Source of the DNA: a virus
Taxonomy: Duplodnaviria > Caudoviricetes
Virus record (IMG/VR): IMGVR_UViG_3300027770_000038
Location: 48,806 to 112,805 of that record
DNA length: 64,000 bases
Direction: 5' to 3' (one strand)
Under the pieces are notes generated by a model. The model ran no database searches. It was not told where the DNA came from and worked only from the letters and a program-made list of their open reading frames with translations. Shown here piece after piece: positions 1-64,000 of this stretch (position 1 is the stretch's first letter; each line of letters starts with the position of its first letter). The translations under genes were made by a program, and so were the position numbers.

Positions 1-2
1 TT

Positions 3-572
3 CACGGCCTTCCTAATCATACAAGAGACGATTGGTGGAAATTTTTTCATCAAACAGAAGAGGTTTGCTTAATGAACGGACTTAATAAACCTAAATCAAC
101 AAAATGTTTTTTAACAAAATGGTTTGATACAGAAAAAGGATTTAAAAACTTCATCGCTTTCGCTCCTTTCGCTGGATTTTATAATAAAAAAAACAATGAG
201 AAAACTCTTTCTTTTGAAAAAGCTCAAACAATAGTAAATGACATAATTTCACTTGGATATAACGTCCTTCAACTTGGCGGTCCCGACGAACCACAACTTA
301 AGGGCGCAGTTAAGATAAACGTTGATTATTTTTCTAATATCAAAAATATGCTTAGTTGTAAGGCGTTAATACATACAGACACTGGGTGTGGATGGATTGC
401 GTCAGCTTATGGATTCCCATGTGTTGGTTTGTATTCTAATCAATATTATGGAAAAGAATTCGTCAAAAATATACAGCCCACAAACGAAAACTCAATTTAT
501 TTAGACGATATTTGCTGCAATTCTATAGATAATATAAAAGTAATACAGGCTTTAAAAAATATTTTTTTATGA
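3..572 (+). CDS. Glycosyltransferase, GT9 (heptosyltransferase)-like C-terminal half; 5' end lies outside the window
   Basis: The frame is open from base 3, upstream of the listed ATG at 72. Motifs 'VLQLGGPDE' and 'LIHTDTGCGWIASAYGFPCVGLYS' match the GT9 D[ST]G..H.A.A...P...L signature. Confidence 0.7.
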   Translation, partial: HGLPNHTRDDWWKFFHQTEEVCLMNGLNKPKSTKCFLTKWFDTEKGFKNFIAFAPFAGFYNKKNNEKTLSFEKAQTIVNDIISLGYNVLQLGGPDEPQLKGAVKINVDYFSNIKNMLSCKALIHTDTGCGWIASAYGFPCVGLYSNQYYGKEFVKNIQPTNENSIYLDDICCNSIDNIKVIQALKNIFL

Positions 573-1252
573 AAAATAGAGAATACGGAATTCGAATGGG
601 CGGGAACGAGTATGATTTTGAAAACCTCATTTCATCATATGTTTCTAATTTAGAAAAAAAACAACAGTTCTCCTATCTTGAAGTAGGGATCGCAGACGCT
701 AAAACCTTTAAATGCGTTTTTGATATCGCCAAAGAAAATAATAAAAATGAAGCTGACTTATATTTTATAGGCGTTGACATAAAACCTGCGTACATAAGCG
801 AAGCCAAAGTTTGGAATGCGACATATGGCGACGAATTAAACGTCATAACCATAGAAGATCCAAAAATAAATTATGATGAGTTAATTAAACAAAATCATGC
901 GAACTTCATAATTTGCGAGGCAAATGAATTCCTTAAGAATTTTTTAATTAGAGAAATAGATATTTGCTTTATTGATGGATGTCATGGATATGAATGCGTA
1001 AAAAACAATTTCTTAAATGTAGAAAAGAAAATAAAAAAAGGCGGATATGTTATTTTCCATGATTCTGGATTTCTAGAACAAGGAAGCGATTATCAACCAC
1101 ATTGCAATGACTGTATAAATGTTAGAAAAGCTATTAAAGAAGTAGGCCTTTTGGATAATAAATATGACGGTTGGTGCTATATCAAAGAGACTCAAGGCTC
1201 AAGGAAAATAGGACTAGACGGGAATAGTTCTTCTATATTTAGAAAATTATAA
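569..1252 (+). CDS. Class I SAM-dependent methyltransferase (Methyltransf_24-like), probably a sugar O-methyltransferase
   Basis: Motifs 'YLEVGIADAKT', 'FIDGCHGYECVKNNF' and 'KKGGYVIFHD'. Confidence 0.8.
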   Translation: MKNREYGIRMGGNEYDFENLISSYVSNLEKKQQFSYLEVGIADAKTFKCVFDIAKENNKNEADLYFIGVDIKPAYISEAKVWNATYGDELNVITIEDPKINYDELIKQNHANFIICEANEFLKNFLIREIDICFIDGCHGYECVKNNFLNVEKKIKKGGYVIFHDSGFLEQGSDYQPHCNDCINVRKAIKEVGLLDNKYDGWCYIKETQGSRKIGLDGNSSSIFRKL

Positions 1253-1271
1253 AATACAAAACTTAAGTTAG

Positions 1272-2105
1272 ATGAATGTTAAGTATACAGAAATTATAGA
1301 ACAATACGGAAAATTTAAAATTACTCCGGGATATGGTAATCTCTCGGATAATTTATTTTTGACTCCGTTAATGAAAAAATTTCAAGATATCGAAGTCGAA
1401 GTAGCAGATGAAGAGGTTAACATTTCAAGAGCGCAAGTATTTAATAATTTAGCTAATGTGCAGATTAAAAAAGTAACAGAAATAATTAAAACAACCCCAA
1501 TTACGAGAGGCAAGACTCATATATCTCAAGCTATTTTGGATTATTACGGTATTGAAGACGTTAATTATTTGCCATTTGTTAAGGTCACTCAAGAAGAAAT
1601 TGAATGGGCAAAAAAGTTTTTAGAAAAATACTCTAACCCTTTAGCCATCGTACCTACAAATAGCTGCTCTTGGGACAGAACAAATTATTTCGCTCAAGTA
1701 CGAACTTTTAATTTTGAAATGTGCAAGTTCTTTATCTCTCATTTTGGTAAAAAATACACGCTTTTACAGTTTGGAGTCGATTCTAATTATTATAAAACGA
1801 TGACGACAAGTTTTTTTAATTTGCCTAATGTCGTTCATATTAAAAATTTAAATATAAGACAGCTTGCCGCTTGCTATTATGTAATTGGGAAAATAATAAG
1901 TTGCGATACTGGCGATCCTTATTTAATGGTTGCTGTCGGCGGTAAAGTTCTAGAAATGGTCCCAATGGATATACCTCATATCTATAAGCACTGGGAATAT
2001 AATTATGTTGACGAAAGTTTATGGAAAGGCGAAAAAATCAGAGCTAAATATTTTGATATGAAAGACTATAAAAAAACACTAGAATATATAAATTTTGATT
2101 TTTAA
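1272..2105 (+). CDS. GT9-like glycosyltransferase
   Basis: N-terminal 'GNLSDNLFLTPL' and C-terminal 'ISCDTGDPYLMVAVGG'. Paralog of the next gene. Confidence 0.7.
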   Translation: MNVKYTEIIEQYGKFKITPGYGNLSDNLFLTPLMKKFQDIEVEVADEEVNISRAQVFNNLANVQIKKVTEIIKTTPITRGKTHISQAILDYYGIEDVNYLPFVKVTQEEIEWAKKFLEKYSNPLAIVPTNSCSWDRTNYFAQVRTFNFEMCKFFISHFGKKYTLLQFGVDSNYYKTMTTSFFNLPNVVHIKNLNIRQLAACYYVIGKIISCDTGDPYLMVAVGGKVLEMVPMDIPHIYKHWEYNYVDESLWKGEKIRAKYFDMKDYKKTLEYINFDF

Positions 2106-2185
2106 AATGAAGGAACTTAAAGATAAGCGCTATATAACTAAGCATTATTAAAACAAAGAATATTTAGAAATTGTTCTTAAATAAA

Positions 2186-2992
2186 ATGAAAGATAAACAA
2201 ATAATTATTGGTTCTCAAGGAGGAGGACTAGGAGACAACTTGCAGATAACTCCTCTTTTTAAATATTTTGAGAATGGAACTTTAGAAATAATTAATAATG
2301 ATTACGGTAAAGACCTTTCTTCGGTTTATGAAACAATTGCTAAAATTGAATTTAAAGACAGCCCAATAAAACAAGAAATTTTTTTCTCTAAATACGGCAA
2401 TCCTGAACGGTCAAAGGCGTTGAGGAACGGAGCCTTAAATTATTTAACTATATTTGGAATAGAAAACGAAGTTTCTCCAATCCCTAAAGTCAATTTAAAT
2501 CTAGAAGAAATTCAAAAAGCTAAACAAAAACTATCTAATTATAAAAATCCAATAGCATTAGTCACATATGGTGGAGGATATAAGAAAGACGACACCCTTC
2601 AGATGTATCCAGAATATCGACTCCTAGCAAAAGAAAAATGGCAATTTATAGTAGACCAACTTAGCCAAAAATACACAGTATTACATTTTTTCAAAGGAGA
2701 AAATTTAATGAAATTAGAGAACTGCATAGAAATAAATAACCTTTCTATTTATGATCTAAAGCATTATTTTGCAGTTATAGGCAAATATCTAGGGATAGAC
2801 ACTGGTTCTTATCATCTTATGTTGGCAGTAGGAGGATTTGCTCATGCGATTGTACCGGATTTATCTTGGCAGCATCAATATTATCCCCCCAATTGGCAAT
2901 ACGACGAAGAGCTATGGGAAAAAGAAGGCAGTATGAGAGTTAAATATTACAATAAAGACAGAGAATGGCAAAACGTTTTAAATTATCTATAA
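2186..2992 (+). CDS. GT9-like glycosyltransferase
   Basis: 'GGLGDNLQITPL' and 'YLGIDTGSYHLMLAVGG'. ATG at 2186 preferred over TTG at 2171. Confidence 0.75.
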   Translation: MKDKQIIIGSQGGGLGDNLQITPLFKYFENGTLEIINNDYGKDLSSVYETIAKIEFKDSPIKQEIFFSKYGNPERSKALRNGALNYLTIFGIENEVSPIPKVNLNLEEIQKAKQKLSNYKNPIALVTYGGGYKKDDTLQMYPEYRLLAKEKWQFIVDQLSQKYTVLHFFKGENLMKLENCIEINNLSIYDLKHYFAVIGKYLGIDTGSYHLMLAVGGFAHAIVPDLSWQHQYYPPNWQYDEELWEKEGSMRVKYYNKDREWQNVLNYL

Positions 2993-2996
2993 AAAT

Positions 2997-3755
2997 ATGA
3001 ATATAAATTATCCAGACCAAACAAAAAATATAACAATTTATAAAACTCAAGATGATAAAAAATGTTTAATTTTTTCTGTATATGGCGACGGCGGAAGATC
3101 ACAAGAAGAACTGAAAAGACATCAAGTCGTGATGGATAGCCAAGAAAAAGTATTTGCAAAATTAAATATCCCATTAAATAGATTCTATCATAATTTTAAT
3201 TACTACGGAATGGGCCCTAAAATAACTGAAATAGTTAATTCTTTAATTGATAAAATAGACTATTTTATTATTCTAGATATTGATATATGCCCTTTAAGAA
3301 GCACTTTTGTTAGTGATATTATTGATAAAATCAAAGACGGAAACACTGTCTTTGGAGGAGCGCAACAATCAAATCATATCGCCGTAAATGGTACAAAAAA
3401 TCATTTGTATGCAAGCCTATCATTTTTTGGCATTTCTTCGGCTATATATACCAAATTAGGATTTCCAAGTTTTGAAAGTAATCACAGAGGAGACGTAGCA
3501 GAAGAAATTGGGTGGATGATCGAAGAAAAAGGACACAACCTGTGTTTATCTTTCCCGTCTTCTTTTATTGAAACGACTACTGAAGAACAGCAAAAGTATG
3601 GAGTCCCAGCATTTTGGGATTTAGGCAATGGACATAAGTTCGGACTAGGAACCACTTATGGAGATTATGTTTTTCATGCAACGATGCAAAGTGTACCGAG
3701 AAGCACTGATTTATTTGTAGAAAAATGTATTGAAGTTTTAAAAAGCAACATTTAA
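2997..3755 (+). CDS. Putative GT-A fold glycosyltransferase
   Basis: DxD motif after a hydrophobic strand ('YFIILDIDICP'), plus cluster context. Confidence 0.5.
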   Translation: MNINYPDQTKNITIYKTQDDKKCLIFSVYGDGGRSQEELKRHQVVMDSQEKVFAKLNIPLNRFYHNFNYYGMGPKITEIVNSLIDKIDYFIILDIDICPLRSTFVSDIIDKIKDGNTVFGGAQQSNHIAVNGTKNHLYASLSFFGISSAIYTKLGFPSFESNHRGDVAEEIGWMIEEKGHNLCLSFPSSFIETTTEEQQKYGVPAFWDLGNGHKFGLGTTYGDYVFHATMQSVPRSTDLFVEKCIEVLKSNI

Positions 3756-3757
3756 AA

Positions 3758-4672
3758 ATGACAAATATAATATTTGGCAAAAATGGCTTCGTAGGCAAAA
3801 GTGTTGAGACGACAGGAGAGACCCCAACAAAAAACGAATGCGATTTAAAAAATTACGAATCGACTTTATCTTATTTAAATAAATTTAAAGATCAAAAAAT
3901 TAATATTATAAATCTTGCCGCAAAAGTCGCAGGAGTACTTTATAATAAAAATCACAATGTAGAAATGCTATATGAAAATACTTTAATATCATTAAATTTA
4001 ATCAAAGCAATAAAAGAGTTGAATCTTGATTGTTATCTCCTTTCAATATCTAGTGTTTGCGCTTATGATGAAACACTTACAATGGAAGAAGGTAAATATT
4101 TCAATGGGCTTCCATCAGAAAATAATTTTGGATATGGAATTTCAAAGAAAATTTCTTATCTATCGGCGAAAGCTTTACAGATAGATAATCCTAATTTTAA
4201 ATTCGCTTGTCTGATTCCTACAAATATGTATGGAGAACATGATAACATAAGCCCACAGTTTTCGCATGTTGTTCCCGCTCTATTTATGAAAATGCTTAAA
4301 AAAGACGAGGAAGAGGCGAATATTTTTGGAAACGCAAATAACGTTAGAAATTTTTTATATGTAAAAGATCTAGGCAGAGTTATTGATTTTTTCGTTAATA
4401 AACAAGCTGAAGGATATTATAATATGGCTTCAGACGAAGGAGTAAGTATTTTTGATTTAACAGAAAAAATAAAAAATATTACAAACTGCACAAAAAAAAT
4501 AAATTTTAATTTTTCAGGACAATCGAATAGTAGGATTGTTAAAAATGATAAAATAAAAATCTTTTATCAACAACATGGAAAAAATTTACAGATTACCCCT
4601 CTTGACGAAGGTTTAAAAAATACTTACGAATGGATTAAAGATAAAAAATATGAAATACCCTCTACAAACTGA
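3758..4672 (+). CDS. fcl: GDP-L-fucose synthase / ColC-like NAD(P)-dependent epimerase-reductase
   Basis: 'IFGKNGFVGK', 'INLAAKVAG', 'SSVCAY', catalytic 'YGISK', 'PTNMYG', 'SHVVPAL', 'RNFLYVKD'. Confidence 0.85.
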   Translation: MTNIIFGKNGFVGKSVETTGETPTKNECDLKNYESTLSYLNKFKDQKINIINLAAKVAGVLYNKNHNVEMLYENTLISLNLIKAIKELNLDCYLLSISSVCAYDETLTMEEGKYFNGLPSENNFGYGISKKISYLSAKALQIDNPNFKFACLIPTNMYGEHDNISPQFSHVVPALFMKMLKKDEEEANIFGNANNVRNFLYVKDLGRVIDFFVNKQAEGYYNMASDEGVSIFDLTEKIKNITNCTKKINFNFSGQSNSRIVKNDKIKIFYQQHGKNLQITPLDEGLKNTYEWIKDKKYEIPSTN

Positions 4673-5819
4673 TAACTTTACTTTTTGGGACAGAGTTAAA
4701 GCAGCTTTGTTCGTGCTTAATAAAAAGAATAGACTGACCACTGGGCCAAAAGTTCTTGAACTAGAAAGAAAATGGGAAAAAATTGCTGGTATCCAAACAA
4801 AATGCGTTGCTGCTTCTTCTGGGTCAACAGCTAACCATCTCTTGGTTGAAACGTTTATTCAAAGCCTTAATCTTAATCCCAAAGATATTATAGTTTTCGT
4901 TCCATCGACTACTTGGGCATCGTCAGTAAGCCCTTGGATAATGAGAGGATGCAAAGTCGTTTTTGTAGACATTAATCTTGGGGACTTTAGTTTTAATTAT
5001 GATGAATTAGAAAAGAAGCTTGAATCTTACAAAAATCCAAAAAAGATTAAAGTAATCTGGCCTACCGCATTGATTGGTTTCGTTCCTAACATAAATAAGT
5101 TAAAAGAGCTAAAAGAAAAATACAATACATATCTATTTGCTGATCTTTGTGAAACTACAATGGGAAACTATTATGGCAAAAATATTCTTAGTTGTTTTGA
5201 TATGGCGACTACTTCTTTCTTTTGGGCACATCAAATCTGCGGAATTGAGATGGGAATGCTCTTTATGCAAGAGAGCTTTATTAAGAACTCTGAGCTTTAT
5301 ATAAACGCCCAAATGATTCGCAGTCACGGCTTAACTAGAGTGCTTCCAAAAGGCAATGTAACTCGAAAGACAATAGAAGACAGCGCACCAGAAGTTGATC
5401 CTGAGTTCTTGTTTTATAAAATAGGCACTAACTACAGGACTACTGATTTAAATGCTTTTTTTGCATTGATGGATACAGAAAAGTATTATGCATACATAAA
5501 CGAAAGACGAGAGATCTGGGAATATTTTATCGCTAATCTTCCTCTAGAATATAGAAAACTTAATTTAAATATCGTTCCTTTTTGTCTTCCTTTAATAAGC
5601 GAAACTAAATCAATCAAGGAAATAAAGAAAAAATTAAACGAAAACGGATGGGAAACTCGTCCAGTGATTTGTTATCTGCCAATTAATCCTGCGTTTGAAC
5701 AGTTCGCCAAAGGAGAAAGGTTTCCAAATAGTAAATTCTTAAATGATAATGGATTTTATGTTGGATTAAATAAAGATATTACTTTCAAAGATATCGACAA
5801 ACTGATTTCTCTACTATGA
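4650..5819 (+). CDS. colD: PLP-dependent DegT/DnrJ-family enzyme, ColD-like GDP-4-keto-6-deoxymannose 3-dehydratase
   Basis: 'SSGSTANHL', 'ADLCET', 'SFFWAHQICGIEMG' (His in place of the Schiff-base Lys), 'RSHG', 'GTNYR'. N-terminus 'MKYPL' resembles ColD. Confidence 0.75.
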   Translation: MKYPLQTDNFTFWDRVKAALFVLNKKNRLTTGPKVLELERKWEKIAGIQTKCVAASSGSTANHLLVETFIQSLNLNPKDIIVFVPSTTWASSVSPWIMRGCKVVFVDINLGDFSFNYDELEKKLESYKNPKKIKVIWPTALIGFVPNINKLKELKEKYNTYLFADLCETTMGNYYGKNILSCFDMATTSFFWAHQICGIEMGMLFMQESFIKNSELYINAQMIRSHGLTRVLPKGNVTRKTIEDSAPEVDPEFLFYKIGTNYRTTDLNAFFALMDTEKYYAYINERREIWEYFIANLPLEYRKLNLNIVPFCLPLISETKSIKEIKKKLNENGWETRPVICYLPINPAFEQFAKGERFPNSKFLNDNGFYVGLNKDITFKDIDKLISLL

Positions 5820-6736
5820 AAATAGCTTCATTTGGAGCTAGATTTTTTGGCGGTCAAATTTCTAGAATAGAAGAGGGCTTTTGTAAATTAGGACATGAAA
5901 TTAATTTTGAATGCCCTGACGTTATTTTCAGTAATGATCCGGGTTTTTATGAAAAAGCATACAAGTTAAAAGAAAAGAACCCAAAAGCAAAACTAATATT
6001 TAACGTATTAGACCTGCCTCCTCATTATATAGACGAATCTAAATACGACATCTCTAGGTATCCTTACATAAATAACCCAAATAGAGACTTCAATCCAGAA
6101 AAATTAATAAACTGGCTTAAAAAAGCAGATATTATTACCTGTATTTGCGAAGAAGTAAAATGGCAGATAAAAAAGTGGTGCGGATTTGACAGTGTAGTTA
6201 TTTTCAATCCAATCAAAGATGTTTCTTTTTTAAATCTTCCTCTACAGAATAAAGCGAAGAATCAAAGAGGCATTCCTTATAAATACCTATACGTTGGAAG
6301 AGCTTGCGATATGAACAAAAGATTCAATCTCGTTTATCAAGCAATAGCTAAACTTGGAGACCCTGCTGACTCTTTAGCTATCATTGGCTCAGAAAATCCC
6401 GGTTGGGGAGACTATTATGGCGTATTTGAAGATGAAGTTTTAAATTACTTTTATAATTCTGTAGAGTATTTAATGTTTCCTTCTGCTTTTAAATCTATTG
6501 GTCTGCCAGCTTTAGAGGCTGTAGTTTGCCAAACAATTCCAATAGTAACTAATGACGATCCAGTAACCAAAGAGTTTTGGGCCGAGATAGGAGTAGATGC
6601 CAATAAAATTGCAGAATCAATTTCAAACCCTGACTGGAATCAAAAAGCTAAAAAATTTGTAAAAGACAACAGCGACCTATATAAACAAAAATTCGATAAA
6701 GTGACTATCGCTGCTAACATATTAAATCTACTATGA
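5816..6736 (+). CDS. GT-B (GT4-like) glycosyltransferase
   Basis: 'YLYVGR...NKR' and 'LMFPSAFKSIGLPALEA'. Confidence 0.75.
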   Translation: MKIASFGARFFGGQISRIEEGFCKLGHEINFECPDVIFSNDPGFYEKAYKLKEKNPKAKLIFNVLDLPPHYIDESKYDISRYPYINNPNRDFNPEKLINWLKKADIITCICEEVKWQIKKWCGFDSVVIFNPIKDVSFLNLPLQNKAKNQRGIPYKYLYVGRACDMNKRFNLVYQAIAKLGDPADSLAIIGSENPGWGDYYGVFEDEVLNYFYNSVEYLMFPSAFKSIGLPALEAVVCQTIPIVTNDDPVTKEFWAEIGVDANKIAESISNPDWNQKAKKFVKDNSDLYKQKFDKVTIAANILNLL

Positions 6737-7491
6737 AAATTGGAATTTTAGGATGTGGTTATGATTGCGTAAACGATTTAGACAATAGGCTGGCTCCTTG
6801 GTTTGAAGCAGCAAAAGAATCTGACATAATCTTTTCTTTCGTCTCTTGCATGTTTAAAGAGTATAAAGATATAAACATAAATACTGATAACTCTAAAACC
6901 ATTCAGTATTTTCAAAAATTAAAAGATAATGGATTTATTCAGTTTTTTAACACTAGCGAGACGGCATTGATAGAGTCTGACGCTAGAAATTTGGCACTGT
7001 TTCCTCTGTTACAAGAAAAAGTTGATTGCGTCTGGCTATTAGATTTGAGCGATGAATACTATTCTTTAAAAGAAATAAAAGCAATAATCTCTTATATATC
7101 TAACGAGAAGTTCAACCAATGGTATGGTATCAACTTTAAGAATTATATATTAGACGGCAAGCAATGGATTGACGACTTTTGCCCTCCAAGAATATTCTTT
7201 AATTCTAGAGGTTTAAATTTGGTTAAATTTTATTGGGATAATGACATGATATATACAAATGGAATAGATGAGCTTAACTATAAATATTTAGTAAATCAAA
7301 AAATCCCAAAACATTATGCTCATGTCAAACATATGACTTGGTTGCACTCAAATGGAAAACTAAAAGTAGAATATCAAAACAAACATTTCGGCCATTGCTC
7401 CTATAAATGGAATCATGAAACTAATGAATTAGAAATAGATAGAAGCTTTTTTGTAAAAAACAATATCCCTCAACCTATAATACATACATAA
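6733..7491 (+). CDS. GT-A (GT2-like) glycosyltransferase
   Basis: 'ESDARNLAL' and 'WLLDLSDEYY' resemble the GT2 'RN...W...lDaDE' pattern. Confidence 0.55.
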   Translation: MKIGILGCGYDCVNDLDNRLAPWFEAAKESDIIFSFVSCMFKEYKDININTDNSKTIQYFQKLKDNGFIQFFNTSETALIESDARNLALFPLLQEKVDCVWLLDLSDEYYSLKEIKAIISYISNEKFNQWYGINFKNYILDGKQWIDDFCPPRIFFNSRGLNLVKFYWDNDMIYTNGIDELNYKYLVNQKIPKHYAHVKHMTWLHSNGKLKVEYQNKHFGHCSYKWNHETNELEIDRSFFVKNNIPQPIIHT

Positions 7492-7493
7492 CA

Positions 7494-8546
7494 ATGAAAA
7501 ATATAATTATAACAGGAATTTCCGGTCAAGATGGATCTTACATGCTTGATTATTTGCTTGAGAATACCGATTATAACATTTTTGGTGCAGTTAGAAGGCT
7601 TTCTGTACCTAACTATTCTAATTTCTCACAACATTTAAACAATAAAAGACTTAGTCTTGTAACCGTTGATCTTTCTGATTCTCAATCAATTGACAACATA
7701 GTAAGAGAGATAAAGCCTGATTACTTTATTAATTTTGCAGCGCAATCTTTCGTAGGTTCAAGCTGGCAAATTCCTGAACAAACATTTGACGCTGGCGCTA
7801 TGGGCGTGTTAAGGTGCCTTGAGGCTGTGCGTAAGCACTCTCCAAAGTGCAGATTTTATAATGCTGGAAGTTCTGAAGAGTTTGGAGATGTAAAGTATAC
7901 CCCTCAAGATGAAAAGCATTCATTGTCTCCAAGATCTCCATATGGAGCCGCAAAGTGCGCGGCGAGACATATAGTAAAAGTGTATCGTGAGTCTTATAAT
8001 CTTTTTGCAATTCAAGGCTATCTTTTTAATCATGAATCTCCAAGAAGGGGAGAAGAGTTTGTAACTCGAAAAATCACCAAAGGAGTAGCCAGAATTTTTA
8101 AAGCTATTAAAAATGGACAGCCTTTTGGGCCTATCCATTTAGGAAATGTTGACGCAAAAAGAGACTGGAGCCATGCTATAGATTTTGTTGATGGAGTATG
8201 GAAGATGCTTAACCAAGCACACCCCAATGAGTATATACTTTCTAGTAATGAAGCTCATACAATTAGAGAATTCATTGAACTAGCATTTAAAGAAGTTGGG
8301 ATAGAGGGATTTTGGCACGGCCAAGGGACCAACGAAGAATTCTCCATCTCGACTGAATACGCCATTAAAAACGAAGTCAACTCCTCTGTTCTGGTTAAAA
8401 TTGATCCAAAATTCTTTCGCCCAGCAGAGGTAGAGCTTTTACTTGGAGACTCTTCCAAAGCTCGCCTAGAATTAGGATGGAGCCCAAAATGGTCTTTCCA
8501 TCAATTAGTAAAAGACATGGTAATTTCTGATCTGAATCAAACTTAA
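7494..8546 (+). CDS. gmd: GDP-mannose 4,6-dehydratase
   Basis: 'ITGISGQDGSY', 'AAQSFVGSSW', 'PRSPYGAAK', 'LFNHESPRRGEEFVTRKIT', 'LGNVDAKRDW', 'RPAEVELLLGD'. Confidence 0.97.
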   Translation: MKNIIITGISGQDGSYMLDYLLENTDYNIFGAVRRLSVPNYSNFSQHLNNKRLSLVTVDLSDSQSIDNIVREIKPDYFINFAAQSFVGSSWQIPEQTFDAGAMGVLRCLEAVRKHSPKCRFYNAGSSEEFGDVKYTPQDEKHSLSPRSPYGAAKCAARHIVKVYRESYNLFAIQGYLFNHESPRRGEEFVTRKITKGVARIFKAIKNGQPFGPIHLGNVDAKRDWSHAIDFVDGVWKMLNQAHPNEYILSSNEAHTIREFIELAFKEVGIEGFWHGQGTNEEFSISTEYAIKNEVNSSVLVKIDPKFFRPAEVELLLGDSSKARLELGWSPKWSFHQLVKDMVISDLNQT

Positions 8547-8938
8547 TGTCCATTCAACAAACAATTGTAGAAAAATTTGTCAGAAAAAACGAAGTAGACT
8601 GGGCTAGGGATATGAAGGCTGCTACGGCGCTTTTAAAAATTTTCCCTGAGCATGGGTTTTGGGAATGGCTTGAGCCGCACCCAACAGTTTCTAATCTTGG
8701 ATTTTTTCGGTCTAAAAAGAACTTAACAATACTAAAAGACAGATATTCCCTTTTCCTTCAACGGAAAGACCTCAAGGAGTCGAAAGAAAAGCTGAAAGAA
8801 AGCTTTGACTCAAAGGTCGCGACCAGCTATAATCAAGAGGACAGCAAAGTGGGCGAAGACATTCCTATCGTCAAAAAGCCCAGAACTTTAAAAGAATTTC
8901 TTAATCATGGCAAAGCCCCCGAAACAACAGCAACCTGA
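8546..8938 (+). CDS. Hypothetical protein
   Basis: 130-aa ORF coupled to gmd (TAATG overlap) and overlapping the recA start. No motif recognised. Confidence 0.7.
   Translation: MSIQQTIVEKFVRKNEVDWARDMKAATALLKIFPEHGFWEWLEPHPTVSNLGFFRSKKNLTILKDRYSLFLQRKDLKESKEKLKESFDSKVATSYNQEDSKVGEDIPIVKKPRTLKEFLNHGKAPETTAT
8805..8833 (+). promoter_or_regulatory. Sigma70-type promoter upstream of recA, inside the preceding ORF
   Basis: TTGACT (8805-8810), 17-nt spacer, TATAAT (8828-8833). The spacer contains the palindrome GGTCGCGACC (8815-8824). Confidence 0.7.
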
Positions 8939-10058
8939 AGAAAAAAACTCAAGCATTGGAGCTTCAAGCAGACTCCAATCTATTCTTAATCACAAAGATC
9001 ACAAAGATGATCACTTTAATTTTGAAGAAGCAGTGACTTGGAAGATCTCTACTGGGAGCTTGCTTTTAGATGCTGCGGTAGGTGGAGGCATCACCCCTTC
9101 TCTTATCCGTCTTTGTGGACCAAATAATGAAGGCAAAACACCCCAAGCGATAGAAATTTGCAGAAATTTTCTTTTAGAAATCCCGAAAAGTAGAGTAGTC
9201 TGGGTCTTAGCAGAGGGTCGTCTCTCTAAGGAAAACAGAGAACGCTGCGGGATCAAGTTCGTCACCGATGCATCAGAATGGACTGACGGCTCAGTGTTTA
9301 TCCTTGAATCTAATGTTTATGATTTAGTAATTGACGTTATTAAAGATCTTGTCCTTAATAATGAAGAAGATAATCGTTATTGTTTTGTTATTGATTCTAT
9401 GGACGGTCTTATCTTAAAGAGAGATAAGGATACAAGCCCAGCAGACGCGAGCAAGGTTGCCGGAACTCAAGTCATCAGCAAGAAGCTTCTACAATCACTA
9501 AGTATTGGAATGTTTAAGCATGGTCATCTAATGATCGCGGTTAGCCAGATTACTTCTGAAATTAAAATCGATCCCTATGCTAAAAACGCTCCGAGAGGAG
9601 GAATGTTCAGCGGTGGAAATGCATTATTGCATTGGGCTGACTTTATCCTAGAGTATAGCACGACAGCAATGGGCGACTATATCCTTGACAACCCAGCAGG
9701 GAAGATGAATGATGGCAAGACTAAATCGATTGGTAAGTATTCCAAAGTAATGATCCAAAAATCTACCAGCGAAGCTACTCGCAAAAACATCGTTCAATAT
9801 CCTATTAAATTTGGAAAAAAGCCTTCTGGCATCTGGGTTGAGTATGAGATTCTTGATTGCCTACTCATGTGGGATCTTGTCGTTGCAAAGGGGGCTTGGA
9901 TTACGGTAGATGATTCTTTAGTTGAAGAACTTAAGAACGTTGGAATTGAAATGCCCAAGCAGCACCAAGGGAGAGAAAACTTCAGAAAATGGCTTGAAGA
10001 AAATGAACAGGCCACCAAATATCTTTTTGGCAAGCTAAAAGCTGTCCAATCAAAATGA
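8907..10058 (+). CDS. recA: RecA/UvsX-like recombinase
   Basis: 'ISTGSLLLDAAVGGG', Walker A 'GPNNEGKT', Walker B 'VIDSMDGL', 'SGGNALLHWA', 'KGAW'. Confidence 0.9.
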   Translation: MAKPPKQQQPEEKNSSIGASSRLQSILNHKDHKDDHFNFEEAVTWKISTGSLLLDAAVGGGITPSLIRLCGPNNEGKTPQAIEICRNFLLEIPKSRVVWVLAEGRLSKENRERCGIKFVTDASEWTDGSVFILESNVYDLVIDVIKDLVLNNEEDNRYCFVIDSMDGLILKRDKDTSPADASKVAGTQVISKKLLQSLSIGMFKHGHLMIAVSQITSEIKIDPYAKNAPRGGMFSGGNALLHWADFILEYSTTAMGDYILDNPAGKMNDGKTKSIGKYSKVMIQKSTSEATRKNIVQYPIKFGKKPSGIWVEYEILDCLLMWDLVVAKGAWITVDDSLVEELKNVGIEMPKQHQGRENFRKWLEENEQATKYLFGKLKAVQSK

Positions 10059-10474
10059 AGTTATATTCTGTAACCGGCAGGATAATTAACAAAAATGTTT
10101 CTCAATTTTTAATAGATTGGGACAAACGATCTCGCTCTAAGATTCAGTTCCAAGTTAAACAGTTTCTTAAACCATTTTGGAAAACTCATGTTTGTTATGA
10201 AGAGTTCCCGGTATTCGGAAGTAGAATGAAAGTAGACTTTATTAATATTTCCCGCAAAATAGCGATAGAAGTTAATGGAGATCAGCATTCTTCTTTTAAT
10301 AAATTCTTCCATAACAATTCTAGATTGAATTATCTTAACTCTATAAAAAGAGACTATAAGAAATCTGTATGGTTAGAGAAGAACGGTTTTCAACTATTAG
10401 AGTTAGAGACATCTGATTTAAATAAGTTAAGCTACGATTATATAAATCATACATTCAAGATATCACTGGTGTAA
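10055..10474 (+). CDS. DUF559/Vsr-like PD-(D/E)XK endonuclease
   Basis: 'YEEFPV...KVDF...IAIEVNGDQH...RDYKK' pattern. Confidence 0.75.
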   Translation: MKLYSVTGRIINKNVSQFLIDWDKRSRSKIQFQVKQFLKPFWKTHVCYEEFPVFGSRMKVDFINISRKIAIEVNGDQHSSFNKFFHNNSRLNYLNSIKRDYKKSVWLEKNGFQLLELETSDLNKLSYDYINHTFKISLV

Positions 10475-10478
10475 TATA
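10469..10478 (+). promoter_or_regulatory. Candidate GTGTAA-type phage promoter motif
   Basis: GTGTAATATA lies 4 nt before the GTG start at 10483. It overlaps the upstream stop codon, so it may be coincidental. Confidence 0.35.
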
Positions 10479-10482
10479 AGCT

Positions 10483-10767
10483 GTGGCAAAAAATAAAGAA
10501 TTCCAGTTTCCAGATAGTATTCTATCTCAAATAGATGAATGCTCTCAAGGAGGGTTTTTATTATTCACCTTTGATAAAAAAGGAATGCCAGAAGTGAGAT
10601 CTAAATTCGATAATGCACAGAACGCAATGGCTATGCATTATTATATTAATAATTGGCTTAGTGCTGTTGAACAAATCAATTTAGAAAACACGATCCATAA
10701 CATTATCGCTGCTGATAAAGAAGATGATGAAGACGATGATAATGAAGACGGTCCTGCTAGTAAGTAA
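10483..10767 (+). CDS. Hypothetical protein with acidic C-terminus
   Basis: 94-aa ORF filling the gap between the endonuclease and dnaB. Confidence 0.7.
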   Translation: MAKNKEFQFPDSILSQIDECSQGGFLLFTFDKKGMPEVRSKFDNAQNAMAMHYYINNWLSAVEQINLENTIHNIIAADKEDDEDDDNEDGPASK

Positions 10768-10783
10768 CTCTTTTTTTAGTTAA

Positions 10784-12268
10784 ATGAAACTTTCCTCTAT
10801 TAAGGTAGAGCAATCCTTGCTTGGTTCGCTCATTAAAAATTCAGAATCATTCTACGATATAGATCATTTTATATCAGAGATTGATTTTACAAACGATGTA
10901 AACGGAACAATATATTCGATAATTCGCCAGATATGCAACGCTAAAGAAAAAATAGATAAAGTCATTCTGGCTCAGAAAATTCAGAATCTTGGCATTTCTT
11001 TCCAAGAAGATCTTGACATATATGATTATATCGATTGTCTTTCTTTAACAGTTTCAAATAAAGATTCTGCTATTAAATACGCTCAAGAGTTAAAGCAGTT
11101 TTCTATTCGTCGTGATATAAAAGGCATGGCGCAAAGAATAATAGAAACTGTTTCTACCAATCCTGAGAAAAATGCCAGTCAAATCATAGCTGAAGTAGAC
11201 TCTATATATGGCGAAAAGATTAATTCTTTTGATGCTACTGAAGAGATTAGAAATATCTTTGATGACATAGAGGTATTTATAGAAGAAAAAGGTAATAATC
11301 CTCAAGAAGAATCAGGCATAGATTTGCATTATCCAGAGTTCGCAAGGCTTTATGGAGGCTTGAGAAACGGAAATGTTTATGCAATCGTCAGTCGCCCCGG
11401 TCAAGGCAAAAGCTCGTTCTTGGTTGAGATGTCTCTTGGAGCTTATTTAAAGAATAAAAAGGTTAGCGTCCTTTACCTTGATACAGAAATGTTTTCACAA
11501 GATGTGAAACTCCGTATTGCAGCAGCGAAAACTGGAGTGCCTTTCTGGTATATTGACACGGGAAACTGGCGTAAAGATCCTGAGATGGTTTTCAAAATCA
11601 GAGCTTTCTTAAAAGAGTTTAGCAAATATAACTATACTCATCATTGTGTTGGTAATAAAGGAATTGACGAGATTATATCTTTTATCCGTAGATGGTATTA
11701 CAGTAAAGTTGGAAGAGGGAATCCTGCTCTTATTTGTTATGACTACGTCAAACTTACCGGAGAAAAGGTCGGCCAAAACTGGGCAGAGCATCAAGCCATT
11801 GGCGAAAAGATAGATAAACTTAAAAAGATTTCAGAAGAAATTAATGCCCCTCTATTCACTGCAATGCAAATGAATAGATCTGGTGAAAATTTTAATAGAA
11901 ATGCTGGAGACGTAACCGATGATAGTTCCGCAATCGCCTTGTCTGATCGGCTTCAATGGTTTGCCAGCTATGTTGCGATTTTCCGAAGAAAAACTCTTGA
12001 CGAAATAGAGCGCGATACGCCAGACTTCGGCACACATAAATTGATAACTTTAAAGAGCCGCTTCCAAGGCAAAGATGCTGCTGGACATCAGGATCTTATG
12101 AGAAGGAGAAATGATCATGGCGATGAAAAATATGTTCAAAACTTTGTCAACTTTCAGATTAGTAATTTCAGCGTAGAAGAAAGGGGTTCCTTGGCTAACA
12201 TTATTGAGAGAGAGCGTCAGACATTTTCATTGAATGATACCAATCCCAATGATGGTTCTTTGTTATGA
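10784..12268 (+). CDS. dnaB: Replicative DNA helicase, DnaB family
   Basis: N-terminal 'EQSLLGSLI', Walker A 'SRPGQGKS', 'YLDTEM', 'YDYVKL', 'AMQMNR', 'KSRF'. Confidence 0.93.
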   Translation: MKLSSIKVEQSLLGSLIKNSESFYDIDHFISEIDFTNDVNGTIYSIIRQICNAKEKIDKVILAQKIQNLGISFQEDLDIYDYIDCLSLTVSNKDSAIKYAQELKQFSIRRDIKGMAQRIIETVSTNPEKNASQIIAEVDSIYGEKINSFDATEEIRNIFDDIEVFIEEKGNNPQEESGIDLHYPEFARLYGGLRNGNVYAIVSRPGQGKSSFLVEMSLGAYLKNKKVSVLYLDTEMFSQDVKLRIAAAKTGVPFWYIDTGNWRKDPEMVFKIRAFLKEFSKYNYTHHCVGNKGIDEIISFIRRWYYSKVGRGNPALICYDYVKLTGEKVGQNWAEHQAIGEKIDKLKKISEEINAPLFTAMQMNRSGENFNRNAGDVTDDSSAIALSDRLQWFASYVAIFRRKTLDEIERDTPDFGTHKLITLKSRFQGKDAAGHQDLMRRRNDHGDEKYVQNFVNFQISNFSVEERGSLANIIERERQTFSLNDTNPNDGSLL

Positions 12269-13182
12269 GCGATATAAAAGAAATACTTAACAACATCGGT
12301 TATCAAAACCTTAAAGATTTTGGCAGTTGGTATAGAACTCGTCCAATTTATAGAAGCTCTGATAATGATACTGTCTTAGCCATAAATAAAAACACTGGTT
12401 ACTGGTATGACTACAAATTATGCAAAGGGGGTAGGTTAAGTGAATTAGTTCAAATCACGCTTAATCTAAACGATCTATCTCATGCAGATAAGATGCTTGC
12501 TGAGAAGTTCAATTTCACAGGAATTGTATCTAATCCAGACAAAACAATTATCAGTCAAGTAAAGATTTATAATGAGTCAATGCTCGATGGTCTTGTAAAA
12601 GATCACTCTTATTGGTTCAAAAGAGGAATCAAAGAAGAAACCGTAGCTGAGTTCAAAGGAGGGACAGCTAAGAAAGGGAACATGATTAATCGTTATGTTT
12701 TTCCTATTTACAATCCTTCTGGCAAAATTGTAGGATTTAGCGGCAGATCGCTTGTCGATTCAAATAGATCTGATTTCATAAAATGGAAACATCTTGGAGC
12801 CAAAAAAGAGTGGGTTTACCCAGCGCTCTTTGGCAAGAATTCTATCTCCGAAAGCAAGACAATATTTCTAATTGAAAGCATTGGAGACATGCTGGCTTTA
12901 TGGCAAGCTGGTTACAAGAATGTTATTGTCACTTTTGGATTGGCGATCTCTCCCAAAATAACAAAATTTCTTTTAGAGAACTCTATTCAGCAAGTGGTAG
13001 TCGCATTTAATAATGATTCTTTTAATAATTCTGCTGGTAACGAAGCTGCGAAAAAAGCTCGGTCTAAATTATTAATGTTCTTTGATGAAAACCAAGTGAA
13101 GATAAAGCTCCCTACTAAAAAAGACTTTGGATTAATGGGCAAAAATGAGATAGACTTATATATGAAGGAATTCAATGGATAA
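12265..13182 (+). CDS. dnaG: DnaG-type DNA primase (TOPRIM)
   Basis: 'RYVFPIYNPSGKIVGFSGR', 'KWKH', 'FLIESIGDMLALWQAG', 'VAFNND...AGNEAA'. ATGA-coupled to dnaB. Confidence 0.88.
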   Translation: MSDIKEILNNIGYQNLKDFGSWYRTRPIYRSSDNDTVLAINKNTGYWYDYKLCKGGRLSELVQITLNLNDLSHADKMLAEKFNFTGIVSNPDKTIISQVKIYNESMLDGLVKDHSYWFKRGIKEETVAEFKGGTAKKGNMINRYVFPIYNPSGKIVGFSGRSLVDSNRSDFIKWKHLGAKKEWVYPALFGKNSISESKTIFLIESIGDMLALWQAGYKNVIVTFGLAISPKITKFLLENSIQQVVVAFNNDSFNNSAGNEAAKKARSKLLMFFDENQVKIKLPTKKDFGLMGKNEIDLYMKEFNG

Positions 13183-14101
13183 GAAAGAAGTCTACCTATC
13201 TGCGTCCAGAATTAAAGCTCTTGAAACTTGTTCATGGTCTTATTATTGTAAGTATCATTTAAACATTCCCGAGAAGTCTAATTCAGGAGCGAAGCGCGGT
13301 ACAATTTGTCACTTAGTATTTGAGTTGCTTCTTAACCCTCGCCATAAAGAACTTTATGAGGAAATCATTGCCTCTGGCGATCCTCTCTCTTGCGCTCCAG
13401 TAGGCAGGTTAGTAATAAAACACGCTACAAGAGAAGGGATTAACAATCTTGAAGACATAGCATTAATCAATAAAATGATTCTTGTCGGTCTTAAGAGCGA
13501 CTTCTTTCCAAAGGGCGGCGACATTCAAAACCCAGAGTTCGAATTCAAAATCGAAAGAGACGGCTATAAGGCCAGAGGATTCATTGATCTCCCAATTCTT
13601 TATAAGGAAGAAAAGAAGAGTAAGATTAGAGATTACAAGTCTAGCAAAGCAAAATTCAAGGGAGAAGAGTTGACAGCCAATGTACAGGCGATGCTATACT
13701 CTATCGCTTCTAAAATTTATTGGCCTGAGTACGAGCCAGAAGTAGAATTTATATTTCTCAGATTTCCTAAAGCACCAGTGCAGCCGGTAAAATTTACAGA
13801 TGATGAATTGTCAGGATTTGAGGTTTACCTTAAGCATGTTTACGGTAAAGTCAGTAACTTCTCTGAGCAAGATGCAAAACAAAACTTTGCCGCAGATGAC
13901 GTAAAGAGTAGATGGCTATGTCAGGCAGGAGCTACTTGGGTTTGTCCCTTTAAGAACGAGATGTGGTTTTATTCTATTTACGACAAGAACGACAAATTTG
14001 TAAAAAGCTTTTTCACGGCAGAAGAAGCAAAAGCAGCAAAGAAAGACGATTCTCAAGTTATTAAAAAATTTAAGTATGAAGGTTGCCCCAGATGGAAATA
14101 A
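13175..14101 (+). CDS. PD-(D/E)XK exonuclease (RecB/AddB/Cas4-like)
   Basis: 'LSASRIKALETCSW', 'RGTICH', 'RGFIDL', 'IRDYKS', 'QAMLY', and C-terminal cysteines. Confidence 0.85.
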   Translation: MDKKEVYLSASRIKALETCSWSYYCKYHLNIPEKSNSGAKRGTICHLVFELLLNPRHKELYEEIIASGDPLSCAPVGRLVIKHATREGINNLEDIALINKMILVGLKSDFFPKGGDIQNPEFEFKIERDGYKARGFIDLPILYKEEKKSKIRDYKSSKAKFKGEELTANVQAMLYSIASKIYWPEYEPEVEFIFLRFPKAPVQPVKFTDDELSGFEVYLKHVYGKVSNFSEQDAKQNFAADDVKSRWLCQAGATWVCPFKNEMWFYSIYDKNDKFVKSFFTAEEAKAAKKDDSQVIKKFKYEGCPRWK

Positions 14102-14110
14102 CTCTTATTT

Positions 14111-14872
14111 ATGAAAATATTACCTCTTTTTAAAAGCCATTATAGCATCGGCAAATCAATATTAACGCTAGATAAGGCCGGATCTTCTTCTAAAGAAGGC
14201 TCCTCTTCTATCGTAGACATCGTTAAAGAAAACAAACTGGACCAAGTTTTCCTTGTAGAGGAGAATATGAGTTCTTTTCTTGACGCTTTTAAAAACTTTA
14301 ATTCTATTAAGGTTCCATTCTATTACGGACTTAGACTAGAGCTATGCCCTGATACAAACGAAAAGACTGACGAGTCTTTGAAAAAGTCCAGTAAAATTAT
14401 CATCTTCGCTAAAAATGGCAATGGATACAAGAAACTCATTAAGATATTCAGTATCGCCGCGACAGATGGTTTTTATTATACACCAAGAATAGACGAAAAG
14501 ACCTTGACACAAGAGTGGGATGAAGCTAGCCTAAAATTATGCGTCCCATTCTATGACTCTTTTCTATTCAAAAATACAATGTCTTACTCCTTGTGCTGCC
14601 CAGAGTTGAAGTTCACAAAGCCTACTTTTTTTACTGAAGATAATGATCTTCCATTTGATCAGATAGTAAGGCAAAAAGTAATCAAATTCTGCGCTGATCA
14701 ATACGAGACAGTTGCCAGCAAAAGTATTTATTACGAGACAAGAGAAGACTTTAAAGCCTACATGACTTTTAGATGCATTAATAACAGAACTACCCTTAAC
14801 AAGCCGAATTTAGAACACATGTGCAGCGCTGAATTTAGTTTCGAAAGCTGGAAGGAGGCTGATTCTATATGA
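14111..14872 (+). CDS. Stand-alone PHP domain of DNA polymerase III alpha
   Basis: 'KSHYSIGKSIL', 'YGLRLEL', 'IIIFAKNGNGYKKLIKIFS', 'GFYYTPRID' match the DnaE N-terminal PHP domain. Confidence 0.85.
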   Translation: MKILPLFKSHYSIGKSILTLDKAGSSSKEGSSSIVDIVKENKLDQVFLVEENMSSFLDAFKNFNSIKVPFYYGLRLELCPDTNEKTDESLKKSSKIIIFAKNGNGYKKLIKIFSIAATDGFYYTPRIDEKTLTQEWDEASLKLCVPFYDSFLFKNTMSYSLCCPELKFTKPTFFTEDNDLPFDQIVRQKVIKFCADQYETVASKSIYYETREDFKAYMTFRCINNRTTLNKPNLEHMCSAEFSFESWKEADSI

Positions 14873-15507
14873 TGGAAAATCTTCTTCGTTATGATAAAGA
14901 TAAAGTCTATACTTTTATAGACTTAGAGACCGAGAATTTATGCCTTAGCTTTATAAATAATCGCCCTTGGCAATGCGGCATGATCAAAGTTAAAGGAAAT
15001 GAGGTCTTAGAAACTTCTGATATTTATATTAAATGGGATAAGCCTATTAATGTTAGCAAAGAAGCTGCCCAAATTACTCGTTTCGATCAGTACAAATATA
15101 ATAAAATTGCTATCCATTCTAGCGAAGCTATTAAAACTATAGCACATTGGTTAGAAAATTGTGATTATATAATCGGGCACAATATCTTAAACTTCGATAT
15201 GTATCTCATTAAAGATTATTACGAAATGTATGGGAGAGAATGGAAGCACTTAGTAAGTAAAGTTATAGATACTAATTGTCTAGCGAAGGGAGTTAAATAT
15301 GAAATCCCTTACTCTCAAGATATGAGCTTAATTGAGTACCAGTATAGAGTGCTGAATGAAAGAAGAAAAGGAGTGAAAACTAACCTTACAAGCCTTGGAA
15401 AAGAATATAGCATAGAACACGATTACGAGACTCTTCACAACGCACTTAACGATTTACATTTAAACATTAAAGTATGGAACAGACTGAAATTCCAAATCGC
15501 AGTATGA
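14869..15507 (+). CDS. dnaQ: DEDDh 3'-5' exonuclease (DnaQ/epsilon-like)
   Basis: ExoI 'FIDLETE', ExoII 'GHNILNFD', ExoIII 'HNALND'. Confidence 0.88.
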   Translation: MMENLLRYDKDKVYTFIDLETENLCLSFINNRPWQCGMIKVKGNEVLETSDIYIKWDKPINVSKEAAQITRFDQYKYNKIAIHSSEAIKTIAHWLENCDYIIGHNILNFDMYLIKDYYEMYGREWKHLVSKVIDTNCLAKGVKYEIPYSQDMSLIEYQYRVLNERRKGVKTNLTSLGKEYSIEHDYETLHNALNDLHLNIKVWNRLKFQIAV

Positions 15508-18062
15508 ACTTTTCAAAAGACTTTCAAAAATACGAACTTGGCCTTCACGGGCTTAGAATGCCTGTCTTTGAAATTGACCAAAGACACAAGACTAGACTTA
15601 AATTAGTTGCTCAGACTTCTAATTACGACTTTTTAAGAAGCCTAGCTAGAGAGGGGTTTCATAAGCTTAATCTTGAAAAAGGAAGCGCACTTTACAAGAG
15701 GTATATTGATCGCGTTAATTACGAATTACAAATTCTTCAAGAGTTAGAATTTATTGATTACATCATCCTCATTTGGGATGTTATTAATTATTGCAGAGAG
15801 ACGAGTATCCCAACTGGACCGGGAAGAGGATCTTGCGCTGGCTCTCTACTGTTATTTCTCATTGATGTAACCAAAATTGACCCCATTAAATATGAACTAT
15901 TTTTTGAGCGATTCATTTCTAAAGCCAGAGCAAAGAAAACTATTGTTGATGGAGTAACTTATTTTGATGGCTCGTTATTTCCTGATGTTGATCTTGATAT
16001 TTGTTATTATAATCGGCATAGAGTAATAGCTTATCTTGAAGAGAAGTTTAAGGGCAAGACATCTAAGATCCTTACTCTAAACACTTTAAGTTCTAAACTC
16101 TGCATCAAAGAGTCAGGTAAAGTAGTTGCAGAGAAACAAGAGAGTGAAATGAATAATGTCTCTTCTTATATTCCTAAACTTTTCGGTCAAGTCAAGAGCT
16201 TGGAAGAAGCAGTCACTGAAAGCGAAAAATTTGCAGAATGGGTCGGTACAAACCAAGAAGTTTACAAGATCGCTTTAAAGCTTCAGAATCTTAATAAAAA
16301 TAAAGGCGTACACCCGTCTGGGCTTTTATTGGCGCACTCACTCCTTGAAGAATCCTGTCCAGTAGAATTGTCATCAGACAAGCAGGTCGTTTCAAGCTAC
16401 GACATGAATAATGTTACAGCTTACAATATTAAACTTGATTTGCTTGGTTTGCGAGGAGTATCAGTTGTAGACGATGTTTGTAAATCTCTTGGAATCAGAT
16501 ATGAGGATATTGATGTAAATGATGTTTTCATATATCAGCAATTACAAGACTTTAAGTTGCCTCATGGATTATTCCAAATTGAAGCAGAAACTAACTTTAA
16601 AGTATGCCAAAAAGTAAAGCCCAAGAACCTTGAGCAGTTAAGCGGCGTATTAGCTCTTGCTCGTCCCGGTGCATTGCAGTTTATTGATAAGTACGCTAAC
16701 TATACAAACAATAATCATTACGAAAGTATCCATCCTTTCTTCGACGATATCTTAGGAGTAACTGGAGGAGTTTGTTTGTATCAAGAACAGTTGATGAAGA
16801 TGGTGAGCAAGGTTGGATTCTCACTTGACGAAGCAGAAATTGTTCGACGCTGCGTAGGCAAAAAGAAGGTCGAAGAGATGAAGGAGTGGGAGCAGAAGAT
16901 TAAAGACAAGATCTCCCAGCAGAAACTTGACCCCAAGATTGGCGAAGTATTATGGAGAATTGCAAACGATTCAGCCAATTATCAATTTAATAAATCGCAT
17001 TCAGTCTCATACGCTGCTCTCGCGGCAATATCTATCTATCTTAAATTTAAATATCCGCAACAGTTCTTCTTGTCTCTATTGAAAATGAGTAAACATGAGC
17101 CTGATTCTATTGGAGAGATATCCAAAACAGAAAAAGAATTAACTTATTTTAATATTAAACTCTTGCCTCCTCATTTATTAAAGTCAAAAGAAGAGTTTTG
17201 TATTGAAGGAGATAACATCCGTTTTGGACTTCTTTCTGTTAAAGGCATCAGCGAGAAGACTATTAAAGCCGTAAATGAATTCAGAGGAGAGTTTAAGAAT
17301 AAATTCGACATCTTTGAAACAGCCTCTCAAGCCAATCTAAACATTGGAGTCCTTTGCGCCCTTATCCAAGCAGGAGCCTTAGACGGAGACTTCAAGCAAT
17401 CAAGAAGCAAAATAGTATACGAGGCTCAACTTTGGAACATCTTAACTAATAAAGAAAAAATAAACGCCAAACTGTTTGGCGAGACGTTTGAGTATGATTT
17501 GGTTAAAATTCTCATGCACATGAAAGACAACAAAGATGTGCAGGGCAAACCTTACATAAAAGAATCAAGACTCCAAACGCTGCGAACCAAAGCAGATGCC
17601 TATAAAAAGATATATGAGATCAATAGCAAATCAGAGAGTTTTGCTAATTGGTATTATGAGAATTCTATTATCGGTTATAGCGTAAGAAGCAAACTGAGAG
17701 AAGTGTTCATTGCAAAGAAAGATGATCTAGTTTATATAAAAGACATTGCTAATTTCGGCGAGAAAGATGAAGTTTGCTTCATCGGCGTAATTAAAGAATG
17801 CATGTCAGGGGTCTCAAGAGAGAAGAAGACTAGGTATTTTAAAATGCAAATCTCTGACGAAACTTCTGCCATCAACACGATGATCTTCTCTGATAAAATA
17901 GATGAAATGCAAAATCTTAATAATAGAATGCCAAAGGAAGAAGATATAGTAATTATTACCGGACAAAAGTTTGGAGACTCTGTTTTTGCCAGAATGGTCG
18001 CCATCCAAACCCATACGGTTTACACGAAACTTTCTCAATTAAAAGCCGAAAAAAATAATTGA
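15504..18062 (+). CDS. dnaE: DNA polymerase III alpha catalytic core lacking the PHP domain
   Basis: 'GPGRGSCAGSL', 'LFFERF', catalytic 'PDVDLD', 'KLDLLGL', 'YQEQLM', 'FNKSH', C-terminal OB fold. Start placed at ATG 15504 (ATGA overlap with the exonuclease stop) rather than 15474. Confidence 0.95.
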   Translation: MNFSKDFQKYELGLHGLRMPVFEIDQRHKTRLKLVAQTSNYDFLRSLAREGFHKLNLEKGSALYKRYIDRVNYELQILQELEFIDYIILIWDVINYCRETSIPTGPGRGSCAGSLLLFLIDVTKIDPIKYELFFERFISKARAKKTIVDGVTYFDGSLFPDVDLDICYYNRHRVIAYLEEKFKGKTSKILTLNTLSSKLCIKESGKVVAEKQESEMNNVSSYIPKLFGQVKSLEEAVTESEKFAEWVGTNQEVYKIALKLQNLNKNKGVHPSGLLLAHSLLEESCPVELSSDKQVVSSYDMNNVTAYNIKLDLLGLRGVSVVDDVCKSLGIRYEDIDVNDVFIYQQLQDFKLPHGLFQIEAETNFKVCQKVKPKNLEQLSGVLALARPGALQFIDKYANYTNNNHYESIHPFFDDILGVTGGVCLYQEQLMKMVSKVGFSLDEAEIVRRCVGKKKVEEMKEWEQKIKDKISQQKLDPKIGEVLWRIANDSANYQFNKSHSVSYAALAAISIYLKFKYPQQFFLSLLKMSKHEPDSIGEISKTEKELTYFNIKLLPPHLLKSKEEFCIEGDNIRFGLLSVKGISEKTIKAVNEFRGEFKNKFDIFETASQANLNIGVLCALIQAGALDGDFKQSRSKIVYEAQLWNILTNKEKINAKLFGETFEYDLVKILMHMKDNKDVQGKPYIKESRLQTLRTKADAYKKIYEINSKSESFANWYYENSIIGYSVRSKLREVFIAKKDDLVYIKDIANFGEKDEVCFIGVIKECMSGVSREKKTRYFKMQISDETSAINTMIFSDKIDEMQNLNNRMPKEEDIVIITGQKFGDSVFARMVAIQTHTVYTKLSQLKAEKNN

Positions 18063-18077
18063 TAAATCGGCTTTTTT
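18041..18077 (+). terminator. Possible intrinsic terminator at the end of dnaE
   Basis: Inverted repeat AAAAGCCGA / TCGGCTTTT ending in a T run, but the loop is long (17 nt). Confidence 0.35.
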
Positions 18078-18096
18078 CAGGCAAAATAATGTCTGA

Positions 18097-18696
18097 ATGA
18101 ACCTACAATTTTATAAGGGAAATGCAAAAGTAACTGGAACCGCTTGCTCTTTTCAGACAAAGGGAACCTCTTTGTTTGTTAACTTCATCAAGCAGCACTC
18201 TTGGAATGAAGCCAAGAAGCTTGGGTCTTTTCGTGAGAACGCTAAGAATCCAGAGAAGACTACTGTCTTAAAGTTCAATGCGGTAGAAGCCGCAGGTATG
18301 GTAGACGCAATTGATAGAAACGCAGAATACAAGTTCTATCACACTGCTCCTAATTCAAACGCGATGGGCAAGTTTTGTCCTTATCTAAGGGACAACGCTC
18401 AGATTGGGTTTTCTTTTAATGCCACCAAGGAGCAAAAGGGAGATACCGTTAACAAGGTAAGTTTCTTGATTGGATTTACTTTTGCAGAATCTGTACTGGT
18501 TAAGACTTTCCTTTTGGAGTTCATTAGGAATTCTTTCTATCCTCAAGATGATGTCGCTGCACCTGCTCCAAAAGAAGCTCAACAGGAAGAATATCCAGCG
18601 AAGGCGGCTTATAGCAAAATCCAACTAAATCAACCTGCTGTCAAACCTGCTGCTCAGACTGAAGCAGAAGCTCAAGCAGAAGAACTCGTATTCTAA
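18097..18696 (+). CDS. Hypothetical protein, possibly ssDNA-binding
   Basis: Aromatic beta-rich N-terminal domain, Ala/Pro/Glu/Gln linker, acidic-hydrophobic tip 'AEELVF'. Directly follows dnaE. Confidence 0.45.
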   Translation: MNLQFYKGNAKVTGTACSFQTKGTSLFVNFIKQHSWNEAKKLGSFRENAKNPEKTTVLKFNAVEAAGMVDAIDRNAEYKFYHTAPNSNAMGKFCPYLRDNAQIGFSFNATKEQKGDTVNKVSFLIGFTFAESVLVKTFLLEFIRNSFYPQDDVAAPAPKEAQQEEYPAKAAYSKIQLNQPAVKPAAQTEAEAQAEELVF

Positions 18697-20603
18697 TGCG
18701 AAAGAAAAAGATAGTAATTCAAACGGATTGGTGCCTCGCTAAAACTGGATTCGGTAGGGCGGCGAAGGAGCTAGTCTCTTACCTATACAACACGGGTAAG
18801 TATGATATTATCCATTATTGCGGGGGAACCCAAGTGGGTTCTCCCGTTTTATCCAAGACTCCTTGGAAGAGCCTTGGGAGTATCCCTACCGATCAAAACG
18901 AGGTCAATAGAATTAATGCCGATCAAACTCTTGCAAGAGATGTTTCTTATGGGTCTTATTATATTGATCAAGTAATCAAAGAAGAGAAGCCTGATGTTTG
19001 GATTGGCGCACAAGACCCTTGGGCGTTTACTCAATACTATAACAAACATTGGTATAAGAACATCACTTCTCTGCTTTGGGTGACTCTTGATTCTTTGCCC
19101 ATTTATGAAGAGGCGATTAATCAAGCTAAAAAGTCTTCTCAGTATTGGATTTGGAGTGAATTTGCTACAAATGAAATGCACAAAATTGGCATCAATAATG
19201 CCAAAACTGTACATGGCCCAGTAAATCATTCTAAATTTAATTACTTAGGTGCAGAGAAGAAGAAGCAGTTAAAGGCTAATTTTGGGCTTTCTGATTCTTT
19301 TATTGTTGGTTTCGTATTTAGAAATCAACTTCGCAAGTCTGTTCCAAATCTATTAGAAGGATTTAGAGACTTTGTTAAAAATAATCCTGATGTTAAAAAT
19401 GCAAAGTTACTATTGCATACTCATTGGGGAGAAGGCTGGGATATCCATAAGCTTGCTGACGAATACAAGATAGACAGAAAAGATATCCAGACGACTTACG
19501 TTTGCAATAAATGTAAAAATTACTTTATTTCGCATTTTCAAGGGCAAGAATTAGGCTGTCCAGTATGCAAGTCTGAGAAGAGTTGCTCGACTACCAACAC
19601 TGGATTCGGTGTATCCGAAGAGCAGCTATGTGAGGTTTATAATTTGATGGATGTGTATTGCCACCCATTTACTAGCGGTGGTCAAGAAATTCCAATTCAG
19701 GAAGCTAAGTATTGCGAATTACTAACTCTTGTCACTAATTATAGCTGCGGCGAAGACATGTGTCATCCTGATGCTGCGTCTATTCCTTTGGAATGGTCAG
19801 AGTACAGAGAACATGGAACGCAATTCAGAAAGGCTTCGACATACCCTTCTTCTATTGCCAAGCAGTTATATCGCGCCTACAAGATGTCTGATCTAGAGAG
19901 GAGACAGTTTGGACAAAAGGCAAGGAAGTGGGCTATAGAGAATTATTCTGTTCCTGTTATTGGAAAGATGTTTGAGCAATATATTGATTCTATTCCATTC
20001 ACTACTTACGATTTCTCTTTAAAGGAAGAAGAAAAAGATCCCAATGCAGCTATTCCAAATATTACTGAAAACGGAGAATGGCTGATCTTCATGTATCACA
20101 ATATTCTGAAGATGAAACAGGTGGATCAGAATGAGGATGGATACAAGCATTGGATGGAAAAGCTTTCCAAAGGAGAAACTCGACAGAATGTTGAAAATTA
20201 TTTTCGTCAAGTAGCAACACAAGAAAATCAAAAAAATCGAAAAGTAGATTTTGAAGATATTTTAGATCCTGCTGACAAAGGAAAGCGCATCTTGTTTGTA
20301 ATGCCTGAAAGTATTGGAGATATTTATCTCTGCACTTCTCTTCTTGAATCAATTAAAGAGACTTATCCTGATCATAATTTGTATTTTGCTACCAAGAAAG
20401 AGTACTTCTCAGTTCTTGAGGGTAATCCATGCATCCATAGAATACTAGAATATATCCCTCAAATGGATAGTCTACTGTGGCTTGAAGGACACGGTAATCA
20501 TCAAGGCTACTTTGAAATAGCATTTCTTCCCCATATAGGAACACAAAAGATGCTTAATTATCTTCACAACGGCAAAGATAAGATCGCATTCGATATTAAA
20601 TAA
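18696..20603 (+). CDS. Multidomain glycosyltransferase: GT4-like domain with Zn-ribbon insert, fused to a GT9-like N-terminal half
   Basis: 'TGFGR', 'RNQLRKS', 'CNKC...CPVC', 'VYNLMDVYCHPFTSGGQEIPIQEA', then 'RILFVMPESIGDIYLCTSLL'. Confidence 0.8.
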   Translation: MRKKKIVIQTDWCLAKTGFGRAAKELVSYLYNTGKYDIIHYCGGTQVGSPVLSKTPWKSLGSIPTDQNEVNRINADQTLARDVSYGSYYIDQVIKEEKPDVWIGAQDPWAFTQYYNKHWYKNITSLLWVTLDSLPIYEEAINQAKKSSQYWIWSEFATNEMHKIGINNAKTVHGPVNHSKFNYLGAEKKKQLKANFGLSDSFIVGFVFRNQLRKSVPNLLEGFRDFVKNNPDVKNAKLLLHTHWGEGWDIHKLADEYKIDRKDIQTTYVCNKCKNYFISHFQGQELGCPVCKSEKSCSTTNTGFGVSEEQLCEVYNLMDVYCHPFTSGGQEIPIQEAKYCELLTLVTNYSCGEDMCHPDAASIPLEWSEYREHGTQFRKASTYPSSIAKQLYRAYKMSDLERRQFGQKARKWAIENYSVPVIGKMFEQYIDSIPFTTYDFSLKEEEKDPNAAIPNITENGEWLIFMYHNILKMKQVDQNEDGYKHWMEKLSKGETRQNVENYFRQVATQENQKNRKVDFEDILDPADKGKRILFVMPESIGDIYLCTSLLESIKETYPDHNLYFATKKEYFSVLEGNPCIHRILEYIPQMDSLLWLEGHGNHQGYFEIAFLPHIGTQKMLNYLHNGKDKIAFDIK

Positions 20604-20604
20604 T

Positions 20605-21777
20605 ATGCACCTTTTAGAACAATATTCTCTAGCTTCTGGAGTCAAGATTAAGAAGCCATATATTTACGAAAAGTTTTTCCCAGTAACTGCCGAAAAGTAT
20701 ATCACTTTCCATCCAAGCTCAAAGCCTTCAAAGACTTACGATTACTGGCAAGAAGTAATAAATATTATTTGTCCCATCTTAGATAGTAAAGGCATTAAAA
20801 TTATTCAACTTGGGCAGGATAAAGAAAAGGTCTATAGCGGCGTTGTAAGCTTAGTGGGATTTACTAATATAAATCAAACCGCTTTTATTTTAAGAGACTG
20901 TTTGCTGCACTTTGGTGCAGATAGTTTTCCTACTCATATCGCTTCTGGATACAATAAAAAAATTGTGGCTTTGTATTCTAATAATTACGTTAACTGCGTA
21001 AAGCCTTTCTTTGGAAACCCCAAGGATCACATTCTGCTTGAGCCTAAAAGAAATAGTAAACCAACTTTTTCTTTTGAAGAAAATCCCAAGACGATTAACT
21101 CTATTAAACCAGAAACAATCGCAGGGAACATATTAAATCTTTTAGAGATCCCCCATTCGAATTCAATTCAAACTCTTTATTTCGGCACTGAATATAATAA
21201 CATGAGATTAGAGATGGTGCCTAATCAAATAGTAAATCCAACCCAATTTAATTCTAACAATATCGTAGTTAGAATGGATTTGCAACATGATGAAAAATTC
21301 TTAAACGAGCAATTACAAGTCTGTCAATGTTTCATTATGACAGATAAGCCGATTGATGCTAATCTAATTTTAAACAATCAAAAGAATATCGGACGAATCT
21401 TTTATGAAATTAAAGAAAATAGCAGCCTAGAGTTTGTTAATTTTCTTGCTCATAAAAATATTTCTTATCAACTATTTACTTATTTACAAGGAGAGAAGCT
21501 TGAACAAGCGAAGCTTAAGTATCTTGATCAAGAAATAATTGTAGAAATGCCAACTAATTTAAAACAAAAGACTGGAATTGAGTACACTTTAAATGCCTTC
21601 TACAAGTCGAACAAGAGAATAATTAGTAATGGCAAAATTTATTTAAGCGAATCTTCTCTCAAGAATGGCATGGAAGCGAAGCAGGTTGCCGAACCAGTCA
21701 TTGACTGCCCAGAGTTTTGGAAAGAAGCAGAGAGTTTTTGGATTTTTAGAGTTGACAAGTCGCCGGTTGCCGCATAG
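20605..21777 (+). CDS. GT9-like glycosyltransferase C-terminal half plus an unknown domain
   Basis: 'YITFHPSS...KTYDYWQEV', 'IIQLG', 'HFGADSFPTHIASGYNKKIVALYS'. Confidence 0.7.
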   Translation: MHLLEQYSLASGVKIKKPYIYEKFFPVTAEKYITFHPSSKPSKTYDYWQEVINIICPILDSKGIKIIQLGQDKEKVYSGVVSLVGFTNINQTAFILRDCLLHFGADSFPTHIASGYNKKIVALYSNNYVNCVKPFFGNPKDHILLEPKRNSKPTFSFEENPKTINSIKPETIAGNILNLLEIPHSNSIQTLYFGTEYNNMRLEMVPNQIVNPTQFNSNNIVVRMDLQHDEKFLNEQLQVCQCFIMTDKPIDANLILNNQKNIGRIFYEIKENSSLEFVNFLAHKNISYQLFTYLQGEKLEQAKLKYLDQEIIVEMPTNLKQKTGIEYTLNAFYKSNKRIISNGKIYLSESSLKNGMEAKQVAEPVIDCPEFWKEAESFWIFRVDKSPVAA

Positions 21778-21780
21778 TAT
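21752..21780 (+). promoter_or_regulatory. Sigma70-type promoter, probably giving a leaderless mRNA
   Basis: TTGACA (21752-21757), 17-nt spacer, TAGTAT (21775-21780). The GTG start at 21787 follows a 6-nt gap. Confidence 0.7.
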
Positions 21781-21786
21781 ACCTAT

Positions 21787-22485
21787 GTGAATACCGTAAA
21801 GAAACTTGTTCGTTCCTCTGATGGTCTCATTGAAGGTGTAGAATACCACTTTAATGATGACGGCTCTATTAACTGGCGCAAAATGATCAAGCCAGAGTTC
21901 CTTGTCCCAAATAGGGATAAGACCAATGAAACTGATGTCACCAAACTAGAAGATAAAGATCTACTTATTCTTCTCGCTGGGATTAAATATGTAGCTCAAC
22001 TTAGAGGATTCTTCTATGTTGATTACACCGTAACCTCTCCAAGTTCAGACTATGTAGTGGCGGTTTGTAAAATAGAGTGGATTGCAAACTATGAAACACA
22101 AGGGAATTCGATAGCCTTCTCTTCTATTGGCGATGCTTCTCCCGGTAATACGAAAGACTTTGCTCGTCACTTCTTGGGTCCGATTGCTGAAAATAGAGCA
22201 TTTATCCGCTGCGTTCGAAACTTCTTAAAGATCAATATTGTCGGTCAAGACGAAATTGGCAAGTCGAAGAATAACGTTGTCGATGACTCTGCTGAATCTT
22301 CGGCTGTATTTGAGCCTCATGCCATTCTTGAAAAAGTAATGAAAGATAAAAGCGTTACTTTCGCAAAATTGAAAGAACGCCTTATAAAAGAAGGCTACGT
22401 TAACGCAGACTCGTTTATGTCAATAGCCGACATTCCAAAGATTAAAATCTTTGAAATGATTGAGAGAATTCAAAAAGCTAAGTGA
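21787..22485 (+). CDS. Putative single-strand annealing protein (Rad52/Red-beta superfamily-like)
   Basis: 'GDASPGN...IAENRAFIRCVRNFLKINIVGQDEI' resembles the AEtRA..R..R...I....EE helix of phage annealing proteins. Last gene of the replication block. Confidence 0.5.
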   Translation: MNTVKKLVRSSDGLIEGVEYHFNDDGSINWRKMIKPEFLVPNRDKTNETDVTKLEDKDLLILLAGIKYVAQLRGFFYVDYTVTSPSSDYVVAVCKIEWIANYETQGNSIAFSSIGDASPGNTKDFARHFLGPIAENRAFIRCVRNFLKINIVGQDEIGKSKNNVVDDSAESSAVFEPHAILEKVMKDKSVTFAKLKERLIKEGYVNADSFMSIADIPKIKIFEMIERIQKAK

Positions 22486-25400
22486 TTAAGAAACTCCAAT
22501 TCCGGGCGAGCTAGACCCTGCGCCAACAGATCCAGCAAACACCTTATTCGCTGAACCAACGCTTCCCAATCCTTTAAACAAGGAAGCTTCTGAATTTATA
22601 CTTTCAATTCTTAATTTTAGATATTTAGAATCAACTGGGTCTATTGGGTTTACATAATCTCCTGTGGGAGGAACTTTTGTAGAGAAATCGACTCTTAAGT
22701 TCCTTCCATTCTTGGAAGGCTTTACTGTAGTAATCAAGAACCTCTTTCCATTATATCCAGTAGGGTAAAGGACAGAAGTCTTAAATTGCAAATCCATAGA
22801 ACTAAAATCGGCATCATCCGTTGAATATATTTGATCGTATCTGACAGTGAAGCTACTTTCTCCAACGTAAGCGTTTCCAGTTAAAACGATGTCTGCTATT
22901 CTGGCGAAGTTATTTGGATTTTGTATATTTAAGAAGGGTTGATCAGTCGTCTCGTAAACTGCACCATAGTTAGCTAATCTCAAGTCTAATTTTTCACCAA
23001 CCACAAAACCATTATCTAATGGAAAAGTCGTTGAAACAGTATAATAGGCATAATACTTAGACCCATCTCCACTTTGAGTTGCAAAATTATCTCCAGAGAA
23101 AACAAGATTAGCTGGAGGATTCCTTAATATGAAACCTGATGAAGGATTTGGAACGATAGCATTATTACCTTGCCAGAAGTCTTGAGTAGGAGAAGTTGGA
23201 TTAAATGTTATATTTACTCCCGTAACTTGACCTACATAAGGAGGCATAAACGAAACAATAGCATCTATAGTAGGAACTCCTGCTCCACCATTATTTAAAC
23301 CGATGCTAATAGGAGAGAATGTATAACCAGCGCCTCCACTTACGATATTATAACCAGTAATGATGCCTCCCGGTTGATTGTAGAAATTTATTTTTGCTTG
23401 TTTTTTATTGAATTGAAATGTTGTTGCGAAGTCTTCTATTATTTGTCCATTGACTTTAGTAAAGAAGTTGACTCCTGTTAGGTATCTTATTCCTTGTCCA
23501 TTAAAAGAAATTACAGAGCCATCCCAGCCACTTACTTGAGTGCTTCCATCTAATCTATAAGTTAGATTATTATTTAGATAAGCATCATTAACAGATATAA
23601 AAGGAATGTAATTAAAGTTCCCAGTTACAAGGTACTCTTCTCCCAAGTAAGTTTGCAGATAGAACATTCCAGAAATTGGTCTTACATCTTCAGCGTCTTT
23701 ACCGTGCATACCCCTTCCTACCATTGATGGAGGATAGAATTTTAATTGACCATAGTCTTTATATATCACGCTACTGCTCAACTCCCTAGCGTCAGTCACT
23801 ACTGAGATCCCAGATTTAAAATTTGCAGCTAAATAAGGGAAGTTTGGAGTTATTGTCCCAGAAGCGCCTCTTGCAAGAGTTGTTACACCTTCAAATCTAA
23901 TTCCTGTCACATAATTAAGATTAGCTCCAGTTAACGTAATTAGTGATCTAAATGTCCCAGTTGTAATATTTAAAGTAGATGTCGAAATAGAAGGAGGTCT
24001 GATCGTTATTGTCTTATAAAGATTATCAGCATCAAAGCTATTTCTTTGGAAGAAAATTTGTCCACTTCCAATATAACCATCTAAAGTAATATAGCTATTA
24101 GAACTTACAGTAGTCCCTATTCCGATTATATCTGCACCACTTATTAATAGATCTAAATCTGGTATTTGAGAAGAAACGTCAGACACGATATTTAGATTTC
24201 CAGACAATATAGAGTACCCAGTATAAGGTTGAGCTAGACCAGAAAGAGTTGATATGTCAATAACTTGCATAGCTTGAGAAGCTAAATACTGACCCGTTTT
24301 GTTAGTAAGTAAATTAAATCCACTAATATATAAATCTCTAGTTTGAAATCTATGAGCATTTATTCCAGTAAGCACAATTGGATCTGTAGTCCTATAAACG
24401 TTAGTATTTGATCCAGATATCGTAGTGCTTGGATTAAATGATGGAGAGAAGCCTTTAATTTCTACAGTAGTTCCAGAATTAAAAAACCTAAAAGAACCTT
24501 TCTTTACATCTCTTGGAACAGTGACAAATGCGCCAGTTGCAGTAGGAGCGACGACATGGGGATACTTTATTATTTCATTATTAAATCCAACACCATAAAA
24601 ATCAAGAGCATTTAAATTACTTCCAGACAAGCTAATAGAATCTCCAAAATACGCAGAGTTTGGAGTTATTTTTAAAATTATTGGATTAACAAAAGTTAAA
24701 GAATCGGTAGTGGTGACTCTTGAACTACCGTTTACAACTATTGGGCCATCCGAGACGTCATATACTTGAGGAATAAAAAAGCTTAATCCGCTTATATTTT
24801 GCCTTCTGAAAGCTGTTATTACTTTATATGCACCATCTTGTCTCCCTAGTTCAATAGAAGTAACGGTATTTAAAAATTTTCCAGAAAGAGTAATCAGAGT
24901 ATTAGCAGCACCCGTTAATGGAGAAAACCCGTCTACAACTAAAGTCCCGCTCTTGATCGGCAAGCCACTTGCATATGTATAATTATAGTAATTTGAATTA
25001 ATTGTTAAACTATTTCCGTTTTCTGCAAAATTAGGAACTGTGAAAACTATCTTTTGATCAAACTCGGAACCATTTTGAGAAATTGTATAATTATTAACGT
25101 TATAACCTCCAATATTAATTGAACTAACATAATAAATATCACTTCCATATCCAGTAGCTGGCTGACCTTGTTCTAATAAAGATGGATATATTCCTGTTAT
25201 CGTTGGGGTCTTTAAGAATGTAAATATCTTATCAAAGCCTCCAGTAATTCTTGAATTAGAGTTGTCTAATACTAAATTAGATTTTCTAAGAGATGTTAAG
25301 TTTGGAGTATTAAGACTTAGGTATCCAAAACTTCTTACATTATCATCAATCAGCCCAGCATTAGCATGAACTAATACTTCTGTAGTTGAATTATTTCTAG

Positions 25401-27996
25401 CTCTTCTAATTGGCGCAAAATTAGAATACTGATAAGGATTTTCTCTAACTACCCTCACTTCATCTATGTAACCACTCCAATAGTTAGCAGGAGTATTCGC
25501 ATAATCTCTTCCTATGTAAACATCAAAAGTTGGACTAGTTAAACTCTTATCACTATTTAAACTAAAATCTAAATTAGAAGTTGCAAAATCTAAAGAATAA
25601 TCGCTTCCGCTTAAACTTATAAGCGCACCATTTAATAAAATTTTTCCGCTGATCGTACTTTGATTTATATAGCTCTTTGAAATAGACAAGTGATTCCAAT
25701 CTGAAACATTTATTTGTCCAGAAAAATTAGAGTTAAAGCCATTCCAATCTATTCCCGAAATTACTACCTTATTAGAAGTAACGAAAACATTTAAACCGCT
25801 TTGACTTCCTATTAAAAATTTTCTATCGGACGCAGAGAAAGAAGTTAATGGCTTAAAGTCTAATTCAACAGTAAAACTATTTCCATAACTTAAAGGAACG
25901 TTTGGAGACTGCCCTGTAATTGAAAATTTAATATAAGGACCGGGGCTTCCAGAAAACAAGAAACTCCTGTCATCAAATTTAGAAGTATTGTTGCTTATGG
26001 CTACAGAATTAGAAATCGTTAAATCTTTCTGAGGCCTAAATGTCGATTGATAAGAATAACTATTTGCATTTTCAGTAGCTTCGACGATTGAATTAGCATC
26101 GCCAGTATCCTGAAATAAGAACTGAGATTCTGGGTAGATGTTATGTCCAAGAACTTCAATAAATCCTCCTATGTAATTTTCAAAGGTTGATATGTTTTTG
26201 ATTACTGGAGAGCTTTTAATGACTTCAAAATTCTTAAACAAGAAATCTCTTCCGCCCGTGTTTCTTATTGTGATATCATAGCATCCTGCGTCTGCATTTG
26301 TACCAGTAAAAGTTAAGCTAGTATTGCTAGAATTTTTAACGAAAGCAGTTATTGGAAAAGTCTTATTATATAATCCATAATTATAATCTTCTACATATCC
26401 AGAGATATCTTTTATATTAGATATTTGAGTCCTGTCTGCTCTGTAATCGTAGTCAGAATAGTTTCCTTGAAGGAGTAGTTTTGTATTTGGAACATCAAAT
26501 AATCCAGAACCAGTAACTAATTGATTAATACTGCTATATAAACCTGCATCTTTAACAATTCTAAAATCTTCTATATATCCAGAAAATGAATTAATTCCAG
26601 AAGCTGCATAAAACGCTGGATTATTAGCTCCTATAAACAATCCGCTACCTGCTGTAACTGTATAAGGAACTCCTGCTGATGCTGCTCCAAAAACCTGTCT
26701 AGATGCCCCGCTAATAGCATAAAAGGTATATCCATTGGGAGTAGTTTTAGAAATTAATACTTTTGTCCATTGATTGGCAGGTATTAAAGAAGTCGCTATA
26801 TTAAATTTTGCACTATTGCCTGCATAGAAAGTCCAATCAGTACTGGCAGCAGGCTTAGAAAAATAAAACCCATTTCCATCCCAACCTCGGTCTTGGAACA
26901 GATCAATTCTTTGAGCGGTTGTATACGGTAATGGATTAATTGAAAATTCAATAGTAAACATGCCTGATCCAAAATTAAAATCTCCACCAGAAGGAGAAGG
27001 TATCTGCAAGTAAGAGTTTCCGCTAAACAATAAAGACCTTCCAAATATACCAACGTTAGAACTCCTTACTCCGCTATTTAATATATTTTTTGGTTCTCTG
27101 TAATTTAATCCACTAAGAATAATTCCTGTTGCATAATCGAAGTTCTTACCAATGGCTATGTTTGATTGTCCAGAATTTAAATAAAAGTTTAAACCATTAA
27201 ATACTTGAGGAGTTTTTAAAACAGTGATTTGACTTCTAGAAGTAAAAGTCGTGTTGTCTTTTGAGTTAATTGTTAAAAATCCTTGGTTTGCGTTTTGGGG
27301 GATAATTCCAGAAATCATATCTCCGACACCAGTAAACCTTGCGGTAACAAAACCAGTAGCTTGACTATCTGCATAAGTAGTAAAATTTACAGGAAAGTAT
27401 CCTTGGCTTACATAAGACAGATTAAAATTCTTACCAGAAATTCTTAATAAGTCCCCTTCATAAGGAAGATTGTCGCTAAATCCACTTATGAAAATTCTAC
27501 CATAAAAGTTAAAATCACTAACCGCAGGTACAATTCCTGTGTTGTTATATCCACTAACTCTAATTGGACCAGTTGTATAACCGCTAGGCACCTTAACCAA
27601 TAAGACACCGCTGTCTGGTTGATAAGATATGTTCGTACCAGTTATATTATTAAATGACACATATTGAATACCGCTCAATGATTTGCCACTAATTGAAACA
27701 AATTCTCCAACCTCTTGGGTTTGAGGAATTACTGCGTCCAATCTTGGGATTGGGAAAAATGGCACTCCGCTGACATACATTGGAGATGAAATCGTATCTC
27801 CTGTAATAAAATGAAACCTAGCCTCTCCAAAGACTACATTCTCTGGAATATTAAACTCTATGTATTCTGGATCAGCTTCGTAATATGAGAAGTCTACGAA
27901 TCCAGCACCGGGAAGTTGCAAGCCACTAACGGCATAAAGACCTGCGCCCGTAACGCGCATTCTTTGATTTATCGAACCTGTATTGTAACTTGGCAT
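22486..27996 (-). CDS. Large virion/tail appendage protein with IPT/TIG repeats and two LamG (ConA-like) domains
   Basis: Repeated 'P..G..ITLSG.NL..V..I.F' IPT units. LamG ends 'FSGYIEDFRIVK' and 'WSGYIDEVRVVR', with 'FTIEF' and 'WNHLSISK'. Confidence 0.75.
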   Translation of the reverse strand: MPSYNTGSINQRMRVTGAGLYAVSGLQLPGAGFVDFSYYEADPEYIEFNIPENVVFGEARFHFITGDTISSPMYVSGVPFFPIPRLDAVIPQTQEVGEFVSISGKSLSGIQYVSFNNITGTNISYQPDSGVLLVKVPSGYTTGPIRVSGYNNTGIVPAVSDFNFYGRIFISGFSDNLPYEGDLLRISGKNFNLSYVSQGYFPVNFTTYADSQATGFVTARFTGVGDMISGIIPQNANQGFLTINSKDNTTFTSRSQITVLKTPQVFNGLNFYLNSGQSNIAIGKNFDYATGIILSGLNYREPKNILNSGVRSSNVGIFGRSLLFSGNSYLQIPSPSGGDFNFGSGMFTIEFSINPLPYTTAQRIDLFQDRGWDGNGFYFSKPAASTDWTFYAGNSAKFNIATSLIPANQWTKVLISKTTPNGYTFYAISGASRQVFGAASAGVPYTVTAGSGLFIGANNPAFYAASGINSFSGYIEDFRIVKDAGLYSSINQLVTGSGLFDVPNTKLLLQGNYSDYDYRADRTQISNIKDISGYVEDYNYGLYNKTFPITAFVKNSSNTSLTFTGTNADAGCYDITIRNTGGRDFLFKNFEVIKSSPVIKNISTFENYIGGFIEVLGHNIYPESQFLFQDTGDANSIVEATENANSYSYQSTFRPQKDLTISNSVAISNNTSKFDDRSFLFSGSPGPYIKFSITGQSPNVPLSYGNSFTVELDFKPLTSFSASDRKFLIGSQSGLNVFVTSNKVVISGIDWNGFNSNFSGQINVSDWNHLSISKSYINQSTISGKILLNGALISLSGSDYSLDFATSNLDFSLNSDKSLTSPTFDVYIGRDYANTPANYWSGYIDEVRVVRENPYQYSNFAPIRRARNNSTTEVLVHANAGLIDDNVRSFGYLSLNTPNLTSLRKSNLVLDNSNSRITGGFDKIFTFLKTPTITGIYPSLLEQGQPATGYGSDIYYVSSINIGGYNVNNYTISQNGSEFDQKIVFTVPNFAENGNSLTINSNYYNYTYASGLPIKSGTLVVDGFSPLTGAANTLITLSGKFLNTVTSIELGRQDGAYKVITAFRRQNISGLSFFIPQVYDVSDGPIVVNGSSRVTTTDSLTFVNPIILKITPNSAYFGDSISLSGSNLNALDFYGVGFNNEIIKYPHVVAPTATGAFVTVPRDVKKGSFRFFNSGTTVEIKGFSPSFNPSTTISGSNTNVYRTTDPIVLTGINAHRFQTRDLYISGFNLLTNKTGQYLASQAMQVIDISTLSGLAQPYTGYSILSGNLNIVSDVSSQIPDLDLLISGADIIGIGTTVSSNSYITLDGYIGSGQIFFQRNSFDADNLYKTITIRPPSISTSTLNITTGTFRSLITLTGANLNYVTGIRFEGVTTLARGASGTITPNFPYLAANFKSGISVVTDARELSSSVIYKDYGQLKFYPPSMVGRGMHGKDAEDVRPISGMFYLQTYLGEEYLVTGNFNYIPFISVNDAYLNNNLTYRLDGSTQVSGWDGSVISFNGQGIRYLTGVNFFTKVNGQIIEDFATTFQFNKKQAKINFYNQPGGIITGYNIVSGGAGYTFSPISIGLNNGGAGVPTIDAIVSFMPPYVGQVTGVNITFNPTSPTQDFWQGNNAIVPNPSSGFILRNPPANLVFSGDNFATQSGDGSKYYAYYTVSTTFPLDNGFVVGEKLDLRLANYGAVYETTDQPFLNIQNPNNFARIADIVLTGNAYVGESSFTVRYDQIYSTDDADFSSMDLQFKTSVLYPTGYNGKRFLITTVKPSKNGRNLRVDFSTKVPPTGDYVNPIDPVDSKYLKLRIESINSEASLFKGLGSVGSANKVFAGSVGAGSSSPGIGVS

Positions 27997-27997
27997 A

Positions 27998-29077
27998 TTA
28001 TAGTCCTTCGAAATTTATAGATAGTCTTATGTCGTTTTTATTTACGCTTGTTTTAAAATTAAATATTGAAGAAGAGTTAGTTTCTTCTGTTTCAATATAT
28101 ATAGGGGCAGCGCCTTTTAATTGAGCAGGAGCGACAGCGGTTAGAGAAGAAGTAGAAGCGACACTAAAAGAAGAAGCTTCTGTATTACCAAAAAGAATCT
28201 TTTTAACATTTATGAAGTTACTTCCATTTATAGTAACAGTTCCTCCCGGCAAAATTACTCTTGGAGTAAAGTCTGAAATAAGTGGTTTAAAATGAGAGAA
28301 ATCTTGTCTTAAAGAAAACTCAGATCTGATGTATCCTTGTGCCTCAACTGAAGATTTTTTTGAAGATACTATTCCCGCAAAAGACAATGTGTCTAATGGT
28401 TGAGACCCAGTTTGCAAAGATACATAAAAAGAGCAAGGAACGCCTGAATAAGGCAAAGAATAATTAAAATTATCTATTTCAAAACTAAGGCTCTGAGATC
28501 TTTTTCCTAAATAAGCTCTTCCGCTTTGATCAAAAGCCGAAGATTCTTCTTTGTTGTATTTTTGAACCTCTCTCTGGTATTGATAACTAAAATTAGTAAA
28601 ATTATAACCATTTGAATCAAAAGGCGTTCCATCTAAGTTACCTGATAAATAAAAACTTGAGAAATTTAATGGAGTGAATTCTGGTCTGTTAGCAGGAGTA
28701 GTAGCAGAGAAAGCCCCTTTCAAAGGCTCGAAAACTTTGATTTCTACATCAACTTTAGCCAGAGCATCAGGAGAACCTTTTATAGAATAGTTTGTAATAT
28801 AACCATTTTGGAAAGATAAACCGCAAAAGTTTCCAGAAATACCCTGCTCTGAATTAGCTCCTAATAGATATTCTTTTACAAAGTCTTTACCTGTTAAGTA
28901 ATAAGAAACTGAGAAGGTCGTATCTACTGTGTCTTCAGCGGCATAAGAATAAGAATTCTTTTTAAACTCTTCATTATAAACAGGAGTGTTTGATGAATCA
29001 AGGGACATGTTTACATTAGAGGCGAGAACATCAACGCCACTTAAGCTAAACGTACAATTTTTATAATTAAAAAACAT
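27998..29077 (-). CDS. Tail-tube-like minor tail protein with a C-terminal IPT/TIG domain
   Basis: 'NGYITNYSIKGSPD' matches the tube protein's 'NGFLTNYSVNAAVG'. C-terminal 'ISDFTP...PGGTVTINGSNF...ILFG'. Confidence 0.6.
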   Translation of the reverse strand: MFFNYKNCTFSLSGVDVLASNVNMSLDSSNTPVYNEEFKKNSYSYAAEDTVDTTFSVSYYLTGKDFVKEYLLGANSEQGISGNFCGLSFQNGYITNYSIKGSPDALAKVDVEIKVFEPLKGAFSATTPANRPEFTPLNFSSFYLSGNLDGTPFDSNGYNFTNFSYQYQREVQKYNKEESSAFDQSGRAYLGKRSQSLSFEIDNFNYSLPYSGVPCSFYVSLQTGSQPLDTLSFAGIVSSKKSSVEAQGYIRSEFSLRQDFSHFKPLISDFTPRVILPGGTVTINGSNFINVKKILFGNTEASSFSVASTSSLTAVAPAQLKGAAPIYIETEETNSSSIFNFKTSVNKNDIRLSINFEGL

Positions 29078-29887
29078 TTAAAAACTCCTTTTTAATGATA
29101 TCTTACTTTCTGCATATTCATCAACATTAATTGTTATGCTAGATGAATCTATTTTACTTCCAGACGTATCTATAATAAAAATAGAATTACCTCCGAAAGT
29201 ACGAATATTAACTTTTGCATTTTCTGCTGTAGCGACAACAGAATTAGAAAAATTAGAATTAAAGTCCTCAATTGTGAAATTAAAATCTTCTTGCCCTGCC
29301 GAAAGGTCTATCTGTCTAGGCCTTCTTTGACCCACGGAATAGATTGGATTCCAATTTATGGAAAGAGAATAATCAAGACCAAGCACATTATAAGCTGTAT
29401 TTGACACAGTGCCAGACACTCTAACATTCCAAGAATGCGCCAATCCAGATCCACTGCTAAATACATTAGAAGTTGCCTTGCCAAGCAAAGATCCCGAAAT
29501 ATCAGAGTAATTAGAGAAAGAAGCCGTAGCTTGAATTTTTGAATTTGGTACGATATTTAAAGAAAATCTAGAAGGATAGAACATCCCGCTAACACCAGCA
29601 ATTTTCAAAACTATAGGAATTCTAGACTCTGGAAAGCTATTAATAAAAACTCCTGTTTTTAGGTAATCGAAACACTTAAAAATAGGATCAGCAGAAAACA
29701 AAAAATAAGAGAAATCAACAGTTGTTTCATCTGCCTTAGTTTTGATCATTTGAGAAGCGTTCTTCCTTCCAAATGTATAAGTAGAATCTATACTTCTATT
29801 TACATTAACAGAAGCATTCTGAGCTTGGATTAGCCCTGATCCAAAAATCGAATTGACGAATACGTCACACTCATTAAAATATTTCAT
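29078..29887 (-). CDS. Tail-tube-like minor tail protein
   Basis: 'AQNASVNVNRSIDSTYTFG' and 'LDYSLSINWNPIYSVGQRRP' are similar to its neighbours and to the major tube proteins. Confidence 0.55.
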   Translation of the reverse strand: MKYFNECDVFVNSIFGSGLIQAQNASVNVNRSIDSTYTFGRKNASQMIKTKADETTVDFSYFLFSADPIFKCFDYLKTGVFINSFPESRIPIVLKIAGVSGMFYPSRFSLNIVPNSKIQATASFSNYSDISGSLLGKATSNVFSSGSGLAHSWNVRVSGTVSNTAYNVLGLDYSLSINWNPIYSVGQRRPRQIDLSAGQEDFNFTIEDFNSNFSNSVVATAENAKVNIRTFGGNSIFIIDTSGSKIDSSSITINVDEYAESKISLKRSF

Positions 29888-29897
29888 CCCTTTTTCC

Positions 29898-30716
29898 TTA
29901 TTTAAAAAACCCCTTGTACTTTACCACAACCTCTACAGCAGAATTTACACTAGCAGAGAAGTCTTCGGAAACATCAATAAAATAAGATAACGCATTAGCA
30001 AAGTTAAAATTAACAGCATTTCCATTAAAATCTTTAGTATTTATATAAAAATTATTTGCACTTTTCAAATCAAAACTCAAAGTAGATAATTTCTGAAGAG
30101 TATAGCTGTCTTGCGAAATAGTGAAATCACACTCTACTCCTATTGGGTAGTCAGTTGTAACAGAAAAGGGTGTTTGACTGCCTATATAGTATACTGGATA
30201 TCTTGGAGTATTTATTGTTAGATTAAAAGAGGATACTCTGTTTGTGGCAAAATCTGATATGCCTATATCAATAGTATTAGAATTCACTAAAGAAACAGCA
30301 CTTGAAGAATTAAAAGAGCCCGAAGAAGGGATAGTGCCAGCATCATTAAATATATCAAATGAAGCCCTGACCATAGGCACTTCATCTATTTGAGCAGAGC
30401 ATGAATAAGAATTTAAATAACACCCTTGGAACCCAAATAATATATTGGAACTAGGATTTGCTTTTTTAGTTATGAACCCATAGTTAGCGACATCACCAGT
30501 TAGTGCAAGAAAGTCATTACTTGTTGTTAATAAACTGTTTACAGATAGACTTCCTATTCTGGCTCCTTGAGGCGTATGGGTACTGCTGCTCATACCAATG
30601 AACTTGTTATGGTCAACTGGTATTTTGTAAGAGCATTGAATATCCTGAACCCCATGAATCTGTTTCTGATTCAAGTAGAAATCTAAATTTTTCTTATTTA
30701 TTCTTGAGAATGCCAT
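29898..30716 (-). CDS. Tail-tube-like minor tail protein
   Basis: 'HGVQDIQCSY', 'GCYLNSYSCSAQIDEVPMV' and 'FNLTINTPRYPVYYIGS...DYPI' align by eye with 57118-58299. Confidence 0.65.
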   Translation of the reverse strand: MAFSRINKKNLDFYLNQKQIHGVQDIQCSYKIPVDHNKFIGMSSSTHTPQGARIGSLSVNSLLTTSNDFLALTGDVANYGFITKKANPSSNILFGFQGCYLNSYSCSAQIDEVPMVRASFDIFNDAGTIPSSGSFNSSSAVSLVNSNTIDIGISDFATNRVSSFNLTINTPRYPVYYIGSQTPFSVTTDYPIGVECDFTISQDSYTLQKLSTLSFDLKSANNFYINTKDFNGNAVNFNFANALSYFIDVSEDFSASVNSAVEVVVKYKGFFK

Positions 30717-30725
30717 CTTATTTTA

Positions 30726-30751
30726 TTATTTACACAAAAAAGTGTAATAAT
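30726..30751. promoter_or_regulatory. Back-to-back pair of GTGTAA motifs (divergent candidate late promoters)
   Basis: GTGTAAATAA on - (30726-30735) precedes the ATG at 30716. GTGTAATAAT on + (30742-30751) precedes the ATG at 30774. Confidence 0.65.
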
Positions 30752-30773
30752 AAGTTGGTAAAAGGTAAAAGGT

Positions 30774-31328
30774 ATGTCTAGTTCAATTTTTAATATTAGT
30801 TCATGGAGCAATTCTGTCGCATACAATAAGCATGATATTATCGTATACACAGATAATCGGTATTATTACGCTAAAGCCGCTGTACCTGCGAATAATGCAC
30901 CAGTTTACTCTAGTGTTATTTCTAATTCAGATGCTTATTGGGGAGGCTTCTTTCAACATCCTGTTGTCAAAAAAGACTATCCATTGTTTATTTGGAAGCC
31001 TTCTTATCAAACTCAAGCTAGTTTTGAACCAAAAGTAAGCGTAGTTAAATACGGAGATGGCTACGAAAAGAGAGTAAGCGATCAAATTAATTTTAATCTT
31101 CTTAATTTTGATTTAAACTTTGACGGTCTAACTCTAGACGAATGTACAGCAATTTTGCACTTTTTAAGCGCAAGATCTGCTAAGTCTGCTTTTATCTATT
31201 ACCCATCCGCCCCTTATTCTGTAGCTTCTACAGACGCTAAACTATTTGTATGCAGAAGATGGGGATCATCTAATCCATTCTTTAATAATTTTTCTATAAA
31301 AGCAACCTTCGAAGAAGTACCAGCATAA
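30774..31328 (+). CDS. Lambda gpM-like distal tail protein with a CBM5/12-like N-terminal module
   Basis: 'FIWKPSY...KVSVVKYGDGYEKR...IN', 'ILHFL', 'IKATFEEV'. Confidence 0.85.
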   Translation: MSSSIFNISSWSNSVAYNKHDIIVYTDNRYYYAKAAVPANNAPVYSSVISNSDAYWGGFFQHPVVKKDYPLFIWKPSYQTQASFEPKVSVVKYGDGYEKRVSDQINFNLLNFDLNFDGLTLDECTAILHFLSARSAKSAFIYYPSAPYSVASTDAKLFVCRRWGSSNPFFNNFSIKATFEEVPA

Positions 31329-31332
31329 GATT

Positions 31333-32457
31333 ATGGCTACTCAACAAGAAATTAAAAACGCATCTTTAAAAGTAAATAAGGAATTTTTCTCTCTTGAGCC
31401 TTCTTCTATTATTTCTTTATTTGAAGTTGATTTAACTGAAATTGGTTTTGACACAGATCCCCAATTCGTCGTTAATCTTAAGAATTTTCAAATAGTATTA
31501 CCGGGAGGGGATGATGGAGTTTTTAATTATAAAGTAATACGTCTTCATAACAATCTAAAACTTGGAAGGAATATCATCTATTGGAAGGGAAATGCTTATT
31601 TACCGGCTCCGCTTGCCACAGAAGGGTTTGAATTAGCTTCAAGAGGCGTATTTCCAAAACCCAAAGTTCAAATAAGTTTTTCTGATGACATGCTTGATGT
31701 GTTTTCTTTATTTAGAGGAACTATTAATTTTGGCGACTTGATTGGCGCGAAATTTACAAGAATTAGAACATTTGCCAAGTTCCTTGACAGGAATAATTTT
31801 TATCAAGCTGATGGAGTATCTACTCTGTCTCCTGATAAATTGATTATACCAGAAGGGTTTGATCCTGATCCTAATTGTGAATTTCCCAGAGATATTTATT
31901 ATTTTGATAGGAAATCTTCTGAAAATAAAAACAGTATTCAGTTTGAATTGTCAAGCGCTATAGATTTAGACAGAGCGAAACTGCCTAAGAGAAGAGTTTT
32001 AAGTTATATTTGCCCTTGGCAGTATAGAGGAGAAGGCTGTCTTTATGAATACGAAGGAAAACTAAGCGAAGACACTCATGGCACTATAACTCCAATACCA
32101 AATAAAAGCGATTCTACTGGAGCGAAAGCCCCTCTTTGCGCCACAGAAGACGATCAGATAATTTCAAAAATGCCAATTTTTTCTGGCACAACCGTAGGGA
32201 CTAACAAGATAGAATCTTGGAAATTGTCAACGACTTACAACAAAGGAGATGTAGTTTTTATTAATAAGAAAAATATTAATTTTTACTTCGTAGCCAAAAC
32301 AAACGTCCCTATGGATACGCCTCCTCCAAATGGACAGTATTGGATAGCTGACCAATGCTCTAAAAGCGTAAAAGGTTGCAAAATAAGATTTGGAGAAAAC
32401 CCTTTGCCTTTCGGCGGTTTCTATGGAGTGTCTAATTATAATAGAGGAGCGTTGTAA
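31333..32457 (+). CDS. Lambda gpL-like tail tip protein (Fe-S cysteines)
   Basis: 'EGFELASRG..PKP', 'RIRTFAKFLD..NF', 'FELSS', 'CPWQYRGEGC', 'DQCSKSVKGCKIRFG...PFGGF'. Confidence 0.9.
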   Translation: MATQQEIKNASLKVNKEFFSLEPSSIISLFEVDLTEIGFDTDPQFVVNLKNFQIVLPGGDDGVFNYKVIRLHNNLKLGRNIIYWKGNAYLPAPLATEGFELASRGVFPKPKVQISFSDDMLDVFSLFRGTINFGDLIGAKFTRIRTFAKFLDRNNFYQADGVSTLSPDKLIIPEGFDPDPNCEFPRDIYYFDRKSSENKNSIQFELSSAIDLDRAKLPKRRVLSYICPWQYRGEGCLYEYEGKLSEDTHGTITPIPNKSDSTGAKAPLCATEDDQIISKMPIFSGTTVGTNKIESWKLSTTYNKGDVVFINKKNINFYFVAKTNVPMDTPPPNGQYWIADQCSKSVKGCKIRFGENPLPFGGFYGVSNYNRGAL

Positions 32458-33215
32458 TGATTGCGGATGAGATAAAAGCAAAAATAAAAGGACACGCATT
32501 AAAGGAAAATCCTGAAGAATGTTGCGGTCTTTTGCTCCTAAATAAAAAAAATATACTAGAATCTTTTCCTTGTAAAAATATAGCTCAGGATAAGGAAAAT
32601 GAATTTGTTGTATGCCAGCTAGACTACTTAAAGGCAGCAATGAATGGCAAAATTGTTGGGATTTATCATTCTCATTGTATACAAGACAACTCTTTCTCAG
32701 AGCTAGACAAACAGATAAGCCACAAGCTTAACCTAAAAAACATAGTTTATATACTGAAAAGGGATTCTTTTGAAGAGTATTCTCCAGAAAATTACTATAA
32801 TAAATACGTTGATAAAGACTTTGTGATTGGGGTATCTGACTGTTTATCAATAGTAGAAAACTATTACAATGAAGAATTCGGCATTAAAATTTTCCATTAT
32901 GAAAGAACAGCAGATTGGGATAAGGACTATCCAGAGTTTGTAAAAAATAAATTAGCAGAGTTTTGCGACTCGCAAAATTTTGATAAATTCTTTGAAAAAG
33001 AAAATTTCATTAAGATCGAAGGAATAGAAAATGCCAAAAAACACGACATCATTGCATTCAAATACCTAGAAAATTACCCTTCCCACTTTGGTATTTATCT
33101 CGGGCAAAACTATATTTTACACCAACCAAGAAATAAAAAATCAATCATTGAAAAGCTCACAGACGCAGAGAAAAGAAGAATCTACTGCTTCGTAAGGAGT
33201 AATCAAATATGTTAA
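32457..33215 (+). CDS. Lambda gpK-like tail assembly protein (JAB/MPN + NlpC/P60), copy 1
   Basis: 'PEECCGLL', 'YHSH...SELD', 'SDCLSIV', 'HFGIYLG..ILHQ'. Confidence 0.88.
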   Translation: MIADEIKAKIKGHALKENPEECCGLLLLNKKNILESFPCKNIAQDKENEFVVCQLDYLKAAMNGKIVGIYHSHCIQDNSFSELDKQISHKLNLKNIVYILKRDSFEEYSPENYYNKYVDKDFVIGVSDCLSIVENYYNEEFGIKIFHYERTADWDKDYPEFVKNKLAEFCDSQNFDKFFEKENFIKIEGIENAKKHDIIAFKYLENYPSHFGIYLGQNYILHQPRNKKSIIEKLTDAEKRRIYCFVRSNQIC

Positions 33216-33955
33216 CAGAAGAAATCAAAAACAAAATTATTGAACACGCCAATACTTCTAATAATGAAGTATGTGGACTTGTTGTACATTCAGAGTCTGG
33301 ATTAGAAATACAAAAGACAGAAAATCTTATCAATTCAGCTACGGAATTTATGATGAATTTTGATAACCAGTCTAATGTCGCTGCCTATTATCATTCTCAT
33401 ATTGATTTTGACAGCATTTCAGATGCAGATATAATTGTGTCCGAAAGATTAGGATTGCCATGCGTTGTTTATAATAAACAAAGCGGATCTTTCTATATCT
33501 ATAATCCAAACAGTTATAAAATTCAGTATACAGGAAGGCCTTTCCTTTTGGGATTTGCAGATTGTTTGTGGCTAGTCAAAGACTATTATGCACATGATTT
33601 GAATCTTCATCTCTGCCCAGAATTAGAAGTCCTTAAAAATAATGTTTCTGAAGAAGAGTATAATGAGACAGCAAGCAAAAGACTTCTAGACGAAGAAGCC
33701 GCTTTGAAAGATAAAGATAACTATTTAAAGAGATACTTTGAATACAACGGATTTAGAGAAGTTTCTAATTTTAAAAAGAATGATGTCTTGATAATGAGAA
33801 CCAAAAGATTCGATTTCCCAATCCATTGCGCCGTTCACCTTGGAGGAGATATGATTTTGCATCATCCCGGAAATAAGACTTCTCTTACCGAAAAGCTTTC
33901 TAACCAACACAAAAAATGGGTAATTTATATAATGAGACATAACCTTTATGACTAA
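33209..33955 (+). CDS. Lambda gpK-like tail assembly protein (JAB/MPN + NlpC/P60), copy 2
   Basis: 'EVCGLV', 'YHSH...SDAD', 'GRPFLLGFADCLWLVKDYY', 'HCAVHLG..ILHH'. Confidence 0.88.
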   Translation: MLTEEIKNKIIEHANTSNNEVCGLVVHSESGLEIQKTENLINSATEFMMNFDNQSNVAAYYHSHIDFDSISDADIIVSERLGLPCVVYNKQSGSFYIYNPNSYKIQYTGRPFLLGFADCLWLVKDYYAHDLNLHLCPELEVLKNNVSEEEYNETASKRLLDEEAALKDKDNYLKRYFEYNGFREVSNFKKNDVLIMRTKRFDFPIHCAVHLGGDMILHHPGNKTSLTEKLSNQHKKWVIYIMRHNLYD

Positions 33956-34688
33956 TATCACCTTACACGGAGAAATAGCGGAGCAAATAGGAAGAGAGAA
34001 CTGGAAAATAAAAGTAAATTCCATAAAAGAAGCACTGCGAGCAATTCAGGTTTTGTCGAAGGGAAAGTTGTTGAAATATTTAATTGGAGCGGCAGAAAAA
34101 AGCGTAGAGTACAAGGTGATCGTCAATAAAAGAGAAATAATGAATCCAGAAAAGATTTCTCTAGAAAGACCAGAATCTATTCTTAATTCTGAATTAGTAA
34201 TGATAAATGAGAAATTAGAGACTTTAGATATTGTGCCTATCATTAAAGGCGCTGGCGGCGGAGGCGGCAACGGCACCACAAAAGGAGTATTAGCTTTAGT
34301 TCTTGGAATTATATTGATTGCCACGGGTATAGGAGCAGCAGGTGGAGTCACCTTTCTTGGCATGGCAGGGGCCGCAGGAGGAACAGGTGCAACTGTTTTA
34401 TCTGGCGCACTAATCGGCGCAGGTATCGGATTAGCGGTAACTGGTATTACTTTATTAATGATGTCGCCTCCAAAATTTGATGACTTTAGAAAAATTCAAG
34501 AAGACGGCAGTAAGCCGAACTATTTATTTGACGGACCTTCTAACATTCTTGGAGAAGGTGGCCCTGTGCCAATTGGTTATGGTAAGATGAAAATTGGATC
34601 TCAAACAGTTGAAGTGTCTATTAATAATGTTGAACTTGGTACTAAATCGACAGCAACAGACATAAAAGATCAAATCAATAAGATATAA
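33948..34688 (+). CDS. Lambda gpI-like tail assembly protein
   Basis: 'ITLHGEIAEQIG', 'EALRAI', 'IVPIIKGAG', Gly/Ala hydrophobic stretch, 'YLFDGPSN...GGPVPIGYG...IGS'. Confidence 0.88.
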   Translation: MTNITLHGEIAEQIGRENWKIKVNSIKEALRAIQVLSKGKLLKYLIGAAEKSVEYKVIVNKREIMNPEKISLERPESILNSELVMINEKLETLDIVPIIKGAGGGGGNGTTKGVLALVLGIILIATGIGAAGGVTFLGMAGAAGGTGATVLSGALIGAGIGLAVTGITLLMMSPPKFDDFRKIQEDGSKPNYLFDGPSNILGEGGPVPIGYGKMKIGSQTVEVSINNVELGTKSTATDIKDQINKI

Positions 34689-34689
34689 A

Positions 34690-37600
34690 ATGAATAATTT
34701 TGAAGATTTTAAATACATAAAAGGTTTTGGTGGTGGCGGTGGCGCATCAAGCCAATCCCCATCACCAACTTCTGCATACGAAGATGTTGAGGGGTTCGTC
34801 TACGATGGGCTTGCTTATAATGTATATCAATTCGCCAAAGTAAAAGACCTTTTATCAGAAGGGCCAATTGGGGGCTTGCTTGAAGGGCAGTATCTTTTTT
34901 CAGGTCAAGTTGGAGATCTAGGTTTTAAAAAAGTTACTTATAATGAATATCCATCAGTAATAGGAAGCGACGGCGAATCAAAATATTTAAGATCGGTACA
35001 ATGGAATCAAACACCTCTTTTAGATAGTCAAGACAAATACAACTTCCAACAAATAGATATCCAAGTAACAAATGGAACTCCAGTAGGTACTTCATCAGGA
35101 GGAGAGTTTGATAATGTCTCTTACATCCGCTCAATAGGAGAAAGGCTAAGAGGACCAAATCAATTAGCTACCACTGAAGATGATGTCCTTGATTATCAAA
35201 GGAGTTATCGCATTCTTAATAGAGAATGCAAAAAGATGTCTCTTGTTTTTAGAGTTTCTTCTCTTTATATTGCTTTAAAATATCAAGATCTAGAAGCTGT
35301 ACAAGAAAAAGGATTTAAAATAGAAGGCGTTACAGCGGCAAATAAAACCAATGGTAATTTTACATTAGACCCCTCAACTAGAGAAGTCGAATTAACCGAT
35401 GGAAAGACGTTAGATGCAGGAGTAGGCTCTGTAATACGCCATAATTTTAAAATCAGAGTTAGAATTTCTCCAATTTATAAAGAAGGCTACAATGGAAACT
35501 CTGCGACTATTCCTTTGACTTCAGATAAAGTTAAAGTAGTCAATGATGCAAAAGATCTAGTAGTTAGCGTAGACTCATTTCCTCAAGTATTCGAAATACA
35601 ATCAAAAGGAAAAGTTACCCAAGGTTACTCTAAACAAGTTATTTTTGATGCTTCTTCTAAATTCCTTTCGTTAAATGACAACGAAAATTGGTTGGGCTGG
35701 GATATTTCAGTATTAAAAATTACTCCAGAAGATACTTATTCTTCAAGAGTTTCTTTCGTAAACTTAGAGAGCATTACTGAAATTTATTCTTCTTCATTCA
35801 GATATACTAATTCTGCAATCGTAACTTCTAAATTTAATGCTGCATACTTTTCAAAAATACCAGAAAGGTCATATGATGTTAAACTGTTGAAGGTTAAAGT
35901 CCCTGCTAATTATGATCCGATAACCAAGACTTACGGCAATACTACTCCTCTTTCAATTACAGAAACCAATTCATTTAAGAAAACGGACAAAGTAATAACA
36001 ACAGATTTCTTTATTGGAGAGAATAATTCTTATGCAAATTCTGACAATGTTAATCCTCCAATTACAGATGGGTTAATTGCTCAATTTGATGCGAGCAATC
36101 CTTCCTTAACTACTTCGGCAGGAGGAGAGGTAACTAGTTGGCCCAATACCGTAGCTGGAACCATAAAATGTGTCTTAGGAAATGGAACTTACGCAGCCCC
36201 TGCTGGAACTACCGCTAGACCAAAATATGGATCAAGCCACTCAGAGCAAAGCCCCAATGGAAATTATGGAGTTTCGTTTACGACAAGTCAAAAAGCAAGA
36301 TTTGTTTATCAAACTGAAGAAGCCTCGTTTTCTGACGCTAGTAATAATTATACTATTTTTACAGTATGCAAATGGCATGATAGCGCAACAAGCGCAGAAA
36401 GAAACAAGATAATTTCATCATCTACCACACCTTCTTCTTTTGTTTTAGGTTTCGATGCTAAATTCAATAGCACATTTGTTATAGGAGCCCAAGTTTATGG
36501 CGTAATGCCAATTAATTATTATCAATTCAATCGATCTAATTACTGGGACACTTCTAACGACACAAATACTTATATAGTAGGAGCGAGCGTAAACAATCTA
36601 AAAGATATAAATATTTTTTGGCAAAACACTAATCATTACGCAAAACCAGTTTTTGCAGTAGCCGCCCCAAAAGGATTAGCCATCAATTCAGCAGGAGCCA
36701 CTAGCAGATGCACCGTATTTGAAATATTAGTTTACAGTAAAGCTCTGTCGAAATCAGACGGTATAAAGATAAGGAACTGGTTAAACAATAAATGGAACGT
36801 AACTAGAAATAGCGTAAGCACGACAACTACAACTGGGTCTTATAATACTAATGTCCTTAATGTGGGCGCAAGCACTTATTTAAAAATGCCATTAAAAACT
36901 CTTTGCGCTAATGGTCAAGCAACAAAAGCCTACAGTTATGCAGGAGGCAACTTAGCTCCATCTAATTATTATCAATTCGATTTAATACCTCAAAGATATT
37001 GGAAAAACTCCACTGCTCCATCCAGCTTTTCTTTAAAAGATCAAGGATTTTGCAGTTTCTATTGCGACTTTTTTATCAAACTAAGCGCAAGCACCTCAAA
37101 CGGCAACTATACTTTAATTCATAGAGATAATCAATTTAATCTTTCTATGACCATAGCTGGACAAAATGTGAGTTTAATACTCACAATTATTTCTTCAAAT
37201 GATGGTAAAAAATATACCATAACAAAAGCATTAGATTCGACAAGGTATTCAACAACCAGACTCAAAGACGCTTTTACAAGAATTAGTTTTTATGTATTAC
37301 CAAAAGTAGTCAAACCAAGTATATCGTATAACGCAAACGCTGCTAAAGTAACTAACATAAATATATCCGATAAAAATTGGACTAATGGCGATATAGCAGT
37401 TACAAGGGTAACAACTAATGAAAACGAAAAAGCATTAGCGCAAGAACTAAAAGATTTTTATTTAGTAAAAGCAGTAAGCTTTAAAGAAGACACTTCCTAT
37501 AGTAGTGAAATAAGTAATTTGCCAGAAACTTGCTATAAGTATATATACTGCGGTTTCTTCTCTTCAATGGCTCAACTTGGAGGTAGATCTTCTCCTTATT

Positions 37601-40600
37601 CTCCTGTTGTTGAAAGAAGATTGACTAAAGAATATTTTCCTGACATACTAAATGCAGAAATAGATGTTCTAGTAAATCTTGAGAAGCAAATTCAATGTAA
37701 TATAAATATTGCTAATTACTCTAGTTATCAAACTCTTTGCGTGGGAGCTTTATTGAGGCCAAATTCAGACACTACTTTTCAAAACGAAATAAATCAAAGA
37801 GTACAAATAAGCGCCATTTCTCAAGCAGCTTTAGATGCTTATAACAAATTAGACGCACATAAAACATTCGATGGGTCTTCTACTTCAATAACTCTTGATT
37901 CTTCTCAAGAACAGGTCAAAGTCCTTATCCCTCTCGCTGCTGGGCAAATATATGATGCAGCGAATACAAAAACTGGCCCATTTATACCATCTTACTTTAT
38001 AGCAAACAATAATCAAATAGAAATATTTACAGATAAATCTGTTGAATTTGGCGGCAAGATACAAGGATTCGCTGATTCGATCAGAGTAAATCAAATTGAT
38101 TTCGACAGACTTTCTTTAGCTCAAGCTTTTGCAAGAAATCTTTTTTCAGAAGGTCTTTCTAGAAAAACTGTTGTTTACGATGCAGCGGGAGTTTTGCCTT
38201 ATTCTACCTCAAATGATTATTGGGATGGAGAATTTAAAACTAATAAAGAGTGGACCGATAATCCAGCTTGGTGCTTCTACGATCTCTTAACAAATAAAAG
38301 ATATGGAGTAGGTAATTATGTCACAGAAAATGATGTAGATAAATGGTCTCTTTATCAAATAGCTAAGTATTGCGACGAACTTGTTTCAGATGGATTTGGA
38401 GGAGTAGAGCCAAGATTTACTTGCGACCTTTATATACAAAGTCAAGATGATGCCCTTAAAGTATTGTCTGATATGGCGTCAGTATTTAGAGGGATGTTTT
38501 ATTACTCAAATGGATTCATTTACGCCATAAATGATATGCCAGAAGAGACTCCTATTTACTCTTTTACCAACTCTAATGTCGTTGACGGAAACTTCAATTA
38601 CGAATCTACTTCGCTAAAAGACAGAAACTCTGCTGTATATGTTCGTTATATTGATAAAAATAACTTCTATAAACCAGCAGTAGAATACGTTGAAAATATC
38701 GAAGCGGTTAGAAAATTCGGATTTAAAGAAACCGAATTAACAGCCTTCGGATGCACAAGCAGAGGTCAAGCTCAAAGACTTGGCAGATGGTTGTTAGCTT
38801 CAGAGTATAATGAAACAGAGACTGTATCTTTTGAATCTGGTCCAGAGTGCGTATATCTAAAACCCGGAGATGTAATTAAAGTTCATGATTACAATAGAAA
38901 ATACAAGACAGTAGGAGGAAGATTAAATAATATTAATATCTCTGGAGGTGTTAATGCGACCACTGGTATATTAGCATTAGATAGGAAACTTGATTTCAAT
39001 TTCTCAGGAAACCGAAATTATAAATTGACAATACTATCTCCTAAGTATAATCTCGACCCCAGTTTTCAAGGAGCGGTAACAAGTAATAATGACTATAACG
39101 AATACAGAAAACCACTAACTAATTCTTTTATAATTAATAGCGGCAATTTAATCACTGGTCAATATTATGACTCTATAAGAATTACCGGATTAGCGCCAGT
39201 AATGGCTTCTGGACTAAATGTAACTGGATTATCTTATTTTACTGGAGCATCTGGAATGTCTCCAAAATCAATAACTTGGGCTTTGGAAAATTCAGGGAAT
39301 TTAAATGGTTCTACAGATAGTGATTATGATTTTTACAGAGTATTTAGAATTCAAGAATCTACAGAGGGAAGTAGCTACACCGTCATGGGTTCCCAAATGT
39401 ATCACTTAAAATATGCTCAAATAGAATCTGGACTTAATATTACTCCAGCAAAAGCACCAGCACCAGAAGCTTCTGCTCCTTCAAGAGCCTTATTTACCCT
39501 TGGAGTTACAGAGTCTAACGGCGTAATAGATCAGAGCAAAGTTAGTGTCGAAATCTTCTATGACTCTTCCATAAAAGACACTACAATAGGGTTTAAAATA
39601 TTCAATAAAGCATTCTATGGATCTGATTTTAATCCAAATAGCTCTAGTGACTTTACGTTTGTTCCAATTGACATTTATGAATCCTATGTAAGAACGGCGC
39701 TAGACAAAGAAAAAATAAAAGGCTCTATAAGGATTTACGGCACGAATATTAATAACAGTTCTCCATTGTCTTATGTTGAGGCTTCAAGTTCTGATAATTC
39801 AAGTGAAATATTTGTTTCTCCAATTGTTGCAATTACTTATGACGATGTAAATACAAGCTCTTCTATTACTGTAAATAATAAAGTCTATAGCTTTGGATCT
39901 CCAATCACTTTAACAAAATCAGAGTATTTTCAATCTTCAATACCATCACAAGTTCAATCAATTAAACCCTCAGAGTCTTTATCGTTTAATATACCCTTGC
40001 AATTTATAAAGAATCCAAACAAGTTTAATAATCTTGATTACCCTTATAGGATAGTAATTATACCTGAAAAAGTAGATACAAAAGGAGCCTTTAGCACTAT
40101 CTATGATAAATACCTTAACTCCTCCGCAAGCTGGGAAGAGTATTTGACATTTGACGAAGATAGTACCGACGATAATATATATAATTATAAAACTTCAAAT
40201 GTTTTAGGCAGATATAGAGACTTTTCTTTAGCTATAGACAAGAGAACATTTACGGATTCTGGCATGAAGTCTACTTCAAATGACTTCAAAAATGCAGATG
40301 GATTTTTGTTGGTAACTTATGATAATCAAGACCTTAACTTAAAAGCTTCTCTAAATGCAATTTTAAATGATACAAGAGCGACCTATTCGATTGTCACAAG
40401 TCAAGGATCAAATAGATTAAGATTTACTATTCAACAAAATTCTGCGAGTTCTTTTATTAATGCCTTTTATTTATTATTAATACCTAGCGATAGCACTTTC
40501 AAGTTTGGAGTCAATTCAATAAATCACAATTCTGACGGCACACCTCTCTCAATTAATGACGCGACTGGAAAAGAAATAATTGACTCTCATTTTGTAACTA

Positions 40601-42051
40601 TACCAAATGACCAAGCGATTTTTAATTTTAACGACTTAAGCGATGACACTGGCAAAGGCTTTGATTCTACGTCATATAATGCTTATCTAATCGCCGTAGA
40701 TTCCCTGATGTTCGCTTGGCAGTTTAATTCAAATGCAGGAGCAGTAAGAAATATTTTAGATTACTATTCTAGTTTTATTGATAAAGAGAGCATTCAAGGC
40801 AAAAAGTATGCTCAAATTAGTGATCCAATTATTATAAAACAAGAGGTATCAACTCCAATATCTTTCTCATTAGAATCAGTACTGAAAGATGCGGACACAA
40901 GGTATATTCATTTTACAATTAACAAAACAATATTAACTGAAAGCACATTTGATACTAGCGTTAATACGCTCTCCTTTCCAGCTTATGCAATTTCTAGAAA
41001 GAGCGTAATTTATAAGCCTACTACAAACGCAAACCTATTAGCAGGAGCTAAAGATAATAGAGTATTATCTTCAGATCCAGATGGCACTATGGCTTATTAT
41101 AAACTCTCTTTGCAAAATAGAGATAATATACCTAATGTCTCTATATCTCCAAAAATACCCACAGGCAAGAGAGCTTATGTTTTAAATGGAAATAAGATTT
41201 TCACAAGAGCTTTAGTTGCTGACGCTGCTGCTCCTGTAAAATTATTAAAAGGAGTAGAATCAGAATTAGTGACTTCTAATGTGTTCAGTTCTAAAGTAAA
41301 AATCAGCAATAGTTCTTTTGGCGAAGGAGGCGAAGAATTCTTTGATATATCTATTACTAGACTGAACAACTCAACATTTACTGGTAATATAAAGAGCCTG
41401 ATCCCTGACAATATAAACACTTATTTGATCCCTATAAATGCCGCAACTTCGAACACAGAAGCTAATGCAAAAGCAGTATTCAACAATGTATTAAATGATG
41501 GACTACTTAACTCATCTTTTAACGCTGTAAACGTAACTCCTGAAAATAATTTTTCTGAACTTGGAGTTAGTACTAAATCTGTTGAGATATTCATAAATCC
41601 ACAACCAAAAGACTTTACTATTTATACTATAAATAAAGCAACTACTGATTCATTGAGTAATGGCATAGCCACTTCGTTTTATGCTGGAGTCCCCGTTTTA
41701 GAAAACGAGTCTTTATCTGTTTCTTTTGCAATTGGAAATGTCAATAAGACTAAAGCTATAAAAGTGTATTGCTTCGCAGGAGAAGACTTTGTCGCCAGCG
41801 AAGTAGATAAGACTCAAATAATCCCCGGAGATGATAATATTATTAAGATCACCTTAAAAAACGTACCTTATGCAAATTATTATACTTATATTGGCAGTTA
41901 CGCTGCGACCACATCAATAACTAATCCATACTTCTGGAAGTTTAAGAGCCCAAAGAATTTAGCTTTTGCACATTTAAATTTCAAAAATCTATTTCCTAAA
42001 TATAATTTCCACATTCAAGCCTTAGAACTATCAATAGTAATAACTTACTAA
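34690..42051 (+). CDS. Lambda gpJ-like central tail fibre / tip attachment protein with large insertions
   Basis: 'DLLSEGPIGGL', 'VKVPANYDP', 'WDGEFK...WTDNPAWCFYDLLTNKRYG', 'DKWSLYQIAKYCDELVSDGFGGVEPRF', 'AFGCTSRGQAQRLGRW'. Confidence 0.92.
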   Translation: MNNFEDFKYIKGFGGGGGASSQSPSPTSAYEDVEGFVYDGLAYNVYQFAKVKDLLSEGPIGGLLEGQYLFSGQVGDLGFKKVTYNEYPSVIGSDGESKYLRSVQWNQTPLLDSQDKYNFQQIDIQVTNGTPVGTSSGGEFDNVSYIRSIGERLRGPNQLATTEDDVLDYQRSYRILNRECKKMSLVFRVSSLYIALKYQDLEAVQEKGFKIEGVTAANKTNGNFTLDPSTREVELTDGKTLDAGVGSVIRHNFKIRVRISPIYKEGYNGNSATIPLTSDKVKVVNDAKDLVVSVDSFPQVFEIQSKGKVTQGYSKQVIFDASSKFLSLNDNENWLGWDISVLKITPEDTYSSRVSFVNLESITEIYSSSFRYTNSAIVTSKFNAAYFSKIPERSYDVKLLKVKVPANYDPITKTYGNTTPLSITETNSFKKTDKVITTDFFIGENNSYANSDNVNPPITDGLIAQFDASNPSLTTSAGGEVTSWPNTVAGTIKCVLGNGTYAAPAGTTARPKYGSSHSEQSPNGNYGVSFTTSQKARFVYQTEEASFSDASNNYTIFTVCKWHDSATSAERNKIISSSTTPSSFVLGFDAKFNSTFVIGAQVYGVMPINYYQFNRSNYWDTSNDTNTYIVGASVNNLKDINIFWQNTNHYAKPVFAVAAPKGLAINSAGATSRCTVFEILVYSKALSKSDGIKIRNWLNNKWNVTRNSVSTTTTTGSYNTNVLNVGASTYLKMPLKTLCANGQATKAYSYAGGNLAPSNYYQFDLIPQRYWKNSTAPSSFSLKDQGFCSFYCDFFIKLSASTSNGNYTLIHRDNQFNLSMTIAGQNVSLILTIISSNDGKKYTITKALDSTRYSTTRLKDAFTRISFYVLPKVVKPSISYNANAAKVTNINISDKNWTNGDIAVTRVTTNENEKALAQELKDFYLVKAVSFKEDTSYSSEISNLPETCYKYIYCGFFSSMAQLGGRSSPYSPVVERRLTKEYFPDILNAEIDVLVNLEKQIQCNINIANYSSYQTLCVGALLRPNSDTTFQNEINQRVQISAISQAALDAYNKLDAHKTFDGSSTSITLDSSQEQVKVLIPLAAGQIYDAANTKTGPFIPSYFIANNNQIEIFTDKSVEFGGKIQGFADSIRVNQIDFDRLSLAQAFARNLFSEGLSRKTVVYDAAGVLPYSTSNDYWDGEFKTNKEWTDNPAWCFYDLLTNKRYGVGNYVTENDVDKWSLYQIAKYCDELVSDGFGGVEPRFTCDLYIQSQDDALKVLSDMASVFRGMFYYSNGFIYAINDMPEETPIYSFTNSNVVDGNFNYESTSLKDRNSAVYVRYIDKNNFYKPAVEYVENIEAVRKFGFKETELTAFGCTSRGQAQRLGRWLLASEYNETETVSFESGPECVYLKPGDVIKVHDYNRKYKTVGGRLNNINISGGVNATTGILALDRKLDFNFSGNRNYKLTILSPKYNLDPSFQGAVTSNNDYNEYRKPLTNSFIINSGNLITGQYYDSIRITGLAPVMASGLNVTGLSYFTGASGMSPKSITWALENSGNLNGSTDSDYDFYRVFRIQESTEGSSYTVMGSQMYHLKYAQIESGLNITPAKAPAPEASAPSRALFTLGVTESNGVIDQSKVSVEIFYDSSIKDTTIGFKIFNKAFYGSDFNPNSSSDFTFVPIDIYESYVRTALDKEKIKGSIRIYGTNINNSSPLSYVEASSSDNSSEIFVSPIVAITYDDVNTSSSITVNNKVYSFGSPITLTKSEYFQSSIPSQVQSIKPSESLSFNIPLQFIKNPNKFNNLDYPYRIVIIPEKVDTKGAFSTIYDKYLNSSASWEEYLTFDEDSTDDNIYNYKTSNVLGRYRDFSLAIDKRTFTDSGMKSTSNDFKNADGFLLVTYDNQDLNLKASLNAILNDTRATYSIVTSQGSNRLRFTIQQNSASSFINAFYLLLIPSDSTFKFGVNSINHNSDGTPLSINDATGKEIIDSHFVTIPNDQAIFNFNDLSDDTGKGFDSTSYNAYLIAVDSLMFAWQFNSNAGAVRNILDYYSSFIDKESIQGKKYAQISDPIIIKQEVSTPISFSLESVLKDADTRYIHFTINKTILTESTFDTSVNTLSFPAYAISRKSVIYKPTTNANLLAGAKDNRVLSSDPDGTMAYYKLSLQNRDNIPNVSISPKIPTGKRAYVLNGNKIFTRALVADAAAPVKLLKGVESELVTSNVFSSKVKISNSSFGEGGEEFFDISITRLNNSTFTGNIKSLIPDNINTYLIPINAATSNTEANAKAVFNNVLNDGLLNSSFNAVNVTPENNFSELGVSTKSVEIFINPQPKDFTIYTINKATTDSLSNGIATSFYAGVPVLENESLSVSFAIGNVNKTKAIKVYCFAGEDFVASEVDKTQIIPGDDNIIKITLKNVPYANYYTYIGSYAATTSITNPYFWKFKSPKNLAFAHLNFKNLFPKYNFHIQALELSIVITY

Positions 42052-42052
42052 A

Positions 42053-42751
42053 ATGAAACACTACATAGTATATTTTATAAATGGCAGCTACAAATACTTG
42101 CAGTCTTCTCTTAATTTAATGGATAACCTAGATAGGCTTCATCTTGTAGGAGTAGACTACGAAGTAGTTGATTATATTGTACCATTAGAAAAACATATTG
42201 ACCAAAGCGTACTAGAATATAGAAAATTTTTACCTGATGGCAATTCGATATGGAAGAAAGAAGAGCTTATTAATAAAAGAGTAAAAGAAATCACTTCTAA
42301 AAGAAACGCTTTGCTTCAAAAGCTTGATATTGATTTTATTATATCATTGGAGACTCCTAACAATAAACAAACAGAGATTATCAAAAGGAACAAAAACTTT
42401 TTAAGAGAACTCTCTTGCAGGACAGAAATGCATCACGTTCATGACTGCGAAAAGATCCACAAGTTTAATGCGTTTTATAATATAGTAGACATAGAAATTA
42501 TTGACTCCGGTTACGGATGCTCAGAACCTGTTCCTTCTGTCTCTATAGCTCAACCTGAAGAAAATGAGTTTAATTATGGACTAATCGCTTCTGCTCATGC
42601 TATTAGAGGATCAAAAGGAGAGCTTCTTTCAGTAAGGATGGAAAAGCTAGGTAGTGGTTACATTTCAGATCCAGAGATTAAAATCAGCGGATACGAAGGA
42701 GAAAATACTAAACATCCTATTCTAAAAGCAGTGGTTTCGAATATAATGTAA
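42053..42751 (+). CDS. Putative tail fibre assembly/accessory protein
   Basis: 'KRNALLQKLD' helix like phage tail fibre assembly proteins, and a C-terminal 'GSGY..P' beta motif. Follows gpJ. Confidence 0.45.
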   Translation: MKHYIVYFINGSYKYLQSSLNLMDNLDRLHLVGVDYEVVDYIVPLEKHIDQSVLEYRKFLPDGNSIWKKEELINKRVKEITSKRNALLQKLDIDFIISLETPNNKQTEIIKRNKNFLRELSCRTEMHHVHDCEKIHKFNAFYNIVDIEIIDSGYGCSEPVPSVSIAQPEENEFNYGLIASAHAIRGSKGELLSVRMEKLGSGYISDPEIKISGYEGENTKHPILKAVVSNIM

Positions 42752-42753
42752 GT

Positions 42754-43581
42754 ATGACAGATGTATTATTTTGTTTTGGTGATGAGTTTATTTATTCTAA
42801 TAATTTAGCGAATTGGTCAACAATAAATCCCGGTCAAGAGATTGAAATAATGGGGAACCTAGAGAAGTTCTCTGTCGTCCGCACAAATGTTATTAATTAC
42901 AATAAAGTCTTTACAGTAGAGTCGAATTCTACAATTAAAATCGATAGCGACATTAAAGATTTAGTTCTGGATGGAGATACTATTGATTGTTATTTTGTTA
43001 CTTATTATACTGTATTAATTAATGAGATTACCGAAGCTGGGTCTGGATATAAAGTAAATGAATATGTTAACATTAATAAAAATGCTTATTTCGATTCTAG
43101 CAACGATAGAAATGAAAGATCTATTCTCCAAGTCAAATCTGTTGATAGTAACGGAGGTATTACTGAACTCCATTTAATAAATAATGGAAAATTCACTCAG
43201 AATTTCGAGCAAGCAGACCTAGATGGCGGCTCTGGCAAGGGAGCGAAAGTAAGCCTAATCCTAGGTAAGCACGACAAAAAGGTTTTAAAATTCTTCTCAG
43301 TATTAAACGTTAAGCGAGAACAGGGTTCTACTTTTGTAGAATTGGATGAAAAAATTAAAGATACCTTCCTTACTGGTGAGATTTATATAAAACGATATCG
43401 CATCACTTTAAATAAACCTACAGGCAAAGAATACTCTAGCCATCCTTTTATTCTTAAAGTAGAGAAGACTCCTTTTTTAAACTTGCCACTAGCCAAAGAT
43501 AACAATATAGAGCAAATCTATAATCAGGCTATACTGACTATAGACTCTAAGATTAAAGAATTATCTACTGGAGTAAAGTAA
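42754..43581 (+). CDS. Hypothetical structural protein
   Basis: 'ITEAGSGY' and 'GGSGKGA' motifs common in virion proteins. Its 3' end overlaps that of the tape measure gene by 21 nt. Confidence 0.5.
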   Translation: MTDVLFCFGDEFIYSNNLANWSTINPGQEIEIMGNLEKFSVVRTNVINYNKVFTVESNSTIKIDSDIKDLVLDGDTIDCYFVTYYTVLINEITEAGSGYKVNEYVNINKNAYFDSSNDRNERSILQVKSVDSNGGITELHLINNGKFTQNFEQADLDGGSGKGAKVSLILGKHDKKVLKFFSVLNVKREQGSTFVELDEKIKDTFLTGEIYIKRYRITLNKPTGKEYSSHPFILKVEKTPFLNLPLAKDNNIEQIYNQAILTIDSKIKELSTGVK

Positions 43582-46500
43582 TCCTCCGGGTCTCTTTTGT
43601 TCGACCAATACTTCAACAACTTTGCTTCTAAGTAACTCAGCAAGTTTGCCATTGTTTTGCATGCTGTTCTGATCGGTTTTGGAATTGGATGCGCCTTTTT
43701 GAGTGCTGGAGTTAGCTTCAGAGGTAACTTCGCCGCCTTGAGACATGTTGATTGAAATATTATTTACTACAGACATGCCAGACTCTTGGGTAGCTCCAGC
43801 AAGAGAAGACCTTCCTGATTCTGATTGAGTTATTCCCGAATCCTTAGATAAGTTATCATTTAAAGTATTCAATGCAGTTACTAATTCATCCATGCTAGAA
43901 GACTGGTCTGTATTACTTTGACCACTATAACTTGTGCCAACCATCCCGCCGCTAGCATATTTAGGAAGAGACCCAGAGTTTAATTGACCCATGAAATCTT
44001 TGCCGTACATATCGACGGCTTTTTTATTCATGACGTATTCGCCGCCCATTAACAAAGCGGGAATATTGTCTTGGCCTGTAGAGCCGCCGCCAGCAAATTT
44101 AGCAATATAACCACCATTAGCTCTGCCATATTTTTTATATTGAGAATTTAATTCAGCCTGACTAAACCCAGAACCTCCGGGTTCTAATCCTGCTCCGGGG
44201 ATATTTGAAGGAGTAGGACTTTTTCTTAAACTCTCTGCACCCGCTGTTAATCCAGCAGCGCCTATTTGAACAGCAGCAGCAGTTAATCCTGAATAGAAAG
44301 TGCTATTTACTTGATTTTTATAGTTTTTAATACTCTGCTTTTTATCTCTCTCATATTGCGCTCGGTCTTGTAAGTATTGATCGAGCTTCTCATAGCGGTC
44401 TTCTCTTAGCTTGTTTTGAGGATTACTGTCGTCAGTTAGGGCTGCGGCTGACAATCTAGAATCAACAGCGTATTCTCCAGAAGTTGGGCGATCAGGATTA
44501 TCGTACAAGAATTCATTTTGTAATGGGCCAATAGAGAATCCTCCAGTTGCATATCTTGGGACGGCTCCACCATTTAAATTTCTTAAATAGTCAGTTCCAT
44601 ATTTATCAACAGAAGATTTCTTAATGACATACTCGCCGCCGCTCATCATCGCGGGCACATCATCTTTCATCCCAGAGCCGCCAGTAACCATACCTCCAGA
44701 ATTATAGCCTTTAATTGGTCCTCCATCTTTTCTACCAGTAGCATAAGCCTTACCAAAAGCAAACAAAGCATCAACCCCCATCTCTAAAGACTTATCAAGC
44801 ATTCTATTTAAGATGCCTTGGAACATGTCTCTAAATGCATCCTTAAGGGTTTTAGTGCCTTTGATAGCTTCGCCAAATGCGCTGCCAATACCAGACTTAA
44901 AATCAGTTTGAAATGTATCAATTAGTTGACCAGTGTCTTTTGCGAAGTCTGCTCTATTGTAAGTGGTATTTTTTTCAGTGATAGCTCCTATATCTACATT
45001 CCCTTGTCGAGCTTCGCTTTCAATTTCAGCATTAGCAAAAGCCGCTCTTTCGTCTTTGAAAAACTTTTTACCATATGCTTTTTTATAATACAAATCGAAA
45101 TTATATTTGGCATTATCATTTTCTACCTGTAAACCTTTTTCTCTTAGCTCAATCTGCTTTTTTAAAAGCCTAGCCTCTTGTTCTGCGTTTTGATTTTTTT
45201 GAGCTAATAAACCTTCAACTTCTTTATTAAGAGCAGCAAGCTCTTCAGCATTACGAGTTCTAATAGCTCCACGCGCATTTACTTGGTTTACGTTCGCTCT
45301 TGTTCTCGCTAGTTCTTCAGGGACTTGCGGGTTTGGTTGACTATTAAATTCATAAAACTTAAATTGTTTTTGTGCATCAGTAGTTGTTTTTTTACCGGAC
45401 ATTAAAGGAGACTCGGCCTCTAAGCTTCTTTGTCTGCGAGAATTTTCTTTTAAAGATTTTAAATCTTCAATAGACATTTGTTGGCCGAATTCTCTAAAGA
45501 TTTGTTTCGCAAGCCCTTCATAAGTGGTAGTTAAATAATCTTGTTTTCCCGGCTCGTTGAACCTATTCATGTCGCCTTTTAAGTTTCCCAAAAGTTGTTC
45601 CAATTGTCTTGTATCCATCCCTTCATATTTGCTGTTTGCTACTGTAGACTTAGCTTCTTTTAATTTAGTTTCTGCTTCATAAGAAATTTGTGCGCTTTTA
45701 CGAGAAGATTGTACAGCCTCTTCTTCTGTTTGATATCTTTGCAAGCCAGTTAAAATTTCATCCATTGCTGTTGGTGGTTGATATATTTGTAGTTCTTTAG
45801 GTTGAATAAGCGGTTGGACCTCTGCTTGCTTAATAGTTTTAAGGCTTTCTAAATAACTTTCTATATCTTTAATCTGTGCTGTCGTTGATAATTTTCTTTC
45901 TATATTATCTATAAATTTTACCTCTTTAGGTAGATTTGTTAAATCTCCTGTTTGATCTATCTTATCAGAAATAGCTCGTCTAATATCAGGGGCCGCAATT
46001 GGTAAAAGATTAGATCTTTCACTCAAAAGAGTCGCCCTTTGCGTGTTTGTAGAAAGTTTATTGATGACTCCTGTTAGAGACCCAGTCAATTCATCTAATT
46101 TAGAACCCACTTGGGTTGTTATAACTTTATTAAAGTTTTCATTTATACTAGTTGGCAAAGCGCTTGCTAAAAGCTCATTTTGTTTTTGAGTTAAATCATT
46201 TAAATATCTCGCCTCTTGTTGAAGGACATCAAGGTAAGTTCCCATATTTTCTAACTTAAATTGAGAAGCAATTTGATCTAAAGCAGTTTTCACTGCGCCT
46301 TGGTTAGCTTGATCAAAAGCTGTACCCAAAGCAGTGCCTTCTGTTGATTTTCCTGTTTGAATTTCAGTAAGATCTTTAGCTAAATTTAAACTATCTCTTA
46401 TTTGCTTCACTCTGCCAGCAATTGCTGTAGCTGCTAATGGATTTAAATCAGAGGAAACTTGTTTATTAAAGCTTTGAGCATTTGCAAATCCAGCAGGAGT

Positions 46501-49500
46501 TTCGGTTCCTCTATTTAACTGTAATTGATTAGTTAATACGTCTAAAAACTTAAAAGAAGTAGATCCCTTTTGAGCGGCACTTCCAATAGCATTAGTTTGT
46601 CTAAATTCTGAAACTAATTCAGAAAGACTATCGAAAAGATCAGATACCCCAGACTTGCCAGTTGAACCCAAAGCTTGGGCACCACCAGCAAAAGAGAGTC
46701 TTTGATTTAAAGCTAATGATTGTTTTTGATATTCTCTAGAAGCTTTTTGTATGTCTAAATCTACATCGCCTTGAGCTTTAATTCTTGCAAGTTCATTTTG
46801 CAATTCGCTAAAAGAACTATCAAGGGACTGTATCAAAAGTTCAGAAGTTTCTTTTGTAAACGCTTTTTCCGGTCCCGTACTTTCTATTATTCGTTTTTTT
46901 AATGACTGTGTTATTGTGGAGACATCTCCTCCTGCATTTACCTGCCTTAATCCTTCGCTAATAAGAGGAGTTAAATTATTTATTTGTTGTTGAAAGACTG
47001 ATCTTTCTTTTTGAATAGCCTTATCATCTCTAGCACCTTCAATAGCTGGTACTATTTTTGACCTAGCTTCTTCAGCTTTTTTAGTAATAGAATCTGAAAG
47101 AGAATCAAGGAACTTACCTGTGGCGTCTCTTATTTGAGAATTTTGTCTTGTATTTATTTCATTGACGTCTAATTGATTTTGGATATCATTTTTCGCTCCT
47201 TCCCCGACAAAAGGAGTAAAAGCGTCTAAAGCACCTTTAACTCTAGCCCTTTGAGTGGAAACCACGCCCTCTGCTTGAATTTTATTAATCTCTCTAATTG
47301 TTTTAGCGCGGTTTTTCTCTATATCTATTTGATTAGATATTTGCAAGTTAATGTCATTATATTGGTTATTTAAAGTCTTAAGAGCTTCAGCATTAGCGAG
47401 AATTCTTTTTGTATTAACGTCAGAAATTTCAGAAAGAATTTTCACTTTTTTTGCACTATCAACGATAGCTAAACTCTGTTTCTGAAGTACATCTATAATA
47501 GATTTTACAGCAGTGACATCTAATTTGCCAAATGCACTATCAAGGATATCCGCGATAGACTCAGTAAGAATACCTTTATTTTTTAATTGAGCCTTTACAT
47601 CTCCTACAGATTGTCTATTTAAAGCTGGCTGTTCTCCGGTCTTTACGCCATAAGAATAAACACTTTGAGTAAATGTAGCTTGTTTTGTTAACTTTTCAAA
47701 AAAACTATTTAAATCTTCCGTAGCTGAGTCTCCTTTGAAATTTTTTGCGACAGATTCTGCGTCTATAGAAGAAGAGAATAAAGCATTTAACGATTTTTGA
47801 TCTTTTCCTGATACTGAAGCGTTTCCAAATATACTAGATGAATCTTTAATAACACTAGAAATAGCCAACTGTCTTTCTAAATTTTTCTGAGTGTTACCTA
47901 ATTCTTTATTAACTCCAGCAATGGCTTCAGAAACTTTAGTTATGTCTGCTCCTGCTTGTAATACTTTATTCCTAAATTCATCAGGAATTGAGCTAAGAGC
48001 CTCTGTTAAATTAGTTTGGAATTTTAATAAGGTTGCTGGTTTAGCTTTAGGATCATTTAAAGCAGATTGCAATCCCTCTAAAGAAGTAGCATAATTTTGA
48101 GCAGCGCCAGAAAAATCGGAAGCTTTTTGTTTAGTTATTTCTAGATTATTATTTATTTTTTCAATAGCTTCTGCTGCTTTGCTTTCTTCCAACTTACGGA
48201 AAAGTTGAACGAGGCCATAAACACCTCCTACAGCCATTCCCGGTAGACCGAATGCTGCTCCTGCGCCTACTGACGAAAGTACATCTCCTATTCCAGAAGC
48301 AGCAGCTTTTGCCGTTCTATTTTCTTTTGGAATAAACTCTGAAACTATATTCGCCAAACTACTTCCTAGGAAACCTACACTTGGACCCATTGTTTTTGAT
48401 AAAGTAGAGAATTTAGATCCTCCTTGAAACATTCCTTTCCCAAAGATAGGATCTTGAGTTCTTTTGAAATTATCTGTAGCTTCTTGTCTTGACGCTCTAG
48501 CTTCTTTTAGTTTAACTGCGGTCTGCTTTCTCTCTTCAGCAAGTTGTTTCCTTAATTCATCTAACCTTGCTACTTGTTCTGCGGATGCGGCTTGAGGAGT
48601 TCTTGATAATTTACGACTCAGTGGGTCCATTGTAAAAGGACCATTTACTAAAGCCCCAGTTGAAGTGCCTGTTAATCTTAATCTTTCGTCTACATTTGTA
48701 AAAGTGCTTTGTATTTCGTTTTGTATGGCTGCTTCTTTTTTTGCTAGACTTTTTGGAATTTCCCCTATTGATTGAGAATAAGAATTAACAGCGCTAATTT
48801 GTTCTTTTTTTACTGCTGCTAGCGAATCTTTAAAGTTTTTAAATTCTCCAGTTATATCTTTAATGGCTGAATAAAACAACATCAAAGCGCCAACACTTAT
48901 AGTAGCATCTACCCCACCAAATTCAGCAAAATTAGGAATATGCCCCTTTGCAGACATACCTTTTGTTTTGGGGTTTATGCCAGCTTTTTCTGCTAATCCA
49001 ATTCCACCATTAAGAGAACCTTCTGTGGAGTTATAAACTCCTAATCCCATTGGATTGAAGCTTGTCTTTAGTTTGCTGCTTTGGCCTACTTTAACTTGAG
49101 AAGAGGAGTATCCAGCGGCCATCTCTCTTCCTATTGCTTCTTGGACTGCATTAAAATTAGGTATATGACCTTTAGAAAAAGTATCAACTAAAGCCTCTAT
49201 TGCGAGATCTCCGTCAATAACGGCATCAATGAAAGACTGTTTATCATTTTTATAAAGATCTTTAATTTTGCCTTGAACCAAAGATAAAATATTTTTACCA
49301 AAAATCTCCTCTTCTTCCATGCGCCCAACATAGTTACGATTTGAAAATTTTAAATTTGTGCTTTTAGACAACCCTTTTTGTCTATAAGACAATTGAGGAT
49401 AAGCTATTTTAACTATATCTTCTATTGAAGTTTCTTCTAAAACATAATGCTTTTCTTTATCTTTGTCTCTTAAAAGAGCATATTGTTTTTGAGGAATGAC

Positions 49501-52500
49501 TCTCTTTAATTTGTCACCTTGAGGTACAATAACAGAAGAGTAAGAATTGACTCCTAGTCGTTTGGCGGTTTTTGAATATCGATCAAACATCTCTTGACCT
49601 TGACCCTTTTGATTAGATTCAATGTAGCTGATTTTTAAACCCTTTTCGTAACTACCTGTATTTGGATTGACAAAATTTCCGGGATAGTAATCCAAAATGC
49701 TTCCTGTTTCAGGATCAGTTAATGTTCTAAAATTATTCTTTTTATCATTTTCATATTGCTTTCTTTTCTTTAATTTATAAGCAAAATTAGGAACATGACC
49801 TTTAGAGAAAGTATCATATAACTCACTTATATAAATCTTACGCGCTTCGACATCTTTTACGAATTCTGGTACATCAGATCCATATATGCCAGTTAATTTA
49901 TCTAATATTGAAGAAAATATTTTTTTTCCAGTAAGAGTTTCCATTTCAAATGGACTTTTTTCAGTAGACGTTTTCATGAACTTCACACTTGAATCTTTAC
50001 TTATACCTCTTTCTCTGTACATTAACTGAGGATAAGATATTTTTAGAGCATCTCTAAGAGAGAGACCTTCAAGAATATGACGATTTTTCTTTTGGTATTC
50101 ATTTAAAAGATCATATTTTTCTTTGGGAACAATTTTATTTGTTTGTGGGAGAATTATACTGGAATAAGACCTACGTCCCGAACGCCTAGCTATTTTTCCA
50201 TATCGATCAAACATTTCATGACCTTGCCCTTTCTCATAAGAGTTAATAAAACCAAATTTTAAAACTTTTTCTGAGTCAACTACTCCGGGGGTATACTCTA
50301 AATAACTTCCTGTCTTTTTATCATGAATCTGTCTCTTCGAAGCGGATCTATTGAATCCCGGTTTAGATACTGCATAAGAAAAATTAGGGACATATCCATT
50401 AGAAAATAATCCCACTTCATATTCGCTCTTATAAATTGAATTATCAAAAATATCATTGAAGTCAAGCCCCATGCCCCTTCCTCCTCCGCTTTTGCTTTGT
50501 CTAAACATGACTTCTTTGACTTTTCTTTCGCCATATTTACGGTATAGGTCGTCATAAAGAGTCTCGTCACCTAAAAGTCTAGAATCGTTTACCATCATAC
50601 CAGAAGTTGCTCCAGAACGTCCGGCAAATTCCCTAGCCACTGATGGCCTTTTAGAGGTAGAAATAATAGGTAAACTACGGTCATATCCATAACCATACAT
50701 AAGTCTATAATTCCTCATGGCGGTTGGATGCAAAAGATCTTTTTTTTCTAAAGGATTACCTATATGGGTTGTGGCTAAATTTTTAAAAGAGGTTCCTATA
50801 AAAGATTCTTTAGGATTATATTCGGGTATTTGATTGGCGTAATCTGCTTGTGAGAATACAGCCTTTCTGACAGCGTTAGGATCGTTTCTGTCTATAGACC
50901 TCCATCTTTCCGAAGTCGCCTCTACGCCTCTATATAAAGCCGTTTTCCCTTTGTCTTTTTTAGGATTAGCAAGAACTGGGTGTGGAGATTTAGTAGTCGC
51001 CGCATTACGTTTATTTATATTAATTATAGCTCTTAATATCTCTATATCTTGATTTGCGAAATTAGGGACATATCCTTTAGAGAAAGTATCTTGTAAATCG
51101 TTTATACCTATATTTTTATGTAAAATCTCTTGGATTAAAGTATCTTTATTATTCCCGTAAACATCTTTTAATTTATTTTGTACTTGAGAGAGGATATCTT
51201 TACCAGAAAGGTCTTCGTATTTTAAAAATCCAGCATAATCGCGATAGTTTAGTGATAGTTTTGTGTTTTTAGACAAACCTCTTTGTCTGTAAGCCAACTG
51301 AGGATATGCCATTTTAACAATATCTTCAAACGAAGTGTCTTCAAGTATAGAATAATTTTTTATCTCGTCTGCGCTTAGTTTTTCCTTTAAATAACCATAT
51401 TTTTCTTTAGGAATTATTTTCCCTACTCTATCACCTTGTTCTACGAGGAGATCAGAAAAACCTTTAAGTTTTTGTCTCCTAGCCATTTTTGAAAACCTAT
51501 CAAACATCTCTTGGCCTTGACCTGTCTGCTTGGATCTAATATAGCTGACATTTAAAGATCTTTCTTGAGATTTTGTTTCTTTATTATAAAAATCTCCGGG
51601 ATAATATCTTAAATAACTTCCTGTTTCAGGATCTGTTAATTCTCTAGTAGATGTTTTACTATATACTGGTTTGTTTATTCTATAAGCGAAATTAGGAATG
51701 AAACCAGAAGCTAAATTTGGCAAAGATCCGGGAACAAAATCTGGCAATCTTGCCCTTAAAGCATTCAAGAAAGCTCCTGCTCTTGCTCCTCTATTTTGTC
51801 TAGAAACAAAACCTTGTTGACCTCTAACAGGAATACCAGCTACAGCATTTGGATTCTCAAGACTAGAAAAGAATGCCCCAGAATCACGATTCAAAGAAGC
51901 TAGTCTTTCCAAAGTTCCTGTGCTTGCCATTTCGGGGTCGAAGTATTTGTCAGCGAGCCAATCTCTTAACTTGGGAGAAATTTGGGCTGTTTTTTCTCCT
52001 AGGCTTGAAAATCTAAAATTAAAAGGCTTTGGAGCGAAATTAGGAATAAAACCAGAAGAATTGGTTTTAAGTCCGCTAGTAACGCTACCTGCTTTAATTT
52101 CTTGCTCTTTAAAGTGATTTCCTATCTGTTGACCATATTGTTTCGTGACTTTATCAATAAATGATCTTATAGCTTCATCATTATTTTTTAATTTATAATC
52201 TCCATATTGGTCTGTAAATCCGGGGAAAAGCTCTCTTACATTTGCAATACTTCCGCCTCTTACGTCAAAATCTCCTCCAGAATCAGCTTTATCTCTTGTA
52301 TAATTACCAGCTAAATTTGTAGAAGCTTCAAATATTGTACCAGCTAATACATTATAATTTTTACCTGCTGCTCCAAAAAAATTATCAACAGAAGTGTCTG
52401 AATATTCTCCGGGTCTAATGTAATTAGCAAGATCTTTAGTCATTTTACGAGAAAAATCTTGTGTTTTTTGAATTAGTCCAGTTTTTTCTTCATTTAAGGC

Positions 52501-54963
52501 TGAAGCATTTAGAGCATAAGATTTAATCTTAAAAATTCTTCCAGAAGTTTTTCTTTTAGTGGACATCTCTCCTGTTTTTTCCAAATCATCTTCATTGACA
52601 TCCCTCTCTGAACTCTTTTGCATTGCGTCAAAGACAAGCATTGAAGCGGGGGGAATATAAGGATCATAAACTTGTTTTATTCCTTCTTTAATCTTTTGTT
52701 CAGCTTCTATTTTTTTTCCGGGAGCGTAAGTAGCTCTAATATCATCCAAACCAAAAATTGTACCATCTGGTTTTCTTTTACCATATCTTTTATCGCTCAT
52801 CAAAATAGAAGCTGGCATTTCTGCTCTTATTTCTCCGTATTTCGCTCCTGCTCTTACAAAGTGATTTAAATCATTCCCTGTAAACGGCGCACCATCTTTT
52901 CTATAAAATCTTTCACCTTTCGGTCTAGATGGATCAAAAGCAGCCTCATATTTAGGGTCAAGTCTAATTTGAGCAAGAGGAACTGGATCACGACTTGCTC
53001 TGCGAAGCCATTCATTATCTCCATATCCATAAGCATCATTTTCTAATGGCATAGGACCAAAATTAGGCACAAAGCCTCTAGCCATATAAGGATTAATTCC
53101 ATTCTTCGCCATTGACTTTGAAGCCAAAGATTGTGCTGCGCGAGAACCTTCAGGAGGCAATATATAAGGTTGAGCAAAGCCGGGAATATATTTAACTTTT
53201 TCGGCAGTGTTCATCACGCCGCCAATTGATTTGGGGGCAGCAACTACTTTACCGGGAGTATAACCCCCTTGCATTGCTCCAACTTTTTCTGCGGCTTGTT
53301 GCTGGGCAGGAATAAATCCACCCGCAGAAACTCTTCCTTTGCTTTTGAATTGACCTTCTTGATCTATCACTACTCCAGAGACTATCATTCTCTTGGCTTG
53401 ACTCTCTGTAATATTTACAATAGTTTTAGCGAGAGCCGCTTGTTCGTATAATGTTTGTCTTATTTCTTTTTCTACTTGTAAACGAGTCTTGGTGCCAGAA
53501 AGTATTTGTTGAATTAGTTCTGGATTAGAAGAGAGGATTTTGCTAATCTCTCCTTGGAGAACAGCTTGTTGCCTACCAACGCTATTTAATCCCAAAATAT
53601 TTTTAGTAGCATCTCCAGCAAATTTAGTAAAATTACTTAGCAATTTCCCGACAGCAAGCCCACCAAGTAGCAAACCGGGGCCAGTGATAAAATCGGTAAT
53701 GCCTGTTAATAAACCAGTAGCTATCTTTGCCCCAACGCCTTCTGAATCTTTTTCATTGTAAGCGGATAAACTTTTGTTGACAGACTCTAAAACTTTTCTT
53801 ATTCCGGGAGCGACACTAGCATTTCCAATGGCTGAAGCAAATTGACTGAAATTAGCTGATGTTTCATTAATTAAAGCAGAAAGACTTTTATTTAAAGCAT
53901 CATTTTTTAAGATAGCTTCATCTGCTGCTTGAGAAGAGGCTCTTGTAGCTTCTGCGAAAGCGGAATTTTGTTTAGAAACGTCTGCCAAAGCAGCTTTTAA
54001 AATGTTGATCTGATAAACACCACCAACAAGTTCAGCAACTTGAGATTTGACAACTGGATTTAAACTTTGGAAAGACTGAGCTAAGTTTTCAATTACCTTA
54101 ATTGTCGGCAAAACATTTCCAGAAATATCAGTAACAGTAATACCAAAATCTTTCAAATCATTAATGACTTGAGGTCTTTCTATTCTTGTGAAAATTGTTT
54201 TTAAGGCGTTACCAATTACAGCACCACCACGGGCAGTAGTTTGCTGTACAGAAGTAACAATACCTAGCAATTCATCAAAACTAACTCCAGCTTCGCTGGC
54301 AGAAGATCCTACACGCTGGAGAGCTTCAGAAAGGTCTCTGGAGCTAACAGCGAATTTAGCATCAACAGCAGCAAGTTTATTAACGACATCAGTTGTAGTA
54401 AGAGCTTCTTTAGTAAATGAATTTACAGCAGCGGTAAGAGCTTCAGTACTTGAAACTACATCAAGACCAGAAAGGCGAGTTAAGATTAGAGCATCTCTTG
54501 TTCTCCTTAAAGTCTCTTCTAATCCTAAACCTTGTCTTGAAAACTCTGTTGCGGCAGCAGCTACGTCTTTAAAGGAAGAACCTGTACTTCTTGCTACTTC
54601 AAACAACTGATCTCCAAATTGCTTTATCCCTTTAGCAGAAGTGTTTAATACAATATTGATATCAATAAGAGACTTTTCTACTTCGATAGTACTGGTTACA
54701 AGAGCAGAAAAAGACTTTTGAACTGCAAAAATAACACCAGCAGAAGCACCGAATGCAACTACACGGGCATTTGAAGCTTCTAAAGATTTGTTAAACTCAT
54801 TAGCAAGGCCAGTAATTTTACCCAGAGGCTGAGTGAAATTTCTCGTATTTAAATTAAGTGTGCTTTTGCTTTGGATACGAGTTAACGCTGATAACACATC
54901 TTTTTCAAGCTGTGCTGCGTTAAATGTTGCTGTAATTGGAATTGATCCTGCTGATGTAGCCAT
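43561..54963 (-). CDS. Tail tape measure protein (3800 aa) with internal motif-delimited enzyme-like cassettes
   Basis: N-terminal TP901-type core ('EFSRQG', 'FAVSSRDLSEAL', 'GAVIGNALKTIFTRI'), long helical regions, C-terminal 'D.VPAM..GGEYV' repeats. Lies after the tail tube and chaperone genes. Confidence 0.92.
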   Translation of the reverse strand: MATSAGSIPITATFNAAQLEKDVLSALTRIQSKSTLNLNTRNFTQPLGKITGLANEFNKSLEASNARVVAFGASAGVIFAVQKSFSALVTSTIEVEKSLIDINIVLNTSAKGIKQFGDQLFEVARSTGSSFKDVAAAATEFSRQGLGLEETLRRTRDALILTRLSGLDVVSSTEALTAAVNSFTKEALTTTDVVNKLAAVDAKFAVSSRDLSEALQRVGSSASEAGVSFDELLGIVTSVQQTTARGGAVIGNALKTIFTRIERPQVINDLKDFGITVTDISGNVLPTIKVIENLAQSFQSLNPVVKSQVAELVGGVYQINILKAALADVSKQNSAFAEATRASSQAADEAILKNDALNKSLSALINETSANFSQFASAIGNASVAPGIRKVLESVNKSLSAYNEKDSEGVGAKIATGLLTGITDFITGPGLLLGGLAVGKLLSNFTKFAGDATKNILGLNSVGRQQAVLQGEISKILSSNPELIQQILSGTKTRLQVEKEIRQTLYEQAALAKTIVNITESQAKRMIVSGVVIDQEGQFKSKGRVSAGGFIPAQQQAAEKVGAMQGGYTPGKVVAAPKSIGGVMNTAEKVKYIPGFAQPYILPPEGSRAAQSLASKSMAKNGINPYMARGFVPNFGPMPLENDAYGYGDNEWLRRASRDPVPLAQIRLDPKYEAAFDPSRPKGERFYRKDGAPFTGNDLNHFVRAGAKYGEIRAEMPASILMSDKRYGKRKPDGTIFGLDDIRATYAPGKKIEAEQKIKEGIKQVYDPYIPPASMLVFDAMQKSSERDVNEDDLEKTGEMSTKRKTSGRIFKIKSYALNASALNEEKTGLIQKTQDFSRKMTKDLANYIRPGEYSDTSVDNFFGAAGKNYNVLAGTIFEASTNLAGNYTRDKADSGGDFDVRGGSIANVRELFPGFTDQYGDYKLKNNDEAIRSFIDKVTKQYGQQIGNHFKEQEIKAGSVTSGLKTNSSGFIPNFAPKPFNFRFSSLGEKTAQISPKLRDWLADKYFDPEMASTGTLERLASLNRDSGAFFSSLENPNAVAGIPVRGQQGFVSRQNRGARAGAFLNALRARLPDFVPGSLPNLASGFIPNFAYRINKPVYSKTSTRELTDPETGSYLRYYPGDFYNKETKSQERSLNVSYIRSKQTGQGQEMFDRFSKMARRQKLKGFSDLLVEQGDRVGKIIPKEKYGYLKEKLSADEIKNYSILEDTSFEDIVKMAYPQLAYRQRGLSKNTKLSLNYRDYAGFLKYEDLSGKDILSQVQNKLKDVYGNNKDTLIQEILHKNIGINDLQDTFSKGYVPNFANQDIEILRAIININKRNAATTKSPHPVLANPKKDKGKTALYRGVEATSERWRSIDRNDPNAVRKAVFSQADYANQIPEYNPKESFIGTSFKNLATTHIGNPLEKKDLLHPTAMRNYRLMYGYGYDRSLPIISTSKRPSVAREFAGRSGATSGMMVNDSRLLGDETLYDDLYRKYGERKVKEVMFRQSKSGGGRGMGLDFNDIFDNSIYKSEYEVGLFSNGYVPNFSYAVSKPGFNRSASKRQIHDKKTGSYLEYTPGVVDSEKVLKFGFINSYEKGQGHEMFDRYGKIARRSGRRSYSSIILPQTNKIVPKEKYDLLNEYQKKNRHILEGLSLRDALKISYPQLMYRERGISKDSSVKFMKTSTEKSPFEMETLTGKKIFSSILDKLTGIYGSDVPEFVKDVEARKIYISELYDTFSKGHVPNFAYKLKKRKQYENDKKNNFRTLTDPETGSILDYYPGNFVNPNTGSYEKGLKISYIESNQKGQGQEMFDRYSKTAKRLGVNSYSSVIVPQGDKLKRVIPQKQYALLRDKDKEKHYVLEETSIEDIVKIAYPQLSYRQKGLSKSTNLKFSNRNYVGRMEEEEIFGKNILSLVQGKIKDLYKNDKQSFIDAVIDGDLAIEALVDTFSKGHIPNFNAVQEAIGREMAAGYSSSQVKVGQSSKLKTSFNPMGLGVYNSTEGSLNGGIGLAEKAGINPKTKGMSAKGHIPNFAEFGGVDATISVGALMLFYSAIKDITGEFKNFKDSLAAVKKEQISAVNSYSQSIGEIPKSLAKKEAAIQNEIQSTFTNVDERLRLTGTSTGALVNGPFTMDPLSRKLSRTPQAASAEQVARLDELRKQLAEERKQTAVKLKEARASRQEATDNFKRTQDPIFGKGMFQGGSKFSTLSKTMGPSVGFLGSSLANIVSEFIPKENRTAKAAASGIGDVLSSVGAGAAFGLPGMAVGGVYGLVQLFRKLEESKAAEAIEKINNNLEITKQKASDFSGAAQNYATSLEGLQSALNDPKAKPATLLKFQTNLTEALSSIPDEFRNKVLQAGADITKVSEAIAGVNKELGNTQKNLERQLAISSVIKDSSSIFGNASVSGKDQKSLNALFSSSIDAESVAKNFKGDSATEDLNSFFEKLTKQATFTQSVYSYGVKTGEQPALNRQSVGDVKAQLKNKGILTESIADILDSAFGKLDVTAVKSIIDVLQKQSLAIVDSAKKVKILSEISDVNTKRILANAEALKTLNNQYNDINLQISNQIDIEKNRAKTIREINKIQAEGVVSTQRARVKGALDAFTPFVGEGAKNDIQNQLDVNEINTRQNSQIRDATGKFLDSLSDSITKKAEEARSKIVPAIEGARDDKAIQKERSVFQQQINNLTPLISEGLRQVNAGGDVSTITQSLKKRIIESTGPEKAFTKETSELLIQSLDSSFSELQNELARIKAQGDVDLDIQKASREYQKQSLALNQRLSFAGGAQALGSTGKSGVSDLFDSLSELVSEFRQTNAIGSAAQKGSTSFKFLDVLTNQLQLNRGTETPAGFANAQSFNKQVSSDLNPLAATAIAGRVKQIRDSLNLAKDLTEIQTGKSTEGTALGTAFDQANQGAVKTALDQIASQFKLENMGTYLDVLQQEARYLNDLTQKQNELLASALPTSINENFNKVITTQVGSKLDELTGSLTGVINKLSTNTQRATLLSERSNLLPIAAPDIRRAISDKIDQTGDLTNLPKEVKFIDNIERKLSTTAQIKDIESYLESLKTIKQAEVQPLIQPKELQIYQPPTAMDEILTGLQRYQTEEEAVQSSRKSAQISYEAETKLKEAKSTVANSKYEGMDTRQLEQLLGNLKGDMNRFNEPGKQDYLTTTYEGLAKQIFREFGQQMSIEDLKSLKENSRRQRSLEAESPLMSGKKTTTDAQKQFKFYEFNSQPNPQVPEELARTRANVNQVNARGAIRTRNAEELAALNKEVEGLLAQKNQNAEQEARLLKKQIELREKGLQVENDNAKYNFDLYYKKAYGKKFFKDERAAFANAEIESEARQGNVDIGAITEKNTTYNRADFAKDTGQLIDTFQTDFKSGIGSAFGEAIKGTKTLKDAFRDMFQGILNRMLDKSLEMGVDALFAFGKAYATGRKDGGPIKGYNSGGMVTGGSGMKDDVPAMMSGGEYVIKKSSVDKYGTDYLRNLNGGAVPRYATGGFSIGPLQNEFLYDNPDRPTSGEYAVDSRLSAAALTDDSNPQNKLREDRYEKLDQYLQDRAQYERDKKQSIKNYKNQVNSTFYSGLTAAAVQIGAAGLTAGAESLRKSPTPSNIPGAGLEPGGSGFSQAELNSQYKKYGRANGGYIAKFAGGGSTGQDNIPALLMGGEYVMNKKAVDMYGKDFMGQLNSGSLPKYASGGMVGTSYSGQSNTDQSSSMDELVTALNTLNDNLSKDSGITQSESGRSSLAGATQESGMSVVNNISINMSQGGEVTSEANSSTQKGASNSKTDQNSMQNNGKLAELLRSKVVEVLVEQKRPGGLLYSSR
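48925..53076 (-). repeat. Eight dispersed copies of the peptide motif G[FYH][IV]PNF[AGSN] in the tape measure protein
   Basis: Copies at 53056-53076, 52033-52053, 51685-51705, 51055-51075, 50377-50397, 49780-49800, 49150-49170 and 48925-48945. All share the DNA core CCTAATTT on the coding strand. Confidence 0.95.
49171..51684 (-). repeat. Three paralogous ~200-aa GNAT-like domains inside the tape measure protein
   Basis: Units at 51076-51684, 49801-50376 and 49171-49779 share 'D..TGS.L.Y.PG', 'I.S...GQG.EMFDR..K.A.R', 'YPQL.YR..G.SK' and 'DTFSKG'. Confidence 0.9.
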
Positions 54964-54981
54964 ATATCCTTAAACCTAAGA

Positions 54982-54991
54982 ATAATTACAC
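54982..54991 (-). promoter_or_regulatory. GTGTAA-type candidate late promoter of the tape measure gene
   Basis: GTGTAATTAT followed by an AAGGA ribosome-binding site and the ATG at 54963. Confidence 0.6.
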
Positions 54992-56008
54992 TTAAACACC
55001 GTGTAACTTCATTAAATCTTCAAAGCTTAATGAGCCACCTTTTTTCTTCGCCGCATCTTCCAAAGAAACACTTCCAGTGTTGTCTTGTTTTAATTTCTTT
55101 AGGTCTTCCTTTGTGGCTCCCATGACAGAAACGGCTTGGACAGCAGTCTCTTTACCGTTAGTCATGTTCTTATCTTCGTGTAATTTTTCAAGATTGCTAC
55201 TAGACTCATACCAATCTATAATCTTGTCTACATTATCATTATACTCATCAGGGTGCTTAACTGTAGACTTGCCCATTAAATCTTTAAAGTACCTTGCATA
55301 ACCAAATAGCTCGACCTGATAAAATGTTAAATTGCAAATAGGTTTGCCATAGAAGAAATAAGCATTGTCATCACATAAATAAAAATAATTAAGGAAAAAT
55401 CCGCTAACCCCAATTCTTTTTACGTTATGATTATTAAATTTATGAGCAGACTTAGAATAAGAACTAACTAATCTAAATAACTCATTTTGATCTAGTTCTT
55501 CAAATTCTTCTAATGTAAAAGCGTGATTTTGGCAATTTTCGTCAGAGTAAACCGAATAATAAATGTAAAACTCATTCATCCGTTTACCAGTGTATGTTTC
55601 GCAAGTGTTTTCTAACAAATCATTTTTCTTAGTCTCTAGCAGACTTGTTTCTTCATTAATTTCTTTTATTTGTTTGTCAATGTTATCAAGGTCTCTAGTT
55701 AAATAAAGCTTGCGTCTAGTCTTGTTTAAATTGGCAAGGGTTAATCTATTGTTTATTATTTTCTGATCGTCTTTTTCGTCATAGATTTTTTCTTTAATAA
55801 GTTCTTTTATCTTTTCTTCATTTGTGGGTATGCCTTGTGATCTAGCTTTTTCGTAATAGTGATTTTCGCGCACTTCGATCTCTCCTGCATCTTTTGGAGA
55901 CATGTGCTTTATATAATACTGATTATTGTTACAGAGAAAAGAAGATGAGCCCTTTACTATTTCCCAATAAAGAGATTTTAAATTTTTATTAAAAGCTTCT
56001 AGATCCAT
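54992..56008 (-). CDS. Putative tail assembly chaperone (GT-like)
   Basis: Immediately upstream of the tape measure gene. The N-terminal two-thirds is similar to 56062-56802, followed by an extra C-terminal domain ('HPDEYNDNVDKIIDWY'). Confidence 0.55.
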   Translation of the reverse strand: MDLEAFNKNLKSLYWEIVKGSSSFLCNNNQYYIKHMSPKDAGEIEVRENHYYEKARSQGIPTNEEKIKELIKEKIYDEKDDQKIINNRLTLANLNKTRRKLYLTRDLDNIDKQIKEINEETSLLETKKNDLLENTCETYTGKRMNEFYIYYSVYSDENCQNHAFTLEEFEELDQNELFRLVSSYSKSAHKFNNHNVKRIGVSGFFLNYFYLCDDNAYFFYGKPICNLTFYQVELFGYARYFKDLMGKSTVKHPDEYNDNVDKIIDWYESSSNLEKLHEDKNMTNGKETAVQAVSVMGATKEDLKKLKQDNTGSVSLEDAAKKKGGSLSFEDLMKLHGV

Positions 56009-56013
56009 ATGCT

Positions 56014-56039
56014 AAAAAGCCCCCGCTCGCGCAGGGGCT
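56014..56039 (-). terminator. Intrinsic terminator between the two chaperone genes
   Basis: On -: AGCCCCTGC-GCGA-GCGGGGGCT-TTTT (GC stem, GNRA loop, short U tract). Confidence 0.75.
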
Positions 56040-56061
56040 AGGATTAATTTACGCCAAGGGA

Positions 56062-56802
56062 TCAAAAAATCTTTTGTTCTATTTTTAACAAATCGAAATC
56101 TTCCTTTGATGTTGCTCTTCCGATGTACCAGAAGCTAATAAAATAAATAAAAGCATTAGCTACTTTAATCATATGAGGGTCTTCTGATTCAAAAATTTCG
56201 TCATACTTATTCATTCGAGCTTCGTAATTTCCTTCACCAAAAAATGGTTGTTTTTCCCCGTTTTTCTCATAGTATGACAAAAATAATATCCACCAAGTTA
56301 TTACTTTATTACGAGCCCTTGTCTCTGCGGTATTATCAAACAGAGATTCTTTTTGGACTTCTAGATCAGTCAAAGAGCTTTTAATAATAGTAATTTTTTC
56401 TTCTAATTCTTTCTTCTTGGTTTCAAAATACTCTGGACGATCCTTCTCTTCTAAAGCCAGAAGCCTCTGTAATTCATTTTGAGAATCATACAGGTCTTTA
56501 TAAGCATCTGCTTCGGCACCTTTAGCTTTATCCCCTAAAATACCGCCATCATCGACGTATCTTTTATTTAACAAAGATCGGGTAAGGAGGCCAGCTTTAA
56601 CGCCTTCAGAAAGCCTAACTCCATAAAATAATTCAGCTTCGTCAAACAAAACTCTTGTGGGTTTCTTAATAAAGTAATTATGAGGAACTTGAGATACAAC
56701 ATCTTTGGTAATAGTTACCTTTTGTCCTTCTTCGTTTACCGACTCTTCTGTTTCTTTTACAAGCCCTTCTTTATTAATTGCAAATTCGTATGTAGTCTTC
56801 AT
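56062..56802 (-). CDS. Putative tail assembly chaperone (G-like)
   Basis: Lies between the tail tube and tape measure genes. Charged and helical. Paralog of the downstream gene. Confidence 0.55.
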   Translation of the reverse strand: MKTTYEFAINKEGLVKETEESVNEEGQKVTITKDVVSQVPHNYFIKKPTRVLFDEAELFYGVRLSEGVKAGLLTRSLLNKRYVDDGGILGDKAKGAEADAYKDLYDSQNELQRLLALEEKDRPEYFETKKKELEEKITIIKSSLTDLEVQKESLFDNTAETRARNKVITWWILFLSYYEKNGEKQPFFGEGNYEARMNKYDEIFESEDPHMIKVANAFIYFISFWYIGRATSKEDFDLLKIEQKIF

Positions 56803-57020
56803 TATAAATTTATATTATTTAGATCTTCTTCAAAATTTCTGATGCTATCGTTGCCGCTGTCTAGTATTTTCTTTCTTAGACGTTGGTACTTTTCATCATT
56901 AATATTATAACCATCTTCCTTTAAATCTTCAAGTAAGATTAAGAAGTTTTTATATAAATTTACGACTTGTCGCCTATTCTTAAATAGGACGTACTCTTTT
57001 AGCTTAATATCTATTGCCAT
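56802..57020 (-). CDS. Small hypothetical protein
   Basis: 72-aa ORF with AAAGG upstream, TAATG-coupled to the next gene. Confidence 0.7.
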   Translation of the reverse strand: MAIDIKLKEYVLFKNRRQVVNLYKNFLILLEDLKEDGYNINDEKYQRLRKKILDSGNDSIRNFEEDLNNINL

Positions 57021-57048
57021 ATAACCTTTGAAAAACCTTTACCTAATG

Positions 57049-57058
57049 GTATTTACAC
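57049..57058 (-). promoter_or_regulatory. GTGTAA-type candidate late promoter
   Basis: GTGTAAATAC just downstream of a terminator and upstream of the ATG at 57020. Confidence 0.6.
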
Positions 57059-57069
57059 TCTGTAAAAAT

Positions 57070-57098
57070 AAAAAGCCCCAGTTTTTAGGCTGGGGCTT
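57070..57098 (-). terminator. Intrinsic terminator after the major tail tube gene
   Basis: On -: AAGCCCCAG-CCTAAAAA-CTGGGGCTT-TTT. Confidence 0.85.
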
Positions 57099-57117
57099 AG
57101 TGCGATTATTTTAAATA

Positions 57118-58299
57118 TTATGCAAGAGGCAATGTTTCAAACATGAACATTCCTCTATCGGTTTGTTGAGGAGAACCAACTTGAGTAGTGAAGTTTAGTG
57201 TTACTGATTTATTAGCGCCAATTGAAGAAGAGATATCTTGAGAATCTAGGTTCAATCTCTTGAGGACATATCCAACGCCTTCATTAGTAGCCAAAGTAGT
57301 ATTAGCACTAGCAGGAGCGGCCAAGACGACGACAGCGTCATAAGTGGCGTCATTATTTATTACGTCAACAAGATTTCCAGTAGTAAGATCTTGGACTAGA
57401 GCATTGACGCTGAAAGAAATAGTAACTGGGAAATCGATTTCTCTAGAAAAAGCGTATTTACTACCGAGTTTTTGCAATGGAGTTCTATTTAAACCCATTG
57501 AGATAGAGAAATTTTGGATAGCGGCAGCAGCAGTAACATCAGTACCACCATAAGCTGTTCCAGTTGTTTTTGTTAGAGTGAGGGTAATGTCACCATGTCT
57601 TAGCGCTGAGACTCTGCCTAATGCGTTTTCACCATTAGGATTTGTAGCGGTCTGTGGCAAAGCGAAGGTTCCACCAGCGACTGCTCCAGCACTAGTTACA
57701 CCGGGAGTGTTTCCTGAATTTCCAGCAGTAAAATTCATGTTTAGGCACTCAACAGTAGAAGAAACAGTTGGGAAATCTCCTACGGCAGCATTTACGCTAT
57801 AATTAGTTAAGAAACCGTTCCCTAAGCCAATTGTATTTCCTTGAGTGGTATTTGGAGCAGAATCGGATGAAAATGCAGAAGCATCATTACCTTCATTAAC
57901 TGTCCTAACGTAATAATTTTTAGTATTTACAAATCCACTAGTTAAAATTCCTGATAAACAAGATTGAACAGCATTTGCAGAAGTAATGCCAGCGGTAGTA
58001 GTTTGACTTGTTATAACAGAAAAGCCTAAATTCTTTTCATTAGCCATATCTGAAAGTAGATATGAAAAATCTAGACCAACAGTTGGTTGCTCTACGATAA
58101 TACGATCAATAGCAGCAAGATTGCCGAATTGATTGACATCTTTTCTTGCAATATTAAAATTATAATTGCAAGATTGAACGCGAGAAAACTGGTTAACAAA
58201 TAAAGCTCCAGTTTGTGATGGTGTAGAAGCCGCTACGTCAACAAGGTCACTTGTATTGAATAACGCTTCTGATTGGTAAATTACACGATTTCTTGGCAT
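57118..58299 (-). CDS. Major tail tube protein (internally duplicated fold)
   Basis: Ser/Thr/Gly/Ala beta-rich protein upstream of the chaperones and tape measure gene, with its own promoter motif, RBS and terminator. Two similar halves ('RVQSCNYNFNIARKDVNQFG' and 'AIQNFSISMGLNRTPLQKLG'). Confidence 0.75.
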   Translation of the reverse strand: MPRNRVIYQSEALFNTSDLVDVAASTPSQTGALFVNQFSRVQSCNYNFNIARKDVNQFGNLAAIDRIIVEQPTVGLDFSYLLSDMANEKNLGFSVITSQTTTAGITSANAVQSCLSGILTSGFVNTKNYYVRTVNEGNDASAFSSDSAPNTTQGNTIGLGNGFLTNYSVNAAVGDFPTVSSTVECLNMNFTAGNSGNTPGVTSAGAVAGGTFALPQTATNPNGENALGRVSALRHGDITLTLTKTTGTAYGGTDVTAAAAIQNFSISMGLNRTPLQKLGSKYAFSREIDFPVTISFSVNALVQDLTTGNLVDVINNDATYDAVVVLAAPASANTTLATNEGVGYVLKRLNLDSQDISSSIGANKSVTLNFTTQVGSPQQTDRGMFMFETLPLA

Positions 58300-58325
58300 A
58301 TTTTTAATCCTTTAAAATTCTATTC

Positions 58326-58335
58326 ATTATTACAT
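58326..58335 (-). promoter_or_regulatory. Candidate late promoter (variant ATGTAATAAT)
   Basis: In the intergenic gap, upstream of an AAGGA RBS and the ATG at 58299. Confidence 0.55.
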
Positions 58336-58359
58336 TTTTTATTCAGTTTTGAGAAATAA

Positions 58360-60021
58360 TTAAATTACATCAGGTATCTGCATCCAATAATCTCCATGCA
58401 TTAAAATACCCTTTGTTGCGTCTTGAGGAGAACTTATTTGTCCTCCAAAAGTTAAAGTTGCTGTTTTATTTGCTCCGATTGACGAGCTAAAGCTCATAGA
58501 TTCTAATAGTGTAGATTTGGCTGTGTATCTAGCTCCTGTGATTCTTCCTAATGAAGAATTTTCTGTTCCGGGTTTAATGTGAGAAATTGACACATCGAAA
58601 GAAACATCTTTACCAGTAACCATAGTTAGCAGATTTCCAACAACAAGATCAGAAACCAAAACATCTACAGAAAGAGAATAATTAATTGGGAAAGTTATTT
58701 CTTTGGAAAATTCAAAAGTATTTCCTAATTTCTTTAGCGAATCTCTTTGCATGGCAATTGATAAGCTGTAGCTTTGAGCATTTAAAGAAGCTGAAGACGT
58801 ATCAATACCAAAACCAGAAAGGGCATATTGACTTAAATCAAGGACAATATTTCCGGGTTTAAATACTGAAACATTGTTGATTACATTGCTCCTATCATTA
58901 AAATCAGGCAAAGAGAATGTTCCATTTACTCTAGATCCATTGGAATCTAATGAAGGCAATTGATAGCGTTGCCCATCAACAGAAGATTTAAAATTATTAG
59001 CTCCTGTATAGAAAGCCATGTTCCTAGCTTCATTACCAATAGTGACAGTAGGAAAGTCTCCAACAGCGCCATTTGTAGCGTAATTATTCATTACGACATT
59101 TCCAAATGCAATAATCGCTTGATCTAATGTGCCAGTCGTAGCTACTGTTACGTCGTTTCCTTGAGCGACCGTCCTAACGAACATGTTTTTATCGTCAGTG
59201 ACTTTCGTTAAGATCCCAGATAGACAAGTAACATTTAGAACGCCAGTAGTGCCTTCTGGATAATTATTTGCTAAAGTTGGAGAGAAATTCTTACCATCGC
59301 TTGTGCCGCCAATTCCAACATTAACTGGCACATTAGTAGAATTACCAGCGCCTATAATTTGAGATCCATTTATAAAAATAACTCCTGACCCTTGGTTAGT
59401 TATTGAAACTCCTGTTGCTTGACCAGCAAATAGGCCTCCCGTTGCGACACCAAAAGAAAGCACTGGAGGTACGTTTGCTCCTCCTTGAGGTAGCGTTAAT
59501 GTAAATGGATTTAAATATCCTTGACCGCCATCAATAATAGAAGCCGCAGTTATTCCAAATTCTGCTTGTCCAGAAGTAACGATAGTTAAATTCACAGTAG
59601 CGCTCCTCTTGAGCGCCTGAACATTGAACCCTAATTCTTCTTCATTATTAAAACTATTTTGAAGATAAGAAAAATCCAGTGAAACAGTGGGTTGATCGAC
59701 TATAACTCTATCAATTGCAGCCAAATTACCAAACTGGTTTACGTCTTTCCTCGCAATATTAAAATTATAATTAATACTTTGGACGCGGCAAAGATTAGTA
59801 ATATTTGGAAGCAAGCCGCTAGTCATTTGCGCCAAAGAAGCACTCGCCGTAGTGCTGCCTGAATTTACTGTTCGCACAGAAAGAGGATCTAATTGATTCA
59901 ATTTTTGAGTTGGAACATTTACGGCATTATTGCCTGTAACGAATTTATAGTGTCCACTTGTAGCTGGGCTAGGGCCAACATATAAAGCTTCATTTTGGTA
60001 AATTACTCTTGTTCTTGGCAT
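58360..60021 (-). CDS. Second tail tube protein paralog with an inserted domain
   Basis: Near-identical blocks with 57118-58299 ('MPR.RVIYQ.EAL', 'NYNFNIARKDVNQFGNLAAIDR', 'AVGDFPTV', 'SSSIGANK') plus an internal 'IIDGGQGY' insert. Confidence 0.75.
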   Translation of the reverse strand: MPRTRVIYQNEALYVGPSPATSGHYKFVTGNNAVNVPTQKLNQLDPLSVRTVNSGSTTASASLAQMTSGLLPNITNLCRVQSINYNFNIARKDVNQFGNLAAIDRVIVDQPTVSLDFSYLQNSFNNEEELGFNVQALKRSATVNLTIVTSGQAEFGITAASIIDGGQGYLNPFTLTLPQGGANVPPVLSFGVATGGLFAGQATGVSITNQGSGVIFINGSQIIGAGNSTNVPVNVGIGGTSDGKNFSPTLANNYPEGTTGVLNVTCLSGILTKVTDDKNMFVRTVAQGNDVTVATTGTLDQAIIAFGNVVMNNYATNGAVGDFPTVTIGNEARNMAFYTGANNFKSSVDGQRYQLPSLDSNGSRVNGTFSLPDFNDRSNVINNVSVFKPGNIVLDLSQYALSGFGIDTSSASLNAQSYSLSIAMQRDSLKKLGNTFEFSKEITFPINYSLSVDVLVSDLVVGNLLTMVTGKDVSFDVSISHIKPGTENSSLGRITGARYTAKSTLLESMSFSSSIGANKTATLTFGGQISSPQDATKGILMHGDYWMQIPDVI

Positions 60022-60027
60022 AAAATA

Positions 60028-60876
60028 TTATGTTTGTCTTGGTTGTCTAAACTTGATCAGTTCAAAATCAATCAGCCCATAATATGAGCTAGGATTTAGA
60101 TTGCTCTCTATATCTCTTACACTCGCGACTTTAGAGACAGAAACACTATCTATCATGCAGTAGTCTTTTCCAGATGTTAAAGAATCATAATTAAAGACTA
60201 TTCCACTTTTAAAACTTCCTAATACATTAAAAGGATTATAAGTTGCGTCAATTAAAGGAACATTATCGTAATTTCTATCTCTGAATAAAGAACAAACTGC
60301 ATCTAATGTATATTGAGAATCGGCGATCACGATTGCTCGGAAATCCATTTTGGTTTTGTCAGTGCCGCCAAAAGCCCAAGGGTCATTTGTGCTGCTATTA
60401 TTTTTAATGAAAACCACAGGATAAGTGATAGTATTTTCTTTAAGACTTGACTTTAAAGACTCTGTTGAGGTCTTATTTCTTCTGACGTATTGAGTCTCAA
60501 AAAGCAAAACCTCTTCTGGCTGAGAGGTTAATAATACATTAAATTCTTTAACTGAGTAAGCCCCTGAAACAGTAAGAGACCCAGAAGCTAAATAGATTTG
60601 CCCTTCTGAATAATTAATACCGCTAACTGGGTTTTGACCTAAATTATAATTTACTCCACCAATACTAACCCCAGTCATTACTGTAGCGCCAGATATAGAA
60701 GTATCATAAACTAATCCTTTATAAGGTCCATTGTATGCATAGAACCCATTGACGTAAGATGAGTTGGCAGGAAAAGCACTTGTGACATTATAATAAGCCT
60801 CGCCTTTAGACAATAAAGTATGGTCAAACCACATTAGGAACGAAGAAGATATTTGGTTATCAAATTGGGGTTTCAT
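60028..60876 (-). CDS. Putative tail terminator/completion protein
   Basis: Directly upstream of the tube genes. The 'YPVVFIK...PWAFGG...FRAIVIADS..LD' pattern is typical of tail terminators. Confidence 0.5.
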   Translation of the reverse strand: MKPQFDNQISSSFLMWFDHTLLSKGEAYYNVTSAFPANSSYVNGFYAYNGPYKGLVYDTSISGATVMTGVSIGGVNYNLGQNPVSGINYSEGQIYLASGSLTVSGAYSVKEFNVLLTSQPEEVLLFETQYVRRNKTSTESLKSSLKENTITYPVVFIKNNSSTNDPWAFGGTDKTKMDFRAIVIADSQYTLDAVCSLFRDRNYDNVPLIDATYNPFNVLGSFKSGIVFNYDSLTSGKDYCMIDSVSVSKVASVRDIESNLNPSSYYGLIDFELIKFRQPRQT

Positions 60877-61487
60877 TATTTAAGTTTTTCCTTTAGGTTT
60901 CTTAATATCTCGCTTAAGTAGTCTACGGTAACGAAAGAACCTTTTCTAACTTTATAACTTGATTGAATACCTCCGCCAGATCGACTAGGCTCTGGACTTT
61001 TGAATCGGCCAGACAAGTAGTAACCAAGGCCAGAAATTCCTCTCTCAATACCTTTAACCCAGCTTCTACCATTTTCCCAAGGCAATGGAGTCTCCGCTTC
61101 TATTGCTTTAAGAGTTGGAGCTAAGACTTTGAAATTGAATTGTATTCCTGTTTCTAGATTTCTTACTGTAGGTTTTTCACTTAGATCGATTTCTTGTTCT
61201 AAAATTTGCCTTACTTCTTGAGTTGGGTTAGCGCCTTCTGCAAACCCAATAAATGAAAACAAATTTGCATCACTTTTTGTTCCGGGCAAAGTCTTTGAAA
61301 TGTTTGAAGCACCAACCCCTTCCTCTAACTCTTTAGTAACAGGGTGTTGATTGAACTCTCTAAGAGCTTGTTTTTTAATCCTTTCAAATTCCTTAAAGGC
61401 TCTTTGATAAGCTAAATTTTGAATGTCTTTATTAAAGAGAAGTTTTTTGACTTCCCTATTTAAGATTGTCTTATTTATGGTTGCCAT
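60876..61487 (-). CDS. Putative neck/tail completion protein
   Basis: Basic 203-aa protein in the neck gene position. Assignment by synteny only. Confidence 0.4.
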   Translation of the reverse strand: MATINKTILNREVKKLLFNKDIQNLAYQRAFKEFERIKKQALREFNQHPVTKELEEGVGASNISKTLPGTKSDANLFSFIGFAEGANPTQEVRQILEQEIDLSEKPTVRNLETGIQFNFKVLAPTLKAIEAETPLPWENGRSWVKGIERGISGLGYYLSGRFKSPEPSRSGGGIQSSYKVRKGSFVTVDYLSEILRNLKEKLK

Positions 61488-61927
61488 TATGTAGATTCTT
61501 TCATCATATACTCATAATAAGATTCATCAATAAATCTTTTAACGACAAAACCATATTGTACATTCCAAGATTTGCCATCGAAAGTTATTTTTTCTGTTCT
61601 CCCATTTTCAATGTAATCTTTAGTCTCAGCCTTCACTCGGATTCTCGCAATTGCTTTTGGGTTTTTAATCTCTGAACCTAAATCAATAAGGTCTTCTTCT
61701 GGGTTACCATAAAATACTCTTGCTTTGTAAGTGCTATACACCGGGGTATAAGTTACGCTTTCTGGCAATTGATCGCCGGGATAGCCGAAAGCTGGAGTTT
61801 GATTTATGGAAGTGATGTTTTTAATAGGCTCTTTATAAATAACAATATCCCTAGACAATGTATCGAAAAGATCATTGAAGTTTGATCCAAAGCTAGCTCT
61901 TTGTGTGTCTGTTAATAAAGATGCCAT
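61487..61927 (-). CDS. Putative head closure / head-tail joining protein
   Basis: Small beta-rich protein ('KITFDGKSWNV') in the neck gene order. Confidence 0.5.
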   Translation of the reverse strand: MASLLTDTQRASFGSNFNDLFDTLSRDIVIYKEPIKNITSINQTPAFGYPGDQLPESVTYTPVYSTYKARVFYGNPEEDLIDLGSEIKNPKAIARIRVKAETKDYIENGRTEKITFDGKSWNVQYGFVVKRFIDESYYEYMMKEST

Positions 61928-61929
61928 AA

Positions 61930-62424
61930 TTAAACTCTATTAAATGGGCGAGGAGTGAAATATTTATCAGTAATAAAGGAACCAACAACAGTATCATCGC
62001 CAGCAACCTGAAGAGGGCCGACATCATTAATGTTATAATCGGTAATCAGCATAGTCAATTCACTTAGAGCAGTCTTCTTTGCATCTAAGTATATTTTACT
62101 TGTTTCGTTTCGGTTGATTCTGCGAACAGTCCCGCCGCCATCTGTTACCTCTAAAACAGAATCGTTATTTATTGAATTTAGAGTTTGTTTGACTTTTAAA
62201 TCATAGAAGTAGCATTCATAAATTTTCTTATAAATAGCTTTCTCTGCTTCGCCAAGATTTGGATCAAGCTCTAAAGTTGTGTCGTTAACAATGATATCTT
62301 TATTTAATCTATTATTAAGGATGCCAATATTATTTCGAAGCCAGTAGCTAATAGCTGGTACTGAAAGGTCAGTTGGCTGACCTAATTCAAAATGAAGTTC
62401 TTGAGCCATGTCTACAATTTTCAT
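61930..62424 (-). CDS. Putative head-tail adaptor
   Basis: Helical protein with a 'VTDGGGTVRR' hairpin, located before the head closure gene. Confidence 0.45.
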   Translation of the reverse strand: MKIVDMAQELHFELGQPTDLSVPAISYWLRNNIGILNNRLNKDIIVNDTTLELDPNLGEAEKAIYKKIYECYFYDLKVKQTLNSINNDSVLEVTDGGGTVRRINRNETSKIYLDAKKTALSELTMLITDYNINDVGPLQVAGDDTVVGSFITDKYFTPRPFNRV

Positions 62425-62425
62425 A

Positions 62426-62800
62426 TTAGTATGTTATTTCTGGGTTAATGATGAAATATCCACCTTCAATAGTGCGAGCATAATCTGCTCCTGAAAATAC
62501 TTGAACATCAAACAATAGGTAACTAGAGGGTAAAGCTGCCATTCCAGTTCTACTTACATTAATATCTAGATATCCACTACTATATAAAGAACCATTTGTT
62601 CCTGAGATTATTTGTGGATTTAAATTTAATAAAATACCAGAGCTAGGCACATAAACGTTATCATTTGTATATCCCGCGCCATAACTAGCTCTTATATATC
62701 CAGAGGCCGTGAAACCTGATAAATTCATTATATTATTATCAGAATCACGGGCTACAAGTCTCTTGTAAAAAGAGTTTCCTTGCGTACCTGTTAAATTCAT
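62426..62800 (-). CDS. Small virion protein (BppU N-terminal-like beta sandwich)
   Basis: 'QGNSF...MNLSGFTASGYIR..Y...FDVQV...RTIEGG...I.PEIT'. ATG at 62800 preferred because ATG 62806 overlaps the promoter motif. Confidence 0.55.
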   Translation of the reverse strand: MNLTGTQGNSFYKRLVARDSDNNIMNLSGFTASGYIRASYGAGYTNDNVYVPSSGILLNLNPQIISGTNGSLYSSGYLDINVSRTGMAALPSSYLLFDVQVFSGADYARTIEGGYFIINPEITY

Positions 62801-62804
62801 ACAC

Positions 62805-62814
62805 ATTATTACAC
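62805..62814 (-). promoter_or_regulatory. GTGTAA-type candidate late promoter
   Basis: GTGTAATAAT immediately after the terminator U tract. Confidence 0.6.
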
Positions 62815-62837
62815 AAAAAAAGCCCCTTTCGGGGCTT
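62815..62837 (-). terminator. Intrinsic terminator
   Basis: On -: AAGCCCC-GAAA-GGGGCTT-TTTTT. Confidence 0.9.
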
Positions 62838-62857
62838 GAGAAGAGATATTTTAAAAA

Positions 62858-63715
62858 TTAAGCATTATCGCTAGTGGGAATTGGATCAGGAATCACATCA
62901 GGGATAACATCAGGGATTGGAGCAGGTGGAGGAACGGGCTCAGTGACAGCAACAACGGCAAGATCACTTTGCACAGACCCAGCTACATTACTAATTGTTA
63001 CAAAATAGTTTCCAGAATCAGAGAGCTTGGCATCCGCAATCTGCAAAGAGCTTCCGTTTGCTCCAATAATAGTCTCATTATCTTTACTCCATTGGAAAGC
63101 TAATGGTTGATCGCCCATTGCTCCTACATTTAAAACACCAAATCCACTAACGGTCAAATTAAGATTTTGTGGTTGAGATGTAATGGTTGGAGCTTGAAAG
63201 AAATTTAATGATGCATAAGAACTGACAATCGAACTCACTGGATTATTAATTTGTACATTGTAAGAGCCTAGATCGCCAGTCCCGGCTGAATTAATGGAAT
63301 AAACTGGAGAGGTAGCTCCTTCGATAGCGGTTCCATTTTTAACCCATTGATAATTCAATGGAGAATCGCCACTTGCGACTACGGAGAATTGAGCAGGTTG
63401 CCCATCTATAACTTTTTGATCTACTGGTTGGGTAGTAATAAATGGAGCAATAGCTTCAGTATAGCCTAAATTATCTAGCACTACTTTCTTTACATAATTA
63501 TAGTCAGCTTCGGCAGTTTGCTCAGAAGGCCAATCCTGCCAATCATCGCCGTACATGCAAGTATAAGTCCTATCTAGGCTTAAATCTTGTGGGTTTTTAA
63601 GGACTACTGAAAATTTGATTCCATTATGTGGATCAAAGTCATTAAAGTCTACGTCCAATCTGGTGACATTCGCGCCAGATGGTTTTGGGTAAACGGGGAT
63701 AAATATTGTATTCAT
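62858..63715 (-). CDS. Protein with two I-set immunoglobulin domains (virion decoration?)
   Basis: 'PFITTQP...YQWVKNG...DLGSYNV' and 'PTITSQP...FQWSKD...DSGNYFV', then a Pro-rich tail. Confidence 0.85.
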   Translation of the reverse strand: MNTIFIPVYPKPSGANVTRLDVDFNDFDPHNGIKFSVVLKNPQDLSLDRTYTCMYGDDWQDWPSEQTAEADYNYVKKVVLDNLGYTEAIAPFITTQPVDQKVIDGQPAQFSVVASGDSPLNYQWVKNGTAIEGATSPVYSINSAGTGDLGSYNVQINNPVSSIVSSYASLNFFQAPTITSQPQNLNLTVSGFGVLNVGAMGDQPLAFQWSKDNETIIGANGSSLQIADAKLSDSGNYFVTISNVAGSVQSDLAVVAVTEPVPPPAPIPDVIPDVIPDPIPTSDNA

Positions 63716-63751
63716 TTTCTTATTTTAATTGAAATTTAAGTTATTCTAATG

Positions 63752-63761
63752 TTTTTTACAC
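63752..63761 (-). promoter_or_regulatory. GTGTAA-type candidate late promoter
   Basis: GTGTAAAAAA in the gap upstream of the ATG at 63715. Confidence 0.45.
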
Positions 63762-63762
63762 T

Positions 63763-63999
63763 TTATAATCCAAATCTTCCTTTTGTAGCATTGTAATTCT
63801 GAAGTATCTCAGCGGCAGATAAGACTTTATTATACATCTTTAAGCTGCTTACATTACCTTGAACAGAGAAACCAGAGTTTCCCCCTCCTCCATATGGATA
63901 TAATGTCATCAATGTAAGTTGAAGTTGAGCATTTGCAACTGTAGGTGTATTATTTGTTATTCCATGATTTGTAAGAGCGTAGACTTGCACTCCATTTAC
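63763..63999 (-). CDS. C-terminal end of a LamG (ConA-like) domain protein; 5' end lies outside the window
   Basis: 'GNVSSLKMYNKVLSAAEILQNYNATKGRFGL' is the typical LamG terminus. The frame is open to the window edge. Confidence 0.8.
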   Translation of the reverse strand, partial: VNGVQVYALTNHGITNNTPTVANAQLQLTLMTLYPYGGGGNSGFSVQGNVSSLKMYNKVLSAAEILQNYNATKGRFGL

Positions 64000-64000
64000 A

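Follow-up and report, generated by a model that had tools for sequence, protein, structure and literature searches.

Delivery of proteins, in addition to DNA, by long phage tails is understood in few cases only. The ADP-ribosyltransferase Alt of T4 is packaged in the virion as a separate capsid-internal protein and is injected with the DNA. In the tape measure proteins (TMPs) of T5 (pb2) and mycobacteriophage TM4, single wall-degrading lytic domains act in the periplasm and are used at entry. MARTX toxins are secreted bacterial toxins with conserved translocation flanks and a central effector array that varies between strains by recombination; the effectors are freed in the target cell, and a cysteine protease domain of the toxin's own cuts between them. 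The name stands for multifunctional autoprocessing repeats-in-toxin (10.1101/2024.09.12.611726). Polyvalent proteins of phages and conjugative elements were described as giant, multidomain proteins in which ART, GNAT, nuclease and other conflict domains are combined (Iyer, Burroughs, Anand, de Souza and Aravind, 2017, PMC5512222). They are described as head- or conjugation-associated and as processed by embedded zincin-like MPTase peptidases, which are pervasive in the class; entry into the host together with the DNA, followed by separation into active pieces, was proposed for them (PMC5512222). Thermus phage P23-45 encodes gp96, a 5,002-aa TMP of which the N-terminal part is the virion RNA polymerase that transcribes the pre-early genes (PMC10770324).

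The TMP analyzed here, from an uncultured, long-tailed phage, is a variant of two kinds of protein known already, polyvalent proteins and enzyme-fused TMPs. It resembles the former in that several unrelated conflict-type enzyme domains stand in one giant phage protein, and differs in that the carrier is a TMP, that no peptidase domain was found and that one invariant joint is the exchange point; the term 'tape measure' is absent from the polyvalent-protein paper (PMC5512222). With P23-45 gp96 it would share the scheme of a TMP-fused cytoplasmic enzyme active in the newly infected cell before phage gene expression, and the P23-45 fusion is, by analogy, the experimental precedent for TMP-borne enzyme delivery. 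In gp96 the enzyme is single, fixed and N-terminal, and no repeated joint, array or exchange is described in the available text (PMC10770324). T5 pb2 and the TM4 TMP likewise hold an enzyme within the TMP, whereas the predicted enzymes here are multiple, exchangeable and of types dependent on cytoplasmic cofactors (NAD+, acetyl-CoA). As with T4 Alt, an ART is proposed to be delivered ready-made at infection; Alt, however, is not part of a TMP, and no sequence match was found between it and the ART cassette described below. The likeness to MARTX toxins is a functional analogy only, with no sequence relationship, and no such protease domain was found in the TMP. The author of the earlier note on this DNA had known of no description of the arrangement. 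Literature searches returned no description of joint-delimited enzyme cassettes in a TMP, which agrees with the note, but enzyme-fused TMPs as such have been published, the P23-45 TMP-RNA polymerase among them (PMC10770324).

The window, that is, the whole stretch of DNA that was analyzed, comprised 64,000 nt. The product of the 3800-aa ORF was assigned by profile matching as a TP901-type TMP, as had been proposed. PF10145 (PhageMin_Tail) was matched at aa 122-311 (E 4.7e-30; 105.4 bits vs a cut-off of 33.2) and was matched by 16/16 diverse TMP relatives, and 13 TMP-annotated PHROG families matched the N- and C-terminal parts (aa 3307-3491 in the latter). The traits of the TMP class were present, namely a tail gene module, a long helical C-terminal part and hydrophobic Gly-rich segments. 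The gene adjoins a lambda-like tail-tip module at 30774-42051 (M, L, K, K, I and J homologues), and a major-tail-protein-like gene lies at 62858-63715. JAB/NlpC-P60 gpK homologues are encoded near the TMP gene. Hydropathy was calculated by the Kyte-Doolittle method in 19-residue windows at a threshold of at least 1.4. Gly-rich hydrophobic segments were located at aa 425-443, within the N-terminal core, and at aa 2228-2255, and another hydrophobic segment opens 4 residues past the last motif (Table 1).

Table 1. Features of the TMP gene and its cassette array, in order along the protein; nucleotide positions are those of the window.
Feature	TMP position (aa)	Window position (nt)	Strand	Remarks
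Tape measure protein (TMP) gene P0001		43561..54963	-	single ORF, 3800 aa
N-terminal TMP core	1-548	53320..54963	-	77-94% DNA identity to relatives
First anchor unit	549-635	53059..53319	-	degenerate GFIPA + ~75-aa block + motif 1 GFVPNF
Cassette 1	636-970	52054..53058	-	family F2, 335 aa
Motif 2 GFIPNF	971	52036..52053	-	
Cassette 2	977-1086	51706..52035	-	family F3, 110 aa
Motif 3 GFIPNF	1087	51688..51705	-	
Cassette 3	1093-1296	51076..51687	-	predicted GNAT fold, copy 1, family F1
Motif 4 GYVPNF	1297	51058..51075	-	left copy of 17-nt direct repeat
Cassette 4	1303-1522	50398..51057	-	predicted divergent R-S-E ADP-ribosyltransferase, family F4
Motif 5 GYVPNF	1523	50380..50397	-	right copy of 17-nt direct repeat
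Cassette 5	1529-1721	49801..50379	-	predicted GNAT fold, copy 2
Motif 6 GHVPNF	1722	49783..49800	-	
Cassette 6	1728-1931	49171..49782	-	predicted GNAT fold, copy 3, copy used for model
Motif 7 GHIPNF	1932	49153..49170	-	
Terminal anchor unit	1938-2012	48928..49152	-	69-aa F0 block + motif 8 GHIPNF
Hydrophobic segment	2016-2034	48862..48918	-	Kyte-Doolittle
TMP C-terminal part	2013-3800	43561..48927	-	1788 aa; conserved; A/E/K/Q/L-rich; TMP-type C-terminal repeats

The motif G[FYH][IV]PNF was counted eight times in the TMP (aa 630 for the first copy, aa 2007 for the last, the others as in Table 1), vs 0.0002 copies expected from the protein's own composition. All eight positions in the earlier note were exact on recheck, and its block lengths hold as well, each being one lower by counting convention than the 335, 110, 204, 220, 193, 204 and 69 aa obtained here. 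A degenerate GGFIPA lies at aa 549 (nt 53319), and the last motif ends at nt 48928. In a six-frame scan of the window, all eight copies were in the TMP frame and none was found elsewhere, nor did any turn up in the 210,131 bases that flank the TMP genes at 21 related loci. Six Bacillota prophage TMPs also had none, so the joint is not a general TMP feature. Every cassette junction consists of a nine-residue joint, [AS]-x-G-[FYH]-[IV]-P-N-F-[A], which is nearly the entire linker between adjacent folds. Over 263 non-redundant contexts, conservation was 100% for G, 100% for P, 97% for N, 91% for F and 89% for A/S at position -2, and the residues flanking the joint were not conserved. Since the three GNAT blocks are paralogues, their three motifs (DTFSKG[YH][IV]PNF) are not independent of duplication; the remaining five occur in unrelated contexts. 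The joint codons vary synonymously (Gly with 4 codons, Pro with 4), which argues for selection at the peptide level. We infer, as the weakest step of the argument, that the joint is most likely a handling signal common to all cassettes.

The array is inserted between two copies of an anchor unit of ~75 aa, each begun and ended by the joint. The first and terminal units align and are thus homologous, with G1, P4, G20, G42, N47, E50, G51, I57, G71, A74 and G-x-x-PNF invariant in 11 sequences. The 69-aa block had been taken for a linker; it proved instead to be a conserved unit homologous to the segment ahead of motif 1. It belongs to F0, which with 53 members outnumbers every other block family and stands last in nearly all arrays. 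Between the anchors stand, in order, a 335-aa domain, a 110-aa domain, a GNAT, an R-S-E ADP-ribosyltransferase and two further GNATs. One ORF thus holds several conflict-type enzyme-like domains, that is, the ART, the three GNATs and two domains without recognized family. Relative to the flanks, aromatic content of the array is doubled and proline content is 2-3 times as high. No Pfam family matched any cassette of this TMP at E up to 1, and neither the GNAT nor the ART model had a Foldseek match at E 0.001 or better. Both models are alpha/beta, and by this modeling the blocks between motifs fold as globular domains, as had been suggested, and not as helices. The proposal that the motifs are domain boundaries was borne out by the GNAT model, in which the first strand starts 3 residues past the motif and the last strand stops 3 before the next, and by the ART cassette, in which the invariant E214 (of 220) lies a few residues ahead of the next motif.

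The calls of cassettes 3, 5 and 6 as GNAT-like hold, and on modeling grounds these cassettes are GNAT acetyltransferase folds. Copy 1 is 50% and copy 2 is 41% identical to copy 3. The AlphaFold2 model of cassette 6 had pLDDT 91.1 and pTM 0.85; the best 50 VIA-align matches listed were all GNAT-type (Z 6.7-8.3) and spanned residues 1-204, and the top Foldseek matches were weak and were GNATs (best E 0.029). The acetyl-CoA pyrophosphate-binding motif of GNATs is (Q/R)xxGxG/A ahead of a long helix. The corresponding sequences in the three window copies are QKGQGQ, QTGQGQ and EKGQGH; among 13 family members G60 was invariant (13/13) and G-x-G was kept in 11, the other two having Ala or Met at the second position. 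No GNAT Pfam family was matched at E up to 1 by the 13 GNAT-cassette members, and Acetyltransf_1 was matched in 1/16 whole TMP relatives (E 3.5e-4). Only one free-standing protein of 90-357 aa matched the GNAT profile. The sole solved structure detected by that profile was AcrVA5 (6iuf_A; E 1.6e-4; profile positions 23-83 of 172), to which the model also aligned (6iuf_B; Z 7.5; rmsd 3.0; 92/95 residues). PDB 6IUF is AcrVA5 (PMC11021501), a GNAT anti-CRISPR of 92 aa that acetylates Cas12a (PMC13728456). The cassettes are ~200 aa long with an inserted helical region, and the part shared with AcrVA5 is the GNAT core only. The likeness in the profile is limited accordingly to this core and says nothing on target.

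Cassette 4 is predicted to be a divergent R-S-E ADP-ribosyltransferase, a call that holds on its invariant triad and is backed by weak ART-type fold matches. In R-S-E ARTs the motif order is a catalytic Arg, a Ser-Thr-Ser strand and the Glu of (E/Q)xE. R43 (LYRG), S133 (ISTS) and E214 (EYE) were invariant in 9/9 members of family F4; ExE was present in 6/9, and the remaining three kept the second Glu only. The model had pLDDT 77.6, with residues 101-128 below 50. The best VIA-align matches were TccC3HVR ART (Z 5.3; 121 aligned; rmsd 4.3) and TreX (Z 5.2), scores below what, by the tool's own account, unrelated models commonly reach. About 30 of the 50 matches listed are, judged from their titles, presumably ART-fold proteins. 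The best Foldseek match had E 0.41. The profile search of the PDB gave only the uncharacterized protein 2kxi_A (E 0.0036) and ExoT (E 0.53), at the STS strand; no ART Pfam family was matched at E up to 1 by any of the nine F4 members. The earlier ART-like call therefore holds on the triad, with fold matches that are weak but consistently ART-type.

Cassette 1 belongs to family F2, of which 22 blocks were found as first cassette. E244, D265, D287, K289 and K303 were invariant in 6/6 sequences. PD-(D/E)xK nucleases have a conserved E, D, (D/E)xK triad on a restriction-endonuclease-like fold, which the pattern E244..D265..D287-x-K289 resembles. The nuclease-like call made for this cassette is consistent with these conserved E/D/DxK residues, but Pfam, PDB-profile and Atlas searches (best Atlas score 0.76) gave it no support. 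Cassette 2 ends in a degenerate GSLPNL just ahead of motif 3 and had no Pfam match.

Proteins matching aa 630-1727 numbered 24 of 1.84 billion and were nearly all TMP-sized. Strict motifs numbered 2-14 in 43/44 relatives listed. When 64 proteins were cut at the joint, 294 blocks in 99 families were obtained, and relatives had from 0 to >20 cassettes, with the N-terminal core ahead of them and the C-terminal part behind them both constant. In the close clade, the N core measured 627-631 aa to the first motif and the C part 1780-1793 aa, while the array ranged from 684 to 1383 aa; the variable cargo between conserved flanks that the earlier note had suggested looking for was thus observed. One relative (L015) has one joint and a single anchor unit with zero cassettes. 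The cassette-bearing TMPs belong to a lineage of uncultured aquatic phages. Free-standing homologues of the cassettes are all but absent, and the families hence were not obviously recruited from known anti-defense genes.

The ART cassette is missing from the closest relatives, excised exactly motif to motif. DNA homology to them was lost at gene nt 3905 and regained at nt 4558, which are two motif copies sharing 17/18 nt. The cassette is an indel bounded by the copies of a 17-nt direct repeat, of which the left one lies in the motif 4 DNA (GGATATGTCCCTAATTT). Homology to other relatives broke at aa ~977-981 and aa 1929; in three of the loci (L002, L005 and L021) it was lost within ~10 codons of motif 2 and regained at aa ~1929. 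Sequence comparison thus indicates that recombination at joint-coding DNA adds, removes, replaces and reorders cassettes among related phages, and the direct repeat fits the suggestion that a shared DNA core may aid cassette shuffling. The same repeat, the breaking of all homology at motif DNA and the over-use of the Pro codon CCT in the joint (32/41 vs 37% in the rest of the genes) would also be expected if the joint were mainly a DNA-level recombination hook with a functionless peptide, and the cassettes tolerated passengers or length or antigenic variation facing host sensors. Every joint codon varies synonymously, however, with G, P, N and F 91-100% conserved in 263 contexts down to ~25% protein identity, and the conservation of catalytic triads and GNAT core across cassette families argues for selected enzymatic function; we regard this hook as very improbable.

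Modules are swapped exactly at the joint in relatives; probably, then, the tail brings a variable set of enzymes to the host. Our proposal, which we hold to be slightly better than an even bet, is that the TMP doubles as a cargo rack, with exchangeable cassettes riding in the tail to the host and the joint as their shared handling signal. The TMP would exit the tail ahead of the DNA at infection, in which case the cassettes would travel with it. The lumen of the tail tube is ~4 nm. Folded domains of ~200 aa on three chains exceed this, so an unfolded transport state must be assumed; the cassettes would be non-native inside the tube and would refold in the host. The cofactors required, NAD+ by ARTs and acetyl-CoA by GNATs, are cytoplasmic, which makes the cytoplasm the probable site of action of the cassettes, where host-takeover or defense targets may be modified. 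Of the earlier interpretation as a whole, the TMP, the globular blocks, the GNAT and ART calls and the variable cargo stood; the linker did not, and the nuclease is left with its residues.

The same cofactors are present in the cytoplasm of the producing cell, and the cassettes might instead work there or on the virion and, late in infection, acetylate or ADP-ribosylate proteins of the phage or of the host. Trimming at the joint, ahead of tail assembly or in its course, might follow and leave a mature ruler of only ~2,400 aa. TMP maturation by proteolysis occurs in lambda gpH and T5 pb2, and the two-fold range of array length in a TMP that is otherwise constant would be easier to combine with a fixed tail length if the array were removed. 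The array is mid-protein, however, and its removal would split the ruler in two; it would also be left unexplained why the enzymes are fused to the TMP instead of separately encoded. We consider action in the producer quite improbable.

For the rack in the tail, cleavage of the joint to release the cassettes is the leading reading, with a chance of about one in three, and the main alternative is docking to a chaperone or to the tube lumen. No peptidase family was matched in this TMP at E up to 1, or in 16 diverse TMP relatives at E up to 0.01, although a divergent peptidase could still lie among the unassigned blocks. This null result, together with the form of the joint, a short linear motif with unconserved flanks as is typical of a peptide ligand, favors a docking or assembly signal that is not a cut site, at each copy of which a repeated partner, such as the tail assembly chaperone or the lumenal face of the tube, would dock. 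The partner would keep the neighboring cassette unfolded and in register, and the cassettes would stay tethered to the TMP as a membrane-anchored multi-enzyme after ejection. The hydrophobic segments at aa 425-443 and aa 2016-2034 bracket the array and could anchor it as a loop, and an anchor unit with a joint exists in the cassette-free L015, so the joint predates cargo. In the paper on P23-45, no 'proteoly-' word occurs, 'cleav' is used for tag removal only, and release is unmentioned for the TMP-fused enzyme (PMC10770324). On the other side, no partner was identified, none of the genes upstream of the TMP has a family match, and the targets of tethered enzymes would be restricted to the vicinity of the entry site. 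Tethering of this kind is doubtful, in our judgment, but has a serious claim.

The cleavage reading can be taken further. The joint may be a self-sufficient, portable release-and-loading signal, such that any domain placed between two joints would be packed unfolded, ejected before the DNA and freed. The near-invariant Asn could attack its own peptide bond, by analogy with capsid maturation cleavage of the asparagine-lyase type, or a tail-tip peptidase, for example one of the nearby gpK homologues, could make the cut. So complete a signal is unlikely, in our estimate. If it were true, siphophages would possess a natural plug-and-play protein injection with about a hundred cargo families, several of which would likely be new anti-defense enzymes.

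At 0.15 nm of tail per TMP residue, the 700-aa difference between arrays would amount to ~100 nm. Unless tail length is governed by less than the whole TMP, the tails of close relatives differ by up to ~100 nm. The lineage appears to use its tail ruler as a rack for exchangeable enzymes, and a single joint peptide makes the cargo easy to spot in sequence data. If delivery is true, the joint would be a candidate means of loading proteins of choice into tails in laboratory phage-bacterium systems, and the ~99 cassette families would be a catalogue of first-strike host-takeover or anti-defense activities. Almost none of these families is known to Pfam; an AcrVA5-like acetyltransferase family and a divergent ADP-ribosyltransferase are among them.

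Pfam assigned PhageMin_Tail (PF10145) to aa 122-311 of the 3800-aa tape measure protein (TMP; E 4.7e-30) and nothing else credible, and thirteen TMP-annotated PHROGs families matched its N-terminal 400-1000 residues and aa 3307-3491. The neighbouring tail-tip operon encodes an M-type minor tail protein, homologues of L and I, a 2453-aa J homologue and two gpK-like paralogues (32457-33215 and 33209-33955), the first matching Prok-JAB (E 6.5e-10) and NlpC/P60 (E 3.2e-8) and the second matching NlpC/P60 just below the cut-off. No sheath gene was seen in the scanned part of the window. The protein is therefore a TMP, and the phage it belongs to is long-tailed with a lambda-like tail tip. For the nine ORFs preceding the TMP gene, Pfam gave nothing above noise and PHROGs a single match (phrog_1084, function unknown); the usual tail-assembly-chaperone pair could not be recognised among them with these databases, and no chaperone or protease candidate was found there. 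Annotated phages gave no match to TMP aa 549-2013 (tblastn) or to a 20-kb query (megablast). Ten of the 23 closer relatives from genome_contigs (L022-L044) were on contigs binned in Flavobacteriales-type MAGs, a form of binning that is unreliable for phage contigs; the G+C content of the window (~35%) agrees with it, as a weak host hint given that phage contigs are often mis-binned.

Features of the window, with coordinates in nucleotides of the window
Feature	Coordinates	Strand	Description
TMP ORF	43561..54963	-	3800 aa; single ORF containing the whole finding
Lambda-like tail-tip operon	30774-42051	+	M, L, K, K, I and J homologues; opposite in strand to the TMP gene and convergent with it
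Major-tail-protein-like gene	62858-63715		
Nine consecutive ORFs	54992-62806	-	126-553 aa; separate the major-tail-protein-like gene from the TMP gene
Second tail-like gene set	22486-30716	-	The three genes below
Phage_tube_2 match	29898-30716	-	E 4.2e-6
TIG-domain protein	27998-29077	-	
1836-aa ORF	22486-27996	-	No PHROG match
Cassette 2 of the TMP			110 aa; family F3

The TMP was scanned by regular expression for the peptide G[FYH][IV]PNF (hereafter the joint), which was found at aa 630, 971, 1087, 1297, 1523, 1722, 1932 and 2007; these are the eight positions listed in the earlier note, whose interval 48925-53319 brackets the first and last copies. A degenerate GGFIPA is present at aa 549. 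From the TMP's own composition 0.0002 copies would be expected, six-frame translation of the window yielded the eight TMP copies and no others, and in 21 related loci a six-frame scan of the 210,131 bases around the TMP genes turned up no copy. Since three of the blocks between joints (cassettes) are paralogous, three of the motifs share ancestry by duplication; the other five lie in unrelated sequence. Across 263 non-redundant contexts the consensus was [AS]-x-G-[FYH]-[IV]-P-N-F-[A], with G and P conserved in 100%, N in 97%, F in 91%, A/S at -2 in 89% and A at +6 in 62% of contexts, and no conservation outside these positions. Six Bacillota prophage TMPs recovered by the same scan (22-29% identity) contained no joints, so the peptide is particular to this lineage. 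An assembly artefact was rejected, given an identical protein (P0002) in another collection and the recurrence of the architecture in dozens of independent contigs.

The modelled folds started and stopped within ~3 residues of the joint, which is therefore the entire inter-domain linker. Its pattern fits a short linear signal common to every cassette, which could be cut, bound by a partner, or both. Within the preferred reading of the TMP as a cargo rack, cleavage there is a tentative proposal; the rival reading of docking without cleavage is unlikely. No peptidase domain was detectable with Pfam in this TMP or in 16 diverse relatives, and in its neighbourhood only the two gpK-like tail-tip proteins are predicted to be peptidases; as candidates for TMP processing they are no more than a lead. 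Among specific mechanisms, intein-like cassettes were rejected because the residue after the joint Asn is Phe, a non-nucleophile, and the cassettes have GNAT or ART folds, not HINT. Prepilin-peptidase (G|F) and signal-peptidase (A-x-G|) sites were rejected because the required neighbouring hydrophobic segment is missing.

Relatives were collected by a protein search with TMP aa 556-2012 over 5.8 billion proteins, which listed 44 TMP-length proteins including the window's own. All except P0045, which had none, carried strict motifs (2-14 in 43 of 44). An exhaustive HMMER search with aa 630-1727 against 1.84 billion representatives returned only 24 proteins at E <=0.001, nearly all of TMP length; the short ones carry the motif and look like fragments. 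Splitting 64 proteins at the joint gave 294 blocks in 99 families. In the window the order is cassette 1 (family F2), cassette 2 (F3), GNAT, ART, GNAT, GNAT and a terminal anchor block, and the closest relatives (P0003, P0004, L001, L003 and L004) have the same order minus ART. In other relatives the middle is replaced by a 570-aa block or by blocks of 275, 312 or 224 aa. The 570-aa cassette (L002:12435-14144, L005:6071-7780) weakly matched GHKL ATPases (HATPase_c_3, E 3.7e-5; HATPase_c, E 6.2e-5; both just below the cut-off) and, at E 0.0064, gp67 of Staphylococcus phage G1 in its C-terminal domain. Within the clade that has an N core of 627-631 aa and a C part of 1780-1793 aa, the array of cassettes varied from 684 to 1383 aa; constant flank lengths, a variable array and 99 block families are as expected from the variable cargo between conserved flanks that had been proposed for this protein. 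The largest array among the relatives compared was that of P0025 (5251 aa), with 24 joints (14 strict, 10 loose) over 3375 aa and with cassettes of the ART and the GNAT family among its blocks. Pfam detected almost nothing in the 16 diverse relatives apart from the TMP domain, with Acetyltransf_1 in one (E 3.5e-4). At two further loci (L030 and L042) the TMP frame is short (1034 and 363 aa) and 5 and 4 joints, respectively, are spread across frames; frameshifts, assembly errors or recoding could be responsible.

DNA homology between the window gene and L001/L003 extended up to nt 3905 of the gene and resumed from nt 4558. The first breakpoint falls in motif 4 and the second in motif 5; the DNA encoding the two motifs is alike at 17 of 18 nt, so the ART cassette is an indel flanked by direct repeats. 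With L002, L005 and L021, homology stopped at aa 977-981 and restarted at aa 1929, both at joints. These breaks and the repeat-flanked indel are consistent with an earlier suggestion that shared motif DNA aids shuffling. The rival reading in which the joint is a DNA-level recombination hook and the domains are passengers is very improbable. The Pro codon CCT is enriched in the joint (32 of 41, versus a 37% background), yet all four codons are in use for both its Gly and its Pro, a synonymous variety that points to selection mainly on the peptide.

The three paralogous GNAT blocks of the window were aligned together with ten homologues found in other TMPs. Each of the three window copies has the acetyl-CoA loop pattern of GNATs, (Q/R)xxGxG/A, whose first Gly (G60) was invariant in all 13 sequences. 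One copy (TMP aa 1728-1931) was modelled as a mixed alpha/beta fold with pLDDT 91.1 and pTM 0.85. Foldseek returned weak matches with this model, mostly to GNATs (best E 0.029), and in an exhaustive VIA-align search 50 of the 50 matches listed were GNAT-type (Z 6.7-8.3), with the whole model covered; the predicted structure thus upholds the GNAT-like character that these blocks had been given on first inspection. AcrVA5 (6iuf_B) aligned over 92 of its 95 residues (Z 7.5, VIA-align). By sequence, exactly one solved protein fell below E 0.01 with the family profile (6iuf_A, E 1.6e-4), and 6IUF is identified as AcrVA5 in PMC11021501. Only one free-standing GNAT-cassette homologue (within 90-357 aa) was found; it lies on a 1.2-kb contig and is probably a fragment. 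Pfam matched none of the window's cassettes.

The ART cassette (TMP aa 1303-1522) was aligned with eight homologous blocks. Only seven columns were invariant. Three of these are the Arg in LYRG, the leading Ser in ISTS and the later Glu in EYE, and in that order they form the R-S-E triad. The model (pLDDT 77.6, one disordered insert) best matched the TccC3 ART domain in Foldseek (E 0.41) and TccC3HVR (Z 5.3) followed by TreX (Z 5.2) in VIA-align, where unrelated models commonly score below Z 8; the triad is therefore the main basis of the assignment. Judged by their titles and by what is known of the entries, some 30 of the 50 VIA-align matches listed were of ADP-ribosyltransferase fold. The modelled fold thus lends weak support, consistent in kind, and with the invariant triad it bears out an earlier description of the block as ART-like. 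At the STS strand, profile and single-sequence searches touched ExoT (E 0.53 and 0.89), and 2kxi_A, a protein not yet characterised, matched the cassette at E 0.0036. Pfam ART families did not match the cassette family, and a scan of viral contigs with the cassette gave 26 pattern matches and no relatives. In PDB and BFVD, Foldseek found nothing at E <=0.001 for either the GNAT or the ART model; viral rows naming polyvalent or ART proteins (E 0.25 or worse) were not counted as evidence. The ART model also weakly resembles (Z 3.1) part of 9k3a_B, which belongs to the pre-ejectosome of cyanophage A4, a structural likeness that hints that a short-tailed phage ejection protein may hold an ART-like domain.

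In cassette 1 (335 aa), previously called nuclease-like, E244, D265, D287-x-K289 and K303 were invariant in 6 sequences, down to 16% identity, and these residues resemble a PD-(D/E)xK signature. Pfam gave no match, the best Atlas score (0.76) was uninformative, and a PDB profile search returned YhaM only (E 0.34). In composition, aromatic residues made up 10.5% of the array, 4.7% of the N core and 6.1% of the C part, and proline 4.8%, 1.5% and 2.5%, respectively.

The 69-aa block before the last motif, taken in the earlier note for a linker, proved instead to be a conserved anchor unit. It belongs to the largest block family (F0, 53 members), ends nearly every array and can be aligned with the stretch that runs from the degenerate motif (aa 549) to motif 1; in 11 sequences drawn from the two positions, 14 columns are invariant. 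The array is therefore an insertion that has a copy of the same unit (joint, ~70 aa, joint) on each side. A 2147-aa TMP on a 182-kb viral contig (L015:9842-16282; N core 45% identical) lacks cassettes, with just one anchor unit and one joint, and looks like a natural empty state of the rack. A hydrophobic segment (aa 2016-2034) begins four residues past the last joint, and the N core contains a further one (aa 425-443). As a predicted complex, three copies of the terminal anchor unit, whose own fold is uncertain, scored 0.00 against a mark of 0.42, a score that is neutral on self-association.

We take the MARTX toxins to be the closest functional analogy to the cassette array. The closest concept is that of polyvalent proteins (Iyer et al. 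2017, PMC5512222), which in that paper appear without any mention of tape measure proteins and depend on embedded MPTase peptidases, whereas the window TMP has no detectable peptidase domain. The closest experimental case is the TMP-RNAP fusion of P23-45 (PMC10770324). In full texts no motif-delimited cassette array in a TMP was found, with the proviso that the polyvalent-architecture supplements of PMC5512222 might include TMP-like examples, and six motif strings occurred in one unrelated paper only. To these systems the present analysis adds an ART cassette caught as a repeat-flanked indel, a GNAT family linked to AcrVA5, two homologous anchor units together with a cassette-free relative, and ordinary prophage TMPs as a negative control for the joint.

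Beyond the architecture, folds, conserved catalytic residues, variability and joint exchange observed here, we lean towards the TMP being a cargo rack for enzyme-like cassettes. The tube lumen is too narrow for three chains of 200-aa folded domains, so the cassettes would be transported in a non-native state; their release at the joint is plausible, if unproven. An ART needs NAD+ and a GNAT acetyl-CoA, both cytoplasmic cofactors, and TMPs are the first to leave the tail at infection, as established for model siphophages. That the cassettes instead act in the producer cell and are then trimmed is improbable. The RNA polymerase fused to the TMP of P23-45 has been shown to act in the newly infected cell (PMC10770324). 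With this precedent, the early exit of the TMP and the cytoplasmic cofactors, the cassettes of the rack would most likely be ready-made effectors, delivered ahead of phage gene expression.
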